This document shows positions 1 through 64,000 of a stretch of DNA of 64,000 bases, piece after piece. Made by a program: the position numbers and the translations under genes. Location: assembly GCA_964501355.1 (NCBI GenBank), contig CAZCSM010000004.1, positions 3,340 through 67,339 on the forward strand, given 5' to 3'. The notes under the pieces were generated by a model. That model was not told the origin of the DNA. It was given only the letters and a program-made list of their open reading frames with translations, and ran no database searches. This stretch comes from an uncultured Candidatus Saccharibacteria bacterium. Lineage in GTDB: Bacteria; Patescibacteriota; Dojkabacteria; CAZCSM01. The first letter of the stretch is position 1. Each line of letters starts with the position of its first letter.

Positions 1-326
1 TTGATTCAATTTTTTCCAAATATTCAGCAAAATCAACAAATAACATTTTTAAACATATACTAAGTTAAATATTTTCATCTTATCGATTATTTCGTTTCTT
101 TTATATTCCCCTTTGTTACCTGTATTTGGTCGTTCATACATGGGGTCTGGGACAACCTATTCCGGTAGTTATCTGTATTAAGTTGCTATTTGTCGGAACT
201 GGAGAAACCTCTCTGTCTTAACTTTGTTAAGACATCTCTCCTCCAAAGGAGGAAAGTCTTCCCAGAAATTTTGGTTACTTTTGTTTGCAAAAGTAACCAG
301 CAGCAAGCAAACCCCTTTCCGACCAA

Positions 327-533
327 CTAAAAAATCAAATTAACCAATTTCGTCAACGCACCAATAAGCAATACAAACATAAGAAAACCTGAAAATACAA
401 CAGATATGATAAAGTTAGCACGGCTAATCACCTTCTTTTTAGACAAATTCTTAAACCCGCGATACATGCCAAATCCAAGCATTATTACAATACTAATCAT
501 TATCAATGCTGTCAGAAACTCATAAATCCACAT
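327..533 (-). CDS. hypothetical small membrane protein (2 predicted TM helices)
   Basis: 68-aa ORF with two hydrophobic stretches. No recognisable motif. Confidence 0.3.
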   Translation of the reverse strand: MWIYEFLTALIMISIVIMLGFGMYRGFKNLSKKKVISRANFIISVVFSGFLMFVLLIGALTKLVNLIF

Positions 534-538
534 TCAAA

Positions 539-1597
539 TTAATCTCTCAAAATATATCTTGCAGACTTGGTCTTTCCAGTCTTCTTGATCAGGTGTCTAT
601 CAATAAGCACTTTCACATCACGAAGAATCGTATCGTCAGAGAATTTCGGAAGCAAATCCCGCCACTCACTGTTATTAATATAACCATGATCCTGAATAAA
701 GGAAAGAATCTTGACCTGACGATCGGTTAATGCGATTTGCCCCAGTTTCTTTTTAAGTCTCATATCTTGACTTAAGTCTAAGACTCGATTCTTAATTCTC
801 TCAAGTTCCTCTGCCAAGCCCTCACTAAAATATTCCAGCCAAAATGTCATATCGCCTTCCAATTTTTCGACACTTTGCAAAGCCTCATAATATCTTGGCA
901 AATCTCGATCATAATGCTCATCTAGACAAAAGAATCTCTTTATATCATAGCCATCTAACGACAAGCTTAATGTTGCCACGACTCGGGAAGTTCTTCCATT
1001 TGCCTCGACAAATGGGTGTATTCTGGCAATTTGAGTATGTAATATCCCCGACTTGATGACCGGATGTACTCCATTTTTCATCTCAGAATTATACCATTGG
1101 AAGAGACTGTCCAGAAGCTCCGGAACGAATCTTGCATCCGGTGCTCGGTATGAAACTTTTTGAGTTTTTGAATTAACTAGAACCACCGGCACATTTCGAA
1201 AAACGCCTGAATATTTTGCCGGCACAAGATCTTTGCTAATAATCCTGTGTATTTTCAATAAGAGATTTGAGTTAAGTTCCGGGGTCTTTCCCTTCCCTAG
1301 CTCATTATCAATATAGTTTAAGACTTCACGATAGTTCACAATCTCCTTGAAATCGCGAATTCGGACGTCATTTGAATCAAGCTTTCCATGAACAATTTGA
1401 CTTACCTGCTTATATGAAAGAGGATTATTTTCAATGTGTGTAGAATAATGAACCGTACGAACAAGAGCTTCGTTTTGGAAATTACGCTCCCACGCAGGAA
1501 CTAAAGGCGCATTAAGTATTATCGCTCGTGAAGATTCAATACGAGAAATGTTATTTAGGATAGTATTTGTAATTGTATATTTTGGATTAAATTTCAT
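539..1597 (-). CDS. Fic/DOC (Fido) family protein
   Basis: Carries the Fic core motif HPFVEANGRTSR, a variant of HPFx[DE]GNGRxxR. The C-terminal region looks winged-helix-like. 352 aa. Confidence 0.7.
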   Translation of the reverse strand: MKFNPKYTITNTILNNISRIESSRAIILNAPLVPAWERNFQNEALVRTVHYSTHIENNPLSYKQVSQIVHGKLDSNDVRIRDFKEIVNYREVLNYIDNELGKGKTPELNSNLLLKIHRIISKDLVPAKYSGVFRNVPVVLVNSKTQKVSYRAPDARFVPELLDSLFQWYNSEMKNGVHPVIKSGILHTQIARIHPFVEANGRTSRVVATLSLSLDGYDIKRFFCLDEHYDRDLPRYYEALQSVEKLEGDMTFWLEYFSEGLAEELERIKNRVLDLSQDMRLKKKLGQIALTDRQVKILSFIQDHGYINNSEWRDLLPKFSDDTILRDVKVLIDRHLIKKTGKTKSARYILRD

Positions 1598-1612
1598 TTA
1601 TGAGTCAAAGAC

Positions 1613-2323
1613 TTAACTGCATTTCAAATACGAATCCAAATACATCTTTGCATAGTTCACAAATCTCTTTATAACTTTCCAATTATTTCCTCCGTGAGAA
1701 TGGTAAACATCAAGATTGGGTGAATATATAATAGCATAACCCGTATTTATCAATCTTTGTCCCAACAGAGTATCTTCCCCACCACCAAATTTCATCTCCT
1801 CAAATTTCAAATTTTCCTTTTCTAGAACAGATTTTCTAACAGCACAACTTGTACTTTGCAATAACCCCGGTTGTGATTTATTATTAATAACTTGAAATTT
1901 TCTTGGCCAGTATAATCCATCCGCCATGCACATCAATCTCTCAATTAGAGTAGATCTTTCATCATCTTCATACGGATAACATCTACCAAATAATCCAGCC
2001 ACATTTACATTTCCACTCATGCACGATGCAATTTCACCTAAGATATTTTTATGAATTGGAGTAGAATGAGCATTAGTTAAATACACAATATCATATCTTG
2101 CCTTCTCTATCCCCATATTACATGACTTTGCATGAGTGAATTCTTCATTTGAAATATTCACAAGAACTAATCCTTCCGCTGCACAGTACTGCTGAGTTCC
2201 ATCCGTCGATTCATTATCAACAACAACAATTTCGTAATCTTTGAAATCCTGCTTTTTATAAAGGTCTACAAGGTCCCTCAAATACTGCTTTTCATTTTTG
2301 CATCGAATAACAATAGATATCAT
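1613..2323 (-). CDS. glycosyltransferase family 2
   Basis: N-terminal GT-A signature ISIVIRCKNE...EIVVVDNESTDGT with DxD-like acidic residues. 236 aa. Confidence 0.65.
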   Translation of the reverse strand: MISIVIRCKNEKQYLRDLVDLYKKQDFKDYEIVVVDNESTDGTQQYCAAEGLVLVNISNEEFTHAKSCNMGIEKARYDIVYLTNAHSTPIHKNILGEIASCMSGNVNVAGLFGRCYPYEDDERSTLIERLMCMADGLYWPRKFQVINNKSQPGLLQSTSCAVRKSVLEKENLKFEEMKFGGGEDTLLGQRLINTGYAIIYSPNLDVYHSHGGNNWKVIKRFVNYAKMYLDSYLKCS

Positions 2324-2324
2324 G

Positions 2325-3149
2325 CTAACTTATGTTATATTTAAATTTATTTCTGCTCCAAAACCATAGTGGCGAATGAACATCGATTGGGCGAAGATTT
2401 GTTCCATCCAGAAGATTCCTCCACCTTTCTGCAATTTCATCACGCGATAATACATTTGATTCTCCCTTCGTAATCAAACCCAATTTTACAGAAGATTGAA
2501 TCACATGAGTATCTGGCGCAATGCCTATCTTATCAGAATGCAGCAAATCAATGTCACAATACTGCGTAAGAATGTAACTCCAGTAGTTAAAGATCTTTGG
2601 GCCGGATAAATAAGGAAATTCTTTCTTATAATCTCCCCGGACAACTTTCTGTAAGACAAGAAAATCAGATTTACAATAATCTAAAATCAGGTTTTTAAAA
2701 GTTCCCCAATTATTGCTTACCGTTTCTGAAACTCTATACCAGGTGTTAATATGCTTATTCGGTTGCAACGCTAATCGATGTTTCAGAAGTTTTAATCTTA
2801 GTTTTTCTTCCCCGATAGATTTTATATTCCCAATTTCGAAAGCATCATTTGTCGAGTTATCTAAGTATGTATCCGTTGCTGCTCGCCAAAGTTTGAAACT
2901 ATCTCTCTGATAATTCAATGCCATCGGCAAGGTAAAAAACCGCAGTTTTTGTTCCAAAGACTTCTCAAATTCAGGATGACAATCCTCCGGCATTGTTGTA
3001 TCACCCAAATTACCATTTTTATACGCAGTAATAATTTTCTTTACCTTTTGAAAAACTTCATCTTTATTCAAAATCAATTTCCTCCAACTCACATAAATTA
3101 TTTCCAATCTCCACACCAACCGACAACGGAATCGAAAGTTTAATAACAT
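2325..3149 (-). CDS. hypothetical protein, possible HhH-GPD-like base-excision repair fold
   Basis: The segment LSGPKIFNYW...IAPDTHVIQSSVKLGLI resembles the endonuclease III helix-hairpin-helix/'vDTHv.Rv..RlGl' region. The ORF start overlaps the polA 3' end, so the true start is probably internal. Confidence 0.3.
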   Translation of the reverse strand: MLLNFRFRCRLVWRLEIIYVSWRKLILNKDEVFQKVKKIITAYKNGNLGDTTMPEDCHPEFEKSLEQKLRFFTLPMALNYQRDSFKLWRAATDTYLDNSTNDAFEIGNIKSIGEEKLRLKLLKHRLALQPNKHINTWYRVSETVSNNWGTFKNLILDYCKSDFLVLQKVVRGDYKKEFPYLSGPKIFNYWSYILTQYCDIDLLHSDKIGIAPDTHVIQSSVKLGLITKGESNVLSRDEIAERWRNLLDGTNLRPIDVHSPLWFWSRNKFKYNIS

Positions 3150-5913
3150 TCTCCATTGCAGCCTTCATATTTTTCGCAAACTTTACCAAATTTTCACTAA
3201 CTATTTCACCCTCTTTGAATAAATCACTGCGGGATTTTCCTTCCTCTCTATATTCGAAAACAATTTCATCATGAATTTGGAGGAGCATTCTGGCCTCGAC
3301 TTTTTTATTTTCGCTTAGAAACAATTCTAGCGCGTCACTTGCCTCGATCATTGAAACCTTCATAATATCTGAAGCGGAAGACTGCATCGGGAAATTAATC
3401 GAAAATCTTTCTGCAGCTTTTCTTGCAGCAAAATTACTATTATTAATATTTCGAACAAGTGCTTTTCTGCCAAACATTGATTCCAAGTATCCATGCTCAT
3501 GGGCAAGCTCTTTTACCCGATCAATATACTTATGAATTTCCGGATATTCTTCGAAATAACGATCGATAATTTCTGCAGCCTCTTCCGGAGTTGCATTCAT
3601 TTGTTGTGATAAACCGTAGGCAGAAACTCCATAAAGGACTGCAAAATTTACTGTTTTTGCAACTCGACGTTGATCTTTTTTCACTTCTGCAACAGGAACA
3701 TCGAAGATTTCTGCAGCAGTGGCGGCATGAATATCTAAACCATTATTAAACGCAGCAAGCATTTTATCTTCTCCCGCAACATGAGCGGCTAATCGAAGTT
3801 CAATCTGAGAATAGTCAATTGCTACGAATACACTATCTTCTGATGCGATAAAGCATTTCCTAATTTCATTTCCCGATTTTGATCTAATCGGTATATTTTG
3901 TAAATTCGGATTCGAAGAAGACAGCCTACCGGTGATTGCAACAGCCTGATTATATGTGGTATGAATTTTCCCATCTTTTTGAATAAGTGGGAGAAGACCA
4001 TCAACGTAAGTTGAAACAAGTTTTGTCAGCTCACGATATTCTTCGATCGGCTTAATAATTGGATGCAAAGGCCGCAATTCCTCTAAGACTGATGCGGCTG
4101 TTGAATACCCTGTTTTTAATTTCTTCACCGGAGGAAGCTGCAGTTCTACAAAAAGAATATCTGCAAGCTGTCTTGATGAAGCTATGTTAAATTCATGACC
4201 TACAATCTCGTATATTTCCTTTTCAAGTGAAGAAACTTTCTTATCGAATTTTGACTTTAGCTCATGCAAATATGATTCGTCTACCAGAATGCCATTTGAT
4301 TCCATCTGTGCAAGAATCGAAAGTATCGGCATTTCCACTTTATAGAACAGATCTTTGACACCAACTCGATAATCGGGAAGAGCCATGAACTTTTCAAATT
4401 CGCCCTTTACCAGTTTCTTCCAAACTAATCCTGCAATTTTATCCTCTTCCTCAAGTCTCTTTTTTAAAATAGGTTGCAGCTTTGAAATAACAGAGACCAT
4501 TTTCCCACTATAACTTTCGATCAAAACAATACTCGTCGGCTTTTTATCTTCAACAACAGTCCCAAGTTCGGAAAAAGCCAAAGAACGAAGATCTAAATTG
4601 CCGCCGCTGAAACCAAGCAGATACGCAGCCAGCATAATATCAAATGTCATTCTGTGTGCCGAAATTCCGAGTTTCTCTAAAACGTGTAGATCAGATTTGA
4701 TATCATATCCGCATTTCTCGACTTCTATATTTTCGAAGAGAGTCTTAAAAGATGACAATGCGTTTCCCTTAATAATCTGGGCAGGAAGAACATACGACTC
4801 TTCCTCTTCAAAGTTTACAGATAGACATTCAAGTTCATTTTCTGCATTGATGCAGATGTGATATGAAAACGACTTTACGGAATTGGCCTTATCGAAGAAT
4901 TTCTCAACCTCAATTTGGTTCTGCAAAACTTTAGTATCCGTCGAGGATTGTTCCTGAATAGCTTCGGAAGAAAATAGTCCAATCTGAGTCTTATTTTTAC
5001 TCTCTCTGGTAGATTGAGGTAATCTTTTGATTAACGACCTGAACTGTAGTTCTTGAAAAAGATTGAGCACAGAATCTTTGTCATAGTCTGCTAGCACCGA
5101 ATCTTCATAATTTAAAGTGATTGGCACATCGGTAACAATTGTAGCTAGTTGTTTACTCATTATCGCAGATTCATGCTCCTCCGCAAACTTCTTGGCATAT
5201 CGTGATGGAACCTTGTCTAGATTTTCATAAATGTTCTCGACCGTACCAAACTCTTGCAGAAGGGTTGTCGCCCCTTTATCACCAACACCTTTAACTCCTG
5301 GAATTTCATCTGACGGATCTCCTGCAATTGCCTTGAGATCTATTATCTGTTTTGGCGCTAAACCGAAGCGTTCTTTCACTTCTTCAATTCCGTATAGCTT
5401 CATGTCTTTGAAAGTTTTCCCCGGCAACCAAACCTTTGTGTTTGCATCAATAAGTTGCAATGCATCTTTGTCACCCGTAACGATAATTGTGTTTACCTGA
5501 TTTTGGGGATCAAGTTCATCAATCTGACGACAAAGCGTTCCTATGACATCATCTGCTTCATAGCCCTCTACTGCAAATATGGGAATGTTCAATGCCTCTA
5601 CAACCTGTCTAACTCTGGCAAATTGGGGTTTCATCTCTTCATCCGGCTCACGGCGATTCGCCTTGTAACCGATGTACTCAAGATGGCGAAATGTTGGTTT
5701 TGGAAGATCAAATGCACAGGCGATATACGTCGGTTTTATCGTTTCCAGAACGTTGAATAGCATTGAGGTGAATCCATAAACAGCATTTACTTGCTCACCG
5801 GAAACGGTCGTTAAGGTTGAAGGATATGCATGGTATGCTCTGTGAATCAGAGCATTTGAATCAATTAATGCGAAGATTTCTTTACCATTATTATTGAAAT
5901 GCGCAACAGCCAT
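3064..5913 (-). CDS. polA: DNA polymerase I
   Basis: 949 aa. N-terminal 5'-3' exonuclease/FEN domain and a C-terminal family-A polymerase with motif B RRVAKTVNFAVLYG and motif C QIHDEIVFE. Confidence 0.9.
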   Translation of the reverse strand: MAVAHFNNNGKEIFALIDSNALIHRAYHAYPSTLTTVSGEQVNAVYGFTSMLFNVLETIKPTYIACAFDLPKPTFRHLEYIGYKANRREPDEEMKPQFARVRQVVEALNIPIFAVEGYEADDVIGTLCRQIDELDPQNQVNTIIVTGDKDALQLIDANTKVWLPGKTFKDMKLYGIEEVKERFGLAPKQIIDLKAIAGDPSDEIPGVKGVGDKGATTLLQEFGTVENIYENLDKVPSRYAKKFAEEHESAIMSKQLATIVTDVPITLNYEDSVLADYDKDSVLNLFQELQFRSLIKRLPQSTRESKNKTQIGLFSSEAIQEQSSTDTKVLQNQIEVEKFFDKANSVKSFSYHICINAENELECLSVNFEEEESYVLPAQIIKGNALSSFKTLFENIEVEKCGYDIKSDLHVLEKLGISAHRMTFDIMLAAYLLGFSGGNLDLRSLAFSELGTVVEDKKPTSIVLIESYSGKMVSVISKLQPILKKRLEEEDKIAGLVWKKLVKGEFEKFMALPDYRVGVKDLFYKVEMPILSILAQMESNGILVDESYLHELKSKFDKKVSSLEKEIYEIVGHEFNIASSRQLADILFVELQLPPVKKLKTGYSTAASVLEELRPLHPIIKPIEEYRELTKLVSTYVDGLLPLIQKDGKIHTTYNQAVAITGRLSSSNPNLQNIPIRSKSGNEIRKCFIASEDSVFVAIDYSQIELRLAAHVAGEDKMLAAFNNGLDIHAATAAEIFDVPVAEVKKDQRRVAKTVNFAVLYGVSAYGLSQQMNATPEEAAEIIDRYFEEYPEIHKYIDRVKELAHEHGYLESMFGRKALVRNINNSNFAARKAAERFSINFPMQSSASDIMKVSMIEASDALELFLSENKKVEARMLLQIHDEIVFEYREEGKSRSDLFKEGEIVSENLVKFAKNMKAAMENVIKLSIPLSVGVEIGNNLCELEEIDFE

Positions 5914-5974
5914 AAAAAAATAGGAGTAGAATAATCTACTCCTATTGTACTATAAATTATTAAGTTAGTGTAAA

Positions 5975-6247
5975 TTAACCCTCTTGTACATCTCCTCGAT
6001 AACAAACACGAGAGAAAGCTTTAGATCCTGCTGTAGGTCTAAACGTACACCCGTTTTCACTCTCAGGCACAAGAATCTCTGCAAATAATTTGCCATCATG
6101 TTTAAGTTCAATCAGAGCGTGATTTAGTCCTCCTCCTGTTACATCAGTAACAATAAACCCAAAATCTTCAAAAGGCATCCTTTCACCATCGCGAAGGACT
6201 ACTGGCTCTTGCCCTCCAGGAATATACACTTCCGTACACATAAACAA
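5975..6247 (-). CDS. hypothetical small protein, possibly cupin-like (weak resemblance to DUF1255/Ppnp)
   Basis: 90-aa ORF that is locally more GC-rich than its surroundings. Weak similarity to YaiE-like small cupins (VP..E...F......S..CY). Tentative only. Confidence 0.25.
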   Translation of the reverse strand: MFMCTEVYIPGGQEPVVLRDGERMPFEDFGFIVTDVTGGGLNHALIELKHDGKLFAEILVPESENGCTFRPTAGSKAFSRVCYRGDVQEG

Positions 6248-6405
6248 AAAAATCTGATTTATTTGCGCAGATTTTACAAGAAGAAGAAGAAGAAGAAACT
6301 GTCAATACTAGAGGATAAACAAGCATTTTTCAATTATCAATTTTCATCTTTTACAAAAGAAAAAGATTCGCTGTGTCAGACATAGATTTCAAGGACAATA
6401 CATTT

Positions 6406-6439
6406 ACAAAAGTAGGAACGCGCCATGGCGCGTTCCTAC
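6406..6439 (-). terminator. rho-independent terminator downstream of ftsH
   Basis: Perfect 28-bp palindrome GTAGGAACGCGCCATGGCGCGTTCCTAC, followed by a T-run on the minus strand. Confidence 0.5.
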
Positions 6440-6463
6440 AAACTATTTACTACTCTCTACTAA

Positions 6464-8320
6464 CTATTTACTTTTCTTCAAATAATCTTCCACAAACTTA
6501 TCATACTCCTCCATATCCATAACCTCTTTATCAAGAAGTTCTTTTGATAAGCTATCAAGAAGTTCTCTATGTTTCGTCAAAATATCAGTCGCGGTCTGCC
6601 AAGCCTTTTTAATAATAGCTTCGACTTCTTCATCAATGTCCTTTGCTGTCTCTTCAGAATAGTCCTTTCCCATGCCGTATCCATAGCCCAACGCTTCGCT
6701 TTCGTCATCCTGCCCGTATTTAACCATACCAAGTTTCTTGCTCATACCATACTGCTTCACCATATTTCTTGCAAGTTTCGAAGCGTTGGCAATGTCAGAA
6801 GACGCACCTGTCGTAACGTCACCAAAAACAAGCTCTTCTGCAGCATTACCTGCCATATCAATTGCAATTCTAGAGAGAAGCTTTGTCTTTGTTCGAAAAG
6901 TTTCATCCTTCTCTGGAAGCATCATAGTAACACCGGCAGCTCGTCCTCGAGTAATAATTGAAATCTTATGAACAGGATCAGATTCCGGAACAAATTTAGA
7001 AACAATTGCATGTCCTGATTCATGATATGCAGTAATTTCAAGATCTCTTTTTCCTTTCTTTCTATGCTTCTCTCGCCCCATTTGTACACGAACAGAAGCC
7101 TCTTCAATCTCACTAAATCCAATTTTATCCTTACCTCTTTGAACAGCCAATATCGCAGATTCGTTAAGCATGTTCTCAATATCAGCACCAGAGAAGCCAA
7201 CGGTTCTTCTCGCAATTCGCTCGAAGTCAACATCTTCCTCAACTGGTTTATTTTTTGCATGAATCTTTATAATTTCTTCACGACCCTGTACATCGGGAAG
7301 TTCCAAATAAACATGTCTGTCAAATCTACCAGGTCTAAGAAGGGCCGGATCGAGAACATCTGGTCTATTTGTTGCAGCTAGGACAATTACGTTATCATTC
7401 TTTTCGAAACCATCCATCTCAACAAGAATCTGATTCAACGTCTGCTCAGTTGCTCCGGAAGTAACATTTGTACCTCTTTTACGAGCTACAGCATCAATCT
7501 CATCAATGAAGATAATACAAGGTGATGCTTTCTTTGCTTTTTCGAATAAATCTCGAACACGAGAAGCACCCGCACCGACAAGCATTTCCTCAAATTCTGC
7601 ACCTGAAGTATGAAAGAATGGGACACCTGCTTCACCGGCAATTGCTCGAGCGAGCAAAGTTTTACCGGTTCCCGGAGGCCCGAAAAGAAGCATTCCCTTT
7701 GGAATTCTTGCTCCCATTTTTGAGAACTTCTTTGGATTCTTCAAAAACTCAACAACCTCTTCGAGCTCATCCTTCGCCTCATCACAACCCGCAACGCTTT
7801 TAAATGTTACATCCGGTTTTTTGCCAAAAATCATTCTTGCCTTGCTTTTGCCAAATTCAAAAATCTTTCCACCTGCACCTTGCATATTCTTGAGGAAAAT
7901 AACAATTAAAACAACAGTTCCTCCAAGAAGCAAAATATTTAAAATATCAGAAAAGTTAATTCTGAAAGTTGGAACATACTCAATTTTCACTTCAGACTGA
8001 GTAATATCAATACCTTCCTCATCCTGAAGAACTTTAACAATATCAAAACCGGGCTGAGTAAGGGCGTATACCATAGTCCCATCCAGCTTTTCAATCTCCA
8101 CCTTGTCATCACGAATCCGAACTTCATTTACGTTCTCCTCTTTTACCTCTCGAATAACATCATTTAATCCGACGAGCTCAGACTCTTTGTACCCTGCAAA
8201 AAAGTTGAATAGCGTAATTGCTATTATTACGGAAATTACAATTGTCGTAATTGAAAGACCCCTTCTCTTCGAAGGCAACTTTACTCTGACAATATTGGGA
8301 TTCTTCGTATTCTCTGCCAT
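6464..8320 (-). CDS. ftsH: ATP-dependent zinc metalloprotease FtsH
   Basis: N-terminal TM, AAA+ Walker A GPPGTGKT, second region of homology, and zinc motif HESGHA. 618 aa. Confidence 0.9.
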
Positions 8321-8480
8321 AACTTTAATAAAAAACTGATTAATAAACTAACAAGATGATTGTACCGTTATTGCGCACAATTAACAAGAATTTCAAGAAC
8401 AAGTTACAGTGTTAGTAACAGGAACAAAGAACTTTATCAATTAAAGGTGAAGTTTTAAAGATCTCTCAAAATCACAAAAT

Positions 8481-8650
8481 CCAAGCATCAATTTCCAAAC
8501 AAATTACAATTACCCAAACAACAAATTCAAAACAAATCGGAATAATAACATTTTTGCAAAATAGTTTGAAAATGTTTGAGGTTTAAAATTTGTGATTTGG
8601 TATTTATTTGGAACTTGAGATTTATTATTTGGAATTTGAGCAAGCGAAGC
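8481..8650. repeat. intergenic element shared with 44101..44290 (copy 1, upstream of ftsH)
   Basis: A 26-nt identical core, CAATTTCCAAACAAATTACAATTACC (8489..8514). Collinear similar blocks follow (AAAATGTTTGAGGTTT…GATTTG…ATTTATTTG…TATTTGGAATTTGAG). Confidence 0.6.
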
Positions 8651-8658
8651 TTGCATAG

Positions 8659-8737
8659 TGGTGGTGACGAGTGGAATCGAACCACCGACCTAGGGCTTAT
8701 GAGTCCCTCGCTCTAACCAACTGAGCTACATCACCAC
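8659..8737 (-). tRNA. tRNA with anticodon CAT (elongator Met or lysidine-Ile2)
   Basis: The reverse complement folds as a cloverleaf, GTGGTGATGTAGCTCAGTTGGTTAGAGCGAGGGACTCATAAGCCC...TCGTCACCACCA, with anticodon loop CTCATAA. Confidence 0.8.
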
Positions 8738-8767
8738 AAACTTTTATTAGGTTAGAAAGATCATAAA

Positions 8768-8842
8768 TGGTTGCGGGGGACGGATTTGAACCATCGACCT
8801 TCAGGTTATGAGCCTGACGAGCTGCCACTGCTCCACCCCGCG
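8768..8842 (-). tRNA. initiator tRNA-fMet (CAT)
   Basis: The reverse complement, CGCGGGGTGGAGCAG...GGCTCATAACC...GGTTCAAATCC...CCCCGCAACCA, is near-identical in design to E. coli tRNA-fMet, including the C1 mismatch and the CCCCGC 3' acceptor end. Confidence 0.8.
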
Positions 8843-8891
8843 TTAGTGCACAAAGGAATATACAATATATGGGCATGAAAGTAAAGGAACG

Positions 8892-9305
8892 TTAGAGAAT
8901 CAAGTTCAACCAATTTCTAATATCTGGGGAAACTTCTGAATCATCATTCTCCGTTGTCGACTCATTAGAAACATTGCTGAAAACTCCTTCTGGAACAACT
9001 AGTATTGAATCGCCCTCATTTGCAAGATTCAAATAATCTCGAGACTGAGCCTCTATAAAATCCAAAGAAGAGAACCAATCAAGGTCTGCTCGCAATTGAT
9101 CTTCCTGCAATTTCAAAGCATTCAATTTATCAACCTCGTTTTGGATTAGGTTATATCTTTCAATACCAAGCTTAATAACACCAAAGATGTTTACAGCAAA
9201 AAAGCCTACACCTATAACGCAAGTTATATTTACTATAATTCCCATAATTGAAACTTTTGGGAAGCTGACATCCTTCAAATATTTTCCTATTAATCCGCCT
9301 CGCAT
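8892..9305 (-). CDS. hypothetical membrane protein with coiled coil (FtsB/DivIC-like architecture)
   Basis: Single N-terminal TM helix followed by a coiled-coil segment (LNALKLQEDQLRADLDW). Architecture only. Confidence 0.3.
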   Translation of the reverse strand: MRGGLIGKYLKDVSFPKVSIMGIIVNITCVIGVGFFAVNIFGVIKLGIERYNLIQNEVDKLNALKLQEDQLRADLDWFSSLDFIEAQSRDYLNLANEGDSILVVPEGVFSNVSNESTTENDDSEVSPDIRNWLNLIL

Positions 9306-9345
9306 ATTATCCTGTAGTCTTATTTATTGACTAATCACATATTAA

Positions 9346-10281
9346 GTGTTATTATCCAAACAACTGTCCTACTGCATAAACGCCCCTGATATTTATAATT
9401 TCTTTGATTTTGAGATGATTGATACACAAGAAACCGTTAACTTATTTATAAAGCAGCTGGAGACAGAAGGCAAGTCCAACTCGACCCTTCTTGCATATGG
9501 AAAAGACATTGAACAGTTCATTGAGCTTATTAACAAGATACATCTTGATACTCTCGATGAACTAGAGGAAGAACATATTAAACTCTTCTTGGAGTCTTTA
9601 GAAAAGCAGAACTATACGCCGAAAAGTATCTCAAGAAAACTTAATAGCATCAGAACCTTTTGCAAGATTATGAATGAAAAAGGATTGATGATTAAGAACC
9701 CTTCAAGTGTTGTATCTCATCCAAAGATTGAAGTAAAAGAACCACGAGTTCTAACGGAACTTGAATACAGAGCATTAAGAGATGTTTGCAGAAGAGATCA
9801 AAGACTTTACACAATAATCGAGCTAATGCTTCAAACAGGAATTCGAATTGGAGAATTAGCAAGACTTAAACTTGAAGAACTAAAGTTAGAAAAGAAATCC
9901 GGAGAGATCTTTATTCGAGCATATGGTAGCAATGGAGAGAGAACAATCCCTCTTAATGATACAGCAGCTTTATCACTATCAGACTATTTGAAGGAAAGAT
10001 ACCAAACAGAAAACACCGCAGTCTTTGTAACCAAAACAGGACGGCCCCTACTCGTTCGAAACATCAGAACTTCTGTAAACAGAGCTTTCAAGAAAGCCGG
10101 CATTGAAAATGCAAAAGTGAATGATTTAAGAAACACTTTTATCGCACACAACCTTGCAAAGGGAGCGGATCTTGTTAGAATCTCTCAAATCGTAGGACAT
10201 AAGAGAATATCAACAACTGAGAAGTATTTAGATCTTATTAAAAGCGACGAGCAGAACAAAACAAAACTAGAAGAACTGTAA
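9346..10281 (+). CDS. tyrosine site-specific recombinase (XerC/XerD/integrase family)
   Basis: N-terminal SAM-like core-binding domain. C-terminal catalytic motifs R...HNLAKGADLVRISQIVGHKRISTTEKY (H-x-x-R ... Y). Lies next to the twin tRNA-Met genes. The true start is probably the internal Met at about 9411. Confidence 0.75.
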   Translation: MLLSKQLSYCINAPDIYNFFDFEMIDTQETVNLFIKQLETEGKSNSTLLAYGKDIEQFIELINKIHLDTLDELEEEHIKLFLESLEKQNYTPKSISRKLNSIRTFCKIMNEKGLMIKNPSSVVSHPKIEVKEPRVLTELEYRALRDVCRRDQRLYTIIELMLQTGIRIGELARLKLEELKLEKKSGEIFIRAYGSNGERTIPLNDTAALSLSDYLKERYQTENTAVFVTKTGRPLLVRNIRTSVNRAFKKAGIENAKVNDLRNTFIAHNLAKGADLVRISQIVGHKRISTTEKYLDLIKSDEQNKTKLEEL

Positions 10282-10393
10282 CCACACAGAAAAACAATCA
10301 AACTAAGTCCGCATACAGCGGACTTTTTGATACTCATTGAAATTCATCCTTAATAACAATAATATAATATTGCATTAATTTATTATTAACAGG

Positions 10394-12007
10394 ATGGAAG
10401 ATCAGGAACAAGCCCCCATTCAGCCTACGCAACTACCAGTTGCTGCTGCACCAATGAATGAACAACCACTGGAGAAATCTCAAAGCAAATCCGGAATACT
10501 AATAATCCTAGTATTATTGCTTCTACTCCTAGCAGGAATAGCCGGTATTTTTGCATATGCCTTCCTGAGCAACAAGAACATCCCTATCATTTCGGATATT
10601 GTTGAACAGGTAGAAAATGTGGCAGTTAGTGATGAGCAGTTCGCAGAGATGGTTCAGGACCAACTTAGCGAAGCTATTTTTTCCACAATAGAAAAAACGA
10701 GCTCGGTAGCGGCAACCGAAGCAATTGTTGAAATTGATGCATCAGAAGAGTTCTTAAATAATTATGCAGAATCAACAACAAAAGGATTATCCTCATATCG
10801 TTTCGACAGCATGATTGACATGCAGATTACCACAGAGGATGACTATTATCCTGTTGACCTAGGAATACAATTAAGTATGGATGGAGCAGTTCAAGCAAAT
10901 GGTGACACGTTGAAGCTCGAAACAAATATTTATGGAGAGTACGCTGAAGCGGAAACAAACTTGATATTTGACGGGAACATCAAAGCTCTCGGAGAGGTTC
11001 TCTATTTCAAGATTAACGAGTTACCCGACTTTGGAGTCGATCTAGATGAGTTTCTAAATACATGGTACTTCCTGGATATTACGGAAGAAGAAGACTTAGT
11101 CACGGGTCTTAAAGAAAGCCAAGGACTGGAAACAGATGATAGTATTTCAGAGGATGATCTAGAGAAACTTAACCAGCTTATTACAGGAGAAACCATTAAA
11201 GCAAACATCGTTCGATTGCCAGACATGGTGTTGGAAGATGAAGAGAAATTTGGCGAATCAACTGGGACAAGGACAAATTGCTTCGAACTTAATCTAGATG
11301 GAGACGATATTGTCGCCCTGGTCGAGGAAATTGAAAAAATTTGGGAAGTCACTGATGCGGAAAAAACTTCGAGCTCAGATAAGGCTGAAATCAAAAACAC
11401 ATTTCAAGAGGTCAGTATGGGCGCATGTGTAGGACGACAGGATCATCAAGTATACAAATACATGTTCGACGTTGCTTTGGACTCAGAGGGAACAGCATAT
11501 GCAATGAATGGATGGTCCGAAATGTGGGATCACAATAAAGATGTTAATATTGCGGAACCTACCGATGCCATTAACTTCGAAGATGCAATCGGAGATATAC
11601 TTAATACTGTAACACCAGAACCATATGGCCCTGCTGCCCAATTATCGAGCACGAGAAATACAATTCGAAAATCTGATATTAATGCCATGCTTCAAGCAGC
11701 AAGTCTCTACACTATTGATAATGACGGAGAATTCCCCACTATCAATGGTGAGCCGATGAAGACATTAACCATTGAAGATGGTTATGCCTACTGTGAAGAA
11801 TGGGGAGAATGTTTTGCTACAGATCTTGATGAAATCGCAGATGGATTTGGTGCCTACTTAACAGAAATCCCACTGGACCCTCAATATGATATGGACTATC
11901 TGATTGGAGTTGACGATTCAACAAATCCAATGCATATAATAGTAGCAACAAATTATATGGAAGAAGGAGATGATCAGGTCGGTACACTATACTATCTGGA
12001 ATATTAA
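10394..12007 (+). CDS. hypothetical membrane-anchored acidic protein
   Basis: 537 aa. N-terminal TM (ILIILVLLLLLLAGIAGIFAYAFL) followed by a long D/E-rich extracytoplasmic region. No catalytic motif recognised. Confidence 0.4.
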   Translation: MEDQEQAPIQPTQLPVAAAPMNEQPLEKSQSKSGILIILVLLLLLLAGIAGIFAYAFLSNKNIPIISDIVEQVENVAVSDEQFAEMVQDQLSEAIFSTIEKTSSVAATEAIVEIDASEEFLNNYAESTTKGLSSYRFDSMIDMQITTEDDYYPVDLGIQLSMDGAVQANGDTLKLETNIYGEYAEAETNLIFDGNIKALGEVLYFKINELPDFGVDLDEFLNTWYFLDITEEEDLVTGLKESQGLETDDSISEDDLEKLNQLITGETIKANIVRLPDMVLEDEEKFGESTGTRTNCFELNLDGDDIVALVEEIEKIWEVTDAEKTSSSDKAEIKNTFQEVSMGACVGRQDHQVYKYMFDVALDSEGTAYAMNGWSEMWDHNKDVNIAEPTDAINFEDAIGDILNTVTPEPYGPAAQLSSTRNTIRKSDINAMLQAASLYTIDNDGEFPTINGEPMKTLTIEDGYAYCEEWGECFATDLDEIADGFGAYLTEIPLDPQYDMDYLIGVDDSTNPMHIIVATNYMEEGDDQVGTLYYLEY

Positions 12008-12024
12008 AAGGATCTTTATAGACT

Positions 12025-12053
12025 GAAACACCAGCAGTTGCTGGTGTTTTTTA
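12025..12053 (+). terminator. rho-independent terminator
   Basis: AACACCAGCAGTTGCTGGTGTTTTTT, a GC-rich hairpin plus T-run, lying immediately after the stop of the 537-aa gene. Confidence 0.6.
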
Positions 12054-12297
12054 TTTCTTCTATTTTTCTATAATAATATCAGCCAATAATCCTTCTTAAG
12101 GACAGAAGAGTCATGAATAAAATATCGTTGAGTTTGGGGATTACATTTTAATTTCTCAAATGGTGGGCCTCTTGATGGGGTTTTACAACTTTTAGAACAC
12201 TTCAAAAAGTTCTACGAAGAGACAATTAGCTTTTCACAATACATTCCAGAACTGAAAAAATATACGACCAACAATTCCTTGCTGGCCGCATAGTAAT

Positions 12298-12511
12298 ACC
12301 TAAAAATTCAATTGAATTTACGACTCAATAAGCATTGGCATAACTTCGGCAATAAAAGCCTGTGAATCCTCTTCTGACACACCACATTCATTCATGATTG
12401 GAATACCTAAAAATTCAATTGAATTTACGACTCAATAAGCATTGGCATAACTTCGGCAATAAAAGCCTGTGAATCCTCTTCTGACACACCACATTCATTC
12501 ATGATTGGAAT
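12298..12511. repeat. perfect 107-bp tandem direct duplication (2 copies)
   Basis: 12298..12404 and 12405..12511 are identical. Each copy contains the last ~26 codons plus stop of the 106-aa minus-strand gene, and an AATTCAATTGAATT palindrome. Confidence 0.9.
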
Positions 12512-12745
12512 GCTCGTCATAACAATATCCAACATTGCTGCACTAGAATCTAATTCACCAGCTCTAAATTTAGCCGTCAAAGTAGCTAATTCCTCCACTC
12601 TCCCTGTTCTATACAACTCATGTAGGAACCTCCCAGCCATATCTGGCTGTCCTTGGCAAATTTGAGACAGTGTTTCGACATCAGCTTCAGCTAGAAGTTG
12701 CTGTTCATTTTGGGCAGGGAAAAAAGTAAAATCGGCTTTTCCCAT
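12425..12745 (-). CDS. hypothetical acidic protein
   Basis: 106-aa ORF. Its 3' end lies inside the downstream copy of the 107-bp tandem repeat. Confidence 0.35.
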   Translation of the reverse strand: MGKADFTFFPAQNEQQLLAEADVETLSQICQGQPDMAGRFLHELYRTGRVEELATLTAKFRAGELDSSAAMLDIVMTSIPIMNECGVSEEDSQAFIAEVMPMLIES

Positions 12746-12795
12746 AACGAGAAGCTTGCTTAATTAAAGTGTGAGGATTATATAAGCTTTTGGAG

Positions 12796-12993
12796 CTATT
12801 CGTCAAATCTCGTGTCTATTGCAAAAGGAACAATTTTGATTCGACTATTTATTTTAATTAACACCTGAAATAATCCAACAAGGTTAGAAAAAGCTTCCCG
12901 AGATTCTTCGTATGAATAATCAACTCCATAGTTTGCTTTCATACTTTTCTGATAATCTCGGACGGTTTCATCAGAAATAGGAATGAGGGGCAT
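12796..12993 (-). CDS. hypothetical small protein
   Basis: 65-aa ORF sitting directly upstream of the YgjP-like gene, in the same orientation. Confidence 0.25.
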   Translation of the reverse strand: MPLIPISDETVRDYQKSMKANYGVDYSYEESREAFSNLVGLFQVLIKINSRIKIVPFAIDTRFDE

Positions 12994-13009
12994 TGTCGTA
13001 ATGACTAAA

Positions 13010-13726
13010 CTAAACCATTACTAACTCTAGTCTTTCTTTTAGTTCTTTCCAATTAGGCAGTTGTTTTTCAAGAACTTCGAAGTAATCCTTACTATGATTC
13101 GGGTGAACTAAATGACAAAGTTCATGAACTATCACATAATCAACACATGACTTAGGGGCTTTAATAAGTTCAGGGTTTAATGATATCAGCCCACCATTAG
13201 AACAGCTCCCCCACTTTCTCGAAAGTCTCTTCATTTGCAACCGTGGTTTCTTACCTACTTTTTGCTTCTTTATAAATGATTCCGACAATTCCTCGAAACG
13301 CTCTTGGAAAATTCTTTTTGCATTTCGCTCATACCATTGAGAAAGCAAAAGCTTTACATAATCTTTATTATCAACACTTGTTTCAACTACTAATCGGCCT
13401 CTATAAAGTTTTATGTTGGAATCTTTTGATTTCTTAATTTTCAACATATATTGACGGCCGAGATATTTATGTGTTTCGCCATTAACATATTCTCGTTTCG
13501 GAGTTCTAGGAAGAAACTTTTCGAAATACTGTTGTTGCTTCTTTATCCAGGCTCCTCGTTTTTTCAACCGTTCTTGAATTTGACCCAAACTCGCTGTTAT
13601 GGGGGCTTTAACTTCAACGGTAAGGTCTGGATAAACGTCAATAGACAAAGTCTTTCTGCTTTCTTGTTGCAATGTGAAAGGAATCTCTAGCGAACCATAT
13701 TTTATAATATGACGAGAAAGTTTCAT
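13010..13726 (-). CDS. YgjP-like (DUF45/M48-like) zinc metallohydrolase
   Basis: Carries the motif VIVHELCHLVHPNHSKDYFEVLEKQLPNWKE, an HExxH plus the downstream pattern typical of COG1451. Overlaps the hsdR stop by 4 nt. COG1451 genes are commonly found next to hsdR. Confidence 0.7.
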   Translation of the reverse strand: MKLSRHIIKYGSLEIPFTLQQESRKTLSIDVYPDLTVEVKAPITASLGQIQERLKKRGAWIKKQQQYFEKFLPRTPKREYVNGETHKYLGRQYMLKIKKSKDSNIKLYRGRLVVETSVDNKDYVKLLLSQWYERNAKRIFQERFEELSESFIKKQKVGKKPRLQMKRLSRKWGSCSNGGLISLNPELIKAPKSCVDYVIVHELCHLVHPNHSKDYFEVLEKQLPNWKELKERLELVMV

Positions 13727-16700
13727 TTATATCTATTCTTTGCTACTTCAATTGAAGTATCGATAATCTCATCCATTTCATCAAAGCTTATTCTAAGATT
13801 TAGACTCTTGTTAAGTTCATATAGATATTCATCAATCGCAGTTCGCATTTTATTCTGAACATCAACATTGCTCTGGAAATCAACAATCTTATATTTCTTT
13901 ATAATCTCATCTATCGCTACTCCAATTTCCGCTGATAACTGTTTGTTATCTGTATTCTCAACGGCCTTTCGATTAATAACAGCACCCGCCACACCATAAA
14001 ATGCTTTTGCATTGTCATTACCCTCAAGTATGGAAGGCGTGTCATCACCCTTTCTCTCAAGAACATTGCCAACCATCTCCTTCATTCTTTGCAGATATTC
14101 AGCATCCGTAATACGCTTATCTCGATATTCTTTTATTGTTTCTTCTAACAAGTCAGAAAACTTTTTGTAATATGTCGGGTCTTCGTTCATCTTCTCCGTT
14201 AACGTTTTTTTCAATCGACTTGCCATAGTATCAGCCTGAGCAGCTGTACCCTCAATACCTTCAACCTCTTGTTGAAACTTGTCTTTATCAAAAATGTTTA
14301 CCTGTTCTGTTATTTGAATAACCTCGTCTGTAGTAATATGCGTATCAATAAGCTTCTGAATTTGTGCTTCATATTGTTTGTAATCAATATCATCCGAGTA
14401 TCGCTGCTTTACAGAAACCCTCAATTTCAAGAAGAACCTAGAATCATTTTTGTACATATTAACCTCATCTTCTGGAACTTGTTCCTCAAATTCTAGTGTT
14501 GATAAAGCAAGTTTTAGTGTCCTTGCAAATTTGGATAATGAATCATAAAAATCATTTCTCAATTCATCATCTGCAAGAAGCTGTTCATATTCTTCTAAAT
14601 CCTGTCTGTTCTGAATTACATTAAATATGTCCCAAACTTCTGAATGATACTGTTTCAGATTTGCAATTTCTTCTTTGACGTTTGTCAGCGTTCCGATTAA
14701 ATCCTCTTCATCGAAACTAGAAAGCGAACTATACGTTGTCAAAGCTTTATCTAGTTCCCCCAATATTCCGTAATAATCGATAATGTAACCGTAATCTTTT
14801 CCCGTATGAACACGGTTAACCCTTGCGATGGCCTGAAGCAAGGTGTGTTCTTTCAAACTTCTGGTTATGTAAAGAACAGTATTTCTCGGAGCATCAAAAC
14901 CTGTTAACAACTTATCAACAACAATTATTAACTCTGGCTCATCACTTTTCTTAAAAGCATCAATCAGCTGTCTGTTATACCTTTCTTCATTTCCGTACTT
15001 ATCCATCATGGAATGCCAAAATCTCAAAACAACGTCCTCAGATTCACTAAAAATATCTTCATGACCTTCCCTCGTATCGGGGCCAGAAATAAGGACGTCC
15101 GATTTAATAATCCCGATTCTATCGAAGAACTGTTTATATTTGACGGCAGCAGCTTTTGAAGGAGCTGTTAATTGTGCTTTATATTCTGTTCCTTGCCAAT
15201 TATCTCGGAAATGTTCACTTACATCCCAAGCTATCGCATAGAGCTTTTGTTCAGCTTCGTTTAGTTGGTCTGCTCGACTGAATTTATCTTTTAATACTCC
15301 TGCCTGCTTTTCTGTTAGTGGTTGAGATATTCGGTCAAAATATGTATCAATAGGTTTTCTATTTACATCCTGAACAGCTAAACGGCCTTCATACAGCAAA
15401 GGGACAACCGCTTTATCTTTGACAGCTTGGTCTATGGTGTACTTATCTATAATACCCCCAAACTTCTGTGCTGTATTCTTATCCTTTTTCAGCAAAGGTG
15501 TCCCCGTGAAGCCAATATAGCAAGCATTAGGAAGAACTTTCTGCATTTTTACATTTGCTGTACCGTATTGACTCCTGTGACTTTCATCTACAAGGACAAA
15601 GATTTCTGAAGATTCATTAACAGTAACTTGCCTTTCAAGTCCCGATTCGAACTTGTCGATTACTGTTGTAATGATGTCATATTTTGGCTTTTCGACAAGC
15701 TTCATCAATTCCTTTCCACTGCTAGCCTTTACAACTTCTTTTCCACAATCGTTAAATGTGTCATGTATCTGCTTATCTAAATCAACTCTATCAGTCACAA
15801 CAACTATCTTTGAGTTCGAATAATCCAAAGCAAGAGACTTGGCAAGCATAACCATTGTTAAAGACTTTCCGCTTCCTTGGGTGTGCCAAATTACACCACC
15901 TTTTCTTCTTCCTTGCTCTAAATTCTTAACCTTTCTTAAGGTTTTCTTCACTGCAAAATATTGTTGATATCTTGCAATCTTCTTTGTACCAGCATCGTAA
16001 ACAATGAACTTATAAATCAGTTCTAACAGTCTTTCTGGCCTACATAAGCTATACAAATCTCTATCTTGTTTTGTTACCTTTCGTTCTATTTCTTCGAGTA
16101 AATCAAAGTATTGTCGAACGTATCTAAATCTTTCTGTAAACAACCTGTCTTTTACCTCTTCTTGAATTGGTGTGTTTTTCAGTTTTGAAATAACAGTCTC
16201 ATATTCAGACTTTTGCTCATCGTTTTGAAATTGTTCTTTCCATACAGCCCAGAAGTCTTCTGATGTTCCTGTTGTTGCGTACTTTGAATCATTTCCGCTA
16301 GTTGCAATAAGAAGTTGTGAATACTTAAACAGTTGCCTTATCCCGTCTTCCTTTTGGTTTCGTATGTGCTGAGATACAGCCTGCTCTATCGGTTTATCAA
16401 TGTCGGGACGCTTACATTCAATCACGACAAGAGGGATTCCATTCACATAGAGGACAATGTCAGGTCTGTAATGTTCGTGTAGTCCAGTTCTCTCTACTTC
16501 CAGTTCCTCGGTTACATGATACTCATTATTCTCGGGATTTTCCCAATCAATGTATTGAAGGGTAAAGCTCTTGCGGTCTCCGTCTACATTCTGTTCAAAA
16601 CTTTTCCCCATAACGAGCAAATCAAAGACATTCTCGCTTGCAACCATTAATCCTTCATTCAAAGGTACTTCTCGGAGAGCATCAATTGCACGCTGAATAT

Positions 16701-16923
16701 TTGAATCTGAAAATTCATGCTCTGAGCCCTTGAAAGAAAATCTGTTCAACTTCTTTAACTGTTGCTCCAGAATATCCTGAAGTAACACTTTTCGTGTCGA
16801 ATTGCCTCGAAGCTGAAGAGCTTCTTCTTGGGATAAATATTTGTAACCCATATTCACCAAAAGCTGCAATGCAGGGATTTGAGAAATATGGTCTTCTTTG
16901 AATGATGGTGTCGTTATTTTCAT
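13723..16923 (-). CDS. hsdR: Type I restriction enzyme R subunit
   Basis: 1066 aa. N-terminal PD-(D/E)xK nuclease (IVLYVNGIPLVVIECKR). SF2 helicase Walker A HTQGSGKSLT and DEAH box VLVDESHRSQ. HsdR-type C-terminal region. Confidence 0.9.
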   Translation of the reverse strand: MKITTPSFKEDHISQIPALQLLVNMGYKYLSQEEALQLRGNSTRKVLLQDILEQQLKKLNRFSFKGSEHEFSDSNIQRAIDALREVPLNEGLMVASENVFDLLVMGKSFEQNVDGDRKSFTLQYIDWENPENNEYHVTEELEVERTGLHEHYRPDIVLYVNGIPLVVIECKRPDIDKPIEQAVSQHIRNQKEDGIRQLFKYSQLLIATSGNDSKYATTGTSEDFWAVWKEQFQNDEQKSEYETVISKLKNTPIQEEVKDRLFTERFRYVRQYFDLLEEIERKVTKQDRDLYSLCRPERLLELIYKFIVYDAGTKKIARYQQYFAVKKTLRKVKNLEQGRRKGGVIWHTQGSGKSLTMVMLAKSLALDYSNSKIVVVTDRVDLDKQIHDTFNDCGKEVVKASSGKELMKLVEKPKYDIITTVIDKFESGLERQVTVNESSEIFVLVDESHRSQYGTANVKMQKVLPNACYIGFTGTPLLKKDKNTAQKFGGIIDKYTIDQAVKDKAVVPLLYEGRLAVQDVNRKPIDTYFDRISQPLTEKQAGVLKDKFSRADQLNEAEQKLYAIAWDVSEHFRDNWQGTEYKAQLTAPSKAAAVKYKQFFDRIGIIKSDVLISGPDTREGHEDIFSESEDVVLRFWHSMMDKYGNEERYNRQLIDAFKKSDEPELIIVVDKLLTGFDAPRNTVLYITRSLKEHTLLQAIARVNRVHTGKDYGYIIDYYGILGELDKALTTYSSLSSFDEEDLIGTLTNVKEEIANLKQYHSEVWDIFNVIQNRQDLEEYEQLLADDELRNDFYDSLSKFARTLKLALSTLEFEEQVPEDEVNMYKNDSRFFLKLRVSVKQRYSDDIDYKQYEAQIQKLIDTHITTDEVIQITEQVNIFDKDKFQQEVEGIEGTAAQADTMASRLKKTLTEKMNEDPTYYKKFSDLLEETIKEYRDKRITDAEYLQRMKEMVGNVLERKGDDTPSILEGNDNAKAFYGVAGAVINRKAVENTDNKQLSAEIGVAIDEIIKKYKIVDFQSNVDVQNKMRTAIDEYLYELNKSLNLRISFDEMDEIIDTSIEVAKNRYK

Positions 16924-17519
16924 TCTTTCTTCAGGTTATTTATTTTCTGTTCTAATTCATTAAGCCTACTCTCAAAAGGCTCATACTTTTTTAACTCTTC
17001 ATTTTCAAATCTATCTTTCAGTCGACTAAATTCCTCATTTAATGAAGTTAATTTACAGACATCCTCGTCTTTGGCAGAATTTGTAAAATACCCTCCAACT
17101 GAAATCAAAAAGATAGATAAAAGAGATACAGCAATAAACTTGAAAGTGGCCCTCTTCTCTCTACGACTATTAACCGTATAATCAAGAAGCAACACAAACA
17201 GTGCAAGAAGCCCTCCCAAAACAAGACTTAACCCTAGAACCCTATTGAAATCACAAACACTTTTAATTATCTGAACTTCGATAAGAAGAAATGCAACAAT
17301 CGAAGCAAATATTCCCAAAACAGAGATATAATCAGCCGTTACTGAACTTCGAGTATCTTCAATATTATTTTTTAACTCTTGCTTAAGTTCGTCTAAATCA
17401 TCAAAGGTAACTGCCGTCTGTTCGTTTCCGCTTGTTAGCGGTCGACGAAAAACCTGCTCAAATAAGCTTTCACGCTCAGTCTCTACTTTATTATGAATAT
17501 CTCTATTATTCTTCGGCAT
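16920..17519 (-). CDS. hypothetical membrane protein with C-terminal coiled coil
   Basis: 199 aa with three predicted TM segments plus a coiled coil. Lies between hsdS and hsdR. Confidence 0.35.
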   Translation of the reverse strand: MPKNNRDIHNKVETERESLFEQVFRRPLTSGNEQTAVTFDDLDELKQELKNNIEDTRSSVTADYISVLGIFASIVAFLLIEVQIIKSVCDFNRVLGLSLVLGGLLALFVLLLDYTVNSRREKRATFKFIAVSLLSIFLISVGGYFTNSAKDEDVCKLTSLNEEFSRLKDRFENEELKKYEPFESRLNELEQKINNLKKE

Positions 17520-17772
17520 AATTTTCTACATCTGGCATTAAAGCTTTAACAGCAAAAAAATACACTCTTCCCGTCTTATTCCCTACTACAGCAATCATTG
17601 GAAGGCTGGGACCCCCAATAACAAAAGATGAGGACATCTCTTTCTGAAAAGGACTATTAAAGAAACCGTCCACTAAAGTAAGCCCCTCAGGTTCAGTAAA
17701 CCCTAAGAAGCTCTTCCTTTCGTCAATTGCACCTACCAATTTATCTTTAACTTTCTCAAACTTAACGGTCAT
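17506..17772 (-). CDS. hypothetical protein
   Basis: 88-aa ORF between hsdS and hsdR, overlapping the next gene by 14 nt. Confidence 0.3.
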   Translation of the reverse strand: MTVKFEKVKDKLVGAIDERKSFLGFTEPEGLTLVDGFFNSPFQKEMSSSFVIGGPSLPMIAVVGNKTGRVYFFAVKALMPDVENYAEE

Positions 17773-17793
17773 TCTTTTATTAAAAGAAGTAAT

Positions 17794-19056
17794 TTAACCT
17801 AATTTTACCCTAACCTCACCAGTAAGCAACTTCTGCATCAAACCTTTTTTCTCAAGCTTTAATTTCTCCAGTTCATCCTTCAACAACTCAATCTCCCTAT
17901 CCTGCTCACTCAATAATTCAGCAATTTTCTTTTGTTCTTCAATTGACATTTGCAAAATGGGACAATCGAGAACTTGGTCTTTCCTTAAGTTGGTTTGACT
18001 AACACCATCATCAAACTTCAAATAATATCTGTTGCGATTCAACGTGTAGTATAGATATCTGCTGTCGAGAAAATCATTCACTCTCAGTTTACATATTCGC
18101 TGATTCAGTGCATATTTATTATCCTCCTCAATGTAAAAGCATCGAGCTAAAGCTCGACCATTCGGTATATCGCTCATGACCATCGCAACATCCCCCTTTA
18201 CCAAAGGAAGCAAGTTCTCATTTACGTGCTTTTTGACACGGCCCCCAGTTGAGATAAACTTCGAGTTAACAAGGACATACTTTCCCTCAGAATCTACATA
18301 TGACTCATGAGCCTTTCCATTTTCGAAATCCACCAACAAAAATAACTTCACAACCTCCCAATCCTCAGGAACTTTCCCAATCTTCGTATCAACTAACTTC
18401 TCACTCTTTACAAACTCACTAAACCTCACCTTCCCCGTCAACAAAACCTGCATAAACCCCTTCTTCAATTCCTTTTTCTTCTCAATCAACATCTCAACCA
18501 TCTCAATCGCCTCATCCCAAGCAGAAAGAATCTCAGCAATTTTCTTTTGTTCAGAGATTGGAGGGAAAGGTATTGCAAACCTTCCCAAATCACTATTATT
18601 TATTGAGTTTATGGTTGCACCTAGGTTTCTATGTACTTCTTTTCGATAAATATCTGTATCAAAGACCTGAAACACAAAGTCATTATGTTCACTCCTGTAA
18701 ATTGACATGAATGCACCAAAAGCTTTTCCCTCAACACTCTTGTCAATCAATGCATTTTTACCAATCAGACTCCTACTGCCATTCCTTACACAAATGAGTA
18801 TGTCATTTCCCTTTACTGGATTAACTTTTAAGTTTGATGTATCCACATATACGTTGTCCTTAAATGATAGCTGTCGATTCTGAACATTTGAAGACCTTAA
18901 CACCAACGTCCCCGTATCCCGAACATCTTTAGGAGAGTATGTTAGACCGTTTATCATCTTCCCTATCTCTCTCAAGGTTACCACGTGCCAACTATCAGGA
19001 ATCCAACCTACTTTTGTTTCTTTATAACCTTTTCTATTTTCGTTAACTTTGCTCAT
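17794..19056 (-). CDS. hsdS: Type I restriction-modification specificity subunit
   Basis: Two target-recognition domains separated and followed by the conserved coiled-coil repeats (...LLTGKVRF... and ...LLTGEVRVKLG). Confidence 0.8.
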   Translation of the reverse strand: MSKVNENRKGYKETKVGWIPDSWHVVTLREIGKMINGLTYSPKDVRDTGTLVLRSSNVQNRQLSFKDNVYVDTSNLKVNPVKGNDILICVRNGSRSLIGKNALIDKSVEGKAFGAFMSIYRSEHNDFVFQVFDTDIYRKEVHRNLGATINSINNSDLGRFAIPFPPISEQKKIAEILSAWDEAIEMVEMLIEKKKELKKGFMQVLLTGKVRFSEFVKSEKLVDTKIGKVPEDWEVVKLFLLVDFENGKAHESYVDSEGKYVLVNSKFISTGGRVKKHVNENLLPLVKGDVAMVMSDIPNGRALARCFYIEEDNKYALNQRICKLRVNDFLDSRYLYYTLNRNRYYLKFDDGVSQTNLRKDQVLDCPILQMSIEEQKKIAELLSEQDREIELLKDELEKLKLEKKGLMQKLLTGEVRVKLG

Positions 19057-19187
19057 TAAAACTTATTAAAACTCAAGAATTTTACAATTGTAAAACAATT
19101 TAACATGTAGTATAATCTTAACAGCCTTGCAAAAGGCAACAAAACATTGGCTTAGGGGCTTTGATATACAGAGTCCCTTTTGCATTT

Positions 19188-19940
19188 TTATCCCCCAATC
19201 TCTTTACTCCAACAAATAAAGTCCTTAATCTTTTTCAATTCAAAAACAAAAGAACCCGTCTGGGATAATTCAATGGAAATCCTACGGGATGTTGCAAATA
19301 TTATTGCATTCTTCCCCTTAGTTTTGAGATGTTCAATGGTATCAGCGAAATCGCTATCACCACTCCACAAAACAAAATTTTCTATAGATTCATCCTGAAT
19401 ATTATCAATCAACATATCCGAAGCAAGCTCAACATCAAAATTACACTTCAGATGCTTAATGTGTGTAATTCCCTGTCGATTCAGTTCAAGAAGCCTCTCA
19501 TTCAGAAATTCTATTGTTTCCAAATCAAACTTACCCAACAATGCTTTATCAATATAATCTTTTATAACAAAGGGAGAATCAATTGGAGTTCCCGTCATAT
19601 CAATTGAGAGGTTCATTTCTTTAACAGGTTTCGTTCTTACCACATATCCCCATTTTTCTAAATCTTCAACCGTTTTACGAGAGTCTTCATTCCCATTCAA
19701 CACACCCTGATACACAACAACCTTATTTACATTTGTGTATGACCTTAATAATTGAATCAATCTTTTAAAATCTATATGCCATCCCAATTTCTTCTGCCAA
19801 TGAAAAACATTGGCATAGTCGATGTAGATATTTGTTTTCTTCGTAAAAGATTTTGAAAGGAACTCTATCTTTTTAGGATATTTTTCTGCTAATTTTGCAA
19901 TTCTATCTGTACTAGGATTGAATATTTCTTTTTTTGCCAT
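19188..19940 (-). CDS. NYN-domain (LabA/PIN-like) predicted RNA nuclease
   Basis: NIYIDYANVF...CNFDVELASDM...VLWSGDSDFADTIEHLKTKGKNAIIF matches the NYN pattern (iDg.N ... nvDvala.D ... SgDsDf.pl...l...Gk.v.v). Located between hsdM and hsdS. Confidence 0.5.
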   Translation of the reverse strand: MAKKEIFNPSTDRIAKLAEKYPKKIEFLSKSFTKKTNIYIDYANVFHWQKKLGWHIDFKRLIQLLRSYTNVNKVVVYQGVLNGNEDSRKTVEDLEKWGYVVRTKPVKEMNLSIDMTGTPIDSPFVIKDYIDKALLGKFDLETIEFLNERLLELNRQGITHIKHLKCNFDVELASDMLIDNIQDESIENFVLWSGDSDFADTIEHLKTKGKNAIIFATSRRISIELSQTGSFVFELKKIKDFICWSKEIGG

Positions 19941-20025
19941 TGAACTATAACCAAATAAATGTAAAAATGTCTTACATCAGGGGGAAAAGACTTTGAGGTT
20001 CCGTCCTCAAAGCAACACCCCCATT

Positions 20026-21591
20026 TTATACCAATTCCAATTCCTCTAAATATTTTTTCATCTTCTTTCTCGATTCCTCAACCAGCTCTTCCAATTCTTC
20101 TATCTCACCATGAACAGTCTTAATATCAACAGTCTCTTCTTCTTCAAAAGTATCAACATATCGAGGAATGTTAAGGTTATAATCATTCTCTTTAATTTCT
20201 TTAATGTTTGCTCTATACGAATATTTTTCAATCGTTTCAAAATCTCGGTAAGTTTTTACAATCTTATCAATATCCTCTTTTCTCAATTTATTCTGATTCT
20301 TCCCGTCAGCAAATTCACGACTAGCATCAATAAACAAAACATCATCTGTAGTCTTCGCTTTATTAAAAACAAGAATTGCAGCAGGAATACCCGTCCCGAA
20401 GAACAAGTTGGAAGGAATCCCAATAACAGCTTCAATCAAGTTCTCTTTCAAGAATTGCTCTCGAATCTTACCTTCCGCACTACCTCGAAATAAAACACCA
20501 TGAGGAACAACAACACCGACTTTACCAGTCTCGTTAATCGTTTCAACCATATGAGAAATAAAAGCATAGTCACCTTTACCCGTTGGGGGCATTCCTCGCC
20601 AGAATCGCTTGTATCTGTCGCTCTCCACATCTTCAGCACCCCATTTCTTCAAAGAAAACGGAGGATTAGCAACAACATAATCAAACTTCATCAACTTATC
20701 ACCTTCAAAAAGAAGAGGATTACGAATCGTATCCCCCCACTCAATCCTTGCACTATCCATATCATGCAAGAACATATTCATCTTACACAAAGCCCAAGTG
20801 CTACCATTGCTCTCCTGTCCGTAAAGAGAAAAGTCTCTGCCACCAACCTCATTCGCAACACGAATAAGCAAAGAACCAGAACCGCAAGTAGGGTCACAAA
20901 TGCGACTGCCCTCTTTAGGACTTAACAATTTCGCAATCAAAATGGAAACTTCAGCAGGAGTATAAAACTCACCACCCTTTTTACCAGCATCACTAGCAAA
21001 TCGAGAAATGAGATATTCATAAGTGTTGCCGATTATATCCTCAATACCCACATTAGACGGCCTCAGGTCCATTCTCTCGTCCGCGAAATCCTCAAGTAGA
21101 TGTTTCAATCGTGAGTTCCTATCTTTGGTCTGTCCGAGATTTGATTCTGAATTGAAATCAATGTTTCGAAAGACACCTTCAAGCTTGTCCTTATTTGCAT
21201 CTTCTATTGCATAAAGGGCCTTATTTATCTTCTCTCCAATATCAGTATCCTTTCGATGCTCAAAGAGATAATAAAAGTCTGAGTTTTCAGGAATCTGGAA
21301 ACGCTCATTACGCATCACACGCTCAACACGCTGCCCATCCCCATTATACTTCTCGAGAAGTGTTTCCTTTCTATCCTTCCACACATCACTCAGGTACTTA
21401 ACGAAGAGCATTACAAGTATGTAGTTCTTGTACTCAGAAGGGTCAACAACCCCACGAAAAGTATCACACGCCTTCCACGCAATAGAATTAATCTCTTTTT
21501 GAGAAATATTTGAATCTTTCATCTGTCCTTGCAACAAATTGATTAAATTTTGAAACATTTTTATTATATTACAAAATTCATCCAAAAGCAC
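20026..21591 (-). CDS. hsdM: Type I restriction-modification N6-adenine DNA methyltransferase subunit
   Basis: N-terminal HsdM_N. SAM-binding motif ICDPTCGSGSLL and catalytic motif VVANPPFS (NPPF). Confidence 0.9.
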   Translation of the reverse strand: MLLDEFCNIIKMFQNLINLLQGQMKDSNISQKEINSIAWKACDTFRGVVDPSEYKNYILVMLFVKYLSDVWKDRKETLLEKYNGDGQRVERVMRNERFQIPENSDFYYLFEHRKDTDIGEKINKALYAIEDANKDKLEGVFRNIDFNSESNLGQTKDRNSRLKHLLEDFADERMDLRPSNVGIEDIIGNTYEYLISRFASDAGKKGGEFYTPAEVSILIAKLLSPKEGSRICDPTCGSGSLLIRVANEVGGRDFSLYGQESNGSTWALCKMNMFLHDMDSARIEWGDTIRNPLLFEGDKLMKFDYVVANPPFSLKKWGAEDVESDRYKRFWRGMPPTGKGDYAFISHMVETINETGKVGVVVPHGVLFRGSAEGKIREQFLKENLIEAVIGIPSNLFFGTGIPAAILVFNKAKTTDDVLFIDASREFADGKNQNKLRKEDIDKIVKTYRDFETIEKYSYRANIKEIKENDYNLNIPRYVDTFEEEETVDIKTVHGEIEELEELVEESRKKMKKYLEELELV

Positions 21592-21653
21592 TTGACATTG
21601 TTTTTAGTTATTTGCTATACTTTCAGTGTTCAGTTAAGACTTAAGTATTTATT

Positions 21654-21956
21654 ATGGAAACATTTGGAGAAGTTATAAGAAACTATCGAGTCCAAAAAGA
21701 AATGACCTTACGTGAATTATCGGAAAGAGTTGGCGTATCACCATCGTTCATCTCAATGATGGAGAATAACAAGAATTTGGGTACAGCAAGCGAAGAGACA
21801 ATTTGTAAAATGGCGTCAGTTCTAGGAATCAATGAGCTCAAGCTTCTCAATTTAGCTGAGAAGGTTCCCGAAAAAGAACTGGTTCAGCTAAAGCAAAACG
21901 CTTTAGCATTTTTTAGAGATGATTTACAGAGCCGAAAAAGTAAAATGGTTAGATAA
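21654..21956 (+). CDS. XRE-family helix-turn-helix transcriptional regulator
   Basis: HTH_3-like segment MTLRELSERVGVSPSFISMMENNK. Transcribed divergently from hsdM. Confidence 0.7.
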   Translation: METFGEVIRNYRVQKEMTLRELSERVGVSPSFISMMENNKNLGTASEETICKMASVLGINELKLLNLAEKVPEKELVQLKQNALAFFRDDLQSRKSKMVR

Positions 21957-22644
21957 GAAAGATATTGAATCTACTACTAACAAAATTATTAAAATAACCT
22001 GCCCAAACAGGAAGCCTTTCACCCCCATCAACACGGAACAAGTAATCATATATATTCAAAATCGCTATGACAAAAAGTTACAGCTTTGGACAGGAAAGAT
22101 TTCTGAAGGACTTGATGGAAAATACGAGCTTTCCGAAAATGGATATAGAATCATCACAATCAATGAGAATCTTTATAACAATCCCACAGAATCCCTTGAA
22201 CATATAATAGCCCATGAATTTGGACATTATTGGTATCACACGACATATTTAAAACAGATAATGCAGCAAAAGAACATTCTAGGAGCCGCATTCCCCAGCA
22301 CTAGCAATCGTAAGCTATTTTCAAATTACAGTGATGCAGAATGGCAAGCCGATTACTTCTCAGGGGCATTGAGATTACCAAGTGATGAAGTATATGCCAA
22401 GCATTCTTCAATGTTTGACAATCTGGGGATTCTGGGTAAATTTCAAAACAATAGTGCATTATATAGATACATTGGAGAAGATGCGACACATACAACATTA
22501 GAGCATTGGGCAAAAGAATTTGGTGTAACACCATTCTGCTTATCAGTAAGAATGTTCTATATTGGAATATTAGATGCTGGGGGTAGAAGCTTTATTTCAT
22601 ATGACAGAAAGAGCAGAAAGGTTATTGAGGGTTTCGCATATTAA
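21919..22644 (+). CDS. ImmA/IrrE-family zinc metallopeptidase
   Basis: HEXXH motif IIAHEFGHYWYH. Partner of the upstream XRE regulator, with the gene overlap typical of such pairs. Confidence 0.7.
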   Translation: MIYRAEKVKWLDKKDIESTTNKIIKITCPNRKPFTPINTEQVIIYIQNRYDKKLQLWTGKISEGLDGKYELSENGYRIITINENLYNNPTESLEHIIAHEFGHYWYHTTYLKQIMQQKNILGAAFPSTSNRKLFSNYSDAEWQADYFSGALRLPSDEVYAKHSSMFDNLGILGKFQNNSALYRYIGEDATHTTLEHWAKEFGVTPFCLSVRMFYIGILDAGGRSFISYDRKSRKVIEGFAY

Positions 22645-22765
22645 AAAATTTTAAGACAAATGTTCAGTGAACGCTTAACATATTAAAGCTATAAAACCCC
22701 AGTTCTTGTACAACTGGGGCAAATGATAGAGCAAACAATTAGTTTATTTTAGTAGGACAAACATC

Positions 22766-23941
22766 ATGTTAGACACTATCAGCTTGATTCTATACGGCAA
22801 GCAACTCAAAATCAACCCCGAAGACGACGGTTGCGTTGAATACATTGGGAATGCACTATATAAACCAACACTAGAACAAGCAACCCCCAAAGGATACATT
22901 ATAAATCGTTCCAAAAAGGTTAAGCACCTTAAGAAGAACAAACCCGAATGGGCGTACTCAATCAGAATTGACGAAAGCAATCCAAGAGGACGACAAATCC
23001 GTGTAAACATAGAGTTTTCTATTCCCAAACTTATATTAGGAAGCAGTCTGTATGAGGTTGAGCTGAACGAAGAAAACTACAATAAACTAATCAATAAACT
23101 TTATACCGAACTATCCCCTCATATAATTGACCTATCTAAAAATGACCTTGAAACTTCCGTAATTAAACGAATAGACTTTTGTAGGAATATCATTCTTCCA
23201 GAGAAGGATTCAGAGATTAACTGGATAATAGGGATTCTTGCAACGTATGACTTAAATGCGAGATATGATTTATCGAAGAAAGACTATCAAAACGATGAAA
23301 GAAAAGGTACATCAATAAGCTTTTTCAACAAAAGCCAAGCAATAAAATTTTACAATAAATTAGAAGAGATTCAGAATCTAAAATCCCTCACCCTTACAGA
23401 ACAAACACTCAAAAAAACACTGGATAAAAGAACAACCTCAAGCCAAGTTTTTCGTATAGAAAGAAGTCTACAACGATATCAAACTGTAAATTACGTTCTG
23501 TCAAAATTCATTGATAAGAAAAACAAATTCATACTCAAAGACGTATGGAATGAGGAGATGGCAAAAAAGCTTCTGATAGAACTTGTGGAAGACATTGTGG
23601 ACAAGAACATAAGTTTATTCACATGTTTTCAAAGCCCCGATGATGCAACGCTAATTAATGACTTGCTAAAAGCTTTTTCACTCGGAGACGTTTCAAAGAT
23701 TTACATGATGAAAAAGCTCGTTGACCAAGTTGGAACAACAGGAACAAAGAAATTACTACGAAAGCATATCTCAAGAGGAGCATATGACTATACACTTAGG
23801 AAGCTACTTGCAGCAAGCAAGGTTTTGGAAAAAGAGAAAGCGATATCTATTGGAAGTACATGGAGCAACATACTCGGTCAACTACGAAACAATGAATTTA
23901 TTACTTCCGAAAATTGGCAAGATAAAATACTAGATGATTGA
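22766..23941 (+). CDS. putative rolling-circle replication initiator (Rep_trans-like)
   Basis: 391 aa. KGTSISFFNKSQAIKFYNKLEEI and VFRIERSLQRY resemble the 'G.R.s....r.YdK..E' and 'R.E' blocks of the Rep_trans family. Recalled from memory, not a search. Confidence 0.4.
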   Translation: MLDTISLILYGKQLKINPEDDGCVEYIGNALYKPTLEQATPKGYIINRSKKVKHLKKNKPEWAYSIRIDESNPRGRQIRVNIEFSIPKLILGSSLYEVELNEENYNKLINKLYTELSPHIIDLSKNDLETSVIKRIDFCRNIILPEKDSEINWIIGILATYDLNARYDLSKKDYQNDERKGTSISFFNKSQAIKFYNKLEEIQNLKSLTLTEQTLKKTLDKRTTSSQVFRIERSLQRYQTVNYVLSKFIDKKNKFILKDVWNEEMAKKLLIELVEDIVDKNISLFTCFQSPDDATLINDLLKAFSLGDVSKIYMMKKLVDQVGTTGTKKLLRKHISRGAYDYTLRKLLAASKVLEKEKAISIGSTWSNILGQLRNNEFITSENWQDKILDD

Positions 23942-24116
23942 TAAGCATACAGCAAGAACAACATTAGGAACTGAAGCAACTTACATGTCGGACGAGCAAA
24001 TCGATTCCATTCTGAATATGTTTTACTCTTTCGCTGAAGTTGCTTATGAAGAATATACTCGGAAAAGGTTGGCAAATAATACAATAGTAATTTATAATAA
24101 AAATGGAGACTGTTAA
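23934..24116 (+). CDS. hypothetical small protein
   Basis: 60-aa ORF between the Rep-like gene and the serine recombinase gene. It sits where a small recombination-directionality or accessory protein could be, but there is no direct evidence. Confidence 0.2.
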   Translation: MIDKHTARTTLGTEATYMSDEQIDSILNMFYSFAEVAYEEYTRKRLANNTIVIYNKNGDC

Positions 24117-24169
24117 ATAAGCAAGGGCTGCCAGAACAACTGTTCAGGTTGTTTTGATTTAGGGGGTAT

Positions 24170-25744
24170 TTGCTCTGTCCTTGCGACAGTCTCCAAAATG
24201 CAGATGCCCCCTTAGTCATATTTGGCATTATGGATAAACCAAACGCAATTTTATACACGAGAGTATCCTCAGAACGACAAGTTGAAAACACTAGTCTTGA
24301 TGAGCAGGAAAAATATGGTAAGCAATATTGTGATAAAAAAGGACTCCATCTAGTGAGTGTTTTCCGAGAAGAAGGAGAATCGGCCAAGACGGACGATAGA
24401 ACACAATTAAAAAACGCACTTGCATATTGTTCTTCAAAAAAGAATGATATTAAATTCTTCCTAGTTTATCGGTATGACAGATTTTCCCGTTCTGTAGAAC
24501 ATCACCATAGTCTCAAAGCCGCACTAAGTAATTGGGGGGTTAGAGTAGTCTCGATGACTGAAGAAGTTGATGACTCTCCAGAAGGTAAGTTTCTCGAAAA
24601 CATTCTTGCCGCAGTTGCACAACTAGATAATGACAATCGTTCTGTTAAATCAAGCAATGGAATGAAGGCTATTTTGGAACAAGGACTCTGGCCATTTCCC
24701 CCACCCTACGCATACATAAAAGGCAAAGAAAACATCAACAAAGTAAACCCTCTTATTCCCGACCCAGAAAGATTCGACCTAATCAAAAAGGGATGGCAAA
24801 TGATGCTAACAGGAAGATACAAAAGCGTAGAAATCGTAAAAGAGCTTAATAATCAAGGATGTACGACAAGAACTGGGAAAAAGATGACTGAGGGACTAAT
24901 ATCCAGAGTGTTTAATAATCCGTTCTATGCAGGACAAATAAACTGCCCTAAATTTAATATTAAGGAAATTGAAGGGAAACACATGCCAATGATTAGCATT
25001 GAAGAGTTCTACAGAGTCCAAAAAATTATCAGTGACCAATCAACATCAAAGAAAGTTCCTCATAGCAAATATAATCCCGATTTTCCTCTCAATAAGATAA
25101 TATACTGCACGCACTGCGGAAGAGTTCTAACAGGAAGTTGGGCAAAGAAACATCTGGGACTTGGTTATTATAGATGTCTAAATTCAGAATGTAATAACAG
25201 AGACGGCAATAGTAAGGATGGTATTGAAGAAAGCTTTATAGAATTACTTAGAAGAATTAAGCCAACTGAAAAGCTACAACAACTATTTAGATTGGTGGTA
25301 AAAGACGTTTTTGAAAATAAGTTATCAGAGAAAGTTTCTTCCAAAAAGACAATCGAACAAAATCTACGAAAACTTGAAGAACAGAAGGTAAGAATTGAAG
25401 AACTATTGGAACAAGGTGTTTATGATGTTGATAAATATCGACTGAAGATATCAAAAATCTCACCAGAAATAGAAACTCTGAAGATTAACATATCTGAAAC
25501 AAACATAGAGATTTACGACCTTGAAACCTATGTGAATTACGCACTTCAATTTATTAACAATTTACCAGACTACTGGTTACAACTTCCGCCAGAAGCGAAA
25601 CATAAACTTAATTGGGCGATTTTCCCTAAAGGGTTAAAGATTCAAAATGGGAAAGTTACAACCGACGAATTAGCCAGTATTTATACAGATATTCAGGAGA
25701 TTGCGAAGCATAGGGTTACAAATGGTGGGCCTTCTGAGATTTGA
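24170..25744 (+). CDS. large serine recombinase (resolvase/invertase catalytic domain + recombinase domain + zinc ribbon)
   Basis: N-terminal catalytic domain with AILYTRVSSERQ (catalytic Ser) and FLVYRYDRFSRS. Recombinase domain and a Cys-rich ribbon (CTHCGR...C...C). C-terminal coiled coil. The likely start is the internal MDKPNA. The 3' end overlaps the tRNA by 22 nt. Confidence 0.8.
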   Translation: MLCPCDSLQNADAPLVIFGIMDKPNAILYTRVSSERQVENTSLDEQEKYGKQYCDKKGLHLVSVFREEGESAKTDDRTQLKNALAYCSSKKNDIKFFLVYRYDRFSRSVEHHHSLKAALSNWGVRVVSMTEEVDDSPEGKFLENILAAVAQLDNDNRSVKSSNGMKAILEQGLWPFPPPYAYIKGKENINKVNPLIPDPERFDLIKKGWQMMLTGRYKSVEIVKELNNQGCTTRTGKKMTEGLISRVFNNPFYAGQINCPKFNIKEIEGKHMPMISIEEFYRVQKIISDQSTSKKVPHSKYNPDFPLNKIIYCTHCGRVLTGSWAKKHLGLGYYRCLNSECNNRDGNSKDGIEESFIELLRRIKPTEKLQQLFRLVVKDVFENKLSEKVSSKKTIEQNLRKLEEQKVRIEELLEQGVYDVDKYRLKISKISPEIETLKINISETNIEIYDLETYVNYALQFINNLPDYWLQLPPEAKHKLNWAIFPKGLKIQNGKVTTDELASIYTDIQEIAKHRVTNGGPSEI

Positions 25745-25799
25745 ACTCAGGACCCCTGCTTTATAAGAACAGTGCTCTCACCAACTGAGCTAAAGGCCC
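25723..25799 (-). tRNA. tRNA with anticodon TAT (tRNA-Ile, AUA-reading)
   Basis: The reverse complement is GGGCCTTTAGCTCAGTTGGTGAGAGCACTGTTCTTATAAAGCAGGGGTCCTGAGTTCAAATCTCAGAAGGCCCACCA. It has a 7-bp acceptor stem, a canonical D-arm and T-arm, the anticodon loop CTTATAA with U33 and A37, and an encoded CCA. Confidence 0.6.
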
Positions 25800-25877
25800 A
25801 CACAGACTCCGTCAAAGAGTCTTCGAAATTGTACGATAAAACGGAAATATAATCAACCCAAACTCATGATTATCTAT

Positions 25878-28334
25878 CTAGAAAGGACTTGGCGGCGGTG
25901 TCAAATCGGGACCTGGAGTCGATTCTTCTTCCGCACCTCGCTGTGCCATCTCAGCTTCCACAAGCTCTCTATCACGACCATATCGAAGACGAGACAACTG
26001 CCTGATCATCTCAGCTGTTTTCTTGTCCGAAGGGAAACGACTCTTATCAAACCAAGTTGAGATAGAAAATGGTGTTGGATATTCACTATTTATTAATAAT
26101 TTTACGTAAGCATTCACATTCTCCAAGTTAACAAGATCATTCTCATCAAAGACCGGATAAAATTCGTTTTTCAAGTACTGGGCATCGTTAACACCAACCT
26201 TGAAACTGACGATTGAACCAATGTTACCAAAAACGGCATCTCGGATTTTCTCCTGAACCTGAGAAATGTACTGGTTTGCAACGATGAGGCCCAGCCCATA
26301 CTTTCTAGCCTCTGACAAAATCTGTGCGAAATCTTCCGTCGCGAAATTCTGAAACTCATCAACGTAAAGGAAGAAAGGTTTTCGGTCCTCTTTGTCAATG
26401 TCAGCACGACTCATGGCCGCAGACAGAATCTTCGGAACAATTAAGAGACCCAGGAACTGTGCATTCTCTTCACCAATAATTCCTTTTGAAAGATTAATTA
26501 ACAATATCTTCTGCTCATCCATCACCTTTCTAAAATCAAAAGATGATTTTGACTGACCGATGATATTTCGCATTAATTTGTTCGTTACGAACCTATCAAA
26601 CTTTGAAACAATATATCCCAGAATTTCGGATTTATGATATTGAGCGGTCTGCGCCTGTTCTTCCGTCCAATATTGTTTAACCATTTCATCTTTTATTTTC
26701 GGGATGAGTTTATCGACAAACTTTTGGGAAATCAGTATTCTTACAACTTCGACAAGTGTATATCCCTCTCCCGCCTCCATGGCGGTTAACATAGCATTTC
26801 TGACAGCACGTTCTAATCTCGGGCCAACAATACCCTGGCCATTCGGGTCAAAAAGTTTAATAAGAAGTCCGATAAATGCATTTACAACGCGATGTCGATC
26901 CTGCTCGTTATATGCTTCCATAATATTGAAAGCAACCGGTCTCTCGGTGTCACTCGGATCAAAAACGATTACATCCTCTATTCTTTCAGGAGGAATTCTA
27001 TCCATTATCCACTCGATAGCATCACCATGAGGATCCATGAATGCAACACCGTTGCCATTCATAATATCCTGAAGAGCCATACTCTGGATAAAGTATGATT
27101 TGCCGGAACCAGTCTTACCAACAACATACATATGTCGAAGACGATCCTCTACATTATCAAAGTAAACAGATCGCTCTTTTCCTCGATAGATATTCGTTCC
27201 CAGCCAAATTGAACCCTCATCGGGAACTTCTGCCGCTGCCGGAGCACGTTTCGACTTTAACCAGTGAATGTTCGGGACAGTAATCTCCTTATTAGGTAAG
27301 TGAAATATCGTCGCTAATTCATCAACGGTTAGAACGGAAGCCTGTTTTGCATTAGGATATCGAAATAGAAAATCAAACACGAACTGCTTTCTCTCCCAAG
27401 GCATCAACTTCTTGAACTTATACTTGGAGAATTTATTCATGTTTGGGCGAGAGAACTGCTCAAATGTACCAATCAAGTTGCTTAATAAGGTTTTCGACAC
27501 AGCTTTTGATTGTCCAACTGCAACTAGTCTTACATTCGTTGCAAACCCTGTCTTTGAACACTTCATTTCAATTCCTCTTAAGACATCTTCGGGAACATTA
27601 ATGTTCTTTTTTTCAGGATCAGAATTATAGTCTTTAACTTTATTCAAATACCCAATACCCGCATCTCGCCAAGTATCCGAAGATGGTGTTATTAATATCT
27701 GTACTGCAGTGGACTCACCTTCCGTCAGCTTGCTCATTGAGGTGAATATTGCACCAACGCCATCGATTGCCAGCTCATTATATGTTTGAATTGGATAGTG
27801 ATTATCCTTCTTTAATTTTAAACTCTCAAATGAAACAGAAGCTCCTTCGGAAAAGATATTATATTCATCGGTGATAACAACCTCGGATGGAGGATATGAA
27901 CCAAGAATCTGTTTCTCAACAAGTTCCTTCAACTCCTTAGGACAAGAAACGTACATACGAATACTTTCTGGAAAGGCAACAATTTCAAAAGAAATGTAAT
28001 CACTAAGTTTCAGTTTGCCACCCTCACTTATGGATGACAATCCTGAGAACATTTGTTCTGCGGCACTAATCTCAATCTCGTTACTTTGTGCTATACGTAT
28101 TTCAAAAAGAACTGATTCATAAGATCTCTTTTCTCTCTTGTTGTTCATATATGACTTGATTGCCCACAATACGAATCCAATAATTGCGAGGACAATACCA
28201 ATAAATACAACGATCATGAGATAGAAAATCGGATTTTGAGGAATTAGTCCCGTCGGAACGACGGGTGTTGAAGTAACATTATTTGTCCCAGTTAACGGGA
28301 CATTGTATTGGGCAGATATTACAAACACGTTCAT
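25878..28334 (-). CDS. VirB4/TraC-like (DUF87/AAA_10, FtsK-HerA superfamily) membrane-anchored ATPase
   Basis: 818 aa. N-terminal TM. Walker A MYVVGKTGSGKSYF at about aa 400 and Walker B-like FFLYVDEFQNF. The size and motif spacing fit type IV secretion/conjugation VirB4-class ATPases. A VirD4/TraG coupling protein is not excluded. Confidence 0.55.
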   Translation of the reverse strand: MNVFVISAQYNVPLTGTNNVTSTPVVPTGLIPQNPIFYLMIVVFIGIVLAIIGFVLWAIKSYMNNKREKRSYESVLFEIRIAQSNEIEISAAEQMFSGLSSISEGGKLKLSDYISFEIVAFPESIRMYVSCPKELKELVEKQILGSYPPSEVVITDEYNIFSEGASVSFESLKLKKDNHYPIQTYNELAIDGVGAIFTSMSKLTEGESTAVQILITPSSDTWRDAGIGYLNKVKDYNSDPEKKNINVPEDVLRGIEMKCSKTGFATNVRLVAVGQSKAVSKTLLSNLIGTFEQFSRPNMNKFSKYKFKKLMPWERKQFVFDFLFRYPNAKQASVLTVDELATIFHLPNKEITVPNIHWLKSKRAPAAAEVPDEGSIWLGTNIYRGKERSVYFDNVEDRLRHMYVVGKTGSGKSYFIQSMALQDIMNGNGVAFMDPHGDAIEWIMDRIPPERIEDVIVFDPSDTERPVAFNIMEAYNEQDRHRVVNAFIGLLIKLFDPNGQGIVGPRLERAVRNAMLTAMEAGEGYTLVEVVRILISQKFVDKLIPKIKDEMVKQYWTEEQAQTAQYHKSEILGYIVSKFDRFVTNKLMRNIIGQSKSSFDFRKVMDEQKILLINLSKGIIGEENAQFLGLLIVPKILSAAMSRADIDKEDRKPFFLYVDEFQNFATEDFAQILSEARKYGLGLIVANQYISQVQEKIRDAVFGNIGSIVSFKVGVNDAQYLKNEFYPVFDENDLVNLENVNAYVKLLINSEYPTPFSISTWFDKSRFPSDKKTAEMIRQLSRLRYGRDRELVEAEMAQRGAEEESTPGPDLTPPPSPF

Positions 28335-28340
28335 ATTATA

Positions 28341-28790
28341 TTAACTTACTTTTTCCATCACTCTCGCAAGCCAAATCTTTAACCAATCATCTGACTTTTC
28401 TAAATCTATTTTAGTTGAAACACCTAAATTATCAAGGATCCTTTTCGGAATTTGATAACCATAATATTTAACGGGGACACCAGAGTCATCATCGTCGTTA
28501 TCGTCATTTGCAGCCATCGCAGCATCATCTGCTGCAGCTGCAGCGGCGGCACCAGTTTTCTGAACTTCACCACGTTCTCTTTCTAAATCTTCCTTATATT
28601 TCTCTATCTGACCCAAAACAGCAGCTTCTGGAGTTTGACGGATTTTAATTTCTCCATAAACATCTTCTTCCGTCTTCTCCATAGACCCCAACTGCTCAGC
28701 CAAGAGCTCAGGATCTAAATCTGGAGATATGACATCCTCAGATTCGATTTTCTTTTTTTGTAAAGTTTCCTCCGTGGGCTTTGCTATCAT
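28341..28790 (-). CDS. hypothetical acidic protein
   Basis: 149 aa with a poly-Ala/Asp low-complexity centre. Lies immediately downstream of the VirB4-like gene. Confidence 0.3.
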   Translation of the reverse strand: MIAKPTEETLQKKKIESEDVISPDLDPELLAEQLGSMEKTEEDVYGEIKIRQTPEAAVLGQIEKYKEDLERERGEVQKTGAAAAAAADDAAMAANDDNDDDDSGVPVKYYGYQIPKRILDNLGVSTKIDLEKSDDWLKIWLARVMEKVS

Positions 28791-28858
28791 GGTTTATACG
28801 TTTAATATCACACAAAAAAATTGTACCACATTAGAAAAATTTTAACTACATGTTAAAA

Positions 28859-29317
28859 TTAAGAGACTCCCTTCAGCTCTCTTTTGAGATCAAGTTTTTG
28901 ATCTTCCGCTTGTAAATGTTTCTTCTTTCCTGCTATTTTTCGTCCTTTCCCCAGCCCGATTTTCACCTTTATTAGAGAACCCTTCAAATATACGGATAAA
29001 GGAACTATTGCACATCCCTCTTGAGCTACCTTAAGAAATAGATCCTCGGTTTCTTTTTTCTTTAACAGTAATTTTCTCGAACGCGCGGGATCATAGTCGC
29101 TCAAAGTATCACCCTTCCACTTGGAAATATTAGCATTTATTAAAAACAAAGAACTTCCTATCGGCTTGACGTAGCTTTCCTTTAGGTTGATTTTACCTTC
29201 TTTAATGGATTTAACTTCACCGCCGGAAAGAACAATCCCCGTCTCTATCTCATCAAGAATTTCGTAATTGAAAAAAGCTTTTTTATTCCGCGCAAGAGTC
29301 TTACTCATCGATGTCAA
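28859..29317 (-). CDS. smpB: SsrA-binding protein
   Basis: KKAFFNYEILDEIETGIVLSGGEVKSIKEGKINLKESYV and the C-terminal basic tail match SmpB. Confidence 0.85.
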   Translation of the reverse strand: MTSMSKTLARNKKAFFNYEILDEIETGIVLSGGEVKSIKEGKINLKESYVKPIGSSLFLINANISKWKGDTLSDYDPARSRKLLLKKKETEDLFLKVAQEGCAIVPLSVYLKGSLIKVKIGLGKGRKIAGKKKHLQAEDQKLDLKRELKGVS

Positions 29318-31448
29318 TTTCTATTATTCTGAAACCATCAAGTATATACAACCTATTGTTTGCGACGTCAACTGCAACTTCTTTCAAATCGTTAAAGAAA
29401 CGTTCTTCTCCCTCTTGAACAGCAAACTGTTTCTCCATCTTGAAAAGAACAGAACCACCTTCCGGTTGTTTAAGTAAAACAACCCTTCTTCCAGCTCTAT
29501 CTAATATAATTGCATACGAGTAGGCAAACAAATCGAATTTTCCTGTGTCGGTTAACTCGCCAACTTCATCGCTAATTTCAATATTATCTTCAAATCGCAT
29601 GAAATTCCCACCATCTCCTAATGTATATATTACATGAGTAATTTCGATATCTTCAGCATTTGAAAACAGAGGATCCTCAGCTCGGACCTGTGGATATGAA
29701 AATCCTGAACCGACGGGAGAAGACTTTTTTACTTTGCTTTCACTTGAGACAAGAAAATATAAAGAACCGTCATTTTCATAAACCGCAATTTCGGTGACAT
29801 CACCAAGAGTTGTTGGATTTAGTCCCGTAACTGAACTCAAGGTATATGAACCGTCATCTCCTTTTTTCGCAGAAAACAAGCCCTCTTCCGCATCGTAAAT
29901 GTATAGAGTATCATCAATTGCCTCCAAATATGCGGGTTTGCTTAATCCATCTGCTCTACCAAAAACGGCTGTTGCAGTTCCATCTGAAGGAGACACACGA
30001 TAAACAACACTAGAATTTGAATCGGACACCCATAAGTTATTGTCAAAAAGTATCAAATCATCAAGTTCTGCGTTTTCATACTCAATCTTTAAATCCGCTA
30101 TAACATTTGGATCCGCAAGCCTGACCCTTTTCTCTATCTGATCAACAATAACTTTTGCTTCAATAGCTAATTGATTAGCGCTGTTATTCTCGACTTCAAA
30201 ACCGGAAAGCTTTTCTGCATCAGTGATTACTCCCAATAGCATATTTCGAGATTCACCAGCATTATACGAAGCCATCGATGTCGCCTCCGATAATGTATTC
30301 TCGATTCGGGAATACTCGGCGGTATAATGTTCCTGAAGTTCGCGTGTAGCATTTTCCGATTTAATCCACCGCACACTTAAAAACAGTCCTACTCCAAAAA
30401 GAATAATACAAACTATCAACAGAATTCTTCGGAACTTTAACCTTTGAGTACTTTCAGTTTTATATTTTGATCTACCGCCGAAACCTACAATCGTCTCGAA
30501 AACCCAAGACCCTACAGAACCAAGTATACGAACAAATTTTGATAATGCTTTTTTTAGAAAAGGAAGAACACTTGTCCGGAAAATTGTAGAAGCATTTGAT
30601 AAAGCAGACTTAAATCGAGATTCTTCCCCGATCATAGGAACCCCCGAATCCTCACCCACCTCTTCTAACTCATATTGAAAATCTTCGTCAACAACCATTT
30701 CCTTCAAATCATCTTCCGGCAAATCAACGTTCTCTTCTTCAGCGACATCGACTGTAGACATGTCCTCCTCCTCCGTAATAACCTCTCCACTCTCTTCTTT
30801 ATCATCATCCTCAGATTCCTCTTGCTCGGGGACACTGATACCTTCTTCAATATCATCAACAGCATTAGCAAACTCCTCGACAGAAACCTTATCGCCTATA
30901 ACCATAGAGAAGTTCTCTAGAATTTGATTAGCAGAAGTTTCAAAACCCGCAGGAAAGTATAAGACGGAATTAGGAGACAATAGAAATAAGTCAGCACCAC
31001 CTACTTTTCCACTAATGACCTTTATAGATGCATCTTCCACCAGCGAAGAAAAGTTCAATATCTTCTCCCCTCTCCCCATATAACAGCCGGATTTCCCTAA
31101 CAAACCGATGTAGACATTTTCCCCCAGGAAAAGCAAAATACACACTCTAACGGAGAGACTATCATCATACTCTGCACCTTCTGAAGTGAAAACTGTCTTG
31201 CTGGAATCTTTGAGTTGATGCAATATTGAATCTAAGAGCTTAATTCTATCATCCTCAACTGAATTCATGACAAGATCCAAGGCAGATTGAGAGAGATATT
31301 TCCCTATCTTTTCCAGATCTAATTTATCATTATCTAGGTGGATGACACCGAAGACCCCTCCTCCACTCCATGTTTTGGAAAATGGGATGGAACGCTGATT
31401 TGCAAGACCATCTTTGAGTTCAAAGACTTGGCTTTTCAGATTTAACAT
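29301..31448 (-). CDS. hypothetical bitopic membrane protein (central TM; C-terminal beta-rich, propeller-like domain)
   Basis: 715 aa with a TM near aa 330-350. The C-terminal half has a repetitive beta-strand pattern (YIYDAEEG..., LYFLVSSE..., LYILDGF...). Confidence 0.4.
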   Translation of the reverse strand: MLNLKSQVFELKDGLANQRSIPFSKTWSGGGVFGVIHLDNDKLDLEKIGKYLSQSALDLVMNSVEDDRIKLLDSILHQLKDSSKTVFTSEGAEYDDSLSVRVCILLFLGENVYIGLLGKSGCYMGRGEKILNFSSLVEDASIKVISGKVGGADLFLLSPNSVLYFPAGFETSANQILENFSMVIGDKVSVEEFANAVDDIEEGISVPEQEESEDDDKEESGEVITEEEDMSTVDVAEEENVDLPEDDLKEMVVDEDFQYELEEVGEDSGVPMIGEESRFKSALSNASTIFRTSVLPFLKKALSKFVRILGSVGSWVFETIVGFGGRSKYKTESTQRLKFRRILLIVCIILFGVGLFLSVRWIKSENATRELQEHYTAEYSRIENTLSEATSMASYNAGESRNMLLGVITDAEKLSGFEVENNSANQLAIEAKVIVDQIEKRVRLADPNVIADLKIEYENAELDDLILFDNNLWVSDSNSSVVYRVSPSDGTATAVFGRADGLSKPAYLEAIDDTLYIYDAEEGLFSAKKGDDGSYTLSSVTGLNPTTLGDVTEIAVYENDGSLYFLVSSESKVKKSSPVGSGFSYPQVRAEDPLFSNAEDIEITHVIYTLGDGGNFMRFEDNIEISDEVGELTDTGKFDLFAYSYAIILDRAGRRVVLLKQPEGGSVLFKMEKQFAVQEGEERFFNDLKEVAVDVANNRLYILDGFRIIEIDIDE

Positions 31449-31457
31449 TGGCAGTTA

Positions 31458-31673
31458 TTAAATTAGAAAGAATACAATTACCGATCCAGCTGCAACAACT
31501 GCAAAATGCAGTATTGCTAATAATTTTAGCAGAACACTTAGGTTCGTACCAAGAATTTTACACAAAATTACGACTTGCCGATAGACTAAAAATGCTAAAA
31601 CGGTGTAACCAAACCCTACGACAGCGACTATTGCTTTTGCTATTATTGTCCCAATAAACGTAGTTTCCAACAT
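31458..31673 (-). CDS. hypothetical small two-TM membrane protein
   Basis: 71-aa ORF. An opposite-strand ORF (31448..31657) is the alternative reading. Low confidence either way. Confidence 0.25.
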   Translation of the reverse strand: MLETTFIGTIIAKAIVAVVGFGYTVLAFLVYRQVVILCKILGTNLSVLLKLLAILHFAVVAAGSVIVFFLI

Positions 31674-31739
31674 CCCCTCTAAGGATTAAAATAAGTTTTT
31701 ATCAAACAAACAACTGCAAGAAAGAAATAATTTCATGAT

Positions 31740-32348
31740 TTATTTCTCTTTCTTCAACAATGCAGCCAAATCCATTATCTTATCTTGAACATATCCTGGC
31801 TTTGGAACATTATCAAATCGGAATTCTGCAGTCTCAGCAGCCGTTTGAATTTTCACGGTACCGAAATCAAAAAGATTTTGCCAAAGTCCAAAGTGACCAG
31901 ACGAAACATCCTCAATATTCGAAAGAGAAGCTTCACTGATTTTGTGGTTTAACAAGCCGTAGAAATCCAAGTCCAAAATTCTATCACTCGTAATAATATA
32001 TACATTAAAGTACCATTTTAAAAACTGCATTAATGTATACGTCGAAAGAACAATGTACCAGCCCACCCAAGCACATACTAAGTATGAGAAAGGGAATAGA
32101 TCAGAATCAGTTGGCAAAGTACTAAGAACAGCGACAATAACAAAGGGAATTACGAGTCCAATTAATAAGTTGAAAACCCAGGGTAAATTGACTGCCCAGT
32201 GTTGACGAAGAAGAATGTACACGTCCTCATCGTCATTCTGACTTTCAAATCGCACACTTTTCGGAAGTAGCATCATCGAAGCAAAGGCACCAACACTGTC
32301 TTTCTCTAACAGACAGCGCATTTTTTCCTTTGTATTTTTTCTTGCCAT
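31740..32348 (-). CDS. membrane protein with bacterial PH (bPH_2/YdbS-like) domain
   Basis: Two TM helices followed by a ...YIITSDRILDLDFYGLLNHKISEASLSNIEDV block, typical of DUF304/bPH_2. Confidence 0.45.
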   Translation of the reverse strand: MARKNTKEKMRCLLEKDSVGAFASMMLLPKSVRFESQNDDEDVYILLRQHWAVNLPWVFNLLIGLVIPFVIVAVLSTLPTDSDLFPFSYLVCAWVGWYIVLSTYTLMQFLKWYFNVYIITSDRILDLDFYGLLNHKISEASLSNIEDVSSGHFGLWQNLFDFGTVKIQTAAETAEFRFDNVPKPGYVQDKIMDLAALLKKEK

Positions 32349-32408
32349 TATCTTTTGCTATAAAATACCATCTGAAAATATTATACCACAACTATTACAT
32401 TATAATGC

Positions 32409-34286
32409 CTAACTCGCAATAAAATCAAAGCGAGAAGTTTTAATATGCAAGGTCCCAGGAGATCTTAAGTAATAAACATTCTTGAAGCCCTGTGCTGCAA
32501 ACTCTCTAACAGGATAATTTGCACTTTTAACAATAATCGTCGTTGTATCACCAGAATTGTTTTCATATGTTAGAACTTCGGATATTGTTCCAATCGGTGT
32601 AACACCCAATTCTATCAGTTTATCAATTACCTGTTGATGCGACCACGTGTCGTCATATCCATAATACAAAGGTGACAAGTGAACATTATATTCCTCACCG
32701 GAAACTTCCATAAGTAACATGATGTTGAATAGGTCCTGGGTTTCTTCATTTGTTAACCAAGGATTACAATCACTTGGATAACTAGCAAATTGCGTACAGT
32801 GCTTTGTATTCCAATCATCATTCTTCGCTCCCCAGAATCTGTGGTAAAAAGGAGATTTTGCGTAAGCGCTCCCTTCATAAGGACCGTTTGGACCATAATC
32901 TTTTATAGACTTCATCCAAGGCAGGTTCTGTGCATAATACCCGGATTCAATTCCAAGTTTGGTATACCCACCGGCTGAGGCTGAATAGTATGCGGAGATT
33001 GGACTTCCGCCGGAAGACAGAACCATTCCAGAAGTATCGAGAACCGCTTGATGCCAAATCGATGCCGAGGAATTTTCAACCTTATCCATGTTATAAACCT
33101 GATTGCTTTGGTTCGGCTGAATAGATTTTGTTCCATTATTTGTAAAGGCAATTGCGTATGAACGAGCAAGAATCGCCTGTGCCTTTTGAACCTCTGCTGG
33201 CCAGCTGGAAGGAACTTCCGCTATACCTTTCATATATTTCCCCTCAAATGACATCACTTCATCAACATATCTCCCCTGCTCGTCAGTTCCTTGTACATGG
33301 ATAGTATCCATAGAAGCATATCCGCCAACTAAATCTGCATTGAAATATGCACCTAAAATCTGTTCATAGTTTTGACCGTCTAGAGCCCTACCATAAGCGC
33401 CATACTGACTCATACCAACTCGATGGGGAACTCCGTAGCTAGCTACTGCGAAAGCTCCTGAATACGGAGAAGCGGGCATGTTATATACATTACTTGACTC
33501 AAGAAGTCGTTGGGCGGCAGCTTCAGCTGCCAACTTCGCTTGAATTAACGCTTTCTGTTTTTCCGTTAACGCACCAATATTACTTTCAATAGTACTCATT
33601 TGCTGTCCTAAAGATTGCTGCTTATTCTGCTCTGAGGAAATGCGACTATTTGCACCTGCAATCTGCGCATTTAATTTCTCAATTTCAGAATCAAGATCGG
33701 TATTAACGGCTACCAGTTCATCTTTTAGAAAAACAATCTGCTCTAGATTGGTTTGGAGATTTTCAAGCTGTGAATTTAAGGAAACCAACGTTTCATGATC
33801 GACCTCAATAGCAGATTCCTTATACTCCCAAATCCGCATTAAGCGATTAAAATCACTAACGTTCATCAGGAACTCAAACACTGGAAATTTGTATTGGTAA
33901 TACAAGCTCTGAACTCTTGTATTCTTTTGATCAAGCCTGCTATTTACTAAATCAGAGGTTGAAGAGATCTCACCGTTGAGACTTTCTATACTCTTTTCAT
34001 TTTCTTCTATCTTTGCCCTAATTGCGTTTACCTCAGTTTTCACGCCATTTAATTGCCAGTACAGCGTACCTTTGTTATTTTCTAAATCCTTGAGGTATTG
34101 CTTGCTTGATTCTAAATCATTTTTAATTTTCTCTAATTCCTGATTTTGTGCATTAATCTCTTTTTGGACATCTTCAATCTCATCAGCAAAAACACTTTTG
34201 TCATTCAGTAATAGAGAAGCACCAACGACAAAAGTAAGTACAACTGCAATAATGGATAAAGTTTGTTTTCGTAATTTAACAGCCAT
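32409..34286 (-). CDS. secreted SpoIID/LytB-domain protein with N-terminal coiled coil
   Basis: Signal/TM segment, then a long coiled coil, then SpoIID-like VPHRVGMSQYGAYGRA (the G.GMSQ.GA motif). Confidence 0.6.
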   Translation of the reverse strand: MAVKLRKQTLSIIAVVLTFVVGASLLLNDKSVFADEIEDVQKEINAQNQELEKIKNDLESSKQYLKDLENNKGTLYWQLNGVKTEVNAIRAKIEENEKSIESLNGEISSTSDLVNSRLDQKNTRVQSLYYQYKFPVFEFLMNVSDFNRLMRIWEYKESAIEVDHETLVSLNSQLENLQTNLEQIVFLKDELVAVNTDLDSEIEKLNAQIAGANSRISSEQNKQQSLGQQMSTIESNIGALTEKQKALIQAKLAAEAAAQRLLESSNVYNMPASPYSGAFAVASYGVPHRVGMSQYGAYGRALDGQNYEQILGAYFNADLVGGYASMDTIHVQGTDEQGRYVDEVMSFEGKYMKGIAEVPSSWPAEVQKAQAILARSYAIAFTNNGTKSIQPNQSNQVYNMDKVENSSASIWHQAVLDTSGMVLSSGGSPISAYYSASAGGYTKLGIESGYYAQNLPWMKSIKDYGPNGPYEGSAYAKSPFYHRFWGAKNDDWNTKHCTQFASYPSDCNPWLTNEETQDLFNIMLLMEVSGEEYNVHLSPLYYGYDDTWSHQQVIDKLIELGVTPIGTISEVLTYENNSGDTTTIIVKSANYPVREFAAQGFKNVYYLRSPGTLHIKTSRFDFIAS

Positions 34287-36410
34287 TTACAAATTTATTA
34301 AATTACCCCAAGGATTGTAGTCTTTATGGCAAGTTAGCATGACCACTTGATATTTACTAGAAACTTTCTGCAGAACATCCTTCACGCCCTGCAATCTGGC
34401 TTCATCAAAAGTGACAAAAGCATCATCAACTATTAATGGAGGAGAAGCATCCTTGCAAATAACGGAAAGAATCGCTAAACGAATAACGAAATAGATCTGA
34501 TCAATCGTTCCTTGTGACAAGTATACATCAGGAACTAGCCAATCGTTCTTCTCCTTTGAGAATACCATAAACTGGAAGTCCGGAGTAATCTTTACCTCAG
34601 AATATTTACCATCAGTAAGTTGAGGTAAATAATCCTTTGCATACTCGGAAATTATTGAGCCACTTTGCTTTAAAACCTCTACTCTCGCCTTCTCTATATT
34701 CTCTTGAACCAATTTAAGAATTTTTGATTTCTTCTTGTAATAGTCAAGCTGTTTCCGAACATCATAGATTTCCTCTTCAACCAGATTTAAATCATCTGAG
34801 GTAAATCGAGAAGATTCTTTTTCAACCTTAGCTTTCATTAACGATTCTTTAAGTTGAGATTGCTGTAACTTCAATTCTTCTAACCTACGACTTTGTGAGA
34901 ATTTCTGCATAGGATCTATTCTGCTTGCAACAACTTCATCCGTTAATTTATTTTGCTCAATATCCTTCTTCTCGCTTAAGTATCCAACCTGTTCCTCCTT
35001 CAAGCTACTTATATCTGATGTACCGGAAAGAGCTTTCAGACCAGCCTCATATCCTGCAACTTCAGAGTCAAGAAGATTAATACGCGAGTTTAGAGACATT
35101 AACTCACTCTCCGTTGAAATATTTAGCTTTTCAAAAAGCATCTCCTTCTCCCTTTCAAGATGGGATATACTGTCAGATAACGCTTCAATCTTATCTTCCA
35201 AACCGACCTGTGAAGAGAAAAGATCTTCTCCGAAGAATTTGCCGAAGTATGAATAAATTCCAATACCAATGACTACGCCGATAAACAGAGGAATTAAATT
35301 AAACTGGGTAATAACAAAAGCGATTAGTGTTACAACCGTAAGAATTAAGATGGCGTTCTTCGCAAGACGCTTATTTCGACTTTGTAAGTTCAAAATGCTT
35401 TCCTTTTTCTCTTGCAGCTGAATTTCTATCATCTTCTTTTCGTCAATCTTATCCTTTGTTAGGGTCTTCAATTCAAGAAGACGATTTTCAACATCTTTTA
35501 TGTTTACATCAACCTTTATATCAGCACGTTCCTTTTTAATAAGTTCAAGCTTCGCATCCAATCTCTCAATTTCTCGAATCCTTTTTTCTGATTCAGAAAT
35601 TAAACCATCTAGCTCCTTTAATCGTTTATATGACTTTTCTCTTATTTCATCGTTTTTGAATAATGATTCTAATTTTAGAATCTCTTCTTCTACCTTTTTT
35701 AAATCTTCCTCGGATCCGCCCTTCTCCTTTGTAGAAGTCGAAACTTTTGATACAGCTTCCCGTATTTCGGAAGCCTTGGCTTGTAGTTCCTGGAACCTAT
35801 CAGACAGACCTTTTATCGTTCCTGGGTATTTCACTGGACGATCTATTCCTCTATCCAAATCACCAATCTCTTTCGTCAGTTCTGCTAGCACAGAACCCGT
35901 TTCAACACGCGCGCTCCCTAACAAACTAGAATCTATTGCTTCACGAAGACTTTTAATTGGCTGCTTTTCTTTTGAATTCCCAACTCGTGCAATATCATTT
36001 TGAGCAATTAGAGATGTGAGTATGAAGACCTGCTCACTGCCAATTCCTGTATGTTCTTTTATTAAAGCAGATATTCCTGCAAAATCATTTGCTAAAATCT
36101 TTCCGGAATTTAATTCTTTCAATACCTGAGAACTGTTTTGGAAGTCCTTTTCTAATACAAAATCCTCGCCTTCATTTGAATATTCTAGACGAATAAACGG
36201 AGAAGTATTACCTCCCCAGGGAGAAATCTTATCCAACAGCTTTGAACTCTTTGTATTTGCATCAAAGTAAAGAACAGTTAGTAGCGCTATTAAAACGGTT
36301 GATTTCCCCTGCTCGTTCTTGCCATAAATAACATTCAACCCCTCTTGGAAATCTACAGTTTTCTCGCTAAATCTTCTGAAGTTCTTTAGAATTAATCGTT
36401 TTATCCTCAT
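34287..36410 (-). CDS. SbcC/YhaN-like AAA ATPase with internal TM segments
   Basis: N-terminal Walker A GKNEQGKST (RecF/SbcC type), long coiled coils, a central hydrophobic pair (ILILTVVTLIAFV...LFIGVVIGIGIYSYFG), and C-terminal ABC signature/D-loop regions. Overlaps the upstream SbcD-like gene by 4 nt. Confidence 0.65.
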   Translation of the reverse strand: MRIKRLILKNFRRFSEKTVDFQEGLNVIYGKNEQGKSTVLIALLTVLYFDANTKSSKLLDKISPWGGNTSPFIRLEYSNEGEDFVLEKDFQNSSQVLKELNSGKILANDFAGISALIKEHTGIGSEQVFILTSLIAQNDIARVGNSKEKQPIKSLREAIDSSLLGSARVETGSVLAELTKEIGDLDRGIDRPVKYPGTIKGLSDRFQELQAKASEIREAVSKVSTSTKEKGGSEEDLKKVEEEILKLESLFKNDEIREKSYKRLKELDGLISESEKRIREIERLDAKLELIKKERADIKVDVNIKDVENRLLELKTLTKDKIDEKKMIEIQLQEKKESILNLQSRNKRLAKNAILILTVVTLIAFVITQFNLIPLFIGVVIGIGIYSYFGKFFGEDLFSSQVGLEDKIEALSDSISHLEREKEMLFEKLNISTESELMSLNSRINLLDSEVAGYEAGLKALSGTSDISSLKEEQVGYLSEKKDIEQNKLTDEVVASRIDPMQKFSQSRRLEELKLQQSQLKESLMKAKVEKESSRFTSDDLNLVEEEIYDVRKQLDYYKKKSKILKLVQENIEKARVEVLKQSGSIISEYAKDYLPQLTDGKYSEVKITPDFQFMVFSKEKNDWLVPDVYLSQGTIDQIYFVIRLAILSVICKDASPPLIVDDAFVTFDEARLQGVKDVLQKVSSKYQVVMLTCHKDYNPWGNLINL

Positions 36411-37519
36411 AAGATGTTCTTCCCCTCAAGTAGAGAAACTCCGAATTTCAAAACTTCCGATTTATCCTTCTCGTCTATTTCAGAATCCTTTACGACCTTT
36501 ATGAATCTTCCGATTAAGTAATCATCAGGATATTTATTTTCATCATATGAATCAGCAGAAAGCGAGGTCTTATCTACCAAATTAACATAGAAGAATTCAC
36601 CCTCAATTGATTCCAAAAACTTTATAGAATCGAATCCCACAATGTTTTGCCAGAAACCGGTCAACTCGAGATTCAACACAGCATTTTTATCAGAAACTGC
36701 CAAAACATTATTTGTTAAATCATTTACGGAAGGAATGCTTCCAACATCAATCATCAAATCCTTAATGTATCGCTTTCCTATTTTAATAGTTTCAACTTTT
36801 ACATCATCGCCATCTACTTCAACAGAAAGAACATTGCCGGAACCATTTTGATCCAAAGCAACAAGCTCAGGGGAACCGCAATAATATGCCTTAACTCCAC
36901 CGGAAGAGACATCTAAAGTGTTATGCCAATGTGCAAGAGCAATATAATTCATTCCTGACTCAGAAACTTCATCGGAAGTAATCGGATAATCATCAGGACT
37001 AGATTTACCTTCTATCTGCAGGGAACCATGTGCAAGGGCAATGTGATACCGGTGTGTTTCAACTTTCTCAAAATCAGTAATTGGAGACTGTGTTGATTTA
37101 TTTGTTAGATTAGGCTTTGCATAAAAGACAGTATCGAGTTCAGAAATCGAGAATGAGCCTTCTGAAGGATTCGTAAAGACATGGACCCTATCACCGCAAT
37201 CACTGAAATTATCAACACTGAAAACAGATCCGGATTCTAGCCTATCATGAGTTCCGGGAACAATTATCGTGTATATCCCGGAATCGTTTAGTTTTTTCAA
37301 TAATCGTTTTACGAAAGAAATTGAATATTCAGAAGGATTGGTTGTGTCAAATAAATCACCAGCAATCAATACTGCATCGACTTTCTTTTCAATAGCAAGA
37401 TCTACAACACTGGATAAAGTGTCTTTAATTTGATTGCGCTGGGATTTTCCCTTCTCCCCTAGCTTTACGAATTTGGCACCAATGTGGACATCTCCAGTAT
37501 GAATAAATCGAAGAGACAT
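36407..37519 (-). CDS. SbcD/YhaO-like metallophosphoesterase nuclease
   Basis: Calcineurin-like motifs IHTGDVHIG, GDLFD and GTHD. Confidence 0.7.
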   Translation of the reverse strand: MSLRFIHTGDVHIGAKFVKLGEKGKSQRNQIKDTLSSVVDLAIEKKVDAVLIAGDLFDTTNPSEYSISFVKRLLKKLNDSGIYTIIVPGTHDRLESGSVFSVDNFSDCGDRVHVFTNPSEGSFSISELDTVFYAKPNLTNKSTQSPITDFEKVETHRYHIALAHGSLQIEGKSSPDDYPITSDEVSESGMNYIALAHWHNTLDVSSGGVKAYYCGSPELVALDQNGSGNVLSVEVDGDDVKVETIKIGKRYIKDLMIDVGSIPSVNDLTNNVLAVSDKNAVLNLELTGFWQNIVGFDSIKFLESIEGEFFYVNLVDKTSLSADSYDENKYPDDYLIGRFIKVVKDSEIDEKDKSEVLKFGVSLLEGKNIL

Positions 37520-37687
37520 AAATTCAATTTACAAAGATTTTAGTTATTAATTATCCTAGCACAGATGACCAGGAAGTTACAGTAGCAATTAGTTAATAGC
37601 CAGTAATGAATAACTTCAACATTTCTAAACATATACTCACATCTAAAAGCTACTTACTAGTAACTAATCACCGCGCATCTTTTTCTC

Positions 37688-37717
37688 TTGACAAATTTTT
37701 ACTAAATTTGATATATT
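37688..37717 (+). promoter_or_regulatory. sigma70-like promoter upstream of hsp20
   Basis: TTGACA, then a 17-18 nt spacer, then ATATAT/TATATT. Lies about 100 nt upstream of the Hsp20 start. Confidence 0.4.
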
Positions 37718-37718
37718 T

Positions 37719-37745
37719 CTAGCAGAGACGGTCCCCGAGTGCTAA
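37719..37745 (+). promoter_or_regulatory. CIRCE-like (HrcA-type) inverted repeat
   Basis: cTAGCAgag-N9-GAGTGCTAA. The right arm is a perfect CIRCE half-site and the left arm is degenerate. Confidence 0.4.
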
Positions 37746-37811
37746 ATTGGTTTTTAAGGAAAAGTTAATACTTACGGACTAAACTCTAATTTATTTTAGT
37801 TTTATTTCAAT

Positions 37812-38234
37812 ATGAACAGAATTCACTTCTGGCAACCGATGTCACCTTTCTGGTCAGATGATTGGGATGAAAAGTTTGGAAGTAATTGGGACCTATCATT
37901 TGAAGACAATGAACTAGATATGTACGAAACAGATAATCTGGTCGTAGTCGAAGTTAAATGCGCCGGATTTAAACCGGAAGATTTAGAGGTTACGCTCGAG
38001 GATAAAGTTCTTTCAATTAAAGGTGAAGTCAAAGAAGAAGTTGAGGAAAAGGAAGAAAAGAAACAATATTATAGAAAGGAGATTAAAAGAAAATCATTTG
38101 CCAGATCCGTCACCTTACCAGTAACAGTAAGACCAGAAGACATCCAAACGGAATTTACAAACGGAATGCTCAAACTAACGATGCAAAAAGTTGAAGAGGA
38201 AAAGCCGAAACAGATTAGAATAAATGTAAAATAA
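37812..38234 (+). CDS. Hsp20/alpha-crystallin family small heat-shock protein
   Basis: Alpha-crystallin domain (VVVEVKCAGFKPEDLEVTLEDKVLSIKGE...). 140 aa. Confidence 0.8.
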   Translation: MNRIHFWQPMSPFWSDDWDEKFGSNWDLSFEDNELDMYETDNLVVVEVKCAGFKPEDLEVTLEDKVLSIKGEVKEEVEEKEEKKQYYRKEIKRKSFARSVTLPVTVRPEDIQTEFTNGMLKLTMQKVEEEKPKQIRINVK

Positions 38235-38314
38235 CTTTCTCGTTTTATGAAATTTATGAAAAAGGACGCCCTAAAATGGGAGTCCTTTTAATTATCAACT
38301 CAAAAAATCGCAAG

Positions 38315-39088
38315 TTAATTTGGAACTCGACAGGCCCGATTCCCCGTTGGTAATACATAACATTCAGTCTCACCTGCATCATACCCCATTGACGGGCAAA
38401 CCCAATTGTAGCAAGGATCTGCAATGCACTCATGTGTAGCTTCTTTACAATACTCTCCCTCAACACAGGCGGGATCACATGCCTCCGGGGTCGGAGATGG
38501 TGTAAATGCAGGCTCACAGTAATTGAGAACACCATCTTGAACACAAGTTTCGTTTGGTGTACAACAAACATTCCCACAGGTAACAAGGTTGTCATCTTCA
38601 CAGGTTCTTTCCCCAGGAGTGAAAGAATTATCGTCCCCATCAGAATCAGAGTACGAAGAACCTGTATATTTATAGTCTTCTATACAAAAGTCTACCCTCA
38701 TGACTCCTTCATCACTAATCCACTTGAAAGTTCCCGATCCTAATATAATCATCTGTAACGTTCCAATTATGGCAATTGCGGACAAACCAACAATCAAACC
38801 AATCACACCATAAGTTAAAGTCTGTTGAGACTGCTGAACTTTTTGAGGCTCAGCACCCGCAGTTGCCCATAGAAAAGCTCCATACATCAATATTGCCAGC
38901 CCTCCTAGAGGAAATACAGCAACAACCATATTGAATACGGACATTATTACCGAAGTTAATTCACAAATCTTCGGAGCGGTTATAGTCGAAGGCGCAGCGA
39001 ATGCTGGCATAACAAATGGAAGAACCAGCAGATAAAAGGAAAGAAAGAAAGGAAATAGAAATTTTATTCGCTTCCAATTAATTTTCAT
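38315..39088 (-). CDS. VirB2/TrbC-like pilin-fold protein with C-terminal Cys-rich extension
   Basis: Signal peptide, then two hydrophobic helices around an AGAEPQK loop (…LMYGAFLWATAGAEPQKVQQSQQTLTYGVIGLIVG…). The ~110-aa C-terminal module has 16 Cys. Confidence 0.4.
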   Translation of the reverse strand: MKINWKRIKFLFPFFLSFYLLVLPFVMPAFAAPSTITAPKICELTSVIMSVFNMVVAVFPLGGLAILMYGAFLWATAGAEPQKVQQSQQTLTYGVIGLIVGLSAIAIIGTLQMIILGSGTFKWISDEGVMRVDFCIEDYKYTGSSYSDSDGDDNSFTPGERTCEDDNLVTCGNVCCTPNETCVQDGVLNYCEPAFTPSPTPEACDPACVEGEYCKEATHECIADPCYNWVCPSMGYDAGETECYVLPTGNRACRVPN

Positions 39089-39252
39089 GTGATGTTTGTT
39101 TCAAATATGCATCAATATGATACCAAAGATTTCAAGAATTACAAAGAAAGATATCGAACATCTCTTTTCATGAAACATCCTACAAAACAAATTCCCGTAG
39201 AATCAAAAACAAAAATGGCGCCGAAGCGCCATTTATTTTCGAAATGAAACAA

Positions 39253-39648
39253 CTATGGTGTAGGAAGTAAAGAACCGTCCTCTCCCAATCTATCTAATTC
39301 GCTTACTCCGAATCCAACTCCGAATAGATATAGCACAACTCGAAGAATAGTGTATGCCAAGATTACAATTGCAAGACCTATTATTGCAGATATAATTTGC
39401 TTTTGAGCTTCCTCTGTCTTTCCAGGATCTCCCGCTGAAGTAACATATTTAATACCAGCATAAATCAAATAGCCTAATGCAATGAGTCCCGCAAGAATTG
39501 CTGCCCAATTTACAAAGGTATTGATAACCTTATCTAACTGAGTTGCAAATTCACTATCATCCTGAGCAAACACAGGTGCTGCAACAAGAGATAACGAGAA
39601 GGCTGCTAATGTTGCACTCTTTAAAACTTTCTTCATAGGATCTTTCAC
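39253..39648 (-). CDS. VirB2/TrbC-like pilin-fold protein (minimal form)
   Basis: Signal peptide (…AAPVFA|QDD), then VNWAAILAGLIALGYLIYAGIKYVTSAGDPGKTEEAQKQIISAIIGLAIVILAYTIL. Two TM helices flank a GDPGK loop, matching T4SS-pilin architecture. Confidence 0.45.
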   Translation of the reverse strand: MKDPMKKVLKSATLAAFSLSLVAAPVFAQDDSEFATQLDKVINTFVNWAAILAGLIALGYLIYAGIKYVTSAGDPGKTEEAQKQIISAIIGLAIVILAYTILRVVLYLFGVGFGVSELDRLGEDGSLLPTP

Positions 39649-39711
39649 CCCCTTAATTAATAGTTAAATTATACAGTATAATTTTGAAAAAACAAACATT
39701 TTCTAAATTAC

Positions 39712-40293
39712 CTACTCACATGTCAATCGAGAAACTGTCACATTGTAGGTGCAGGCACCAGATTGACATTCCGGTCCAGTTGTACAATCTTCTCCCCGAG
39801 TTTTTTTTGCAACTGTTTCTGTTTCCTGAGCAGAAACAGTAGGGCCGCCGACACACTTATTGCTCACGCCAAACAACCACATGACTAATCCCGCAACTGA
39901 CCACGCAAGGATGACAATTGCAAAACCAATCATTGCATTAATAATAGTTTTTTGCCCCTGCTCCATCTTCCCGGGATCTCCTGATGAAATCATATAGGTA
40001 ACACCACCATATATCAAATACCCCAACAAACCCAATCCTGCAAGAATCCCTGCCCAGTTAACAAATGTTTTAGCAATAGACCAAGGAATACATTTTGATT
40101 TTGTAACATCGTCTACATCAATTTCGCCTGCTAATCCAAAAGAGAACATGGAGACAATTTCATCCCAAAGAGACGAAATTGAGTCAACTCCATCACCTTC
40201 AGCAGCATGGACAGAAACCGGAGCAGAAAATACACAAACAAAAGCTACGGAGATGACTACTGTTGCAATAATTGTTTTAATAAACTTGTTCAT
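39712..40293 (-). CDS. VirB2/TrbC-like pilin-fold protein with C-terminal Cys-rich tail
   Basis: …VNWAGILAGLGLLGYLIYGGVTYMISSGDPGKMEQGQKTIINAMIGFAIVILAW… followed by a CxxxC-rich tail (CVGG…CTTGPECQSGACTYN…CE). Confidence 0.4.
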   Translation of the reverse strand: MNKFIKTIIATVVISVAFVCVFSAPVSVHAAEGDGVDSISSLWDEIVSMFSFGLAGEIDVDDVTKSKCIPWSIAKTFVNWAGILAGLGLLGYLIYGGVTYMISSGDPGKMEQGQKTIINAMIGFAIVILAWSVAGLVMWLFGVSNKCVGGPTVSAQETETVAKKTRGEDCTTGPECQSGACTYNVTVSRLTCE

Positions 40294-40315
40294 TAATTAC
40301 TTAAAAAAATTAAGA

Positions 40316-40798
40316 TTAAGTGCAAATACACTCACCGGCACCATTAATATATCCGCCCGTATTACTCGGATCAGTATTAATACAATCCTCTTCACACATT
40401 TCTTGAGTCATTCCACCGCCGCCACCCGTTCCACCATTTGACCCAACACCCGTAAAAAGATCTGACCAATTTATTCCCAAAACAAACGACAAGAAGAAGA
40501 AAATTCCTAAGCCTACCCCAAACAAAGCAAACCCTATTACCGCATTCACCAAAGTCTTTCTTGCTCCTTCTAATTGATCAGGTTTATCGGCAGCGGTCAT
40601 CCACATATATGCACCGTATAATAAGTAACCAACAAGAGCAACACCGATTACAATTGCAACAACCGGAAGAAAAGCTCCGATTACCCCCCAGATTGAATCA
40701 AATCCTAAAGGATTGTTTAATCCTGCAGAATATATAGGAGTAACAAAAATCGCAGATAAAAACAGAACGGATATTGTTGTTAACAAATATTTCTTCAT
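40316..40798 (-). CDS. VirB2/TrbC-like pilin-fold protein with Gly-rich/Cys C-terminal tail
   Basis: …VALVGYLLYGAYMWMTAADKPDQLEGARKTLVNAVIGFALFGV… followed by GSNGGTGGGGGM…CEEDCIN…CICT. Confidence 0.4.
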   Translation of the reverse strand: MKKYLLTTISVLFLSAIFVTPIYSAGLNNPLGFDSIWGVIGAFLPVVAIVIGVALVGYLLYGAYMWMTAADKPDQLEGARKTLVNAVIGFALFGVGLGIFFFLSFVLGINWSDLFTGVGSNGGTGGGGGMTQEMCEEDCINTDPSNTGGYINGAGECICT

Positions 40799-40816
40799 AG
40801 AATATTTACTGAAATA

Positions 40817-41722
40817 TTAATCTAATTTAAATCCAAAACTTCCAAGCCCCAATACATCGAACCCAAAGAACTTCAATAATAAAACCGCACTGACGATAAC
40901 AACCAATCCAATTAGGGCCGCAGTTATTATGCTCTTTCCCTCTTGTAGTTTATCAGGATTTCCCGTAGCTGTCATTACCATAAACGAGCCCTGGATAATT
41001 TTGAATACGGCTATTATACCACCAATAATTGAACCAAATATAATTGCCCAATTAGCAAGACCGGTAGATTCCGTTGGAATACAACCAAGTGCAGTTAATA
41101 CACCTTCGCCGCCAATGGCCGTTTTGCAACCTACTTCAGGATTCCGCAACAGAACACCTCCGGAAATAGACCAACCTTTTGCTGTGCACTCAGCCTGACA
41201 ATCCGCTTTTGCCACACCGGACAGTTCATGAGAAATCCCTGCATCATCAATGCAAACACAGGTATCCTTAGCAACACCGTAAATGGCAGAATCTTGATCG
41301 CAAAACCCAAATGTAAGAGGCACTCCCACACCGCCTAATGTTCCCGACCTTGTAGCAAAACTCTTACACCCAAGAAAGTTTTGTCCTTTATGATCACCGT
41401 CTTCAACTTCCGATCCCGCAGAATAGCATTTATCTGTACCTGCACGAACCCACACATTTCCTTCTGGACAAAACTCAGCATTTGTAACACCACCATTTTC
41501 TATTCCTTTTGCAGCAGCTCCATTTACACCGCCGAACATACACTTAGGCCCAGGGAATGCAGCAGAGCCATTTTCACAACAATACTTATTCAGCACAGAA
41601 GCAGAATCCTCGAAATACCCAACAGGACATTTCAAGGGCTCCGTTCCTACAGCATAAGTAAACCTTGACGATGTCAACAAGAGTATGAAAGCTATCGCAA
41701 AAGAAGTTAAGATTTTTCTCAT
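40817..41722 (-). CDS. Cys-rich secreted domain fused to a C-terminal VirB2/TrbC-like pilin-fold module
   Basis: Signal peptide and an ~200-aa N-terminal module with ≥18 Cys. The C-terminus, …NWAIIFGSIIGGIIAVFKIIQGSFMVMTATGNPDKLQEGKSIITAALIGLVVIV…, places the domains in reverse order relative to its neighbours. Confidence 0.4.
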   Translation of the reverse strand: MRKILTSFAIAFILLLTSSRFTYAVGTEPLKCPVGYFEDSASVLNKYCCENGSAAFPGPKCMFGGVNGAAAKGIENGGVTNAEFCPEGNVWVRAGTDKCYSAGSEVEDGDHKGQNFLGCKSFATRSGTLGGVGVPLTFGFCDQDSAIYGVAKDTCVCIDDAGISHELSGVAKADCQAECTAKGWSISGGVLLRNPEVGCKTAIGGEGVLTALGCIPTESTGLANWAIIFGSIIGGIIAVFKIIQGSFMVMTATGNPDKLQEGKSIITAALIGLVVIVSAVLLLKFFGFDVLGLGSFGFKLD

Positions 41723-41780
41723 TTCGTTTCTATTAATAGTACAAACAAGAGTATATTAACAATAACGCAAATAGTCAACA

Positions 41781-41809
41781 AAAAGAGGTGCAAGAAGCAC
41801 CTCTTTTTT
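41781..41809. terminator. bidirectional rho-independent terminator downstream of groEL
   Basis: AAAAGAGGTGCAAGAAGCACCTCTTTTTT, a hairpin flanked by an A-run and a T-run. Confidence 0.55.
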
Positions 41810-41835
41810 GTAAATTCACGTTTTAACAAGTGGAA

Positions 41836-43491
<1,656 letters not shown>

Positions 43492-43593
43492 CTAAATTAA
43501 TAATTTAAAGACTTCTCGACTTTCCTTCACAGAGCTCAGGATCGCTCGAAGAATAATCTTTTCTTTTTTTCCTTTTTACTTTTTCCTTTTTAT

Positions 43594-43884
43594 TTATTTT
43601 ATTATCGCCAACACATCCTCTTCCGACATAATCAAATAATCCTCATCTTCCAACTTAACTTCATCTGGAGAATATTTCTTAAATAGAACCATGTCGTCTA
43701 CTTTTACTGAAAACTCTACTTTTGTACCATTGTCTAAAATACGTCCGGTTCCAAGAGCAATAACCTTTCCTTTTTGAGGTTTTTCTTTTGATGCAGTTGA
43801 AGGAATAATTACCCCTGATGCCGTTACAGAATCATCTTCAACGGCCTGCACCACGATGTTTCCTCCTAGTGGCTGTAAATTCAT
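43594..43884 (-). CDS. groS: co-chaperonin GroES (Cpn10)
   Basis: 96 aa with a mobile loop. Sits immediately upstream of groEL. Confidence 0.9.
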   Translation of the reverse strand: MNLQPLGGNIVVQAVEDDSVTASGVIIPSTASKEKPQKGKVIALGTGRILDNGTKVEFSVKVDDMVLFKKYSPDEVKLEDEDYLIMSEEDVLAIIK

Positions 43885-43947
43885 TTTGTAAAATAACTAA
43901 AATATAAAATATAAAACTTTTGGTGAATTTTTAAACTTCAAATTTTA

Positions 43948-43974
43948 TTAGCAGAAGATTGTCCGAATTGCTAA
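43948..43974. promoter_or_regulatory. CIRCE-like inverted repeat upstream of groES
   Basis: TTAGCAgaa-N9-aaTTGCTAA, in the groES 5' region. Confidence 0.45.
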
Positions 43975-44100
43975 CGATTAGTATTATAAGATTGAGAGGG
44001 GAAAATTGTCAAGAGAAATCAGCGAATAAGAAATTGCTTTCGGTTAATTCAGTTTTATAATTCAAGCATAAACTTAATAAAATACCCTTGCGCTGAAAAT

Positions 44101-44290
44101 TCCAATTTCCAAAATCTCAATTTCCAAACAAATTACAATTACCAAAAAAATCATAAACAATTGTAAATTATTTATTGATAAATGAATTTATCAAAATGTT
44201 TGAAGTTTGGGATTTATGATTTGAAATTTATTTGTTATTTGGAATTTTGAATTTGGTGCTTATTTAGGTAATTAGAACTTAGGTCAATTA
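44101..44290. repeat. intergenic element shared with 8481..8650 (copy 2, upstream of groES)
   Basis: The same 26-nt core (44118..44143) and the same downstream blocks in the same order and spacing. Confidence 0.6.
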
Positions 44291-44300
44291 GAAATTATAC

Positions 44301-46430
44301 CTACTCTTCAGTCGTTTCTACAGTTTCAGCTTCACCCTTATCCACCTCCAACTTCACCTCAATCTTCCCCTTAATCGTCGGAACGTGTTTGAATTTCTCA
44401 GGAAGCCAATCAGGCCCAAGGGTTAACTCAAAACTAGTAATTGATTCAAGAGAATTCATAAATGACTCAACATCTTCGACTTTTTTTCCTGCAATTGATT
44501 CTTTGACCGAAGTCTCCGTAATATCACCAGAAATCACTCCCATCGCCTTCATAATTATAATTGCATCATCACCATCCCTACGAATGAAATCACCAGAATA
44601 TTCAGATTGCTCTTCTAGCAACTTCAACCCGGTAGCAACCTGCGAAAGAAGCAATTGATTTCCAAGTGTCTTAATATCATCTGCAGAATAAACGTATGCC
44701 CGAGCTTTAACTTTCATATTCAAATTAACCGCACTTGTCTCTGCGCCTGCTTCAACATCATAATTCTCTTCAACTGTTTCAACGCTAATCATTTCATCTC
44801 GAATTTCGAAACCGCTTCCCACCTGAGCCTTAACCTTGTTTTTAACTTTTTCTTGAAGAGATTGCTCCAAGGACTCCTTTAATAATCTTCTATCATCTGC
44901 AGTAACAACGACAACCTCTTTCTTTGTACCGCCAGAGAAAGCAGCGAAACTCCTGCCCAACATTGCCGTAGAGGTAAACCCTTCAACCACAAATTCAGTA
45001 CCTGATGCCAAATTGTATTCTTCACCAATGTCATATGCTTCGACACTAACTTCCGCTTTTCCTAAACCTGCGAAATAATCGGTTTTAGGAATATTCTCAT
45101 TATTTAAAAGTTTGAACTTGTAACCATCCCCTGTCATAACCGTACCTGCATTAATTTGTATATCCGATTCTGTTTTATTAACCAATGTAACTTTTCCTTT
45201 CGCTTTTTCACCACGAACCTCATTTCCTGTCGCGGCACGAGAATCAGATCCGCTTTCTTCCACTTCTTGCATCACAAGAGGAATTTTTAAATTTTCTAAA
45301 TCAACATCGGTATCTTGCAAACTAGCTCGAATTTCTTGTTCTAAATTAACAGTTTCATATTTTACCTGAGCGGTTAATGTAGCCTCAGGAGCAACGAAAT
45401 ATGCATATACTCCACCTACTCCGGCAAGAATTAATAAAATAATAATAATCGGGATTAATAATTTTGCATTGAATTTCGGCATCCCAAATTTCGGAAGTTT
45501 AATTGCACTTAAAATCCGCTTTGGATTGAGTTTCTCACGAACAGGTTCTTTTAACTCATAACTCGTCATATCCCGTCCAACAGCGTGAAGATTATCGCTT
45601 TTCTCCTCCTCTTCAGAATGAAAATCTGAAACAAATTCTCTCTTTTCAATAATCTTTTCCGGTTTTTTGCTAATAATTCCCCTATCAATTTTAGCAACAT
45701 CTTGCCCAACAACAAAACCAAATTCCTCTAAGCTAGGTTCTGTTGAAACTTCTTGATCAACTATTTCTTTCTTCTCTTTATTACGCAGGAAAGAAGGAGT
45801 TTCGGTATCTTCCTCTATTTCTAAACTCTCCGCTTCAAGTTGTTTCTCAGTATCATAAAAATCATCAGAATCAGTGTCAGGAACAGTTACAGTTACAGGA
45901 GCAGTTTCAACTCCAGAAACAAGCTCATCCTCCTTTGTCGTTTGTCCTTTGTCTTTCTTGTCTGCCGTAGCCTTGGCGAAGGCGGATGACGTTTGACTTT
46001 CAGACTCAACAATTCCATCATCGCCTTCAACTTCAAAATTTTCTTCTTTCTTTTCTCTTTCTTCATCCTTCTTTCCTAGTACCGGATTCATCCCCCTCTT
46101 TCTCAATCTGTTCTCAGATTCTAACCAAATACCCTCACTTATATCTGCGACTCTTTTAAGCACGGGAACTCCTGCACGAGTTGCAAATTTTTGAGCGCCC
46201 TCGTCAAGGGTAACAAGGACCAAGCTTTTCCCACGTTTGAAAACAAGCTTCGATAATAATTTGAGTGAAACTAAGGACGAAATGACAGCAGCCCCTTCCG
46301 GAGCAACTAAAACAATTCGATCCGCCTCTGCATCACGAATTCGCTCAACGACAAAAGTAATTTCGTCATCTAAATCTACAAATATTTTTTCGTCCTGTTT
46401 ATTAAGCATTTCAATGAAACTTCTAAACAA
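44301..46430 (-). CDS. hypothetical bitopic membrane protein
   Basis: 709 aa. N-terminal ~110-aa cytoplasmic domain, an acidic low-complexity linker, a TM (LLIPIIIILLILAGVGGVYAYFV), and a ~370-aa extracytoplasmic domain. Lies downstream of ftsA. Confidence 0.4.
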   Translation of the reverse strand: MFRSFIEMLNKQDEKIFVDLDDEITFVVERIRDAEADRIVLVAPEGAAVISSLVSLKLLSKLVFKRGKSLVLVTLDEGAQKFATRAGVPVLKRVADISEGIWLESENRLRKRGMNPVLGKKDEEREKKEENFEVEGDDGIVESESQTSSAFAKATADKKDKGQTTKEDELVSGVETAPVTVTVPDTDSDDFYDTEKQLEAESLEIEEDTETPSFLRNKEKKEIVDQEVSTEPSLEEFGFVVGQDVAKIDRGIISKKPEKIIEKREFVSDFHSEEEEKSDNLHAVGRDMTSYELKEPVREKLNPKRILSAIKLPKFGMPKFNAKLLIPIIIILLILAGVGGVYAYFVAPEATLTAQVKYETVNLEQEIRASLQDTDVDLENLKIPLVMQEVEESGSDSRAATGNEVRGEKAKGKVTLVNKTESDIQINAGTVMTGDGYKFKLLNNENIPKTDYFAGLGKAEVSVEAYDIGEEYNLASGTEFVVEGFTSTAMLGRSFAAFSGGTKKEVVVVTADDRRLLKESLEQSLQEKVKNKVKAQVGSGFEIRDEMISVETVEENYDVEAGAETSAVNLNMKVKARAYVYSADDIKTLGNQLLLSQVATGLKLLEEQSEYSGDFIRRDGDDAIIIMKAMGVISGDITETSVKESIAGKKVEDVESFMNSLESITSFELTLGPDWLPEKFKHVPTIKGKIEVKLEVDKGEAETVETTEE

Positions 46431-46552
46431 ATTTCACAAATCAGAAATCGGAAACTTCGTTTCCTAGATTCCTCATTACATTCGGAATGACACTCCATTG
46501 GTGTCATGCTGAGTCCACGAAGTGGACGAAGCATCTAGCGAAGCGTTCTCTA

Positions 46553-47779
46553 TTATTTATCCTCTTTTATAACCTCCAAAGCAAACCTCGCAAGAGCCGC
46601 AGGTGTTACATCAGAAGGCTCGTTCAGACTCCCCGTATCATCAATAATGTTTCTTGTTTGATCAACAAGGAAATAATTTACCTTCGGGAATTTATTAAAA
46701 CTCAAAACTTGAGTCCATGGATATTCTAACAAAGCCTCTTTGATTTCCGGCAGCAAGCTTCCTCCTCCACAAAGGAAAATGTACGATGGATAAACTTCAA
46801 TATCTTCAATTTCGCTTAACGCCAACTCTACCCCGCTAATCCAAACTTCAATATCTTTTCGAATTGCCTTTCGAACCTTATCGGCGACATCGTCAGAAAG
46901 ACTTCCTGACGAGTATCGAATTTTCATTTCTTCCGCTTGTTTAAAATCGATATTTAAATCTGCAGAAATTCTTTTTGTAAAAACTCGACCTCCAAATGCG
47001 AACATTTGAGTGTCAACAATACCACCTTTTCGTACAACGGCAATATCCGTTGTACCACCACCAACATCAATAAATATCGCGCCAAAGTTCTGATCATTTG
47101 CATTTTTATATGCCTGAGAAACAACAAATGGTTCTGCAACAATTGTCATTACTTTTAATCCCAATTGTTCAGCAATGTGTCGCAGTGCATTAAAGTGAAT
47201 CGCAGGAGCAAATGAGGCAAATACATTAAACTGCACAGATTTGCCTTGGAATCCGAAAGGATTTGTTACTCGGAAATTATCAATATAGGTATCTGTGATA
47301 TTTGCATTAACAAGCTGAATTTGTGAGCGATCAATTCCAAGTTCTATCGAAAGCTCCTCTGCAGCATGATCAAAAGCCTCAGCCTTAATGTTGTTCATTA
47401 CCTGAGCAATCTCCTTCTTGTCAATCTTTTCGCTTGGAACTTCTCTATCATAGTGAGCAGCAACAGAAACACCTTTCACGAATTCCCCCGCAATTCCCAT
47501 TATAACCTCTTCTAATTTTTCTCTTTTTTCCAATATTTGAGAAACATCTTCTATTGCGAGACGACATGCCTCAACTACACTTTCAATATTTGTAATCGCG
47601 CCACCTTTCATTGCGTCCGGTTGTTGGCGAATTTTACTTGCAGAAGTAATATGAATGAAACTATCATCCGCAGGATCAAGTTTGAAAATGATTGCTTTGA
47701 CAAACTCCGTACCGATATCAAGAGCCAAAAGAGGCTTATCTTTATACGTTGATTTTGTAGGAATAAATGGAAGTCTCAA
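46553..47779 (-). CDS. ftsA: actin-like ATPase, FtsA family (PilM not excluded)
   Basis: Phosphate-1 motif LALDIGTEFVKAII, phosphate-2 motif IFIDVGGGTTDIAV and adenosine motif FLCGGGSLLPEI. 408 aa. Confidence 0.55.
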   Translation of the reverse strand: MRLPFIPTKSTYKDKPLLALDIGTEFVKAIIFKLDPADDSFIHITSASKIRQQPDAMKGGAITNIESVVEACRLAIEDVSQILEKREKLEEVIMGIAGEFVKGVSVAAHYDREVPSEKIDKKEIAQVMNNIKAEAFDHAAEELSIELGIDRSQIQLVNANITDTYIDNFRVTNPFGFQGKSVQFNVFASFAPAIHFNALRHIAEQLGLKVMTIVAEPFVVSQAYKNANDQNFGAIFIDVGGGTTDIAVVRKGGIVDTQMFAFGGRVFTKRISADLNIDFKQAEEMKIRYSSGSLSDDVADKVRKAIRKDIEVWISGVELALSEIEDIEVYPSYIFLCGGGSLLPEIKEALLEYPWTQVLSFNKFPKVNYFLVDQTRNIIDDTGSLNEPSDVTPAALARFALEVIKEDK

Positions 47780-47873
47780 TTCTCTGTGAATTTATAGATT
47801 TATACACCTATATCTAACCAAAAGATAAGGGAGAATACAAGAGAATTCAGTTACAGGGACAGAAACATCAGGC

Positions 47874-47992
47874 TGTCATCTCGACCGAGTCCACCGTAGC
47901 CTTGGCGAAGGCGGATGAGCGGAGAGATCTTTTGAATTTTGTTAACAGAAAGATTTCTCGAATCGCTTCTGTGAAGCTCCCTCGAAATGACA
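47874..47992. repeat. MITE-like element with terminal inverted repeats TGTCATCTCGA…TCGAAATGACA
   Basis: 119 bp. The left module is TGTCATCTCGACCGAG…GAGCGGAGAGATCT and the right module is AGATTTCTCGAATCGCTTCTGTGAAGCTCCCTCGAAATGACA. The right module recurs identically at 48477..48520. Confidence 0.6.
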
Positions 47993-48015
47993 TACTGAAG
48001 AGTAACCCAAAGTTG

Positions 48016-48058
48016 TGTCATTTCGACCGAGTTCCAAAGGAACGAGTGGAGAAATCTT
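48016..48058. repeat. partial copy of the MITE-like element (left module only)
   Basis: TGTCATTTCGACCGAGTTCCAAAGGAACGAGTGGAGAAATCT, abutting the GIY-YIG gene stop. Confidence 0.5.
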
Positions 48059-48060
48059 TA

Positions 48061-48354
48061 TTATAACAATATCTCCTCATACAAATCTTTCCATTCAGGG
48101 TTCTTCGTCATAATCAAAGTCTCTTTCTTACCTCTACCCCATCGTTTCAATTGCTTCTCTCGTTCGATCGCAACGTTTACATCCTCATAAGTTTCGTAAT
48201 AAACCAATTTATTTATATTATACTTTTTCGTAAACCCATCAATGACTTTTTCTCGATGTTGCCATGTCCGCTTACGCAAATCGCCAGTAACGCCGATGTA
48301 CAGGACGTTATGATTAAAGTTCGTTAGAATATAAACGTAATACTGCTTATTCAT
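48061..48354 (-). CDS. GIY-YIG nuclease family protein
   Basis: YYVYILTNFNHNVLYIGVTGDLRKRTWQH matches the GIY-(10-11)-YIG motif with the conserved Arg. 97 aa. Confidence 0.7.
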   Translation of the reverse strand: MNKQYYVYILTNFNHNVLYIGVTGDLRKRTWQHREKVIDGFTKKYNINKLVYYETYEDVNVAIEREKQLKRWGRGKKETLIMTKNPEWKDLYEEILL

Positions 48355-48433
48355 AAATTAATGATATTAGATTTCTACATTCTTTACTACGCAATTCAGT
48401 CGAAATGACAGAAAAACACCAAAACAAAATGTT

Positions 48434-48520
48434 GTCATCTCGACCGAGCTACTTAGTAGCGAGTGGAGAGATCTAAAAAGATTTCTCGAATCGCTTCTGT
48501 GAAGCTCCCTCGAAATGACA
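48434..48520. repeat. MITE-like element, second full copy
   Basis: TGTCATCTCGACCGAGCTACTTAGTAGCGAGTGGAGAGATCT…AGATTTCTCGAATCGCTTCTGTGAAGCTCCCTCGAAATGACA. An isolated right-TIR remnant, TCGAAATGACA, sits at 48400..48410. Confidence 0.6.
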
Positions 48521-48770
48521 CACGCCCCTTGCCCCTCAAGACTATAAGTTGTATAATACATTCAACTTAATAGATACATCTCTAGAAACCAAGCGTTCAA
48601 TAAACGAACCGAAGTAACAGTAGGAGATTTGTGATGAGCAACATCATTAAAAAATAAATGTTGCGAAATCCACCGAAGCCTTGGCGAAGGTGTGACCGAA
48701 AACAAATACAATCGTTTAATAAAACACTTGACTAGAGAAATTCTAGAAAAGTGTTTTTTAATTTAGAAAA

Positions 48771-49082
48771 TTAAGTAATGGCAGGAGAAGGAGAACAAAC
48801 TCGATTCAGCCTAAAGAGACTTGTCGACACAGGAGGTAAATCAGGCAGAGTAACAGTTCCAACAACACCACCAGCTGCAACGCCACCACCAGCGGGAGCA
48901 CAGGTAGAATGGACACCAGGTTCTGGAATAGCATCAACAGATGCACCACAGGTATATGCATCAGTTAAGGTATTCGATACATAACTCTTTTCCATACCAA
49001 TCACCCTCCCAAGGGTGACTGTGAAAAAGCATAAAGCCAAAAAAGTCACCCGAAGTCGGGTGACTTTCATTTCAAATCTCAT
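48771..49082 (-). CDS. hypothetical small secreted protein (very uncertain)
   Basis: A locally GC-rich ORF with a signal-peptide-like start (MKVTRLRVTFLALCFFTVTLG) and a Gly/Ala/Val/Pro-rich body. An opposite-strand ORF (48778..48984) overlaps it. Confidence 0.2.
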   Translation of the reverse strand: MRFEMKVTRLRVTFLALCFFTVTLGRVIGMEKSYVSNTLTDAYTCGASVDAIPEPGVHSTCAPAGGGVAAGGVVGTVTLPDLPPVSTSLFRLNRVCSPSPAIT

Positions 49083-49160
49083 CCCGAAACATCAAACTCT
49101 TGATACATTCTTTGCCACCATGTATAATCGGCATATATTACACATAATCCCATATATTAC

Positions 49161-49744
49161 ATGAAGATTACAGTAGTTGCATCGAAGAAAAGCAAGGAAA
49201 ACGCGGAACGCGCAAAGAAGATTGCCAAGATTCTCAAGAAAGCAGGATATAATGTAGATGATTCAATGCTTAAGAAAACACGAGAAGCAGAAAGAAAGGA
49301 GTTTTCCAAAACCTATAAAACCAACATCGATCTATAATGAATGCGGATGTTGTCATCGCAGAATCAACCCTATACAGTGCAGGGCTAGGATTTCTAATTG
49401 CCACTGCAGTTAATGAAAGAAAACACGTTCTTTGTCTTGAAGACATAGAATCAGATGAGGAGATGAAAGGTTCAGGAACCCTTCAAGCAGCAGAGTCAAA
49501 CATGCTAACTTACAAGAAATATAATACGGTTACATTAAAAAGGGTGTTAACCGATTATTTGGAAGATGTAAAAGGCAGGTTAGATACAAAGTTCATTCTT
49601 ATTATTTCACCTGAAATAGACAAGTTTCTCAAGTGGGCATCATATGAATACAGGTTACACAAATCTCAAATCGTTCGAGATGCTATTGAGGATATTATGA
49701 AAAACGACGAGAACTATCAGAAATATCTACGCAAAGAGGAATAA
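49161..49744 (+). pseudogene. frameshifted paralog of the 51373..51969 NDT-like/RHH gene
   Basis: ORF 49161..49337 (MKITVVASKKSKENAERAKKIAKILKKAGY…) aligns with the N-terminus of the 198-aa paralog. ORF 49337..49744, in the +2 frame, aligns with the rest (…KFILIISPEIDKFLKWASYEYRLHKSQIVRDAIED…). The two are joined at ATAATGA by a 1-nt frame change. Confidence 0.5.
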
Positions 49745-49822
49745 TTAGTCATAAATTTTAAGAGAGGACCATCGAAGGATGGTTCTCTTTTGTTATTTAT
49801 CAAATAGATTCATCACGATAAG

Positions 49823-50524
49823 CTAATTTCTCGATAAGTGATTCCATACATCGTCCGGATTACATGCAACCTTCTCTAGACCAGACAGATCAAGTTCGCT
49901 GGTTTCCGGATTAGTCCATGGGCGATCCGAAACCAGAAAAGAAGAGACATTTTGCATGCTTAAACCGAGACACAATCGGATTGTATCCGGGTCGTCATCA
50001 CAAAAGGCACTCCCCTGCCCCACGACAGAATCAGCTTTTTTCAAAAAGTTAACCTTTTGATCTACATCACCAAAAATGAACATATCCACAGGAATATCAT
50101 TCTTTTCAAACCACTTCGCCGTAGCGTGTGGATATTTTTTCTCAACATGAGCCCTGTGCGTAAGGGCAATTACCTTTATTCCAACGTTATGAGCCTTACG
50201 GGCAAGCTGCGCATAACCAATATATTGCAGCGATTCAGAATACGTTTCTTCTAAATTTAAAACATCTAAGAAGCATTCTTTAATTTCATCTTCGGTTGAA
50301 GCTTCCCGTTCACATTTCGTAACAGCGTACTGAATTTTTCTTTTTGTCATCTTTGCAAACTCGACGGAAATACCATGCCGCTTCTTTAATAAATCCGCCA
50401 AACGCTCTTGTGTACGAGCCAACGTTTCGTCAACATCGAGAAATAATACCCGTTTTCCTTTTACGAAACGGAACAAATCTACAGCAATATCAGCTTCTAA
50501 ATCAAGAAAGGACTCTTTTTTCAT
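49823..50524 (-). CDS. HAD-superfamily hydrolase, possible 5'(3')-(deoxy)nucleotidase
   Basis: Motif I LFLDVDETL (DxDxT). The overall size and layout resemble NT5C-like nucleotidases. Confidence 0.5.
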   Translation of the reverse strand: MKKESFLDLEADIAVDLFRFVKGKRVLFLDVDETLARTQERLADLLKKRHGISVEFAKMTKRKIQYAVTKCEREASTEDEIKECFLDVLNLEETYSESLQYIGYAQLARKAHNVGIKVIALTHRAHVEKKYPHATAKWFEKNDIPVDMFIFGDVDQKVNFLKKADSVVGQGSAFCDDDPDTIRLCLGLSMQNVSSFLVSDRPWTNPETSELDLSGLEKVACNPDDVWNHLSRN

Positions 50525-50649
50525 CTTCAGTCGTTTAATTTATAGGATTAGTATACTACATTATTGCAATAAGTGTTATATCTTAAAATATTTACGTGCT
50601 TGTATAACTGTGCTATAATGTACCCGACATATAATTAACGAAACGCTAG

Positions 50650-51309
50650 ATGACAATTTATTCAAATGGCGACAATCAAATAGCAGAATTACTAACCCAA
50701 GTTCCGGGTACAGTAAACTATAGCAAGGAAAATCCCATTGAAGTAAAACCTAATGTTTTTACTCCTATTTACATAAATCTTAGAAATACCATAAGTCACG
50801 TTATGGTTAGAAATATTATATCGAAGAAATTAGCCCAATCAATAAAGAGTAACCCTGATTATATTTGTGGAATAGAAAGTGGCGGAAGCTATTACGCCTC
50901 AAGAGTTAGTGACATTTTGAATAAACCACTAATTCTATTAAGAAAAGAGGATAAGGGCTACGGAGACAAGAAAAGAGTGCTTGGACAGATACCGGATCCA
51001 GGATCAAAAATTGCCGTCATTGACGACGTTATTGCCACAGGATTAACAACCTCTAAGTCGACAAAGTACCTGAATAGTATTGGGCTGAAAACAGAAGTAT
51101 ATGCAATATTCAGCTATGGGTATAACGAAGACATTGCAAGAATACTAGGCAAACACACTTCTCGCATTGCATCTCTTGTTACATTTGCGGATATTCTGAA
51201 CAGTCTTGAAGAAAGAGAGGTTCTACCACAATCTGATATCGACTTCTTAAGAAAATACACACGTTCATACGAAGACTTTTCGGGAGAGCAGGAAGTAAAA
51301 ATTAATTAG
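50650..51309 (+). CDS. phosphoribosyltransferase (type I PRTase, OPRT-like)
   Basis: PRPP-binding motif KIAVIDDVIATGLTT. 219 aa. Confidence 0.6.
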   Translation: MTIYSNGDNQIAELLTQVPGTVNYSKENPIEVKPNVFTPIYINLRNTISHVMVRNIISKKLAQSIKSNPDYICGIESGGSYYASRVSDILNKPLILLRKEDKGYGDKKRVLGQIPDPGSKIAVIDDVIATGLTTSKSTKYLNSIGLKTEVYAIFSYGYNEDIARILGKHTSRIASLVTFADILNSLEEREVLPQSDIDFLRKYTRSYEDFSGEQEVKIN

Positions 51310-51372
51310 ACTTGAAACAATTCCAATATACATATATAATATAGACTGATATATAATTAATTCTATCAAACA

Positions 51373-51969
51373 ATGAAAGTAAATTTTGCAGGAGCAATTA
51401 CTGATGACAAATCAGCAAAAGAAAGATACGCCAAAATTAAGGCAGCCGTTAGCAAAAGCGGAAGCACCGTTACTCATAGACAACATGAGAAACTTTCTAC
51501 CGGAGAAATTTTAAAAAGAACCGACAAAGAGATAAAAGATTCATATAAACTCATAACTATGAGTATGAAATCAGCCGATGTATTCATCGCTGACATAACA
51601 CTTCCTAGCGTCGGAGTTGGCGTAGAAATAGCACAGGCTATGGAAGAGAGAAAGCCAACATTGGTTTTAAGATACAAAAATGAAAAGGAAGCACCGATTG
51701 CTAATATCAAGGCGAATCAAAGTGTACTGATGACGTACAGAGAATATGATGATAACAATATTGAAGAAATCATTGCAGATTTTCTCAAAGAAGCAAAGGA
51801 AAAACTCGACACCAAATTCATCCTTATTATCTCTCCTGATATTGATAAGTATCTAAAGTGGGCTTCTGATGAATACAGAATGCACAAAGCACAAATCGTT
51901 AGAGATGCTATCGAGGATAAAATGAAGAAAGATAAAGATTACAAGGATTATTTGAAATTGGCTGCATAA
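51373..51969 (+). CDS. nucleoside 2-deoxyribosyltransferase-like (NDT/DNPH1-fold) domain fused to C-terminal ribbon-helix-helix-like domain
   Basis: N-terminal MKVNFAGAI… plus …ADVFIADITLPSVGVGVEIAQAMEERKPTLVL matches the NDT-family pattern (yfAGp … d.gtafE.GyA.a.gKP). C-terminal KFILIISPDIDKYLKWASDEYRMHKAQIVRDAIEDKM has a strand-helix-helix RHH look. Confidence 0.4.
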   Translation: MKVNFAGAITDDKSAKERYAKIKAAVSKSGSTVTHRQHEKLSTGEILKRTDKEIKDSYKLITMSMKSADVFIADITLPSVGVGVEIAQAMEERKPTLVLRYKNEKEAPIANIKANQSVLMTYREYDDNNIEEIIADFLKEAKEKLDTKFILIISPDIDKYLKWASDEYRMHKAQIVRDAIEDKMKKDKDYKDYLKLAA

Positions 51970-52075
51970 GCAACATTTCAAAGATAATAAAAGACTCGCC
52001 AATGGCGAGTCTTTTATTTTACTATGTTTTAACGATGTTTAATCGACGTTTTCTCAAACAGCGACGAAGTCGATG

Positions 52076-53770
52076 TTACACAAACACCGGCACAACCATT
52101 GGATTTCTATCAGTCTCTTTTCTCACGAACGTCCCCACTCTCTTTGTTATAGCATCACGCAACTCCTGTTGGTAGACCTTATCAAACGGCTTATTTTGCA
52201 GAGATTTATCTTTCACAGATTCTTCTGCGACTTTCTTGATTTCTGCCATAATATCAGTGCTTTCCTTCACGAAAACAAACCCTCGGGAAATTACCTGAAT
52301 AGGTTCTGCCAGAGAGCCTCTTGCATCAAGGTTAACTCCGAGTACGAGGAATCCGTTATTCGCAAGTTGAGATCGCTCCTTCAAAACTAATGCGCCAACA
52401 TCTCCAATACCTTTCCCCGATACTAGAACCGGAGATCCTTTTATCTTCGTTCCCTTTATGAAACCTTTTCCGTCAAATTCGTAAATTTGACCATTTTGAG
52501 GAATAACTATGTTCTTTTCTTTCACACCAACACTCATAGCAGTTTTCGCATGAGCAAGCAGAAAGGATTGTGGGCCCTCAATTGGCATGAAGAACCGTGG
52601 TTTAAGCATATTAAGCATTATCTTTTGATCATCCTGATGACCATGTCCACCTGCATGTACGTCCATCAAAGCCTGATGGATGACGTCAGCCCCTTGCATA
52701 ATCAAATCGTCAATCAAATCCTGAATCGCCAATGCATTTCCGGGAATAACGGATGAGGATAAGATAATTGTATCACCTTTCTTTACAGTAATGTCTTTAT
52801 GCTCTTTTCTTGCAATCCTTGCAAGTGCGGCCATGTCTTCTCCCTGACTTCCCGTAGTAATGAACAAAACCTGCTTATCATCCAAGTTCTTTGCCTCGCT
52901 TGGATCAATAAAATGCTTTGCATCAAATTTGATGTACCCCAATCTTGTTGCTATCTCAACTGCTTGTCTCATTCCAAAGCCGGAGATTGCAATCTTTTTA
53001 TTATACTTAATTCCAATCGAAATCAACTGATGAACTCTAGTAACCAAAGAAGCGAAAGTTGCCGCTATTACACGCCCTTTTGCGTTCTTAATAACATCCT
53101 CCAGAATATCTGTCACCTTAGCTTCTGAAATTGAATGACCGGATTTCATTGAGTTTGTGCTATCGCACATTGCCAATAGAACGCCTTTTTCTCCTAAATC
53201 ACAAATTCTTCCATACTCGGCGACTGGCTCGTTTACAGGTGTATCGTCAAATTTATAATCACCGGTATGAACAATCACACCTTGCGGTGTATGAATGCCA
53301 ATTCCCATTGATTCAGGGATATTGTGATTGACCCCGAAGAAGCTAGCTTTGATGCTACCAAGTTGTACAGTATCGGTTGTCTTTACAACGACAAGTTTTG
53401 TCTTATTCAATAAACCGAATTCTTCAAGCTTCGGCTTAATAAATTCAATTGTAAACTCACTAGAGTAAATTGTTGGGAAGCCCAATGCCTCAATTACATA
53501 AGGAATTGCACCAATGTGGTCTAAGTGACCATGTGTAATCAACAAACCGCGTATCTTCTCTTTATTCTCCTTTAGATAGCTCACATCAGGAATCAAATAG
53601 TCGACGCCGTACATTTCACTACCCGGAAACCCAAACCCCATATCAATTAAAACTATGTCATCACCATATCTAACCATAGTGCTATTTATTCCAACCTCTT
53701 CAGATCCACCCAAAAGGGCAACCTGAAGCTTGGATTTTGCACCATTAACCTTATTATTTTTAAAACTCAT
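52076..53770 (-). CDS. rnj: ribonuclease J
   Basis: Metallo-beta-lactamase motif ITHGHLDHIG, a beta-CASP domain and a C-terminal RNase J domain. 564 aa. Confidence 0.85.
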   Translation of the reverse strand: MSFKNNKVNGAKSKLQVALLGGSEEVGINSTMVRYGDDIVLIDMGFGFPGSEMYGVDYLIPDVSYLKENKEKIRGLLITHGHLDHIGAIPYVIEALGFPTIYSSEFTIEFIKPKLEEFGLLNKTKLVVVKTTDTVQLGSIKASFFGVNHNIPESMGIGIHTPQGVIVHTGDYKFDDTPVNEPVAEYGRICDLGEKGVLLAMCDSTNSMKSGHSISEAKVTDILEDVIKNAKGRVIAATFASLVTRVHQLISIGIKYNKKIAISGFGMRQAVEIATRLGYIKFDAKHFIDPSEAKNLDDKQVLFITTGSQGEDMAALARIARKEHKDITVKKGDTIILSSSVIPGNALAIQDLIDDLIMQGADVIHQALMDVHAGGHGHQDDQKIMLNMLKPRFFMPIEGPQSFLLAHAKTAMSVGVKEKNIVIPQNGQIYEFDGKGFIKGTKIKGSPVLVSGKGIGDVGALVLKERSQLANNGFLVLGVNLDARGSLAEPIQVISRGFVFVKESTDIMAEIKKVAEESVKDKSLQNKPFDKVYQQELRDAITKRVGTFVRKETDRNPMVVPVFV

Positions 53771-53831
53771 TAACTATAAACATAACTAAAATTTAAATAA
53801 CCCAAAAACCTGAAAATTTCTGCTGTATCAT

Positions 53832-54083
53832 CTAATACCTCGACTGCACAATGCCGAAACAAACATTCTCTTCCATCTCCCAACCTATACATTTTTGCGA
53901 TTCATTATCGAAGTCTCTTGCGAAAGCACGAAATACCCATGGCATCTTCCACATCGCAAAAAAAGCCACTCCGATAAGAATTCCTGTTACGATATAAACC
54001 TCCATCGTGGACTTTGCCAATCGATAAAGGCCTGACATCAACAGAAGAAATAATATGATAACTACAATCGCCCAAAACTTCAT
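53832..54083 (-). CDS. hypothetical small membrane protein (paralog of next gene)
   Basis: Two TM helices and a C-terminal C.G…CFGIVQ motif. Confidence 0.3.
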   Translation of the reverse strand: MKFWAIVVIILFLLLMSGLYRLAKSTMEVYIVTGILIGVAFFAMWKMPWVFRAFARDFDNESQKCIGWEMEENVCFGIVQSRY

Positions 54084-54091
54084 AATATCTC

Positions 54092-54337
54092 CTATTTAAT
54101 TAATCCGAAGCAATCTCCGCTTTCTAGTATTAATCCGTAGCAAGTAGCGCCATCAGGAATAACCTGAGCAGCATTTTGCATAAGCGGGTCGAGCCACGGT
54201 AATGCAAGGTAAACCAGAAGAGAAACTACTAAAAGCCATAAAAGAAAACTAAATAGTTTTGCTCCGGTTTTCAGAAGTTTCAGTGCAGCAACGATTAACA
54301 ATATCATCGCAGCAATAGCTATTAATTTTGATACCAT
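54092..54337 (-). CDS. hypothetical small membrane protein (paralog of previous gene)
   Basis: Two TM helices and a C-terminal CYGLILESGDCFGLIK. Confidence 0.3.
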   Translation of the reverse strand: MVSKLIAIAAMILLIVAALKLLKTGAKLFSFLLWLLVVSLLVYLALPWLDPLMQNAAQVIPDGATCYGLILESGDCFGLIK

Positions 54338-54432
54338 TTTATTATTCTTTCAAGTATTTCAATCTTTATTTTCTGAACCAAAACCTTCTTGCTTTTTCTT
54401 TTTTACCTTTTGCCTTTTTACTTTTTCCTTTT

Positions 54433-55638
54433 CTATACGACAGTAATGTCAGTGGGCATAAAGACCTTTACATTTGCGGGGTTAATCACAAAATGAGTGC
54501 CTTTACCCTCAAGGATCATTCTCGCAACTCTTCGAACTAAAGATGTGAGATTTCGCTCTAATTGACGAATTCCAGCATCAAAGCCCAATGGTCGAATCAG
54601 CAGAGGCCAGACATCCGGAGTAAATTCGATTGTATTCGGATCCATACCCGCCGATTTCAGAACTTTCGGGAATAGATAGTCTCTCGCAATGACTTCCTTC
54701 TCATTATCAGAGTAGCTCGTAAATCGAATTATCTCTAAACGATCGAGAAGTGCCGTCGACATTGTTCCCAGGTTGTTTGCCGTCGTGATGAACATCACCT
54801 TAGATAGATTAACAGGATAATCTATATAATGATCGGCGAAAGTAGCATTTTGCTCAGGATCTAATATTTCAAGAAGTGCTGCATTCAAATCCGCTCGAAG
54901 ACCACCTTCTCCACTAACCTTATCAATCTCATCAAGCAGAATTAACGGGTTCATGGATTGTGTCTTAACAAGAGACTTAACGATCTGTCCAGGTTCGGCA
55001 TCAGGATTTACTCTAGTCTCACCACGGATGTTTCGAATATCGCCCATTGCACCGAGTGCAACACGAACAAACTTCTTCCCCATTGCCTGTGCTATCGACT
55101 TAGCCATAGATGTTTTACCGATACCCTGCAAACCTACAAAACAGAGAATCGGAGCATGTGCAGACGACCCCGTAAGTTTTTCCATACTTCCCGATTCATC
55201 GGTATAGTTATCCAACATCCCCTTCTGTTTCTGCAAATTCATCACAGAAAGGTATTCTATTATTCTATTTTTAATCGGCTGCATTCCGTAATGATGATCA
55301 TCAAGGATTTGCTTTGCCCGCTCTATATCTAAGTTATCTTCATTGAAACTCCTCCACGGAATGGACGTTACCCAATCTATATATTTCGCAACCTGTTCAT
55401 AATCACTTGAATAGTTTCCAAACTTTGCCATTCTCACCATTCTCTTCAAAAGCTTGTACACTTTGTCATTAAGAGCGAGTGGCAATTTTGCATTAACGAT
55501 TTTCTGTTCGAGCTCTCCAATATCTTCAATCAAAAGGTCCTCCAAACCACGCTGTGATTCTTTGAGAACATCTAGTTTCTGTACTGAGGTTTGTACATCA
55601 TTAACAGCAGATTGGTTGGGCAGATTTTGTTCGTCCAT
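54433..55638 (-). CDS. Lon-family AAA+ ATPase module lacking the S16 protease domain
   Basis: Collinear with Lon from the pre-AAA long helix (YIDWVTSIPW…DDHHYGMQPIKNRIIEYL) through Walker A GLQGIGKTSMAKSIA, Walker B LLDEIDKV, sensor and arginine-finger regions to …GIRQLERNLTSLVRRVARMI. It then terminates, with no Ser-Lys dyad domain. 401 aa. Confidence 0.7.
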   Translation of the reverse strand: MDEQNLPNQSAVNDVQTSVQKLDVLKESQRGLEDLLIEDIGELEQKIVNAKLPLALNDKVYKLLKRMVRMAKFGNYSSDYEQVAKYIDWVTSIPWRSFNEDNLDIERAKQILDDHHYGMQPIKNRIIEYLSVMNLQKQKGMLDNYTDESGSMEKLTGSSAHAPILCFVGLQGIGKTSMAKSIAQAMGKKFVRVALGAMGDIRNIRGETRVNPDAEPGQIVKSLVKTQSMNPLILLDEIDKVSGEGGLRADLNAALLEILDPEQNATFADHYIDYPVNLSKVMFITTANNLGTMSTALLDRLEIIRFTSYSDNEKEVIARDYLFPKVLKSAGMDPNTIEFTPDVWPLLIRPLGFDAGIRQLERNLTSLVRRVARMILEGKGTHFVINPANVKVFMPTDITVV

Positions 55639-55760
55639 CTTTATTAAACATTTAATGACTTAATGTTACATCACAAATTTTGCAATGTCTACAAAACATC
55701 ATTTCACAAATCTGTAGAGACGTGGCATTGCCACGTCTCTACGAATATTCTAAAGGAGAA

Positions 55761-57944
55761 TTATTGCTGTACAGCTCGTTTAATACTTAGATTTACTCGA
55801 CCTCTATCATCAATTTCCGTAACCTTTACCTTTACCTTCTGACCAACCTTTACAACTTCATTTGCGTCTTTAACAAATCCATCTTTAAGCTCAGAGACAT
55901 GTACAAGACCTGAAACAGAAGGGGTGATTTCAACAAAAGCTCCGTAGCCCTCGACTCTGGCGACAGTTCCTTCGTAAATCTCTCCGACAACAGGTTCAAA
56001 TACAATTTCGTTAACAAGTGCCTTAGCAGCTTCAATTGCATCAGGAGATACACCTGCAATATTTACAGTTCCATCTTCCTCAATTTCAATCTCTACGCCT
56101 GTTTCTTCTGTGATTCCTCGGATAACTTTTCCACCTGGACCAATAAGATCTCCTATTAATTCTTTATTGATCTTCATTTGGACAATCTTTGGTGCGTATT
56201 TAGAAAGCGCAGCCTTTGGCGCAGGAATAACCTCATTGATCATATCAAGAATTTGGTATCTTGCAGCTTTTGCTTTTTCAAGTGCAGTTGCTAATACTTC
56301 CATTGGAATACCTTTTAATTTGTTATCCATCTGAAGTGCCGTAATACCATCTCTTGTTCCTGTTACCTTGAAATCCATATCTCCAAAGTGATCTTCGAAT
56401 CCTTGAATATCGGTTAAAACAACCATTTCATCTGAATCTTTTGCTTTCATAAGTCCCATTGCAATTCCCGCAACAGGAGCTTTGATTGGAACACCAGCAT
56501 CCATAAGAGCAAGTGTAGAACCACACGTTGCAGCCATAGATGTTGAACCATTTGCTGAAAGAATTTCAGAAACAACTCGAATTGTGTATGGGAATACTTC
56601 CTTCGAAGGAATAACCGGTAATAATGCTCTTTCTCCTAATGCGCCGTGTCCGATTTCTCTTCGACCAGGATAATAGCTATATCGACCTGTTTCTCCTGTG
56701 CAAAATGGCTTGAAATTATAATGGTGCATATAACGTTTTGTAGTTTCTCCACCGATATCCTCAACCATTAGTTCTAATTTACCAGAACCCAATGTTGCAA
56801 CTGAAAGAGCCTGAGTTGTTCCTCTCTGGAATAAACCGGATCCATGCGTTCTCGGCAAAATTCCGACAGATGCTGATAGTGGTCTGATTTCATCAAAGCC
56901 TCTTCCATCAGGTCTCTTGCTCTCTTTTACAATTCCGTCGATTACTACATTCTTGGTAATCTCATGTGCAATTCCATTTAATGTGCTCTTGCTATATTTC
57001 CCTTCATATTCTGCATACATTTCCTGATGGATTTCATCCATCTTTGCATCTCTTTCAGATCGATCTTTGATGTAAACGGCTTCTTTCATTTTTTCTCCGA
57101 AAACAGCAAAGACCTCATTATAAGATTCTTCAAGAACGGAGACTGAAACAAATTCTGCTTTCTCTTTACCCCACTCTTTTGCAATTTCTTCCTGCATTGC
57201 CAACACTGCCGGTGAAGAATCCTTTGCAAAATTTAATGCTTCGAGCATCTTAACCTCATTAACTTCTTTTGCTCCAGACTCGATCATCACGATAGAATCC
57301 TTTGACGCTGAAATTATTAAGTCTAAATCTGCAGATTCATAAACCGTTTCATTTGGATTAACGACTAACTGTCCGTCTAACATAGAGACTCGAACTCCTG
57401 CAACAGGTCCTTCAAAAGGAATGTCAGAAATCATAAGTGCTGCAGATGTAGCATTTACCGAAAGCATAGAAGGATCGTGCTCTCCATCATACGAAAGAAC
57501 AGTTGCAATAACTTGAACTTCATTTGCGAAACCTTCTGGGAAAAGAGGTCTAATAGATCGATCGATAACTCTAGCCTTCAACGTTGCTTCTGAACTTGGG
57601 TGTCGTTCTCTTTTCACAAATTTGGAAGATGAAATTAATCCTCCGGCGTACATTTTTTCTACATATTCAACGGTTAGAGGGAAGAAATCAATTCCTTCTC
57701 TTGGGGCTGCCATAGTTACAGTGACAAGCACTGCAGTTTCTCCCCATGTTGCATAAATAGATCCATTTGCTTGCATTGCCATTCGACCTGTTTCAAAGGT
57801 CATGTCGGCATCGCCAAACTTAATGGTTTTGGTGAGCGGTGTGTTCATAGAAAATTCCTTTCTGTTTGCGCAGTAACTTTGAGTACTGGGAGAAGGATTT
57901 AGATATTGGAAGTTAAACACCGGGCAATCGTAACTGATACTCAA
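55761..57944 (-). CDS. pnp: polyribonucleotide nucleotidyltransferase (PNPase)
   Basis: Two RNase PH domains followed by KH and S1 domains. The likely true start is the internal MNTPLTKT, at about 57848. Confidence 0.9.
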   Translation of the reverse strand: MSISYDCPVFNFQYLNPSPSTQSYCANRKEFSMNTPLTKTIKFGDADMTFETGRMAMQANGSIYATWGETAVLVTVTMAAPREGIDFFPLTVEYVEKMYAGGLISSSKFVKRERHPSSEATLKARVIDRSIRPLFPEGFANEVQVIATVLSYDGEHDPSMLSVNATSAALMISDIPFEGPVAGVRVSMLDGQLVVNPNETVYESADLDLIISASKDSIVMIESGAKEVNEVKMLEALNFAKDSSPAVLAMQEEIAKEWGKEKAEFVSVSVLEESYNEVFAVFGEKMKEAVYIKDRSERDAKMDEIHQEMYAEYEGKYSKSTLNGIAHEITKNVVIDGIVKESKRPDGRGFDEIRPLSASVGILPRTHGSGLFQRGTTQALSVATLGSGKLELMVEDIGGETTKRYMHHYNFKPFCTGETGRYSYYPGRREIGHGALGERALLPVIPSKEVFPYTIRVVSEILSANGSTSMAATCGSTLALMDAGVPIKAPVAGIAMGLMKAKDSDEMVVLTDIQGFEDHFGDMDFKVTGTRDGITALQMDNKLKGIPMEVLATALEKAKAARYQILDMINEVIPAPKAALSKYAPKIVQMKINKELIGDLIGPGGKVIRGITEETGVEIEIEEDGTVNIAGVSPDAIEAAKALVNEIVFEPVVGEIYEGTVARVEGYGAFVEITPSVSGLVHVSELKDGFVKDANEVVKVGQKVKVKVTEIDDRGRVNLSIKRAVQQ

Positions 57945-58010
57945 CTTTCAACATCTAAAAATCCTTTTCAATTCCCCTCTCTCGAAACTGCAAAAAATAA
58001 ATAAACCTTT

Positions 58011-58040
58011 TAAAAAATTCAGCTCCGCTTATGGAGCTGA
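58011..58040 (-). terminator. rho-independent terminator downstream of rpsO
   Basis: Hairpin CAGCTCCGCTTATGGAGCTG, followed on the minus strand by a TTTTTT run. Confidence 0.5.
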
Positions 58041-58046
58041 AACTTC

Positions 58047-58316
58047 TTACTTGTTTAAACCAACTTTACCAATCAATTCTTGATATCTTGCGTCATCTTT
58101 TCTCTTTAAGTAATCAAGCAATCTTCTTCTCTTGCCAACCATTTGAAGAAGACCACGTCTTGAGTGATTATCCTTCTTATGAGTCTTTAAGTGATCGGAA
58201 AGCTGTGTGATTCTTTCAGTTAAAATCGCAATCTGTACTTCTGGTGAACCAGTGTCTCCATCATGTACTGCATATTTCTTGATTAGTTCTTCTTTGTTTT
58301 TTAGTTTTGTTGCCAT
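58047..58316 (-). CDS. rpsO: 30S ribosomal protein S15
   Basis: 89 aa. …[27 protein letters not shown]… matches the S15 signature. Confidence 0.9.
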
Positions 58317-58461
58317 ATCTTTGTTTATTATCCTAGTTACTTAAATCGTATCACACAAAATTGTGCTTAGCAAATAAATCAACCCTCTTCTAGTAGAAGG
58401 GCTCGGATAGGATAATATCACAAAATTAATGACGAAACAATAACAATATTAACAAATATTA

Positions 58462-59904
58462 CTATTTCTTATTCCCCATTCCGCTAAAAGGACCACCGAA
58501 ACTTCCAGAGTTGAAAATCTTTGGTGGACCAAAACTATCATCTGAAGTAATTATCGGATCATCAGAGAAAACCTCATTTTCAGCTTCCGCAGCAGGTTTC
58601 ATTGGTTCGACAGGTAAAACGGATTCGTCAACTTGTTCAGCTACCTCTGAAACAGACTCCTCTAAGATTCCTATTGAAGCGGGTTCTTCATCAACCGCTG
58701 TTACTTCTACATTTTCAGCACTAAGTTCTTTTGATTCTGTTATTTCCGGTTCAACAAGAGGCTCAACGACAACCTGTTGATCTTCAGAGCCGAGAAGTCG
58801 CAAGATCTTTGTCTCGATAGCTTCAAGCTCACCTTCTGCACGAATAACCAGCCCATCCTGACAAACTGTCATTTCAAATTCCTTAAGAATCTTTGGCAAA
58901 TCTAAATCTTCCGTTTCAACCTTCCCCCAAATTGTTCCATCGCTTAACCCATAAAGAACAAAAGCGTTTCCGTATCCTTGATATGAATTAAATGGGATAT
59001 GTTCATTTACATTTACTTCGGAATCTTCTATTTGTAAGTCTTTTAACTCCGAACTATTAACCGTTGACCATAAAATTCCTGAGGTATCTTGTTTTATATT
59101 TGCAAAAATTCTTTGCTGCAACTGCAATTGTCCAAAAGTGCCCTTTGTACTTGGCTTCGTACCAACTTGAGTCATAGTAGCACCAAGATCCATAAGCTCT
59201 CCAATTCTCTCAAGGGTAGTTTTATCTTTTACATTTCCCAATAAACCGCCAACGCTTTCAACAAATCCATTGAGAATAAGTTGCGCCGTTTCAGTATTTA
59301 TTTTTACATTTAAAACCTTCAAGAAATCATAAATGATTTCAGTAACAGAGCTAGTGCGCGCGATCGATAGGTTGTTTTCATTTATTGTGTTACCGTTTAC
59401 TCCTATAGAAGTCCTAGGAGCGCGATCAAAGAAAGACTTATTTTTTGTATAAACTTCTCCCAAATCAGTAAGTTTCTCGAATCCAACAAGGACCACATAT
59501 TTATAGCTCGAACCAATTTGTTCAAATTTCAAATCACTAATTGCAAGATCTCCATATGCTGGAGTTAAGAATAACTTGAATGCTTCATTTTCCTCTCTCC
59601 ATTTCACCTTCCCAATTTTTCCGTCTTTGGGAATACTGATGATGTAATTCCTCGGATCCAGCGTACTTTTAACATATTTTAAAACACCGGCTCCCACCAA
59701 ACTCTTTTGGGCCTCAGACAATGGTGATGTCATTAATAAATCAACGACATTAAAAACGGGACCCTCATCGGCAATTTGTCGAAGTGTAGAAAAAAGTGCA
59801 GAGGCAGCAAGTAAACTGTCTCCATTAAAATGCGGTGACAGGACAACTAGGATTTCCTTGTGTGATAATAAACGTTTGCGTAATTCTTGAAGATTCTCAC
59901 TCAT
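58462..59904 (-). CDS. hypothetical protein, possibly a degenerate DHH/NrnA-like phosphoesterase
   Basis: It occupies the rbfA/nrnA-type slot between infB and rpsO. The N-terminal ILVVLSPHFNGDSLLAASALF loosely resembles DHH motif I-II, without the canonical DHH residues. The C-terminus is an acidic/Gly tail. Confidence 0.25.
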   Translation of the reverse strand: MSENLQELRKRLLSHKEILVVLSPHFNGDSLLAASALFSTLRQIADEGPVFNVVDLLMTSPLSEAQKSLVGAGVLKYVKSTLDPRNYIISIPKDGKIGKVKWREENEAFKLFLTPAYGDLAISDLKFEQIGSSYKYVVLVGFEKLTDLGEVYTKNKSFFDRAPRTSIGVNGNTINENNLSIARTSSVTEIIYDFLKVLNVKINTETAQLILNGFVESVGGLLGNVKDKTTLERIGELMDLGATMTQVGTKPSTKGTFGQLQLQQRIFANIKQDTSGILWSTVNSSELKDLQIEDSEVNVNEHIPFNSYQGYGNAFVLYGLSDGTIWGKVETEDLDLPKILKEFEMTVCQDGLVIRAEGELEAIETKILRLLGSEDQQVVVEPLVEPEITESKELSAENVEVTAVDEEPASIGILEESVSEVAEQVDESVLPVEPMKPAAEAENEVFSDDPIITSDDSFGPPKIFNSGSFGGPFSGMGNKK

Positions 59905-59981
59905 GAGTATTTTGAATTATTTACATAAAAAGCCCCAAGTTTGGGGCTTATATTTCTTTCGGAAGTATACAATATGTTATA

Positions 59982-61505
59982 TTACTTTTCAATCCTAAAG
60001 CAGACGATCTTATCGCCCGACTCTATTTCGAACTTTGGAGTAAGGACAACACCACATTCTTGTCCCTTCTTTACCTTGTTAACTTCCTCTTTCAACACAC
60101 GAAGAGTGTTAATTTTTCCTTCGGCAATTCTCTCTCCTGCTCTCTCAACGTAACATTTCTGACCTCTTGCGCATGTACCGTCCGTAACAACACATCCTGC
60201 AACGATTGATTTATCTGAAAGGACAAATACCTGACGAACCTCAAGTTCCCCCATATTTATTTCTTCAGCCTCGATATCAATCATACCGGTTAACACATCA
60301 TCAATCTCATCAACAAGTTCATAGATTATGTTATAAATTCTAGTGATAACTCTCTCTCTTTTGGCAATTTCTTTGACATAGTCGGAGATACCGACATCAA
60401 ATCCAACAACCAAACCTCTTGATGTCTTCGCTGCAATAACGTCTTTTTCGACAATATCACCAGTTCCTGATTGAATTACTTTAACCTCAACATCTTCATC
60501 CGAGAGATTTTTTAATTCAGACTCGATGGCTTCTAAGGTTCCACTTGTATCAGCTTTCAACACAACAGAGAGGATTTTCTTTTTTGATTCCACTTCCTGC
60601 ATTCCAAGAAGTTCCAAAACAGAAAGTTCTTCAACTTCTTCAATTAATTCTTCCTTCTCTTTTTCTTCTTTGACGATAACCTCAAGTTCCTTTGGTGTTT
60701 TTGCAGAAGTAAACAATCCTCCAACGGGAAGAACCTCTTTTATTCCTAAAATTGAAACAGCATCTGCGGGCTCAGCTTTCTCAATATTGTTTCCTTCTGT
60801 ATCAAGAAGTGCACGAACCTTTCCTGTTGATTCATTACACAAAACATATTCTCCTAATCGAAGCGTTCCTTCTTTTACAAGAACCGTTGTAACAGCGCCA
60901 AGGCTTGAATCTAGTTTAGATTCTAAAATCACACCACTAGCTTGTACCGTTGGGTCAGCTTTGAGTTCCTTCATCTCAGCAACCAAAAGGATCATTTCCA
61001 AAAGCTTATCGATATTTTCTCCGGTTTTTGCAGAAACAGGAATAATTGGAACATCGCCACCCCACTCCTCAACTAGAACATCATTATTTGCTAAGTCCTG
61101 CTTGACCTTTTCAATGTCTGCACCCGGTAAATCGATTTTATTTGCAGCAACAACAATAGAAGCTCCGGCTTTCTTGATGTGTTGAATTGCCTCCTTTGTT
61201 TGAGGTTTTACACTATCATCAGCAGCAACAACCAAAACTGCAATATCAGCTACCTGACCACCACGGGATCTCATTTCTGTAAAAACCTCATGTCCCGGTG
61301 TATCAATAAAAGTTATTTTCTTATCATTGTATGAGAGCTGATGCGCTCGAACATGCTGAGTAATTCCACCAGGCTCACCCTCTTGAACATGAGCCTTTCG
61401 AATGTAATCCAAAATTGAAGTCTTCCCGTGATCAACGTGACCAAGAAAAGTAACAACAGGAGGTTTTACCATTAAATTTGTATTTACTTCTTTCTTTTTT
61501 GCCAT
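59982..61505 (-). CDS. infB: translation initiation factor IF-2 (short form, G-domain onward)
   Basis: GTP-binding motifs GHVDHGKTS, DTPGH and NKID, plus a C-terminal beta-barrel domain. 507 aa. Confidence 0.9.
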   Translation of the reverse strand: MAKKKEVNTNLMVKPPVVTFLGHVDHGKTSILDYIRKAHVQEGEPGGITQHVRAHQLSYNDKKITFIDTPGHEVFTEMRSRGGQVADIAVLVVAADDSVKPQTKEAIQHIKKAGASIVVAANKIDLPGADIEKVKQDLANNDVLVEEWGGDVPIIPVSAKTGENIDKLLEMILLVAEMKELKADPTVQASGVILESKLDSSLGAVTTVLVKEGTLRLGEYVLCNESTGKVRALLDTEGNNIEKAEPADAVSILGIKEVLPVGGLFTSAKTPKELEVIVKEEKEKEELIEEVEELSVLELLGMQEVESKKKILSVVLKADTSGTLEAIESELKNLSDEDVEVKVIQSGTGDIVEKDVIAAKTSRGLVVGFDVGISDYVKEIAKRERVITRIYNIIYELVDEIDDVLTGMIDIEAEEINMGELEVRQVFVLSDKSIVAGCVVTDGTCARGQKCYVERAGERIAEGKINTLRVLKEEVNKVKKGQECGVVLTPKFEIESGDKIVCFRIEK

Positions 61506-61508
61506 TTG

Positions 61509-61901
61509 TTATTTTGTTAAAGCATCAATTAAATCGTCTTTTGTGATCCTGAGCGTAACAGTCTTTTTTCCCTTCCTAAATTCTCTTTTGTATAAAACTT
61601 CCTGAAAATCTTTTTGAAGTTTCTCAACCTCTTCTTCGTTAAGTTTTTTTCCAAGTTCTAAAGATCTCTCAATTGCACCTATCCTCGTAGCCTTATTAAA
61701 GCAATCCATACTTTCACAAAGATTTGCTCCACGTCCCCGAATCTTTCCTGACTCATCAATTACCGCGGTACCGTCTTCCATTCGAACGACACGAACCATG
61801 TCCCCCTTTGCCGCCTTATTTCTGCATGCTATACAAGTTCGTTCAGGAACCTTTTTTTCTTTTACACCTTTTTTCTTTGCCATTGTTAAACTCAAACTCA
61901 A
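61509..61901 (-). CDS. YlxR/RnpM-like (DUF448) protein
   Basis: RTCIACR motif. Sits in the conserved position between nusA and infB. Confidence 0.6.
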   Translation of the reverse strand: MSLSLTMAKKKGVKEKKVPERTCIACRNKAAKGDMVRVVRMEDGTAVIDESGKIRGRGANLCESMDCFNKATRIGAIERSLELGKKLNEEEVEKLQKDFQEVLYKREFRKGKKTVTLRITKDDLIDALTK

Positions 61902-61934
61902 ACAAAACTTACTTCTGATTATATGAACAACGTT

Positions 61935-62519
61935 TTACAATTTGGTTGCTATCTTCTTTGTAATTTTTGATGCTTCAATTTGTCCAGGAGACATCTTTAT
62001 TCTTTCTCTATAGAACTTAGCGGTCATTAATTCTTTGTAATCGGAAATTTTTTCAGTAAACTCAATTCCTGACAAGTGATCATATTCATGCTGAATTACC
62101 CTTGCTAAAATTCCATCACAAGTAAGCCTAAACTTTTTTCCACTTTTATCAAAAGCCTCTATCGTTATTTCTCTTGGTCGTTTAACTGGTCCGAACAAAT
62201 TACCTTTTAACACACTTCCACAACCTTCATATACTACACTTATCTCACTTGAAGATTTAATTATTGTTGGATTAATGTAAATACGTAGTTCATCGGCTTG
62301 ATTTGCAGGTCTTGATGCAGTTTCTCTCGGCTCAGTTACAAATATTTTCCAATTCGCACCTATTTGTTGAGCAGCCATACCAATCAATTCATTTTTATAC
62401 ATGGTATCAATCAAGTCTTGAATAACTTGTTTGACAACTGGACTACTAAAATCATTTACAACCTTGTTTTCGACTTTTAATCTCGGATCACCAATTTGAA
62501 TTGTTCGTTTTACAGCCAC
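61935..62519 (-). CDS. def: peptide deformylase
   Basis: Motif 1 GMAAQQIG, motif 2 EGCGS and motif 3 QHEYDHLSG. 194 aa. Confidence 0.8.
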   Translation of the reverse strand: MAVKRTIQIGDPRLKVENKVVNDFSSPVVKQVIQDLIDTMYKNELIGMAAQQIGANWKIFVTEPRETASRPANQADELRIYINPTIIKSSSEISVVYEGCGSVLKGNLFGPVKRPREITIEAFDKSGKKFRLTCDGILARVIQHEYDHLSGIEFTEKISDYKELMTAKFYRERIKMSPGQIEASKITKKIATKL

Positions 62520-62636
62520 ACTCTACATCATCTAAATTATATTTCAAACGATTTTTAACTACGTTTCAACAATGTTTGAACGATGTTTTAACAATTTCTA
62601 CGTTTAACAATGTTTGAACGACGTTTTCTCTACTTT

Positions 62637-63926
62637 TTATCTACTTTTTAACGATGTAATTATCTTCTCTGCAGCCTTCTCTCCAACACCCTTCAATTCC
62701 ATCAATTCCTCTTTGTTCATTTTCTTCAAGTCGTCGACTGATTTACCTGCGTCTTTGATTGATTTAACAACCCTAGCCGTCAATCCGAGTAATTCTAGTT
62801 TATCCTTTGATTCTTTAACAGATTCCTTTGTAGAAACTTCTTCCTCAACATCCTTGGAAACAACCTCTGCTGCTGCACTTCCAATAATCTTTCCTTCTGG
62901 ACCAGAGATATCAATCTTCCAACCTGTGAGTTTTGCTGCCAATCGTACATTCTGACCTTCTTTTCCAATTGCTAATGACAATTGATCCTCAGGAACCTTT
63001 ACAACAGCAGTCTTTGATTTCTCATCTATCTTTACGTCAAGGACTTCAGCTGGAGACAAAGCATTTGCAATAAAGTTTGCGATGTTCTCATCCCAAAGGA
63101 TAATATCAATCTTTTCTCCACCCAATTCATCAGTAACTGCATTAATTCGAATTCCTCTCTGACCGACACATGAACCGATTGGATCTACACCTTCCTGTGT
63201 TGACCAAACAGCAACCTTGCTTCTTGAACCGGATTCTCTTGCGACAGATTTAATTTTAACAGTACCCGTTGAAATTTCAGGAACTTCGAGTTCGAATAAA
63301 CCAGCTAAGAATTCAGGGCATGCTCTAGAAACAACCATTTGTTGATTTCCAGCAACTTCTTTTGCTTTCTTCAAGTAGAATTTCTTTCGTGTACCAGCCT
63401 TGTAGAATTCGCCAACAATTTGCTCTTCAGGAGGCATAGTTACTGTAATTCTATCAACTTCAATAATTACACTTCTTCCGCTCATTCTCTGGATCGTACC
63501 CGTTTGGATTGTGTCTTCTTTCTCTTTGAACTTGTTAACGAGGACGTCTCTCTCAGCCTCCCGAACCTTTTGCATAATAACCTGTCTTGCAACCTGTGCT
63601 GCTAGACGACCAAATCCTTCTTCAGGAGTTACATCAACTTCAACATGATCACCTTTCTTTAGTCTTGGTTCAAGTTCTTTTGCAACATCAATGTTAATCT
63701 GTGTCTTGTCATCAGTAACTTCATCAACAACTTTTTTATCAGCAATCATTCGGATTTCTCCTGTTTCTCTGTTAAGTTCTGTATAGATTGTTTCTCCTTC
63801 GCCGTAGTACTTTTTGTAAATTGTAAGCATTGCCTGCTCGATAGCAACGAATACTTCTTCTGCATTAATGCCTCTTTCCGAAGCCAATTGCTGAACAGCT
63901 GCCATAAATTCTGAGTGAGTTGTCAT
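62637..63926 (-). CDS. nusA: transcription termination/antitermination factor NusA
   Basis: N-terminal NusA_N, then S1, two KH domains and a C-terminal HhH tail (…LMELKGVGEKAAEKI…). 429 aa. Confidence 0.9.
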   Translation of the reverse strand: MTTHSEFMAAVQQLASERGINAEEVFVAIEQAMLTIYKKYYGEGETIYTELNRETGEIRMIADKKVVDEVTDDKTQINIDVAKELEPRLKKGDHVEVDVTPEEGFGRLAAQVARQVIMQKVREAERDVLVNKFKEKEDTIQTGTIQRMSGRSVIIEVDRITVTMPPEEQIVGEFYKAGTRKKFYLKKAKEVAGNQQMVVSRACPEFLAGLFELEVPEISTGTVKIKSVARESGSRSKVAVWSTQEGVDPIGSCVGQRGIRINAVTDELGGEKIDIILWDENIANFIANALSPAEVLDVKIDEKSKTAVVKVPEDQLSLAIGKEGQNVRLAAKLTGWKIDISGPEGKIIGSAAAEVVSKDVEEEVSTKESVKESKDKLELLGLTARVVKSIKDAGKSVDDLKKMNKEELMELKGVGEKAAEKIITSLKSR

Positions 63927-64000
63927 TTTTTCTATAATTTAAATATTAATTTCACATGTCATTCCGCACAGCGTAGCGTGATGCGGAATCTCGGACTATG

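Follow-up and report, generated by a model that had tools for sequence, protein, structure and literature searches.

A probable 13.6-kb integrative element in a tRNA-Ile(UAU) gene and a family of large serine recombinases with the attachment site inside the recombinase gene

Positions 12171-25732 of the 64,000-nt stretch of DNA analysed here (the window) constitute, with a probability of about 0.85, a 13.6-kb integrative, plasmid-like element, which was inserted into the 3′ strand of the acceptor stem of a tRNA-Ile(UAU) gene and would be mobilised as proposed below. Most likely, the insertion was carried out by the element's own large serine recombinase (LSR). The host probably belongs to the Patescibacteria (CPR). 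Comparison of homologous loci places the attP of this recombinase family within the 3′-terminal part of the LSR gene itself: on integration, the final ~25-40 codons end up at the opposite end of the element, and a few codons encoded by the tRNA take their place. The features are listed below.

12157-12170, no strand: attL core, the host tRNA's original 3′ end, now displaced (exact 14-mer repeat)
12171-12296, plus: putative displaced 3′ part of the LSR gene, 41 codons in LSR phase and TAG, lacking a start codon of its own (in-frame run, family geometry)
12261-12292, minus: terminator-like hairpin at the end of the minus-strand cargo operon, overlapping the tail ORF over its final ~11 codons (hairpin prediction)
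12290-12503, no strand: two tandem 107-nt copies, 98% identical, of which the second takes in the 3′ end of orf106 (sequence repeat)
12425-12745, minus: orf106, function unassigned, no family match (Pfam, PHROG)
12796-12993, minus: orf65, function unassigned (ORF only)
13010-13726, minus: YgjP-like metallopeptidase (PF01863, 190 bits)
13723-16923, minus: HsdR, type I restriction subunit (Pfam; PADLOC REase_I, 759 bits)
16920-17519, minus: orf199, 199 aa, hydrophobic stretches by eye (weak match to phrog_5763)
17506-17772, minus: orf88, 88 aa (ORF only)
17794-19056, minus: HsdS, specificity subunit (Pfam, PADLOC)
19188-19940, minus: NYN-domain nuclease (PF01936; PADLOC NYN)
20026-21591, minus: HsdM, methyltransferase subunit (Pfam, PADLOC)
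21592-21621, plus: promoter-like site TTGACA-18-TATACT, TG-extended, ahead of the mobility operon (consensus match only)
21654-21956, plus: XRE-type HTH regulator (PF01381; PHROG repressors)
21919-22644, plus: ImmA/IrrE-type M78 metalloprotease, HEFGH motif (PF06114; phrog_87)
22766-23941, plus: rolling-circle-type replication initiator, Phage_CRI/G2P N-terminal domain (PF05144, 31.6 bits, cut-off 21.7)
23934-24116, plus: orf60, small protein directly upstream of the LSR (tblastn in relatives)
24230-25744, plus: LSR, integrated-state form, 504 aa (Pfam, PHROG, AF2)
25719-25732, no strand: attR core, the element's copy of the tRNA 3′ end, which completes the tRNA (exact 14-mer repeat)
25723-25799, minus: host tRNA-Ile(UAU), integration target (ARAGORN, Rfam; 77/77 identical in L088)

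Target site and boundaries

The tRNA-Ile(tat) gene is intact (Rfam tRNA, 71 bits), and an exact 14-nt repeat, CAAATGGTGGGCCT, delimits the element. This repeat starts at 12157 and 25719 and, as the first-pass annotation had reported, is found at exactly these two places in the window, even with one mismatch permitted. None of 100 shuffles contained two or more matches to the 14-mer, and control matches of a 60-nt query from the tRNA end reached at most 9 nt (downstream flank) and 11 nt (reverse strand). The attL core is made up of CAAA, TGG (corresponding to CCA), T (the discriminator) and GGGCCT (six of the seven acceptor-stem bases). Relative to the tRNA 3′ end the repeat spans -4 to +9 in the window and -5 to +8 in relatives, a family-typical position which supports the putative boundary at the 14-mer. 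The last ~10 nt of the tRNA and 4 nt beyond are borne by the element, and the tRNA remained intact after insertion because the element brings its own copy of these nucleotides. The crossover probably occurred at or near the right edge of the attR core. The unit measures 13,562 bp. Two further observations of the earlier annotation also held: the LSR ORF ends with TGA at 25742-25744 and hence overlaps the tRNA by 22 nt, and the rho-independent terminator near 12.0 kb is a real hairpin (12025-12050).

Judging by alignment, a related genome (L088, Logan SRR29243437) has no such element at this site. Here, the order is a left-flank gene homologue, a terminator, ~240 nt, a tRNA-Ile(tat) identical to that of the window and the window's right-flank sequence, with nothing between; the flank protein is 67% identical, which marks this genome as a different species, not an isogenic strain. 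The host DNA left of the attL core (TTTTAATTTCT) has its homologous counterpart directly downstream of the tRNA in this empty site, and a reconstruction joining the window up to 12170 with the sequence from 25733 onwards aligns collinearly with L088, which covers the first ~100 nt right of the tRNA before its contig ends ahead of the ATPase gene. An empty site, proposed earlier as a check, was thus found.

The k-mer composition of the element is unlike that of the host: its tetranucleotide distance from the host profile is 0.140, compared with 0.061-0.081 in 16 host windows, i.e., about twice as far as any of these. The compositional break anticipated in the first-pass annotation is therefore present in tetranucleotides and absent in GC content across the window. 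Empty site, k-mer break and LSR domains all agree with its main claim of an element inserted at the tRNA 3′ end.

Gene content

The earlier gene list was confirmed by Pfam and PADLOC, and two ORFs between hsdR and hsdS (orf199 and orf88) had to be added to it. Two other assignments were revised: the presumed Rep_trans-like initiator is instead of the Phage_CRI/G2P type and had no match to Rep_trans even at E ≤ 10, and the LSR more likely starts at ATG 24230 than at TTG 24170, with a 504-aa product to which database protein P0001 is identical. Other elements of the LSR family carry R-M cargo too, and at one locus (L017) a YgjP homologue is found together with HsdR upstream of the LSR. YgjP-like proteins are commonly linked to type I R-M.

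Adjacent, co-oriented genes for an XRE repressor and an M78 metalloprotease heading a mobility operon are characteristic of ImmR-ImmA in ICEBs1 and phages. The XRE/ImmA pair of the window appears to match this ICEBs1 layout, with a likeness in sequence only at the Pfam-domain level. Orf60 had no family match in Pfam or PHROG; tblastn matches lie at the same position in the closest relatives (L006, L073, L057), making it a candidate directionality factor or regulator.

The recombinase gene and its displaced 3′ end

The HMM check suggested earlier identified Resolvase, Recombinase and Zn_ribbon_recom domains and a match to PHROG 95 (‘integrase’), in agreement with a large serine recombinase. Its ORF is intact with all invariant residues present, AF2 gave a confident core with long coiled-coil helices at residues 347-423, and the integrated-state form retains all catalytic and DNA-binding domains (Pfam, AF2). 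Identity to any isolate phage or plasmid LSR is at most 27% (25-27%). The family is large and phylogenetically widespread, and its genes almost always run antisense into a tRNA gene (66 of the 80 loci from GTDB, to which L006 and the window are added). The tRNAs hit include Ala, Leu, Arg, Met, Lys, Asn, Ser and Ile, with tRNA-Glu as the dominant target; tRNA-like peptide ends were seen at 4 further family loci, and many of 120 database homologues have C-termini of the G[IFL]EP- or GxRTR-type.

A tail HMM trained solely on the tails of un-integrated homologues, with matches of at least 15 bits counted, detected fragments in 11 loci, all upstream of the LSR and on its strand, and had zero matches in three control sets. 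This puts the conserved C-terminal tail kilobases upstream of the LSR at 11 or more loci, which are partly non-independent (six belong to Gastranaerophilales). Immediately before the fragment, 11 of 12 loci have 7-14 nt copied from the tRNA 3′ end, and the fragment is in LSR codon phase there. Within one 90% cluster, the core is common to the members and the sequences part exactly after ‘..PSGT’, marking the crossover position. Displaced tails that follow tRNA-end copies in phase therefore indicate that attP lies inside the LSR gene and that integration swaps its C-terminus.

In the window, the last three codons and the stop of the LSR are host tRNA DNA, so that the integrated protein ends in ...NGGPSEI. 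The same gene is probably split here as well, into a 504-aa integrated form and a 541-aa circle form which would end in ...NGGP-LDGVLQLLEHFKKFYEE... In line with this, the in-frame run from inside the repeat extends over 44 codons versus 11 and 4 in the other frames, and the tail is laid out as in 11 or more loci of the family. On the other side, at least 41 open codons turn up by chance at 5-8% of off-frame positions, and homology of the window's own tail did not reach significance. Against the tail HMM it scored ~0 bits and it was absent from six-frame scans; it adds only +2 bits to the full-length profile, a gain also reached by 15 shuffled tails and 25 random peptides out of 200 each, and its AF2 confidence is low (pLDDT 34-63). 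In the closest clade of the window LSR (L006, L073, L009), the far-end tail was not located.

A function of the C-terminal swap, as well as excision and replication of the element, we infer as follows. The XRE/ImmA pair would keep the operon XRE-ImmA-Rep-orf60-LSR silent until a signal arrives, whereupon the LSR, perhaps with orf60, could recombine attL with attR at a dinucleotide on the right edge of the 14-mer. The G2P-type Rep would copy the circle, and the full-length LSR would put it back into tRNA-Ile via recognition of the T-loop/acceptor region. The type I R-M, YgjP-like and NYN proteins may represent cargo for host defence and element stabilisation.

Alternative explanations and known systems

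An alternative to which we give somewhat less than even odds accepts the integrated element and regards the overlap of LSR and attP as incidental, the P′ half-site merely lying in coding DNA and the tail having no regulatory role. The conserved tail motif WNQ(I/L) would then owe its conservation not to protein function but to a constraint at the DNA level, with TTGGAAC mimicking the T-loop and being bound by the zinc-ribbon domain. Consistently, its DNA core is TGGAA(C/T), like the T-loop TTCGAA, and in the P′ arm this motif sits ~5 bp more distally than the T-loop does in B′, an offset which fits the expectation for LSR attP versus attB half-sites and is suggestive only; moreover, the window tail is not conserved as protein and the integrated-state LSR has lost none of its catalytic and DNA-binding domains. 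However, tails beyond the motif share an amphipathic pattern over ~20 residues though their DNA differs, and the far-end frame is open for 26-48 codons in independent lineages, whereas in most of them the control frames reach a stop after 0-12 codons. Against the main interpretation, reconstructed attP and attB had no convincing dyad symmetry.

One past integration, now an immobile and domesticated defence island, appears unlikely. Such a history would fit the tandem duplication at the left end, the lack of transfer genes and the outcome of our searches, as metagenome scans gave no hits for attB or tRNA, the exact 541-aa protein of the excised form was absent from the protein collection searched, and no same-species empty site was found; yet the repeats are identical, orf60, Rep, XRE, ImmA and the LSR ORF are all intact, the 41 codons of the tail have stayed open and the foreign k-mer signature persists. 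Very improbable is a prophage or conjugative element, possibly larger and including the T4SS-like ATPase or a tyrosine recombinase (9346-10281). A VirB4/TraG-like ATPase gene indeed begins 79 nt past the tRNA, followed by T4SS-pilin genes, and family LSRs also lie at the ends of predicted proviruses of 40-53 kb, but Pfam and PHROG revealed no capsid, tail, terminase, relaxase, T4SS or transfer gene between the repeats, and the ATPase is situated beyond the intact tRNA among housekeeping genes, e.g., SmpB and GroEL. The left-flank gene and ~100 nt right of the tRNA are present at the L088 empty site and are therefore host DNA. A chance recurrence of the 14-mer, with a recombinase that adjoins the tRNA by accident, is hardly credible: LSRs need just a 2-bp crossover and repeats of 12-15 nt appear in control comparisons at other loci, but the empty site, the k-mer break, the family-wide tRNA overlap, the family-typical repeat position and the shuffles all speak against it.

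The LSR-inserted element shares traits with several known systems. Like phiC31, Bxb1, A118, TP901-1 and phiFC1 LSRs, its recombinase combines a Resolvase N-terminal domain, a Recombinase domain and a zinc ribbon with coiled-coil insert, and phage-type LSRs likewise have a short att core and an int gene beside attP at one element end; they use, however, protein-coding or intergenic targets, and their genes are not known to span attP, whereas the window has a tRNA target and an attP apparently in the 3′ end of the gene. Among systems with tyrosine recombinases, the target of myxophage Mx8 includes a tRNA gene region, SSV1 and SSV2 integrate into tRNA genes, and pSAM2-type AICEs, which are integrated rolling-circle plasmids, rely on a tyrosine recombinase and an FtsK-like transfer protein, Tra. 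In Mx8, attP lies within the integrase coding sequence and integration converts intP to intX (PMC6070905), which, as in the window's family, gives the recombinant gene a different 3′ end and alters the enzyme made in the integrated state; Mx8 Int is, however, a tyrosine recombinase, and the likeness is an analogy of architecture, not homology. The int gene of SSV1/SSV2 is also interrupted by integration at an internal att (PMC5861418), but these tyrosine recombinases of archaeal viruses have their gene in two large pieces, whereas the window's LSR is trimmed at the C-terminus. The pSAM2-type AICEs, described as ~10-17 kb, integrated in tRNA genes and capable of conjugative transfer (PMC2440964), are similarly small and tRNA-integrated; the window's element differs by its LSR integrase, the lack of a transfer gene and its probable CPR host.

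Serine recombinase elements adjoining tRNA genes were described before, as far as the accessible portions of these sources go, for Thermotogota ‘Group 1’ proviruses, located beside tRNA-Glu/Phe/Pro (bioRxiv 10.1101/2020.11.07.368316), and for S-Int islands, 14 of 297 of which lay at t(m)RNA genes, with experimental proof considered to be required (Mageeney et al., 2020; PMC7192596). The tRNA-Glu sites of the former parallel the tRNA-Glu dominance in the window's family, a likeness by description. In contrast to this family, the same portions mention adjacency only, with neither att mapping nor a split integrase gene, and our literature search found no published LSR gene spanning attP. The crossing of the attachment site by the LSR gene, which the first-pass annotation had missed, is a family-wide habit of a large and barely described group of recombinases.

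An insertion at the tRNA-Ile gene

The unit between two copies of a 14-mer in the window is, with a probability that we put at about 0.85, a plasmid-like integrative element that is borne by a large serine recombinase (LSR), carries a type I restriction-modification (R-M) system and is inserted in a tRNA-Ile gene.

Borders of the element
12025-12050: rho-independent terminator
12157-12170: left copy of the 14-mer (attL core)
12171-25732: inserted unit, 13,562 bp
25719-25732: right copy of the 14-mer (attR core)
25723-25799, minus strand: tRNA-Ile(tat), on which ARAGORN and Rfam agree

The only homologue of the left-flank gene, protein P0130 (67% identical), sits on a 2.3-kb Logan contig (L088), where its terminator comes next, then some 240 nt, then a tRNA-Ile(tat) that agrees with that of the window at 77/77 positions, and lastly sequence matching the right flank of the window. 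This contig represents an unoccupied site in a different species. When the window up to 12170 is joined to 25733 and onward, it aligns collinearly with L088, and within the alignment TTTTAATTT stands directly before the tRNA end in both; therefore, host sequence extends up to the left 14-mer, and what was inserted is the 13,562-bp unit. The first-pass annotation had proposed an integrated element at this tRNA, to be checked by a tRNA-adjacent empty site in a relative, and L088 provides this site; the proposal holds, with stronger support than the sequence alone could give. The compositional break considered there is evident in the tetranucleotide profile (distance from the host profile 0.140 for the element vs. 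0.061–0.081 for 16 same-size host windows), but not in the GC content, which does not change at the element. A genome-contig search with the flank ATPase as query revealed no same-species empty site or circle, two metagenome scans gave 0 matches, and no plasmid was matched by the element in megablast.

The repeat CAAATGGTGGGCCT is almost certainly no chance word, as the annotation had argued: it occurs exactly twice in the window, also with one mismatch permitted, and 0/100 dinucleotide shuffles contained two or more matches. Its right copy comprises four bases past the tRNA, CCA read antisense, the discriminator position and all but one of the seven acceptor-stem bases, so that the tRNA is left intact and its 3' segment is directly repeated at both ends of the element. 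The recombinase ORF stops with TGA at 25742-25744, 22 nt into the tRNA; this overlap as well as the tRNA and the terminator near 12.0 kb had been called correctly. The predicted junction sequences are GGGTTACAAATGGTGGGCCTCTTGATGGGGTTTTAC for attP and TTTAATTTCTCAAATGGTGGGCCTTCTGAGATTTGAAC for attB (element removed), in which dyad symmetry reaches at most 11/22 positions and is nowhere convincing. Ends of Logan contigs (window 12062, 25815 and ~24394) were rejected as boundary clues, as they reflect assembly fragmentation only.

The window itself is chromosomal, encoding PolA, FtsH, SmpB, GroEL, FtsA, RNase J and PNPase, and the best named relatives of GroEL are from Ca. Dojkabacteria (65–68%), which points to a probable Patescibacteria/CPR bacterium as host. 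The XerC/D-like tyrosine recombinase at 9346-10281, adjoining a DivIC-like protein and two tRNA-Met genes, is probably the chromosomal Xer and lies outside the element, because the intervening gene (10394-12007) is host DNA in L088. The host tRNA-Ile has the anticodon UAU, which is uncommon in bacteria; of the two tRNA-"Met"(CAT) genes located 17 kb away at 8659-8842, one could be a lysidine-type tRNA-Ile2. On the host side of the tRNA, the region 25878-41722 starts directly with a DUF8128/VirB4-TraG-like ATPase and also encodes an SMC-like ATPase with a phosphoesterase, a SpoIID-domain protein and two T4SS_pilin-domain proteins (38315-39088 and 40817-41722); it resembles a T4SS-like or surface cluster of the CPR type, with SmpB and GroEL lying in between. 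A Fic-domain protein (539-1597) and a protein of 709 aa that matches Baseplate_J weakly (44301-46430) are also found among the housekeeping genes.

Gene content of the element

Pfam, PADLOC and PHROGs confirmed the accessory genes listed by the annotation, i.e., a YgjP-like peptidase, HsdR, HsdS, HsdM, an NYN nuclease, an XRE regulator, an M78/ImmA-type protease and the LSR, but two further ORFs between hsdR and hsdS had been missed. HsdR, HsdM and HsdS are all present and intact, giving a complete type I R-M system (Pfam, PADLOC). The replication initiator, previously described as Rep_trans-like, gave no match to PF02486 even at E ≤ 10 and, by domain match, belongs to the rolling-circle-type Phage_CRI/G2P family (31.6 bits vs. 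a curated cut-off of 21.7). The element was not classified as a prophage, as Pfam and PHROGs detected no capsid, tail, terminase or lysis genes in it, nor as an integrative conjugative element, as Pfam detected no relaxase or T4SS genes between the repeats.

A strong promoter-like site (21592-21621) precedes five co-oriented genes, namely XRE, ImmA, Rep, orf60 and the LSR. The small gene orf60 is conserved immediately before the LSR in its nearest relatives, the loci L006, L073 and L057.

orf60 and its homologues (~60 aa)
Window, 23934-24116, plus strand
L006, 9686-9847
L073, 9703-9849
L057, 4152-4241

These proteins share the motif ..AR..LG....(M/L)(S/N)D(E/D)(E/D).(Q/D)......(F/M).(F/M/L)AE(V/I).. 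and orf60 gave no protein-family match; it is a candidate directionality factor. At the other end of the element, a 107-nt tandem duplication in perfect register (12290-12503, 98% identical) adjoins the presumed displaced LSR tail discussed below. Its second copy holds the 3' end of orf106 (12425-12745, minus strand), and the first copy is thus a duplicated gene end.

The type I R-M, YgjP-like and NYN proteins are presumably cargo. The family loci L016, L017, L021, L028, L039 and L064 also have R-M genes no more than 10 kb upstream of their LSRs, and L017 has YgjP there as well. The occurrence of type I R-M near family LSRs in unrelated phyla suggests that it is a frequent cargo of tRNA-inserted elements.

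A family of LSRs whose genes span attP

By its domains, the recombinase is an LSR, as had been proposed: it carries the N-terminal catalytic resolvase domain PF00239 (99 bits), with the nucleophilic Ser and conserved Arg residues, Recombinase PF07508 and the zinc ribbon PF13408, and it matches PDB 3guv (E = 7e-15). Y9, R11, V12 and S13 are invariant in both LSR alignments (A1 and A2), while S14 is invariant in A2 and nearly so in A1; the zinc-ribbon residues C293, C296 and C316 are invariant and C321 is nearly invariant in A1. AF2 places an inserted coiled coil at helices 347-394 and 400-423 (pLDDT 74–94). Instead of the start at 24170 assigned earlier, the ATG at 24230 is most likely; the resulting 504-aa protein is identical to a database protein. 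Characterised LSRs are only 25–27% identical to it.

A database search returned 161 homologues with two classes of C-termini, either peptides typical of a tRNA read antisense (G[IFL]EP.., G.RTR.., ..LYPLSYG) or amphipathic tails, of which many contain (S/N)WN(Q/R)(I/L)xxxL as a motif. Scanning GTDB species representatives yielded 80 family loci from at least eight phylum-level lineages, including Patescibacteria, Myxococcota, Acidobacteriota, Verrucomicrobiota, Actinomycetota, Planctomycetota and Melainabacteria. In 66/80 loci the LSR ORF runs antisense into a tRNA gene and stops there; tRNA-Glu is the most frequent of these genes, next to those for Ala, Leu, Arg, Met, Lys, Asn and Ser. The remaining loci include four with tRNA-like peptide ends and two cut by contig ends. 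The 1.1-Mb genome contig L006 shows this arrangement at a tRNA-Arg, and the window LSR likewise reads antisense into the 3' end of its tRNA. In IMG/VR (L089-L092), family LSRs lie at the extreme ends of 40–53-kb predicted proviruses and read into tRNAs, and LSRs with free-type tails occur on the contigs L092 (14.5 kb) and L090 (39.6 kb). These occurrences together indicate that the same integrase family serves phages and small plasmid-like elements.

When an HMM trained solely on tails of un-integrated homologues was run over six frames of 68 tRNA-integrated loci, it detected tail fragments (≥15 bits) in 11 of them, all upstream and all on the LSR strand, with none on the opposite strand and none on either strand downstream. 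In 11 of 12 loci inspected, an exact 7-14-nt copy of the tRNA 3' end, located at −5..+8 relative to this end, stands immediately before the fragment, which is in the codon phase of the LSR at the other junction; an independent comparison gave the same picture. The units span 4.5–10 kb, and the tail-bearing loci cover at least eight lineages, although six loci are Gastranaerophilales and thus not independent. Within one 90%-identity cluster, proteins share a common core and diverge exactly past "..PSGT", a stretch that CCA and the acceptor stem encode. Consequently, attP lies within the LSR gene in this family and integration swaps the C-terminal tail for a few tRNA-encoded residues, with the crossover in the 3' strand of the acceptor stem and a mimic of the tRNA end on the element.

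The LSR P0127, at least 90% identical to P0003, has a 75-aa non-tRNA tail past "..PSGTE", which may stem from an off-target insertion or be a different native tail; that the P0003 clade natively carries it was rejected, since it is not encoded in L006, L073, L008, L009 or L010. Locus L078 has two left-end candidates: at 188-208, 21 nt of the tRNA-Glu end are copied, as far as into the T-arm, and 180 nt further in a 10-nt copy (367-376) precedes a WNT tail. This tRNA may thus have received a second insertion, either an older or a tandem one.

The probable split of the recombinase gene and its possible role

In the window, the repeat spans −4..+9 and diverges at the same point as in the family. 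Past its left copy, 41 codons (12171-12293) can be read in the LSR phase before TAG TAA, compared with 11 and 4 in the two alternative phases; by chance, an open run of this length occurs at 5–8% of off-frame positions. The putative displaced fragment lacks a start codon, and its last ~11 codons overlap a minus-strand terminator. Searches with a 17-tail HMM over six frames of the window, with tblastn against L006, and with the full-length profile against shuffled and random tails were all non-significant, and we therefore claim no homology to the native tails with the (S/N)WN(Q/R)(I/L) motif, which is likewise missing in the nearest relatives (P0008-P0010). The tail resembles that of P0045 by eye only. 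AF2 models it in the reconstituted LSR as two helices of low confidence (pLDDT 34–63), the exact reconstituted 541-aa LSR is absent from the protein collection, and a search for short repeats and open frames in L006, L073 and L009 was ambiguous and located no far-end tail. We nevertheless consider it likely that the LSR gene is split in the window; for the family, we take the split as shown.

From the junction sequences we infer that the LSR would recombine attP with attB at a 2-bp crossover. The B' arm, on the host side right of the crossover, contains the T-loop (TTCGAAT; TTTGAAC in the window), and the P' arm of the element contains a similar word ~5 bp further out (TTGGAAC; TTTACAAC in the window). 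Pooled P'/B' identity peaks at offsets +4/+5 (0.37–0.40) and +10 (0.40) over a background of ~0.22. In LSRs, the distance of the zinc-ribbon motif from the centre is reportedly ~5 bp greater in attP than in attB (a finding ascribed to Rutherford et al. 2013), and the offset may fit this accepted half-site model, which is suggestive only. The T-loop-like P' word could also explain the conserved "WN" of the tail at the DNA level, and an incidental overlap of the LSR gene with attP is therefore kept as a serious rival to a regulatory role of the tail swap.

Such a role could be that of a built-in state sensor for a serine integrase, a reading that we regard as rather doubtful. Only the excised or incoming circle would then encode the full-length, integration-competent enzyme with its amphipathic tail, while the integrated copy would encode a tail-less enzyme ending in tRNA-derived residues with changed activity or directionality, e.g., competent for excision with orf60, or silent. 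The tyrosine integrase genes of Mx8 (PMC6070905), where an altered C-terminus changes activity, and of SSV-type viruses (PMC5861418) also span attP. As Mx8 encodes a tyrosine and the window a serine recombinase, membership in the Mx8 type was dismissed and the likeness is an analogy only. For serine integrases, a literature search of incomplete coverage found no report of a gene spanning attP, which is absence of evidence only. For a tRNA-targeting LSR family it gave two partial precedents: Mageeney et al. (2020; PMC7192596) place 14/297 S-Int elements at t(m)RNA genes, calling such targeting "not reported previously" and stating that "experimental proof will be required", and a Thermotogota preprint (bioRxiv 10.1101/2020.11.07.368316) describes proviruses with serine recombinases adjoining tRNA-Glu, tRNA-Phe and tRNA-Pro.

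The element, which has no transfer or virion genes, may work as follows. In ImmR/ImmA systems a repressor is inactivated by a protease on signal, and by analogy the ImmA-type protease would inactivate the XRE repressor. The LSR would then excise the element, possibly assisted by orf60, the G2P-type Rep would copy the circle, and the restored full-length LSR would re-insert it.

Among mobile elements with defined borders, the element is one of few from a probable CPR bacterium, and it illustrates a way for a complete type I R-M system to move in reduced CPR genomes. Its interest lies in the family that it exposes, in which serine integrases target tRNA genes and attP falls within the integrase gene. 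Insertion of large DNA into genomes relies mainly on serine integrases, for which tRNA genes had not been regarded as targets; in this large multi-phylum family, tRNA 3' ends are the rule. Its att geometry is legible from sequence (acceptor-stem crossover, tRNA-end mimic, T-loop-like P' word ~5 bp further out) and thereby provides numerous candidate attB/attP pairs at targets that are conserved universally. With attP inside its gene, the integrase of the free state is not the same protein as that of the integrated state, and whether the C-terminal swap encodes directionality becomes a testable question. If the state-sensor reading were true, directionality would be partly hard-wired in DNA topology rather than wholly dependent on a separate directionality factor, as a serine-recombinase counterpart of Mx8 IntP/IntX.

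Follow-up and report, generated by a model that had tools for sequence, protein, structure and literature searches.

An NYN-domain nuclease gene with a convergent small RNA gene, a candidate toxin-antitoxin-like cassette in a Type I restriction-modification operon

Gene content and organization of the locus

The window analyzed here is a 64,000-nt stretch of DNA from an uncultured Candidatus Saccharibacteria bacterium (assembly GCA_964501355.1, contig CAZCSM010000004.1), and it carries a complete Type I restriction-modification (RM) system. An earlier note, made from the sequence without database searches, had proposed a gene order in which hsdM, the NYN nuclease gene and hsdS are followed by two small genes (one of 88 aa, and a membrane coiled-coil one of 199 aa), then hsdR and a YgjP-like gene. 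This order was confirmed on the minus strand with open reading frames and searches of Pfam, NCBIfam and PADLOC. The features of the locus are:

13010..13726, minus strand: YgjP-like (DUF45/WLM-type) zinc metallopeptidase (PF01863, 7e-56)
13723..16923, minus strand: hsdR, restriction/translocase subunit, 1066 aa (Pfam, TIGR00348, PADLOC)
16920..17519, minus strand: orf199, membrane protein, second gene of a conserved two-gene cassette (sequence)
17506..17772, minus strand: orf88, small soluble protein, first gene of that cassette (context of homologues)
17794..19056, minus strand: hsdS, specificity subunit with two target-recognition domains (Methylase_S)
19088..19116, plus strand: sigma-70-type promoter of the small RNA, TTGTAA-17 nt-TATAAT, directed at the 3' end of the NYN gene (promoter scan)
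19121..19189, plus strand: predicted structured small RNA gene of ~66 nt, convergent with the NYN gene and ending at its stop codon (covariance model, fold, covariation)
19188..19940, minus strand: NYN-domain (LabA/DUF88-like) predicted metal-dependent RNase, 250 aa (PF01936)
19980..20022, minus strand: strong hairpin followed by UCUUUU in the hsdM-NYN gap (RNA fold)
20026..21591, minus strand: hsdM, methyltransferase subunit, 521 aa from a GTG start

These searches confirm the assignment of the three subunits. HsdM matches N6_Mtase (2.9e-107) and HsdM_N (1.2e-29) in Pfam, TIGR00497 (4e-93) in NCBIfam and MTase_I (1e-149) in PADLOC, with an alternative start 11 codons later in the public gene call. 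HsdS matches Methylase_S in two stretches (1.7e-31) and PADLOC Specificity_I (8e-75), and HsdR contains HSDR_N (5e-42), SWI2_SNF2 (2e-84), T1R_D3-like and T1RH-like_C domains and matches TIGR00348 (2e-145) and PADLOC REase_I (2e-228). The genes are tightly packed: the YgjP-like gene overlaps hsdR by 4 nt (13723-13726), as had been noted, orf199 overlaps hsdR by 4 nt and orf88 overlaps orf199 by 14 nt. In three other loci (L004, L030 and L118), hsdR is likewise followed by a YgjP homologue. The RNA of the hsdM-NYN gap (19941-20030, minus strand) folds at -28.2 kcal/mol (z = -3.4), and its hairpin may possibly act as a terminator or attenuator parting NYN from hsdM transcription. The 131-nt gap between the NYN gene and hsdS holds the opposite-strand small RNA gene, which the first reading had overlooked.

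The two small genes between hsdS and hsdR had been described as having no assignable function. This holds in that orf199 has no Pfam or NCBIfam family and orf88 has none in Pfam, NCBIfam, PADLOC or PHROGs, but they are more than isolated reading frames. Homologues of orf88 (45-56% identical) lie directly upstream of orf199 homologues in four loci (L081, L085, L086 and L087), and two others (L208 and L211) have an 80-83-aa gene at the same place, known by its position alone. The orf199 protein, with three hydrophobic segments between charged, helical ends, matches phrog_5763 (1e-9) and has 533 relatives at E<=1e-3 in an exhaustive profile search. The pair lies in RM loci in three of four informative contexts, one of them weakly. 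These genes form a second conserved pair, separate from the NYN gene and its small RNA, which tends to sit in RM loci.

The whole RM locus is likely carried by an integrated mobile element of ~13.5 kb, whose boundaries we place at a 19-nt imperfect direct repeat of the 3' end of tRNA-Ile (12157-12175 and 25719-25737, 17/19 identical). Its features outside the RM locus, identified by Pfam except for the tRNA, are:

12157..25737, no strand assigned: likely integrated mobile element (direct repeat, tRNA, Pfam)
21654-21956: Xre-type HTH protein
21919-22644: M78/ImmA-like peptidase
22766-23941: Phage_CRI-like Rep
24170-25744: serine recombinase
25723-25799: tRNA-Ile(TAT), abutted by the serine recombinase (tRNA scan)

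Housekeeping genes (FtsH, PolA, SmpB and SbcCD-like) flank the element on both sides.

The NYN protein

The earlier reading of the 250-aa protein as an NYN nuclease was borne out by a Pfam search (PF01936, E 4.9e-19, with 69.7 bits where the cut-off is 24.2), by an alignment of 80 homologues and by the predicted fold. The acidic motifs are intact: in this alignment D41, N44, D169, E171, D195 and D197 are invariant, and D114 and D175 are conserved in at least 90%. The AF2 model (pLDDT 93.5) matches the LabA-like structure 2qip (1e-8) and the MARF1 NYN domain in Foldseek, and the catalytic motifs align in a profile match to 2qip. The family is further characterized by a helical extension at the N terminus and, at approximately residues 100-165, by a conserved insertion. 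Mean column identity is 58%, which is unusually high for a defence or toxin gene and counts against a toxin-defence reading.

A predicted small RNA gene facing the NYN gene

Every surveyed NYN gene is followed on its 3' side by an element whose DNA conservation is far above that of the ~50%-identical protein. In the window, this element folds well on the plus strand only (-23.4 kcal/mol, z -3.4, versus -14.7 kcal/mol, z -0.4, on the minus strand), suggesting that an RNA is read from the plus strand. The predicted RNA consists of hairpin A with a GCAA loop, a linker, a conserved hairpin B (GCUU-AGGGGCUUU...AGAGUCCCU-UUUGC, with a G.U pair) and a U-run, and a terminator-like site lies at 19154-19178. 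Across homologous loci the loops of the two hairpins are mostly GNRA. The G.U pair occurs in 77 of 80 sequences and would be an A.C mismatch if the opposite strand were read.

Comparison across the family strongly supports this structure: 96.8% of cells are paired versus 80.6% in shuffles, compensatory changes are found in 13 of 17 pairs, and the covariation score is 0.529 versus 0.217 after shuffling and no more than 0.14 with slid partners. The window copy matches the covariance model with 55 bits (E 1e-9). Its promoter is near-consensus (10/12 matches), and a promoter with at least 9/12 matches to TTGACA-N17-TATAAT is found at the same position in 74 of 79 homologous loci, 12 of them perfect. 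A DnaA box lies beside it in ~30% of loci. The RNA has no match in Rfam, and no description of it was found in the searchable literature. The RNA, its ends, and the activity and toxicity of the NYN protein are all predictions made from sequence.

Linkage and distribution

The stretches examined, from a collection of 185,579 species representatives, contain at least 480 NYN relatives, and neighbourhoods were surveyed, with crude ORF calls, in the best 79 of these loci. A covariance-model search of 1.0 Mb gave 81 matches, one per NYN gene, all of them antisense and adjacent to NYN, with no orphans; accordingly, none of the 81 surveyed NYN genes lacked the RNA. The model also detected the RNA beside a 40%-identical NYN gene on a viral contig. 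The reverse test, starting from the RNA pattern in metagenomes, found a convergent NYN gene at 76 of 78 loci with enough sequence. Two RNAs were without NYN, and two lay beside an NYN gene split over two reading frames, either pseudogenes or assembly errors. The linkage is therefore near-obligate, and its asymmetry, in which the RNA is seen without NYN but NYN is not seen without the RNA, is as expected of toxin-antitoxin pairs. Altogether, the NYN gene and its facing RNA are present in the window and in ~150 other uncultured bacteria.

The order hsdM-NYN-hsdS occurs in seven loci (the window and, with hsdR next in order, L004, L007, L011, L012, L028 and L118), and an eighth, L030, has NYN between hsdS and hsdR. 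The arrangement that the earlier note described is therefore not unique to the window genome. The hsd genes of these loci are only 30-51% identical, and their NYN proteins are scattered over several separate clades of the NYN tree. Among the best 79 loci, ~85% of NYN homologues lack any hsd gene in the 8 kb around them. The surroundings are highly variable (446 clusters among 516 neighbours), and the sole recurrent neighbours are the RM components N6_Mtase (6), HsdM_N (5), ResIII (5) and Methylase_S (3), together with KTSC (6). Two NYN-RNA copies lie less than 4 kb apart in L012. A search of 2.9 million viral contigs gave a single full-length NYN homologue, and plasmids of cultured bacteria gave none, so classical plasmid-addiction behaviour is not evident.

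Possible functional scenarios

Our preferred explanation, to which we assign a probability of roughly 0.55, is that the NYN RNase and an RNA antitoxin form an autonomous toxin-antitoxin-like cassette that has been repeatedly inserted into Type I RM operons. Its autonomy is indicated by the fact that most copies lie outside RM loci. The window would then contain two self-contained accessory cassettes between the genes of an intact RM operon, the first comprising an NYN-fold metal-dependent RNase and a ~66-nt RNA that is made from its own strong opposite-strand promoter and terminates at the NYN stop codon. The abundant RNA would keep the nuclease in check in one of two ways: its conserved hairpin B might bind the protein (type III-like), or the RNA might pair with the 3' end of the NYN transcript (type I-like, as in Bacillus txpA/RatA). 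If RNA synthesis ceased, for instance through phage shutoff of host transcription or loss of the element, the RNase would be released to cleave RNA of the cell or of the phage. Placement between hsdM and hsdS would lead to co-inheritance with the RM system, possibly as a second line of defence. That the RNA is expressed, that NYN is toxic and that the RNA acts as its antitoxin are inferred from these features, as is any role in defence; no specific complementarity was detected between the RNA and the NYN translation start, which counts against the antitoxin reading.

A role in cellular RNA processing is unlikely but deserves consideration. Here NYN and the RNA would form a ribonucleoprotein of the housekeeping type or a pair that regulates itself, in line with other LabA/NYN functions, and would have entered RM loci by hitch-hiking in variable regions. 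The majority of NYN copies lie amid housekeeping genes, such as those for tRNA synthetases and DNA pol III delta, which fits such a role equally well; in addition, the protein is highly conserved across phyla and nearly absent from viral contigs and plasmids, and the DnaA boxes suggest cell-cycle coupling. However, the patchy spread of the family, its variable neighbourhoods, the double copy in L012, the RM components as only recurrent neighbours, and the existence of frameshifted NYN copies and orphan RNAs are typical of mobile accessory genes.

It is quite unlikely that the pair is a purely selfish toxin-antitoxin element, stabilizing itself and the surrounding DNA with no role in phage defence and using RM operons as tolerated insertion sites. 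Linkage and covariation are the same evidence under this scenario as under the toxin-antitoxin-like cassette, the window copy resides on an integrated mobile element, and HEC-09, a MARF1-like NYN protein that lies within Hma defence systems, gave E. coli no protection against the phages tested by Payne et al. (bioRxiv 10.1101/2024.01.29.577857), which counts against a defence reading. Yet the module is rare on plasmids and phages, and its repeated independent placement at the hsdM/hsdS junction suggests more than neutral tolerance.

The PrrC-like scenario, in which the NYN RNase is inactive while bound to HsdMSR until a phage anti-restriction protein frees it and the RNA is incidental, is very unlikely: although NYN lies within eight Type I operons, usually right after hsdM, with divergent hsd genes and NYN proteins from separate clades, and although such embedding as a backup defence is an established idea for PrrC, PrrC is almost exclusively RM-embedded (bioRxiv 10.1101/2024.01.29.577857), which the NYN family is not, a Pfam search found no ABC-ATPase or anticodon-nuclease domain in the NYN protein, and the element tied to every surveyed copy is the RNA. 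With ~85% of homologues outside RM loci, Hsd is not the general regulator of NYN. Hence, of the analogy to PrrC drawn in the earlier note, the recurrent presence of an RNase-fold gene inside a complete Type I RM system stands, while latency imposed by the RM complex is not supported.

Comparison with known systems

The locus resembles prr in having a predicted RNase gene within a Type I hsd operon, and both fit the notion of a latent nuclease that serves for suicide or as a backup. PrrC combines an ABC-ATPase with an anticodon nuclease in one fusion protein, which is encoded between hsdS and hsdR of the Type Ic system EcoprrI and masked by the RM protein complex. In contrast, NYN lies between hsdM and hsdS, lacks the PrrC domains, occurs mostly outside RM loci and has its own antisense RNA.

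Type I toxin-antitoxin systems such as txpA/RatA and bsrG/SR4 of Bacillus subtilis share the convergent toxin and RNA genes, the strong RNA promoter and the 3' overlap. Their toxins are small membrane peptides, whereas the candidate toxin here is a 250-aa nuclease, and the sequence of hairpin B is conserved from phylum to phylum, a constraint that antisense pairing alone would not impose. Type III systems (ToxIN, CptIN and TenpIN), with their known role in abortive infection, likewise combine an endoribonuclease with a structured non-coding RNA, and conservation suggests that the protein recognizes it. ToxN-type toxins have a Kid/MazF-like fold, and their antitoxin is a tandem-repeat RNA that shares the strand of the toxin gene, lies upstream of it and is processed by the toxin, in contrast to the NYN/PIN-like fold and the single-copy, downstream, opposite-strand RNA described here. 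The arrangement thus fits neither classical type I nor type III systems.

The idea that a gene lying inside a defence system is itself a defence candidate has already been published, with the NYN protein HEC-09 among the cases (bioRxiv 10.1101/2024.01.29.577857). [quoted passage not shown] The fold and catalytic motifs are common to LabA/DUF88 proteins (PDB 2qip, VPA0982), to which this family adds the N-terminal helical extension, the conserved insertion of ~65 residues and the near-obligate antisense RNA partner. Together, the NYN gene and its RNA have the appearance of a novel toxin or defence cassette under RNA control.

The NYN gene and its convergent RNA in the restriction-modification locus

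The most interesting result of this analysis is that the gene for the predicted 250-aa RNase (NYN) lies next to a predicted small convergent RNA gene (sRNA), a component missed by the earlier note, and that the two are best treated as one module. The note had described seven genes in order and suggested that the nuclease could be a PrrC-like suicide protein guarded by the Type I system. The observation is confirmed, all seven genes being consecutive on the minus strand and in the order described; the PrrC-style interpretation is only partly supported.

Features of the locus
13010-21591, minus strand: hsdM, NYN, hsdS, orf88 (88 aa), orf199 (199 aa, membrane), hsdR, YgjP-like gene
19188-19940, minus strand: NYN
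19121-19189, plus strand: predicted sRNA of about 66 nt (covariance-model match, 55 bits)
19088-19116: sRNA promoter, given independently by a simple scan
19154-19178: sRNA terminator, given by the same scan

Assignments of hsdM (N6_Mtase, 3e-107; HsdM_N; TIGR00497), hsdS (Methylase_S, with two target-recognition domains), hsdR (HSDR_N, SWI2/SNF2, T1R domain 3, a HindI-like C-terminus and TIGR00348, with PD-(D/E)XK nuclease and SF2 translocase parts) and the YgjP-like gene (PF01863, 7e-56) are unambiguous. HsdM, HsdS and HsdR are full length, with Pfam, NCBIfam and PADLOC matches that span the whole proteins, as expected of a Type I restriction-modification (RM) system. The 4-nt overlap noted earlier between hsdR and the YgjP-like gene is real, and further overlaps join orf199 to hsdR (4 nt) and orf88 to orf199 (14 nt).

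The proposed NYN assignment was also confirmed: neither of the findings that the note named as grounds for rejecting it, a lack of the acidic residues or another fold, was made. The protein matches PF01936 (LabA/DUF88 branch) with 69.7 bits against a curated cut-off of 24.2 (E 4.9e-19). In an alignment of 80 homologous sequences, D41, N44, D169, E171, D195 and D197 are invariant and D114 and D175 show conservation of at least 90%, which gives the active-site pattern of the family (an N-terminal D..N, a central D and a C-terminal GDxDF motif). An AlphaFold2 model (pLDDT 93.5) has a PIN-like alpha/beta fold whose best Foldseek matches, with probability 1.00, are the LabA-like structure 2qip (1e-8) and the MARF1 NYN domain (5yaa/6fdl); in a profile search the motifs line up with those of 2qip. 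More than 1,800 homologues were found, nearly all with a length of about 248 aa and an identity of about 50% with the protein of the window, mostly in metagenome bins of Patescibacteria (the candidate phyla radiation, CPR) and Omnitrophota. A phage origin was rejected, as IMG/VR holds a sole full-length relative, and so was a plasmid origin, as plasmid matches are only 25-30% identical and from Bradyrhizobium.

Genomic context of NYN

The surroundings of NYN were surveyed in 79 loci of species-representative genomes, the best 79 of at least 480 (homologous loci from other genomes or metagenomes carry L-numbers here). The arrangement in the window is not unique, since NYN is embedded in Type I RM loci in 6 of the 79: directly after hsdM, in the order hsdM-NYN-hsdS, in L004, L007, L011, L012 and L028, and between hsdS and hsdR in L030. 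The metagenome contig L118 repeats the order hsdM-NYN-hsdS-hsdR-YgjP. The hsd genes of the embedding loci are only 30-51% identical to those of the window, and the RM-embedded NYN proteins are scattered across the NYN family tree, which points to repeated insertion into RM loci rather than a single inherited arrangement. Unrelated Type I operons that have time and again received the insert at one and the same junction would make a clean case for studying why defence genes nest.

In about 85% of these best 79 of at least 480 loci, the 8 kb around NYN contain no hsd gene. Clustering of the 516 proteins encoded nearby gave 446 clusters, and in a Pfam census of immediate neighbours the only recurrent families are RM components (N6_Mtase 6, HsdM_N 5, ResIII 5, Methylase_S 3) and KTSC (6), with all others found at most twice. 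No common upstream flank or terminal repeats were found around the NYN cassette beyond KTSC (6 loci) and hsdM (5 loci). Taken together, the distance of most copies from hsd genes, the diversity of neighbours and the recurrence of RM among them indicate that NYN is a mobile, self-contained unit that prefers RM loci, not a dedicated RM subunit.

Several individual loci are worth recording. A 70-aa KTSC protein (PF13619, 1e-25) is encoded 4-12 nt upstream of NYN in L021, L032, L057, L067, L073 and L075, and in L067 and L073 the sRNA is followed by a gene for a 900-1000-aa ResIII-type helicase; these loci may represent a module variant with three parts. In L012, on a contig labelled Helarchaeota and possibly mis-binned, two complete NYN and sRNA modules (77-885 and 3775-4596) flank one hsdM within 4.6 kb. 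The closest RM-embedded relative, L004, has an extra 240-aa gene (8911-9630) between the module and hsdS, so that the hsdM/hsdS junction can hold more than one inserted gene.

Structure and conservation of the sRNA gene

Comparison of flanks revealed a conserved element immediately 3' of NYN in every surveyed locus, with DNA more than 90% identical over stretches of 37-63 nt, as against about 50% identity of the proteins. On the strand opposite NYN, the element consists of a promoter, a spacer of about 7 nt, hairpin A, a linker, hairpin B and a U-run. The promoter is a near-consensus sigma-70 promoter (TTGACA-N17-TATAAT), with at least 9 of 12 matches in 74 of the 79 loci and a perfect match in 12. 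Hairpin A varies in sequence and mostly has a GNRA loop, the linker after it is semi-conserved, and hairpin B is conserved in sequence (GCUU-ARGGGCUCC-GNRA-GGAGUCCYU-UUKGC). The 3' end of the sRNA coincides with the NYN stop codon, and the two genes overlap in 68 of 79 loci (median 3 nt, maximum 44 nt).

Compensatory changes were found by RNAalifold in 7 of the 11 pairs of hairpin B. In 76 of 79 sequences this hairpin contains a G.U pair; read on the strand of NYN, the two positions would form an A.C mismatch, which fixes the strand of the RNA. MAFFT and RNAalifold alone missed hairpin A because of its variable length, and it was recovered by alignment to a covariance model built from 16 seed sequences. 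In that alignment 96.8% of cells are paired, compared with 80.6% in shuffles, and 13 of 17 pairs show double changes; controls with slid partners collapse. Folding of the window element agrees with this strand, at -23.4 kcal/mol (z -3.4) on the plus strand versus -14.7 (z -0.4) on the minus strand. A possible second copy at 13148-13166, a 17/19 repeat inside the YgjP-like gene, is followed by no hairpin, has no covariance-model match and was dismissed as chance.

A permissive Rfam 15 search of window 12-26 kb gave no match at the element at E<=1, and none was found at E<=0.1 at the element in 11 homologous loci. In the literature available for searching, no paper describing the sRNA was found, and nothing specific that joins NYN to an antisense RNA, an antitoxin, CPR or Type I RM. 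At least 150 examples are known from this analysis, and with their clear covariation and shared promoter they make up a structured RNA family that is well supported and has no entry in Rfam 15.

In a number of loci the 30 nt upstream of the sRNA promoter contain a DnaA box (TTATCCACA, in one orientation or the other) (e.g., L008, L009, L012, L020, L045 and L073); it is absent in the window. Exact boxes occur in 12 of 79 loci and boxes with at most one mismatch in 24 of 79, against backgrounds of 0.1% and 1%, which suggests that some members of the family have their sRNA controlled by DnaA.

Linkage of NYN and sRNA

The linkage of the two genes, like the structure of the RNA, is well supported. 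Across 1.0 Mb comprising the window and the loci, the covariance model gave exactly 81 matches, one per NYN gene (L012, where NYN occurs twice, gave two), all antisense and adjacent to NYN; there were no orphans, and none of the 81 NYN genes lacked the RNA. An NYN on a viral contig, 40% identical, also has it. In the reverse test, metagenomes were searched with the hairpin B pattern, and a convergent NYN was found at 76 of the 78 loci with enough sequence. At two of these 76 loci, L145 and L162, the NYN reading frame is split over two frames, and these may be pseudogenes or assembly errors. The pattern occurs without an adjacent NYN in L093 (2626-2656) and in L117 (645-675), where it follows an unrelated 157-aa gene; here the nuclease may have been lost and the RNA left behind. 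The nuclease was never found without the RNA, and the RNA is occasionally found without an intact nuclease; such an asymmetry would be expected if an RNA antitoxin were paired with a toxin. A toxin-antitoxin or defence function of the module is a plausible prediction.

Potential modes of control

Two modes of action can be envisaged from the sequences. In the first, the NYN protein itself would recognise hairpin B, in a manner resembling type III systems. Hairpin A varies freely, and hardly any change across phyla is seen in hairpin B, in its G.U pair or in the GCUU/UUKGC flanks; pure antisense control requires no sequence conservation. This near-invariance suggests a conserved partner that recognises the hairpin, and NYN itself would be the simplest candidate. 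In the second, the sRNA would act as an antisense RNA that pairs with the NYN transcript, in keeping with the convergent, 3'-overlapping layout. On the sense strand no U-run follows the hairpins, so NYN transcripts would probably read into the RNA gene and pair with the sRNA as a duplex. An interaction of the sRNA with the translation start of NYN was rejected, since duplex energies of cognate pairs were no better than those of non-cognate ones (means of -19.9 and -19.0 kcal/mol, p 0.38).

A bolder and tentative reading, to which we assign a probability of about 0.3, is as follows: NYN and the 66-nt RNA would represent a class of toxin or defence module under RNA control that has so far gone unrecognised and is common among CPR bacteria. 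A single structured sRNA would directly bind and silence NYN via a conserved, irregular hairpin that has U.U mismatches and a fixed G.U pair, synthesis of the sRNA would be wired to DnaA in about one third of copies, and the module would have been repeatedly recruited to the hsdM/hsdS junction of Type I RM systems as a backup that fires on collapse of host transcription. If the toxin-antitoxin model holds, NYN would be a new toxin fold among RNA-antitoxin systems, the single convergent structured sRNA would be a new gene architecture, and the module would offer a first handle on accessory immunity in CPR bacteria, which are almost unstudied experimentally.

The orf88/orf199 pair

The earlier view that orf88 and orf199 have no assignable function stands, as searches of Pfam, NCBIfam and PADLOC gave neither of them a family match with a meaningful score. 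They are nevertheless a conserved pair: a homologue of orf88 (45-56% identical) lies directly upstream of one of orf199 (35-43%) in L081, L085, L086 and L087. In L208 and L211 an 80-83-aa gene takes the place of orf88, to which it is tied by position alone. A word-based search found two relatives for orf199 and none for orf88, and an exhaustive profile search placed orf199 among some 500 small membrane proteins that form a wider family. A single-sequence structure model of orf88 reached a pLDDT of 46 and is unusable.

The context is RM in three of the four informative cases. The pair lies between hsdS and hsdR in the window, with an N6/N4 methyltransferase on one side and a PD-(D/E)XK nuclease on the other in L081 and, a weak case, between a fragment with a sub-threshold hsdS match (E 6e-4) and a HARE-HTH protein in L086; in the fourth, L211, it adjoins an arginyl-tRNA synthetase gene. 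One may reasonably guess that they are a membrane effector and its small partner. The pair is a second candidate for the question of defence-gene nesting.

A putative integrated element

The RM locus lies in an accessory region flanked by housekeeping genes, with FtsH and PolA on one side and SmpB and SbcCD-like genes on the other.

Features of the region
About 8.7-10.3 kb: tRNA-Met genes and a tyrosine integrase
12157-12175 and 25719-25737: 19-nt imperfect direct repeat of the tRNA-Ile(TAT) 3' end
24170-25744: serine recombinase, 3' end abutting or overlapping tRNA-Ile(TAT)
25723-25799: tRNA-Ile(TAT)

The repeat of the tRNA-Ile 3' end, together with the serine recombinase that abuts this tRNA gene, suggests that the bracketed segment of about 13.5 kb is probably an integrated element, which would carry the RM locus, a Phage_CRI-like replication protein, and an Xre-type repressor with an ImmA-like peptidase. 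A mobile element thus appears to be the vehicle of the RM system. Two tandem 107-nt copies, 98% identical (12290-12503), are found close to the left end of this putative element and partly overlap a 106-aa ORF at 12425-12745. A 537-aa ORF adjoining the tyrosine integrase (10394-12007, plus strand) has no Pfam match. Elsewhere, the window encodes a Fic/DOC-family protein (539-1597, minus strand) and a type IV secretion pilin-like protein (38315-39088, minus strand).

Comparison with known systems

PrrC consists of an N-terminal ABC-ATPase and a C-terminal anticodon-nuclease domain. The likeness to it proposed earlier goes no further than the broad picture of an RNase gene lying within a Type I operon, and fails in three respects. 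The NYN protein has the NYN domain only, with no ATPase detected by Pfam, NCBIfam or PADLOC; PrrC is embedded almost exclusively in Type I RM systems, whereas NYN is so embedded in 6 of 79 loci and about 85% lack a nearby hsd gene; and the constant partner of NYN is the sRNA rather than Hsd. The idea of "guilt by embedding" has been published and extends to an NYN protein, HEC-09, for which the preprint reports no protection in E. coli against the phages tested (bioRxiv 10.1101/2024.01.29.577857). The window protein matches HEC-09 only weakly.

Among RNA-antitoxin systems, the module resembles type I in its cis-encoded antisense RNA overlapping the candidate toxin gene, and its convergent, 3'-overlapping layout is similar to that of Bacillus type I systems such as txpA/RatA. 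Type I toxins are small hydrophobic peptides, whereas the candidate here is a 250-aa soluble nuclease. Type III systems combine a ToxN/AbiQ-type endoribonuclease with an antitoxin of tandem direct repeats upstream on the same strand; here the candidate toxin has an NYN/PIN-like fold, and the RNA is single-copy, downstream and on the opposite strand. The module thus shares some of the defining features of type I but not others, and none of the testable features of type III. We accordingly class NYN and its sRNA, from their predicted features, as an RNA-antitoxin-type module of a new form rather than as a member of an existing family.

Follow-up and report, generated by a model that had tools for sequence, protein, structure and literature searches.

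Layout of the gene string

The window, a stretch of 64,000 nucleotides from a chromosome of Candidatus Dojkabacteria (Patescibacteria/CPR), contains nine protein-coding ORFs in a row on the minus strand, which fill positions 25878-37519 exactly and are followed by a gene for tRNA-Ile with the anticodon TAT (25723-25799, minus strand; ARAGORN and Rfam, 71 bits) directly downstream of the last of them. The string is a conserved part of this chromosome, with all of its genes on the leading strand. A first-pass annotation had described twelve genes, several of them overlapping by 4 nt, with an ATPase at their head. Counting gives nine protein genes, or ten including the tRNA, a single 4-nt overlap is found (36407-36410), and on the minus strand the 818-aa ATPase comes last and therefore does not head the string. 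Other junctions comprise one without any gap, one 17-nt overlap that is contingent on a TTG start, and gaps of 6-68 nt. Since about 82% of the ORFs of at least 80 aa in the window's ORF list lie on the minus strand and the GC skew is negative throughout, nine co-directional genes are in themselves not unusual. Promoter- and terminator-like sites show no enrichment over shuffles. The genes may be co-transcribed.

The string starts with a 370-aa SbcD/Mre11-type phosphoesterase resembling YhaO (36407..37519; Metallophos 1.1e-13; TIGR00619 sbcd, 84.4 bits vs a cutoff of 77.65), whose best full-length NCBIfam match is an archaeal Mre11 model. It is followed by a 707-aa SbcC/Rad50-like SMC-type ATPase of the YhaN (AAA_27) kind (34287..36410; AAA_15 1.3e-13, AAA_27 1.3e-10, Rad50 PRK03918 4.4e-26), for which hydropathy indicates a hydrophobic hairpin at about residues 349-390, the position of the Rad50 hook. 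Envelope genes come next, opened by a 625-aa coiled-coil protein with a SpoIID/LytB lytic transglycosylase domain (32409..34286; PF08486 3.8e-12; TIGR02669, 118 bits vs 83.3), which is probably secreted or anchored and has a hydrophobic N-terminal segment (residues 9-27, hydropathy). A 202-aa membrane protein carrying a bPH_2 (bacterial PH) domain (31740..32348; PF03703 7.9e-06, 26.5 bits vs 22), has 498 relatives among metagenome contigs and precedes a DUF5657 mini membrane protein of 71 aa with two to three hydrophobic helices (31458..31673; PF18901 8.1e-11). The 715-aa bitopic protein encoded thereafter (29301..31448) consists, from N- to C-terminus, of a cytoplasmic domain, an acidic linker, one TM helix (residues 341-359, nt 30372-30428), an extracellular helical region, and an NHL-type β-propeller (about residues 460-715, nt 29304-30071). 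As a single sequence it has no Pfam match; its family profile matches Pizza/PknD/TRIM NHL propellers at E 1.5e-11 to 1e-6 and, weakly, PP2C (E 0.03-0.1), a faint hint for the cytoplasmic domain. SmpB, the tmRNA-binding protein (28859..29317; PF01668 1.2e-44; NF003843, 161.8 bits vs 130), a small acidic protein of 149 aa (28341..28790), and the ATPase (25878..28334) complete the string. The domain identities assigned in the first pass hold with one exception, the label VirB4 for the ATPase.

Upstream of the string, beyond a divergent Hsp20 gene (37812-38234, plus strand), lie five divergent genes for VirB2-type T4SS pilins of 257, 131, 193, 160, and 301 aa (38315..41722, minus strand), all of which have a signal peptide and, by hydropathy, two hydrophobic helices. 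They match PF18895 (T4SS_pilin) at 1.3e-15 to 5.4e-05 and TrbC/VirB2 at 5.3e-08. The distance of about 10 kb given earlier for this array applies to the ATPase, but the 5' end of the string is only 0.8 kb away.

Division into modules and the pilin-linked envelope genes

Comparison with 160 related loci divides the string into three separable gene modules rather than one VirB4-led machine, and we hold this division with high confidence. Module 1, the SbcD/SbcC pair of YhaO/YhaN type, is a variable insert, as SbcD is carried by L003, L035, L083, and L125, is missing from L063 and L081, and gives way to RmuC in L084; the pair, being variable among relatives, does not belong to the conserved modules. 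Together, SbcD and a membrane-anchored SbcC/YhaN-like protein would constitute a DNA-end nuclease. Module 2, i.e., the genes for SpoIID, bPH, DUF5657, and the NHL-propeller protein (and SmpB), is near-universal, and module 3, the small acidic partner and the ATPase, is kept in hundreds of genomes. Outside Dojkabacteria and a few Levybacteria, modules 2 and 3 are not joined. The Dojkabacteria-type order of pilins, module, SmpB, small protein, and ATPase is found in L003, L035, L063, L081, L083, L084, L090, and L125, while the ATPase stands ahead of SpoIID in the Levybacteria-type loci L011, L018, L042, and L054, and most Microgenomatia show no linkage between the ATPase pair and the remaining string genes.

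Synteny of module 2 was counted in 80 metagenome loci that had been retrieved with bPH alone as anchor. The SpoIID gene is present in 53 of these and the DUF5657 family follows bPH in 59; the NHL protein comes after bPH in 30/31 loci, with SmpB co-directional behind it in 20/30. Genes for UppS, FtsH, and ComFC-like proteins also recur around the module. The ATPase is adjacent in only 2 of the 80 loci, and its membership in the pilin-linked module is lineage-specific. SmpB is a housekeeping factor of trans-translation, and its place within module 2 means that conserved order here is no guarantee of shared function; both SbcCD and SmpB are passengers.

The first-pass annotation had proposed a synteny comparison with related genomes, and VirB2-type pilin arrays are indeed kept beside the string in relatives. 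Homologous arrays occupy the equivalent position in L003, L035, L063, L081, L083, and L084, pilin arrays standing by the string in every one of the six Dojkabacteria-type relatives with a long enough upstream flank. Among independent metagenome loci, 16 of the 19 informative ones have pilins no more than 6 kb upstream of SpoIID, oriented divergently in 14 and in tandem in the other 2, and all ten sampled pilins from metagenome loci match PF18895, eight of them above the Pfam cutoff. When 46 genome loci with upstream sequence of 8 kb or more were anchored on the ATPase instead, pilins lay upstream only in the four loci of the Dojkabacteria type. The link between pilins and the envelope module is real as conserved synteny and extends to many CPR lineages. 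As the adjacency of pilins and SpoIID survives inversions (divergent in 14 loci, tandem in two and in the Dojkabacteria type), selection on adjacency rather than inertia is indicated. That module 2 works with the pilins seems to us an evenly balanced proposition. It would help the Sec-exported VirB2-like pilins of the adjoining array to traverse the cell wall or to anchor in it, the SpoIID enzyme might take the part of the classical VirB1, and a role as surface or ligand sensor is proposed for the NHL propeller.

The 818-aa ATPase and its small acidic partner

The ATPase possesses one TM helix (residues 35-59, nt 28158-28232), a DUF8128 N-domain (residues 75-345, nt 27300-28112), and an ATPase domain (residues 376-800, nt 25935-27209) with Walker A (GKTGSGKS, 406-413), Walker B (DE, 659-660), and an all-α insertion whose helices lie at about residues 477-606. 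T4SS-DNA_transf (39.2), DUF87 (33.4), TrwB_AAD_bind (27.5), and TraG-D_C (25.8) each score above their Pfam cutoffs. Among 50 family members, matches were obtained with TraG-D_C in 49, DUF87 in 42, TrwB_AAD_bind in 36, T4SS-DNA_transf in 19, FtsK in 10, and AAA_10 in 7. The only sequences of solved structures that match at E <=1e-4 are those of TrwB and DotL. Profile comparison, which had been proposed for deciding the class, places the ATPase in the T4SS ATPase clade and makes it neither an FtsK nor a HerA proper.

Comparison of folds adds a second component. In Foldseek searches with an AF2 model (pLDDT 88), TrwB is matched with a TM score of 0.60-0.65 over about 420 columns, and the best full-length matches are TrwK/VirB4 (E 1e-16, about 870-900 columns). 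With DUF8128 alone, the top 14 matches are all VirB4 (E 2e-8 to 2.5e-5, TM 0.46-0.50). The similarity of this domain to the VirB4 N-domain is moderate (TM about 0.5, 8-10% identity), and DUF8128 resembles it in fold only. A canonical VirB4 used as phmmer query does not match the ATPase. On the Bacillus subtilis plasmid CP120602.1, a 913-aa homolog that aligns across both the N-domain and the ATPase domain (E 8e-44) lies upstream of TcpC/TcpD/TcpE and a distinct AAA_10 VirB4, where it holds the position of the coupling protein (TcpA) in a Tcp-like conjugation cluster. Whereas the first-pass annotation had proposed a VirB4/TraC-like enzyme, the sequence profiles, the solved-structure sequences, and this plasmid homolog with a VirB4 alongside argue for a relative of the coupling proteins (VirD4/TrwB/TraG).

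These results also bear on the proposal that the nine genes together make up a single dispersed T4SS-like surface apparatus with the 818-aa protein as assembly ATPase of the VirB4/TraC type. The VirB4 matches of the full-length model and of its N-domain, the pilin arrays kept upstream in Dojkabacteria-type relatives, and a SpoIID-type hydrolase that could replace VirB1 are in its favor. However, the ATPase lacks CagE_TrbE_VirB and is matched by AAA_10 weakly, SbcCD may be absent or exchanged for RmuC, SmpB serves in trans-translation, and the ATPase is unlinked in most lineages. VirB3, VirB4, VirB6, and VirB8 were detected neither in the window nor in about 165 loci, and hydropathy of the window proteins revealed no VirB6-like polytopic protein. 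Of the dispersed apparatus, the synteny of pilins and envelope module thus stands, but a single nine-gene machine is improbable.

DUF87 is the central domain of HerA, which raises the possibility of a repair system in which the ATPase acts with SbcD/SbcC to resect DNA ends, on the model of the archaeal herA-mre11-rad50-nurA operons. Consistent with this, DUF87 exceeds its cutoff in most family members, HerA structures match the ATPase at E 7e-13, and the NCBIfam model closest to SbcD is archaeal. However, HerA structures reach a TM score of only about 0.52 and TrwB is the better match, the HerA β-barrel N-domain is replaced by a VirB4-like one next to a membrane anchor, a nurA gene is absent, and linkage of SbcCD to the ATPase, at a distance of 6-9 kb, is confined to some of the Dojkabacteria-type loci. 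We regard such a function as very unlikely.

Homologs of the ATPase carry the names of Dojkabacteria or Patescibacteria, and the family comprises more than 1,800 protein matches and more than 600 genome loci. Its 50-58% identity across classes makes it far more conserved than the usual plasmid coupling proteins, which fits a core cellular as well as a secretion role. Its commonest neighbors are housekeeping genes, i.e., those for an XerC/D-type recombinase (35 of 82 loci, usually convergent and 1-6 genes downstream), a DivIC/FtsB-like protein (26 of 82), and NrdR/RNR. Module 2 might therefore act in wall growth or division, with pilin adjacency as an inherited order, and exaptation might have given the ATPase a core chromosomal task, for example as an FtsK-like membrane-anchored DNA pump working with the neighboring Xer-type recombinase at division. 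The core-gene-like conservation, the membrane anchor, and the membership in the FtsK-HerA superfamily agree with this, as do the genes for SmpB, UppS, FtsH, and ComFC-like proteins near module 2 and the dispensability of a Southlakia epibionticum t4cp homolog and the exaptation that the same survey allows for (PMC12102498). Against it, FtsK_SpoIIIE scores 18.5 on the ATPase, under the Pfam cutoff of 24, the gamma domain is absent, and ftsK is annotated in TM7x; moreover, T4SS ATPases are the closest sequences and folds, plasmid homologs occur in conjugation clusters, and the pilin-SpoIID adjacency outlasts inversions. A purely housekeeping role is rather unlikely, yet carries real weight.

The neighboring tRNA-Ile is the attachment site of an integrated island (14-nt direct repeat). 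With this island directly downstream and homologs of the ATPase on plasmids of Bacillus and of haloarchaea, the pilin array and the ATPase pair could be taken for the remnant of an integrated conjugative element with a mobile T4SS. However, the island is bounded by its own repeats with the ATPase outside, island-free relatives retain the ATPase, a relaxase is absent, the gene order is common to many distantly related genomes, and identity to the window ATPase declines with the taxon names of the matches, which fits vertical descent. There is accordingly little to recommend a conjugative remnant.

The small acidic partner (pI 4.4) has no TM helix, ends 6 nt before the ATPase gene, and is of low complexity apart from an amphipathic helix at its C-terminus, SDDWLKIWLARVMEKVS (nt 28344-28394). 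Of 80 upstream neighbors of the ATPase, 31 carry the motif W[LVIMYA]xx[WFLMIV]xx[RKE]xx[KR], vs 7 of 1240 other ORFs; 37 of the 39 matches of an HMM of this motif are encoded directly upstream of the ATPase, and in L067 the partner is fused to it in frame. Adjacency and this one natural fusion suggest that the two proteins make contact.

Proposed functions and comparison with known systems

Three modules, with a pilin-linked envelope module and a coupling-type ATPase pair whose functions are all predicted, provide the best overall explanation, which we hold with moderate confidence. The ATPase, catalytically intact by its motifs, would form a hexamer at the membrane with the small acidic protein as its adaptor or regulator, might recruit or energize substrate transfer or pilus dynamics, and might partner a T4SS with a VirB4 core encoded at another genomic locus. 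That it works with a T4SS at all is a tentative proposal, a little short of an even chance. Of 5,713 VirD4-type homologs in 2,918 Patescibacteria genomes, only 148 are close to virB4, and such homologs may have been exapted for other functions (PMC12102498). A t4cp homolog, not necessarily a DUF8128 member, proved dispensable in a Tn-seq screen of S. epibionticum (PMC12102498).

Module 1 resembles YhaO/YhaN (SbcF/SbcE) of B. subtilis in pairing an SbcD-like phosphoesterase with an AAA_27 SMC-like ATPase that has a distinct central region, and SbcE has a role in double-strand-break repair and competence (PMC2811018). In contrast, the protein described here (707 aa) is shorter than YhaN, is likened to it through its Pfam family, and belongs to a pair that varies among relatives. 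In module 2, the 715-aa protein shares with PknD of Mycobacterium tuberculosis an extracellular propeller preceded by a single TM helix, and its family profile matches the PknD NHL sensor at E 1.5e-7, but its cytoplasmic part is no kinase and shows faint PP2C-like hints and a long acidic linker.

With VirB4/TrwK/TraC, the ATPase has in common a two-domain layout in which a RecA-like C-domain comes after the N-domain, the best PDB folds for DUF8128 being VirB4 N-domains, but it matches no VirB4 sequence families. Compared with VirB3-VirB4, it has its own N-terminal TM helix in place of a separate VirB3. The coupling proteins (VirD4/TrwB/TraG/TraD/DotL/Cag-β) share with it a membrane anchor, a P-loop domain with intact Walker A and B, and an all-α insertion. 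They usually have two TM helices, whereas the ATPase has one, and unlike TrwB it has an added cytoplasmic α/β N-domain of about 270 aa (DUF8128). It also differs from them in being chromosomal, apparently vertically inherited, and unusually conserved, in adjoining neither relaxase nor channel genes, in always being preceded by a small acidic partner, and in scoring far under the cutoffs of the NCBIfam coupling-protein models (55 vs 366). For this partner, CagZ-Cag-β (PDB 8dol), in which a small protein binds and regulates a coupling protein, might offer an analogy.

Among the T4SSs of Patescibacteria, VirB2 arrays are frequent in Microgenomatia (PMC12102498), and the T4SS of S. epibionticum, including its pilin array, is essential and without recognizable coupling protein (PMC10633639). 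The main texts of both papers and two supplementary files of PMC12102498 do not mention the SpoIID-bPH-DUF5657-NHL module. Like the T4SS of S. epibionticum (SEML1_0006-0019; PMC12102498, PMC10633639), the locus described here lies on a monoderm CPR chromosome, has an array, typically of 2-8 members in such systems, of divergent genes for VirB2-type pilins that bear Sec signal peptides, and encodes a coupling-type ATPase apart from virB4. In contrast, the array here and in many metagenome loci adjoins the SpoIID-bPH-DUF5657-NHL genes rather than virB4.

A string of nine genes on the minus strand

Between positions 25878 and 37519 we count nine minus-strand ORFs, not the twelve genes of the first-pass annotation, and the 818-aa ATPase, which had been placed at the head of the string, is its last gene in transcription order. 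In that order, the string encodes SbcD (370 aa, 36407-37519; TIGR00619, 84 bits vs a cutoff of 77.65), an SbcC/Rad50-like ATPase of the YhaN kind (707 aa, 34287-36410; AAA_27, 1.3e-10), a coiled-coil protein with a SpoIID/LytB domain (625 aa, 32409-34286; TIGR02669, 118.1 vs 83.3, and PF08486, 47.1 vs 23), a bPH_2 membrane protein (202 aa, 31740-32348), a DUF5657 mini-protein (71 aa, 31458-31673), a bitopic NHL-propeller protein (715 aa, 29301-31448; assigned with a family profile), SmpB (152 aa, 28859-29317), an acidic partner protein of pI 4.4 without TM helix (149 aa, 28341-28790), and a P-loop ATPase matching Pfam coupling-protein families (818 aa, 25878-28334). A tRNA-Ile(TAT) gene (25723-25799) follows directly. 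Going by the names that homologues carry, the DNA comes from a Candidatus Dojkabacteria (Patescibacteria/CPR) bacterium. The bPH, DUF5657 and SmpB assignments come from profile searches, which also bear out the earlier domain calls for SbcD, SbcC/YhaN, SpoIID/LytB, bPH and SmpB.

Where several 4-nt overlaps had been described, a single one is present (36407-36410); among the other junctions there is one zero gap and one 17-nt overlap, which becomes a 2-nt gap if the first ATG of SmpB is the start, and the rest are 6-68 nt long. As counted from the ORF list, about 82% of the ORFs of at least 80 aa in the window lie on the minus strand and GC skew is negative across the whole window, so that co-directionality alone means little. 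Consensus scans of the string for promoters and terminators performed no better than on shuffled sequences and are uninformative on operon structure, and no gap of the nine-gene string holds a terminator-like hairpin. The strongest such hairpin of the region (39213-39234; 9 bp with 5 GC pairs, then a T-run) lies inside the neighboring array of pilin genes, between those for a 131-aa and a 257-aa pilin, and may give unequal expression within that array. Rfam and ARAGORN searches identified three tRNAs as their sole finds and no tmRNA beside smpB.

With a domain above the curated cutoff, the 625-aa protein is a predicted member of the SpoIID/LytB lytic transglycosylases. Midway along its coiled coil, at about residues 349-390, the SbcC/Rad50-like protein carries a hydrophobic hairpin and lacks a CxxC hook; the SbcD/SbcC nuclease complex is therefore probably tethered to the membrane. 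The 715-aa protein alone has no Pfam match and a homologue search with it returned only the query. A family profile built from its relatives in the fetched comparison loci matches NHL β-propellers, i.e., Pizza designs (1.5e-11) and the M. tuberculosis PknD sensor (1.5e-7), and shows weak PP2C phosphatase matches in its N-terminal part. Together with a single TM helix at residues 341-359, the propeller match confirms the earlier view of a bitopic protein with a propeller-like ectodomain.

Downstream of the ATPase gene, an island (12157-25732, about 13.5 kb) has integrated between two identical copies of a 14-nt direct repeat, CAAATGGTGGGCCT (12157-12170 and 25719-25732), and the copy nearer the ATPase gene overlaps the 3' end of the tRNA-Ile gene. 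The island carries genes for a large serine recombinase (24170-25744), a Phage_CRI-like replication protein (22766-23941), a type I restriction-modification system (hsdR 13723-16923, hsdS 17794-19056, hsdM 20026-21591), an XRE regulator with M78 peptidase, an NYN protein and a YgjP-like protein. That the ATPase gene, the gene of its partner protein and the pilin array might be the remnant of an integrated conjugative element was considered and rejected, because the genes for the partner protein and the ATPase look vertically inherited and lie outside the island's repeats. The TAT anticodon of the tRNA-Ile is uncommon in bacteria, in which AUA is mostly read by a modified CAT tRNA; the window also encodes two tandem CAT-anticodon tRNAs (8659-8842), one of which may be tRNA-Ile2 or the initiator. 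Elsewhere (47850-48720), a small GIY-YIG nuclease gene (48061-48354) stands between hairpin-forming repeats, the inverted arms of which measure 45-57 nt and are 77-80% complementary (core TGTCATTTCGACCGAG / CTCGAAATGACA); the arrangement resembles a small mobile element or repeat element.

The 818-aa ATPase and its small partner protein

Classification of the ATPase by profile HMMs for VirB4, VirD4, FtsK and HerA shows that coupling-protein families pass the Pfam cutoffs, with scores of 39.2 vs 20.1 for T4SS-DNA_transf, 27.5 vs 20.5 for TrwB_AAD_bind, 25.8 vs 22 for TraG-D_C, and 33.4 vs 23.2 for DUF87. Among 50 family members, TraG-D_C is matched by 49, DUF87 by 42, TrwB_AAD_bind by 36, T4SS-DNA_transf by 19, FtsK by 10, and AAA_10, weakly, by 7, and none of the 50 matches an N-terminal VirB4 family. 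Searched against all PDB sequences, the family profile finds TrwB and DotL only (E ~1e-5), and neither VirB4 nor FtsK appears even at E values up to 10. NCBIfam coupling-protein models are matched far below their cutoffs, SXT_TraD being the best (55.2 bits vs 366). Neither Walker A (GKTGSGKS, 406-413) nor Walker B (DE, 659-660) varies among 50 sequences, and the ATPase is thus probably active.

The AlphaFold model is confident (pLDDT 88) and consists of a TM helix at residues 35-59 or longer, an α/β N-domain (75-345), which is Pfam DUF8128 in precomputed annotation and belongs to a family of 3,624 clusters at 50% identity, and a RecA-like domain (376-800) holding an all-α insertion. In Foldseek searches against the PDB, the C-terminal half matches TrwB (TM 0.60-0.65, E 1e-13) as well as Cag-β and DotL, and the best E values for the full protein are obtained with TrwK/VirB4 of R388 (1e-16, ~870-900 columns). 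When the N-domain is modelled alone (pLDDT 85), its top 14 hits are all VirB4 proteins (E 2e-8 to 2.5e-5, TM 0.46-0.50), followed at a clear distance by the next fold class; this predicted likeness to VirB4, seen by Foldseek alone, is moderate.

Two other motors were compared with the protein. For FtsK/SpoIIIE, hits are weak and confined to 10 of the 50 members, the motor domain of the window protein scores 18.5 bits, short of the Pfam cutoff of 24, and neither the protein nor its 50 family members match the γ (KOPS-binding) domain. HerA is suggested by DUF87, which passes (33.4 vs 23.2), yet the N-domain resembles VirB4 instead; NF040819, a test for HerA, scores 23 bits vs 970 and Pfam finds no NurA-like gene in the string. 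Both identities are rejected. A combined HerA-Mre11-Rad50 reading of the string was also dropped, since the link to SbcCD varies among loci and the N-domain does not resemble that of HerA.

Relatives on plasmids, found by tblastn, extend over the full length of the ATPase and occur on haloarchaeal megaplasmids and on 65-kb plasmids of B. subtilis. In the B. subtilis plasmid CP120602.1, a 913-aa homologue aligned over N-domain and ATPase domain (E 8e-44) is followed downstream by TcpC (3.7e-22), TcpD, TcpE, a separate AAA_10-type VirB4 (1.4e-45) and a polytopic VirB6-like protein, and thus occupies the coupling-protein position. Because this homologue coexists with a separate VirB4, and because the sequence profiles favour coupling proteins, the VirB4 label of the first-pass annotation is withdrawn. 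The haloarchaeal version is split into two adjacent genes for a DUF8128-like N-domain of ~350 aa and a coupling-type ATPase of ~930 aa, as in the Haladaptatus plasmid NZ_CP085328.1 (locus L087, 8911-12840) and likewise in other haloarchaeal megaplasmids, with no annotated T4SS genes near the split pair. One further genome contains two tandem DUF8128 ATPase copies of 819 and 858 aa (locus L082, 1092-6160). We conclude that the family is a coupling-type, i.e., second, T4SS ATPase with a probably retained VirB4-like N-domain and is not orthologous to VirB4, FtsK or HerA.

The 80 genome loci fetched with the ATPase as anchor usually encode, immediately upstream of it, a small co-directional protein of 90-280 aa in which nothing is conserved but an amphipathic helix at the C-terminus, W-[LVIMYA]-x-x-[WFLMIV]-x-x-[RKE]-x-x-[KR] (SDDWLKIWLARVMEKVS in the window). 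The motif occurs in 31 of the 80 upstream neighbours and in 7 of 1240 other ORFs. An HMM of the motif, built like the pilin HMM from the present data set, retrieves 39 ORFs, 37 of them directly upstream of the ATPase, one a single gene away and one fused. The fusion is an in-frame 913-aa ORF (locus L067, 9509-12250, CAYMOT010000001.1) in which a WLxxFxxRxxK helix runs into DUF8128, replacing the usual TM helix, which is absent; it could be real or else an assembly artefact. Partner and ATPase form the truly universal unit of these loci, and the two proteins presumably contact each other physically.

Modules, synteny and the pilin array

Comparison with relatives splits the string into three modules, namely SbcD/SbcC (module 1), SpoIID-bPH-DUF5657-NHL protein with or without SmpB (module 2), and the partner-ATPase pair (module 3). 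In the order typical of Dojkabacteria, the pilin array is followed by an optional Hsp20 with SbcD/SbcC, or by RmuC, or by nothing, and then by SpoIID, bPH, a TM protein of ~75 aa, the NHL protein, SmpB and lastly the partner-ATPase pair. In loci L003, L035, L081, L083, and L084, a gene for a Xer-type recombinase lies 1-6 genes downstream of the ATPase. In four Levybacteria-type loci, the ATPase precedes SpoIID-bPH-DUF5657-NHL-SmpB. The large majority of loci, from Woese-, Gottesman-, Roizman-, Daviesbacteria and others, have NrdR, class II RNR and PduO upstream of the ATPase pair and lack the other string genes; on the downstream side, 35 loci have an XerC/D-type recombinase and 26 a DivIC-like gene. 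This arrangement fits the main rival explanation, in which the gene order of the string may simply be inherited housekeeping order, the ATPase having taken on a role in chromosome handling together with Xer and DivIC.

The window has a Xer-type gene at 9346-10281 and a DivIC-like gene at 8892-9305, both of which lie within a few genes downstream of the ATPase in relatives. It also encodes a protein with an FtsA/PilM-like actin fold (46553-47779), next to which comes a single-pass protein of 709 aa that matches Baseplate_J weakly (44301-46430), and a homologous pair stands directly upstream of the ATPase in CP064982.1 (locus L002, 5834-9596).

The pilin array itself (38315-41722) comprises five PF18895 matches, one of which is also matched by TrbC/VirB2. 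A second set of 80 loci (L088-L167), anchored on bPH, was drawn from metagenomes independently of the ATPase. Here, DUF5657 follows bPH in 59 loci and SpoIID precedes it in 53; the NHL protein follows in 30 of the 31 loci with room, and SmpB is next after it in 20 of these 30. At least 3 kb of sequence upstream of SpoIID is available in 19 loci, and 16 of them encode 2-8 VirB2-type pilins within 6 kb on that side, 14 in divergent and 2 in tandem orientation. All ten sampled pilins match PF18895, eight of them above the Pfam gathering cutoff. The ATPase adjoins in 2 of the 80 loci. The strongest conserved association of the region is that of the pilin array with the SpoIID/bPH/DUF5657/NHL module, and its persistence through changes of orientation suggests selection for adjacency. 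If this synteny were mere inheritance, as the rival explanation holds, the region would be ordinary housekeeping DNA.

Other recurrent neighbours of the bPH-anchored loci are genes for ComFC-like proteins, UppS, FtsH, RNR and NUDIX proteins. UppS often adjoins pilin arrays, and a ComFC-like gene lies near SpoIID-bPH in 18 metagenome loci, for example in L107 (13569-14255) with a phosphoribosyltransferase domain and a double zinc ribbon; a window gene (50650-51309) encodes a phosphoribosyltransferase domain.

No T4SS core gene is visible within the 64-kb window. None of the scanned window ORFs matches AAA_10, CagE_TrbE_VirB or TraC_F_IV, phmmer with a plasmid VirB4 finds nothing in the window, and no VirB4-type gene was found in the bPH-anchored loci. 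No string protein has at least 5 TM helices or a Pfam match as expected for VirB6, and the string has no Pfam match to VirB3 or VirB8, divergent analogues of which could be missed by sequence searches. The wall hydrolase encoded here belongs to the SpoIID/LytB class, not to the VirB1 type (SLT/CHAP), and would be at most a functional analogue of VirB1. The first-pass description of the string is confirmed in part, and the dispersed T4SS-like surface apparatus proposed there is partly supported, by the synteny of pilins with module 2 and by a T4SS-related ATPase; its VirB4 label is not supported. The picture is also not that of an FtsK or HerA ATPase with no T4SS homologues nearby, as pilin genes adjoin module 2.

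A modular reading and its relation to known systems

The evidence best supports a modular reading, in which SbcD and the YhaN-like SbcC would be a variable DNA-repair insert; SbcE, the B. subtilis counterpart of the latter, takes part in competence and in the repair of breaks (PMC2811018). For the SpoIID/bPH/DUF5657/NHL module, a role in a VirB2-like pilus or surface structure is probable, SmpB would be a passenger of this module, and the partner-ATPase pair would act as a chromosomal coupling-type motor. We infer the gene functions, a hexameric ATPase and co-transcription. The modular reading fits the literature, since Patescibacteria encode 5,713 VirD4-type homologues in 2,918 genomes, of which only 148 are near virB4, and Microgenomatia commonly have VirB2 arrays, with 2-11 genes each; the VirD4-type homologues may have been exapted to other functions (PMC12102498).

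Few machines have been demonstrated to be indispensable to a cultivated Patescibacterium in its epibiotic growth. A T4SS with VirB2-like pilins is one of them, and its substrates, coupling step and passage through the wall are still open (PMC10633639; PMC12857230). This essential T4SS of S. epibionticum has a pilin array and a cluster without recognisable coupling protein (PMC10633639; PMC12857230). One might propose, as a joint reading that we consider rather improbable, that module 2 is an unrecognised accessory of the essential pilus T4SS of Patescibacteria and that the widespread orphan ATPase is its missing receptor or motor, an intermediate between VirB4 and VirD4; the intermediate status would follow from the VirB4-like N-domain that the ATPase keeps and from its work with a small acidic adaptor.

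SpoIID is unmentioned in the main texts of PMC12102498 and PMC10633639 and in two supplementary files of PMC12102498, other module 2 terms are likewise absent where looked for in these two papers, and a literature search returned nothing on DUF8128, DUF5657/PF18901 or the Candidate Phyla Radiation (CPR) with DUF87. Module 2 and the partner protein are widely conserved and apparently undescribed. SpoIID, bPH, DUF5657 and the NHL protein become candidate T4SS accessory genes, kept beside pilin arrays across many lineages, and the abundant orphan VirD4-type homologues come into clearer view, with a VirB4-like extra domain, a constant partner, and plasmid relatives in conjugation clusters. Compared with the coupling protein VirD4/TrwB, the linkage to a channel or relaxase is absent in the CPR loci, the B. 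subtilis plasmid homologue does lie beside TcpC/D/E and a VirB4, and no relaxase was seen; the P-loop with Walker A and B motifs, the coupling-protein Pfam families, and the TrwB-like fold with its all-α insertion are shared.
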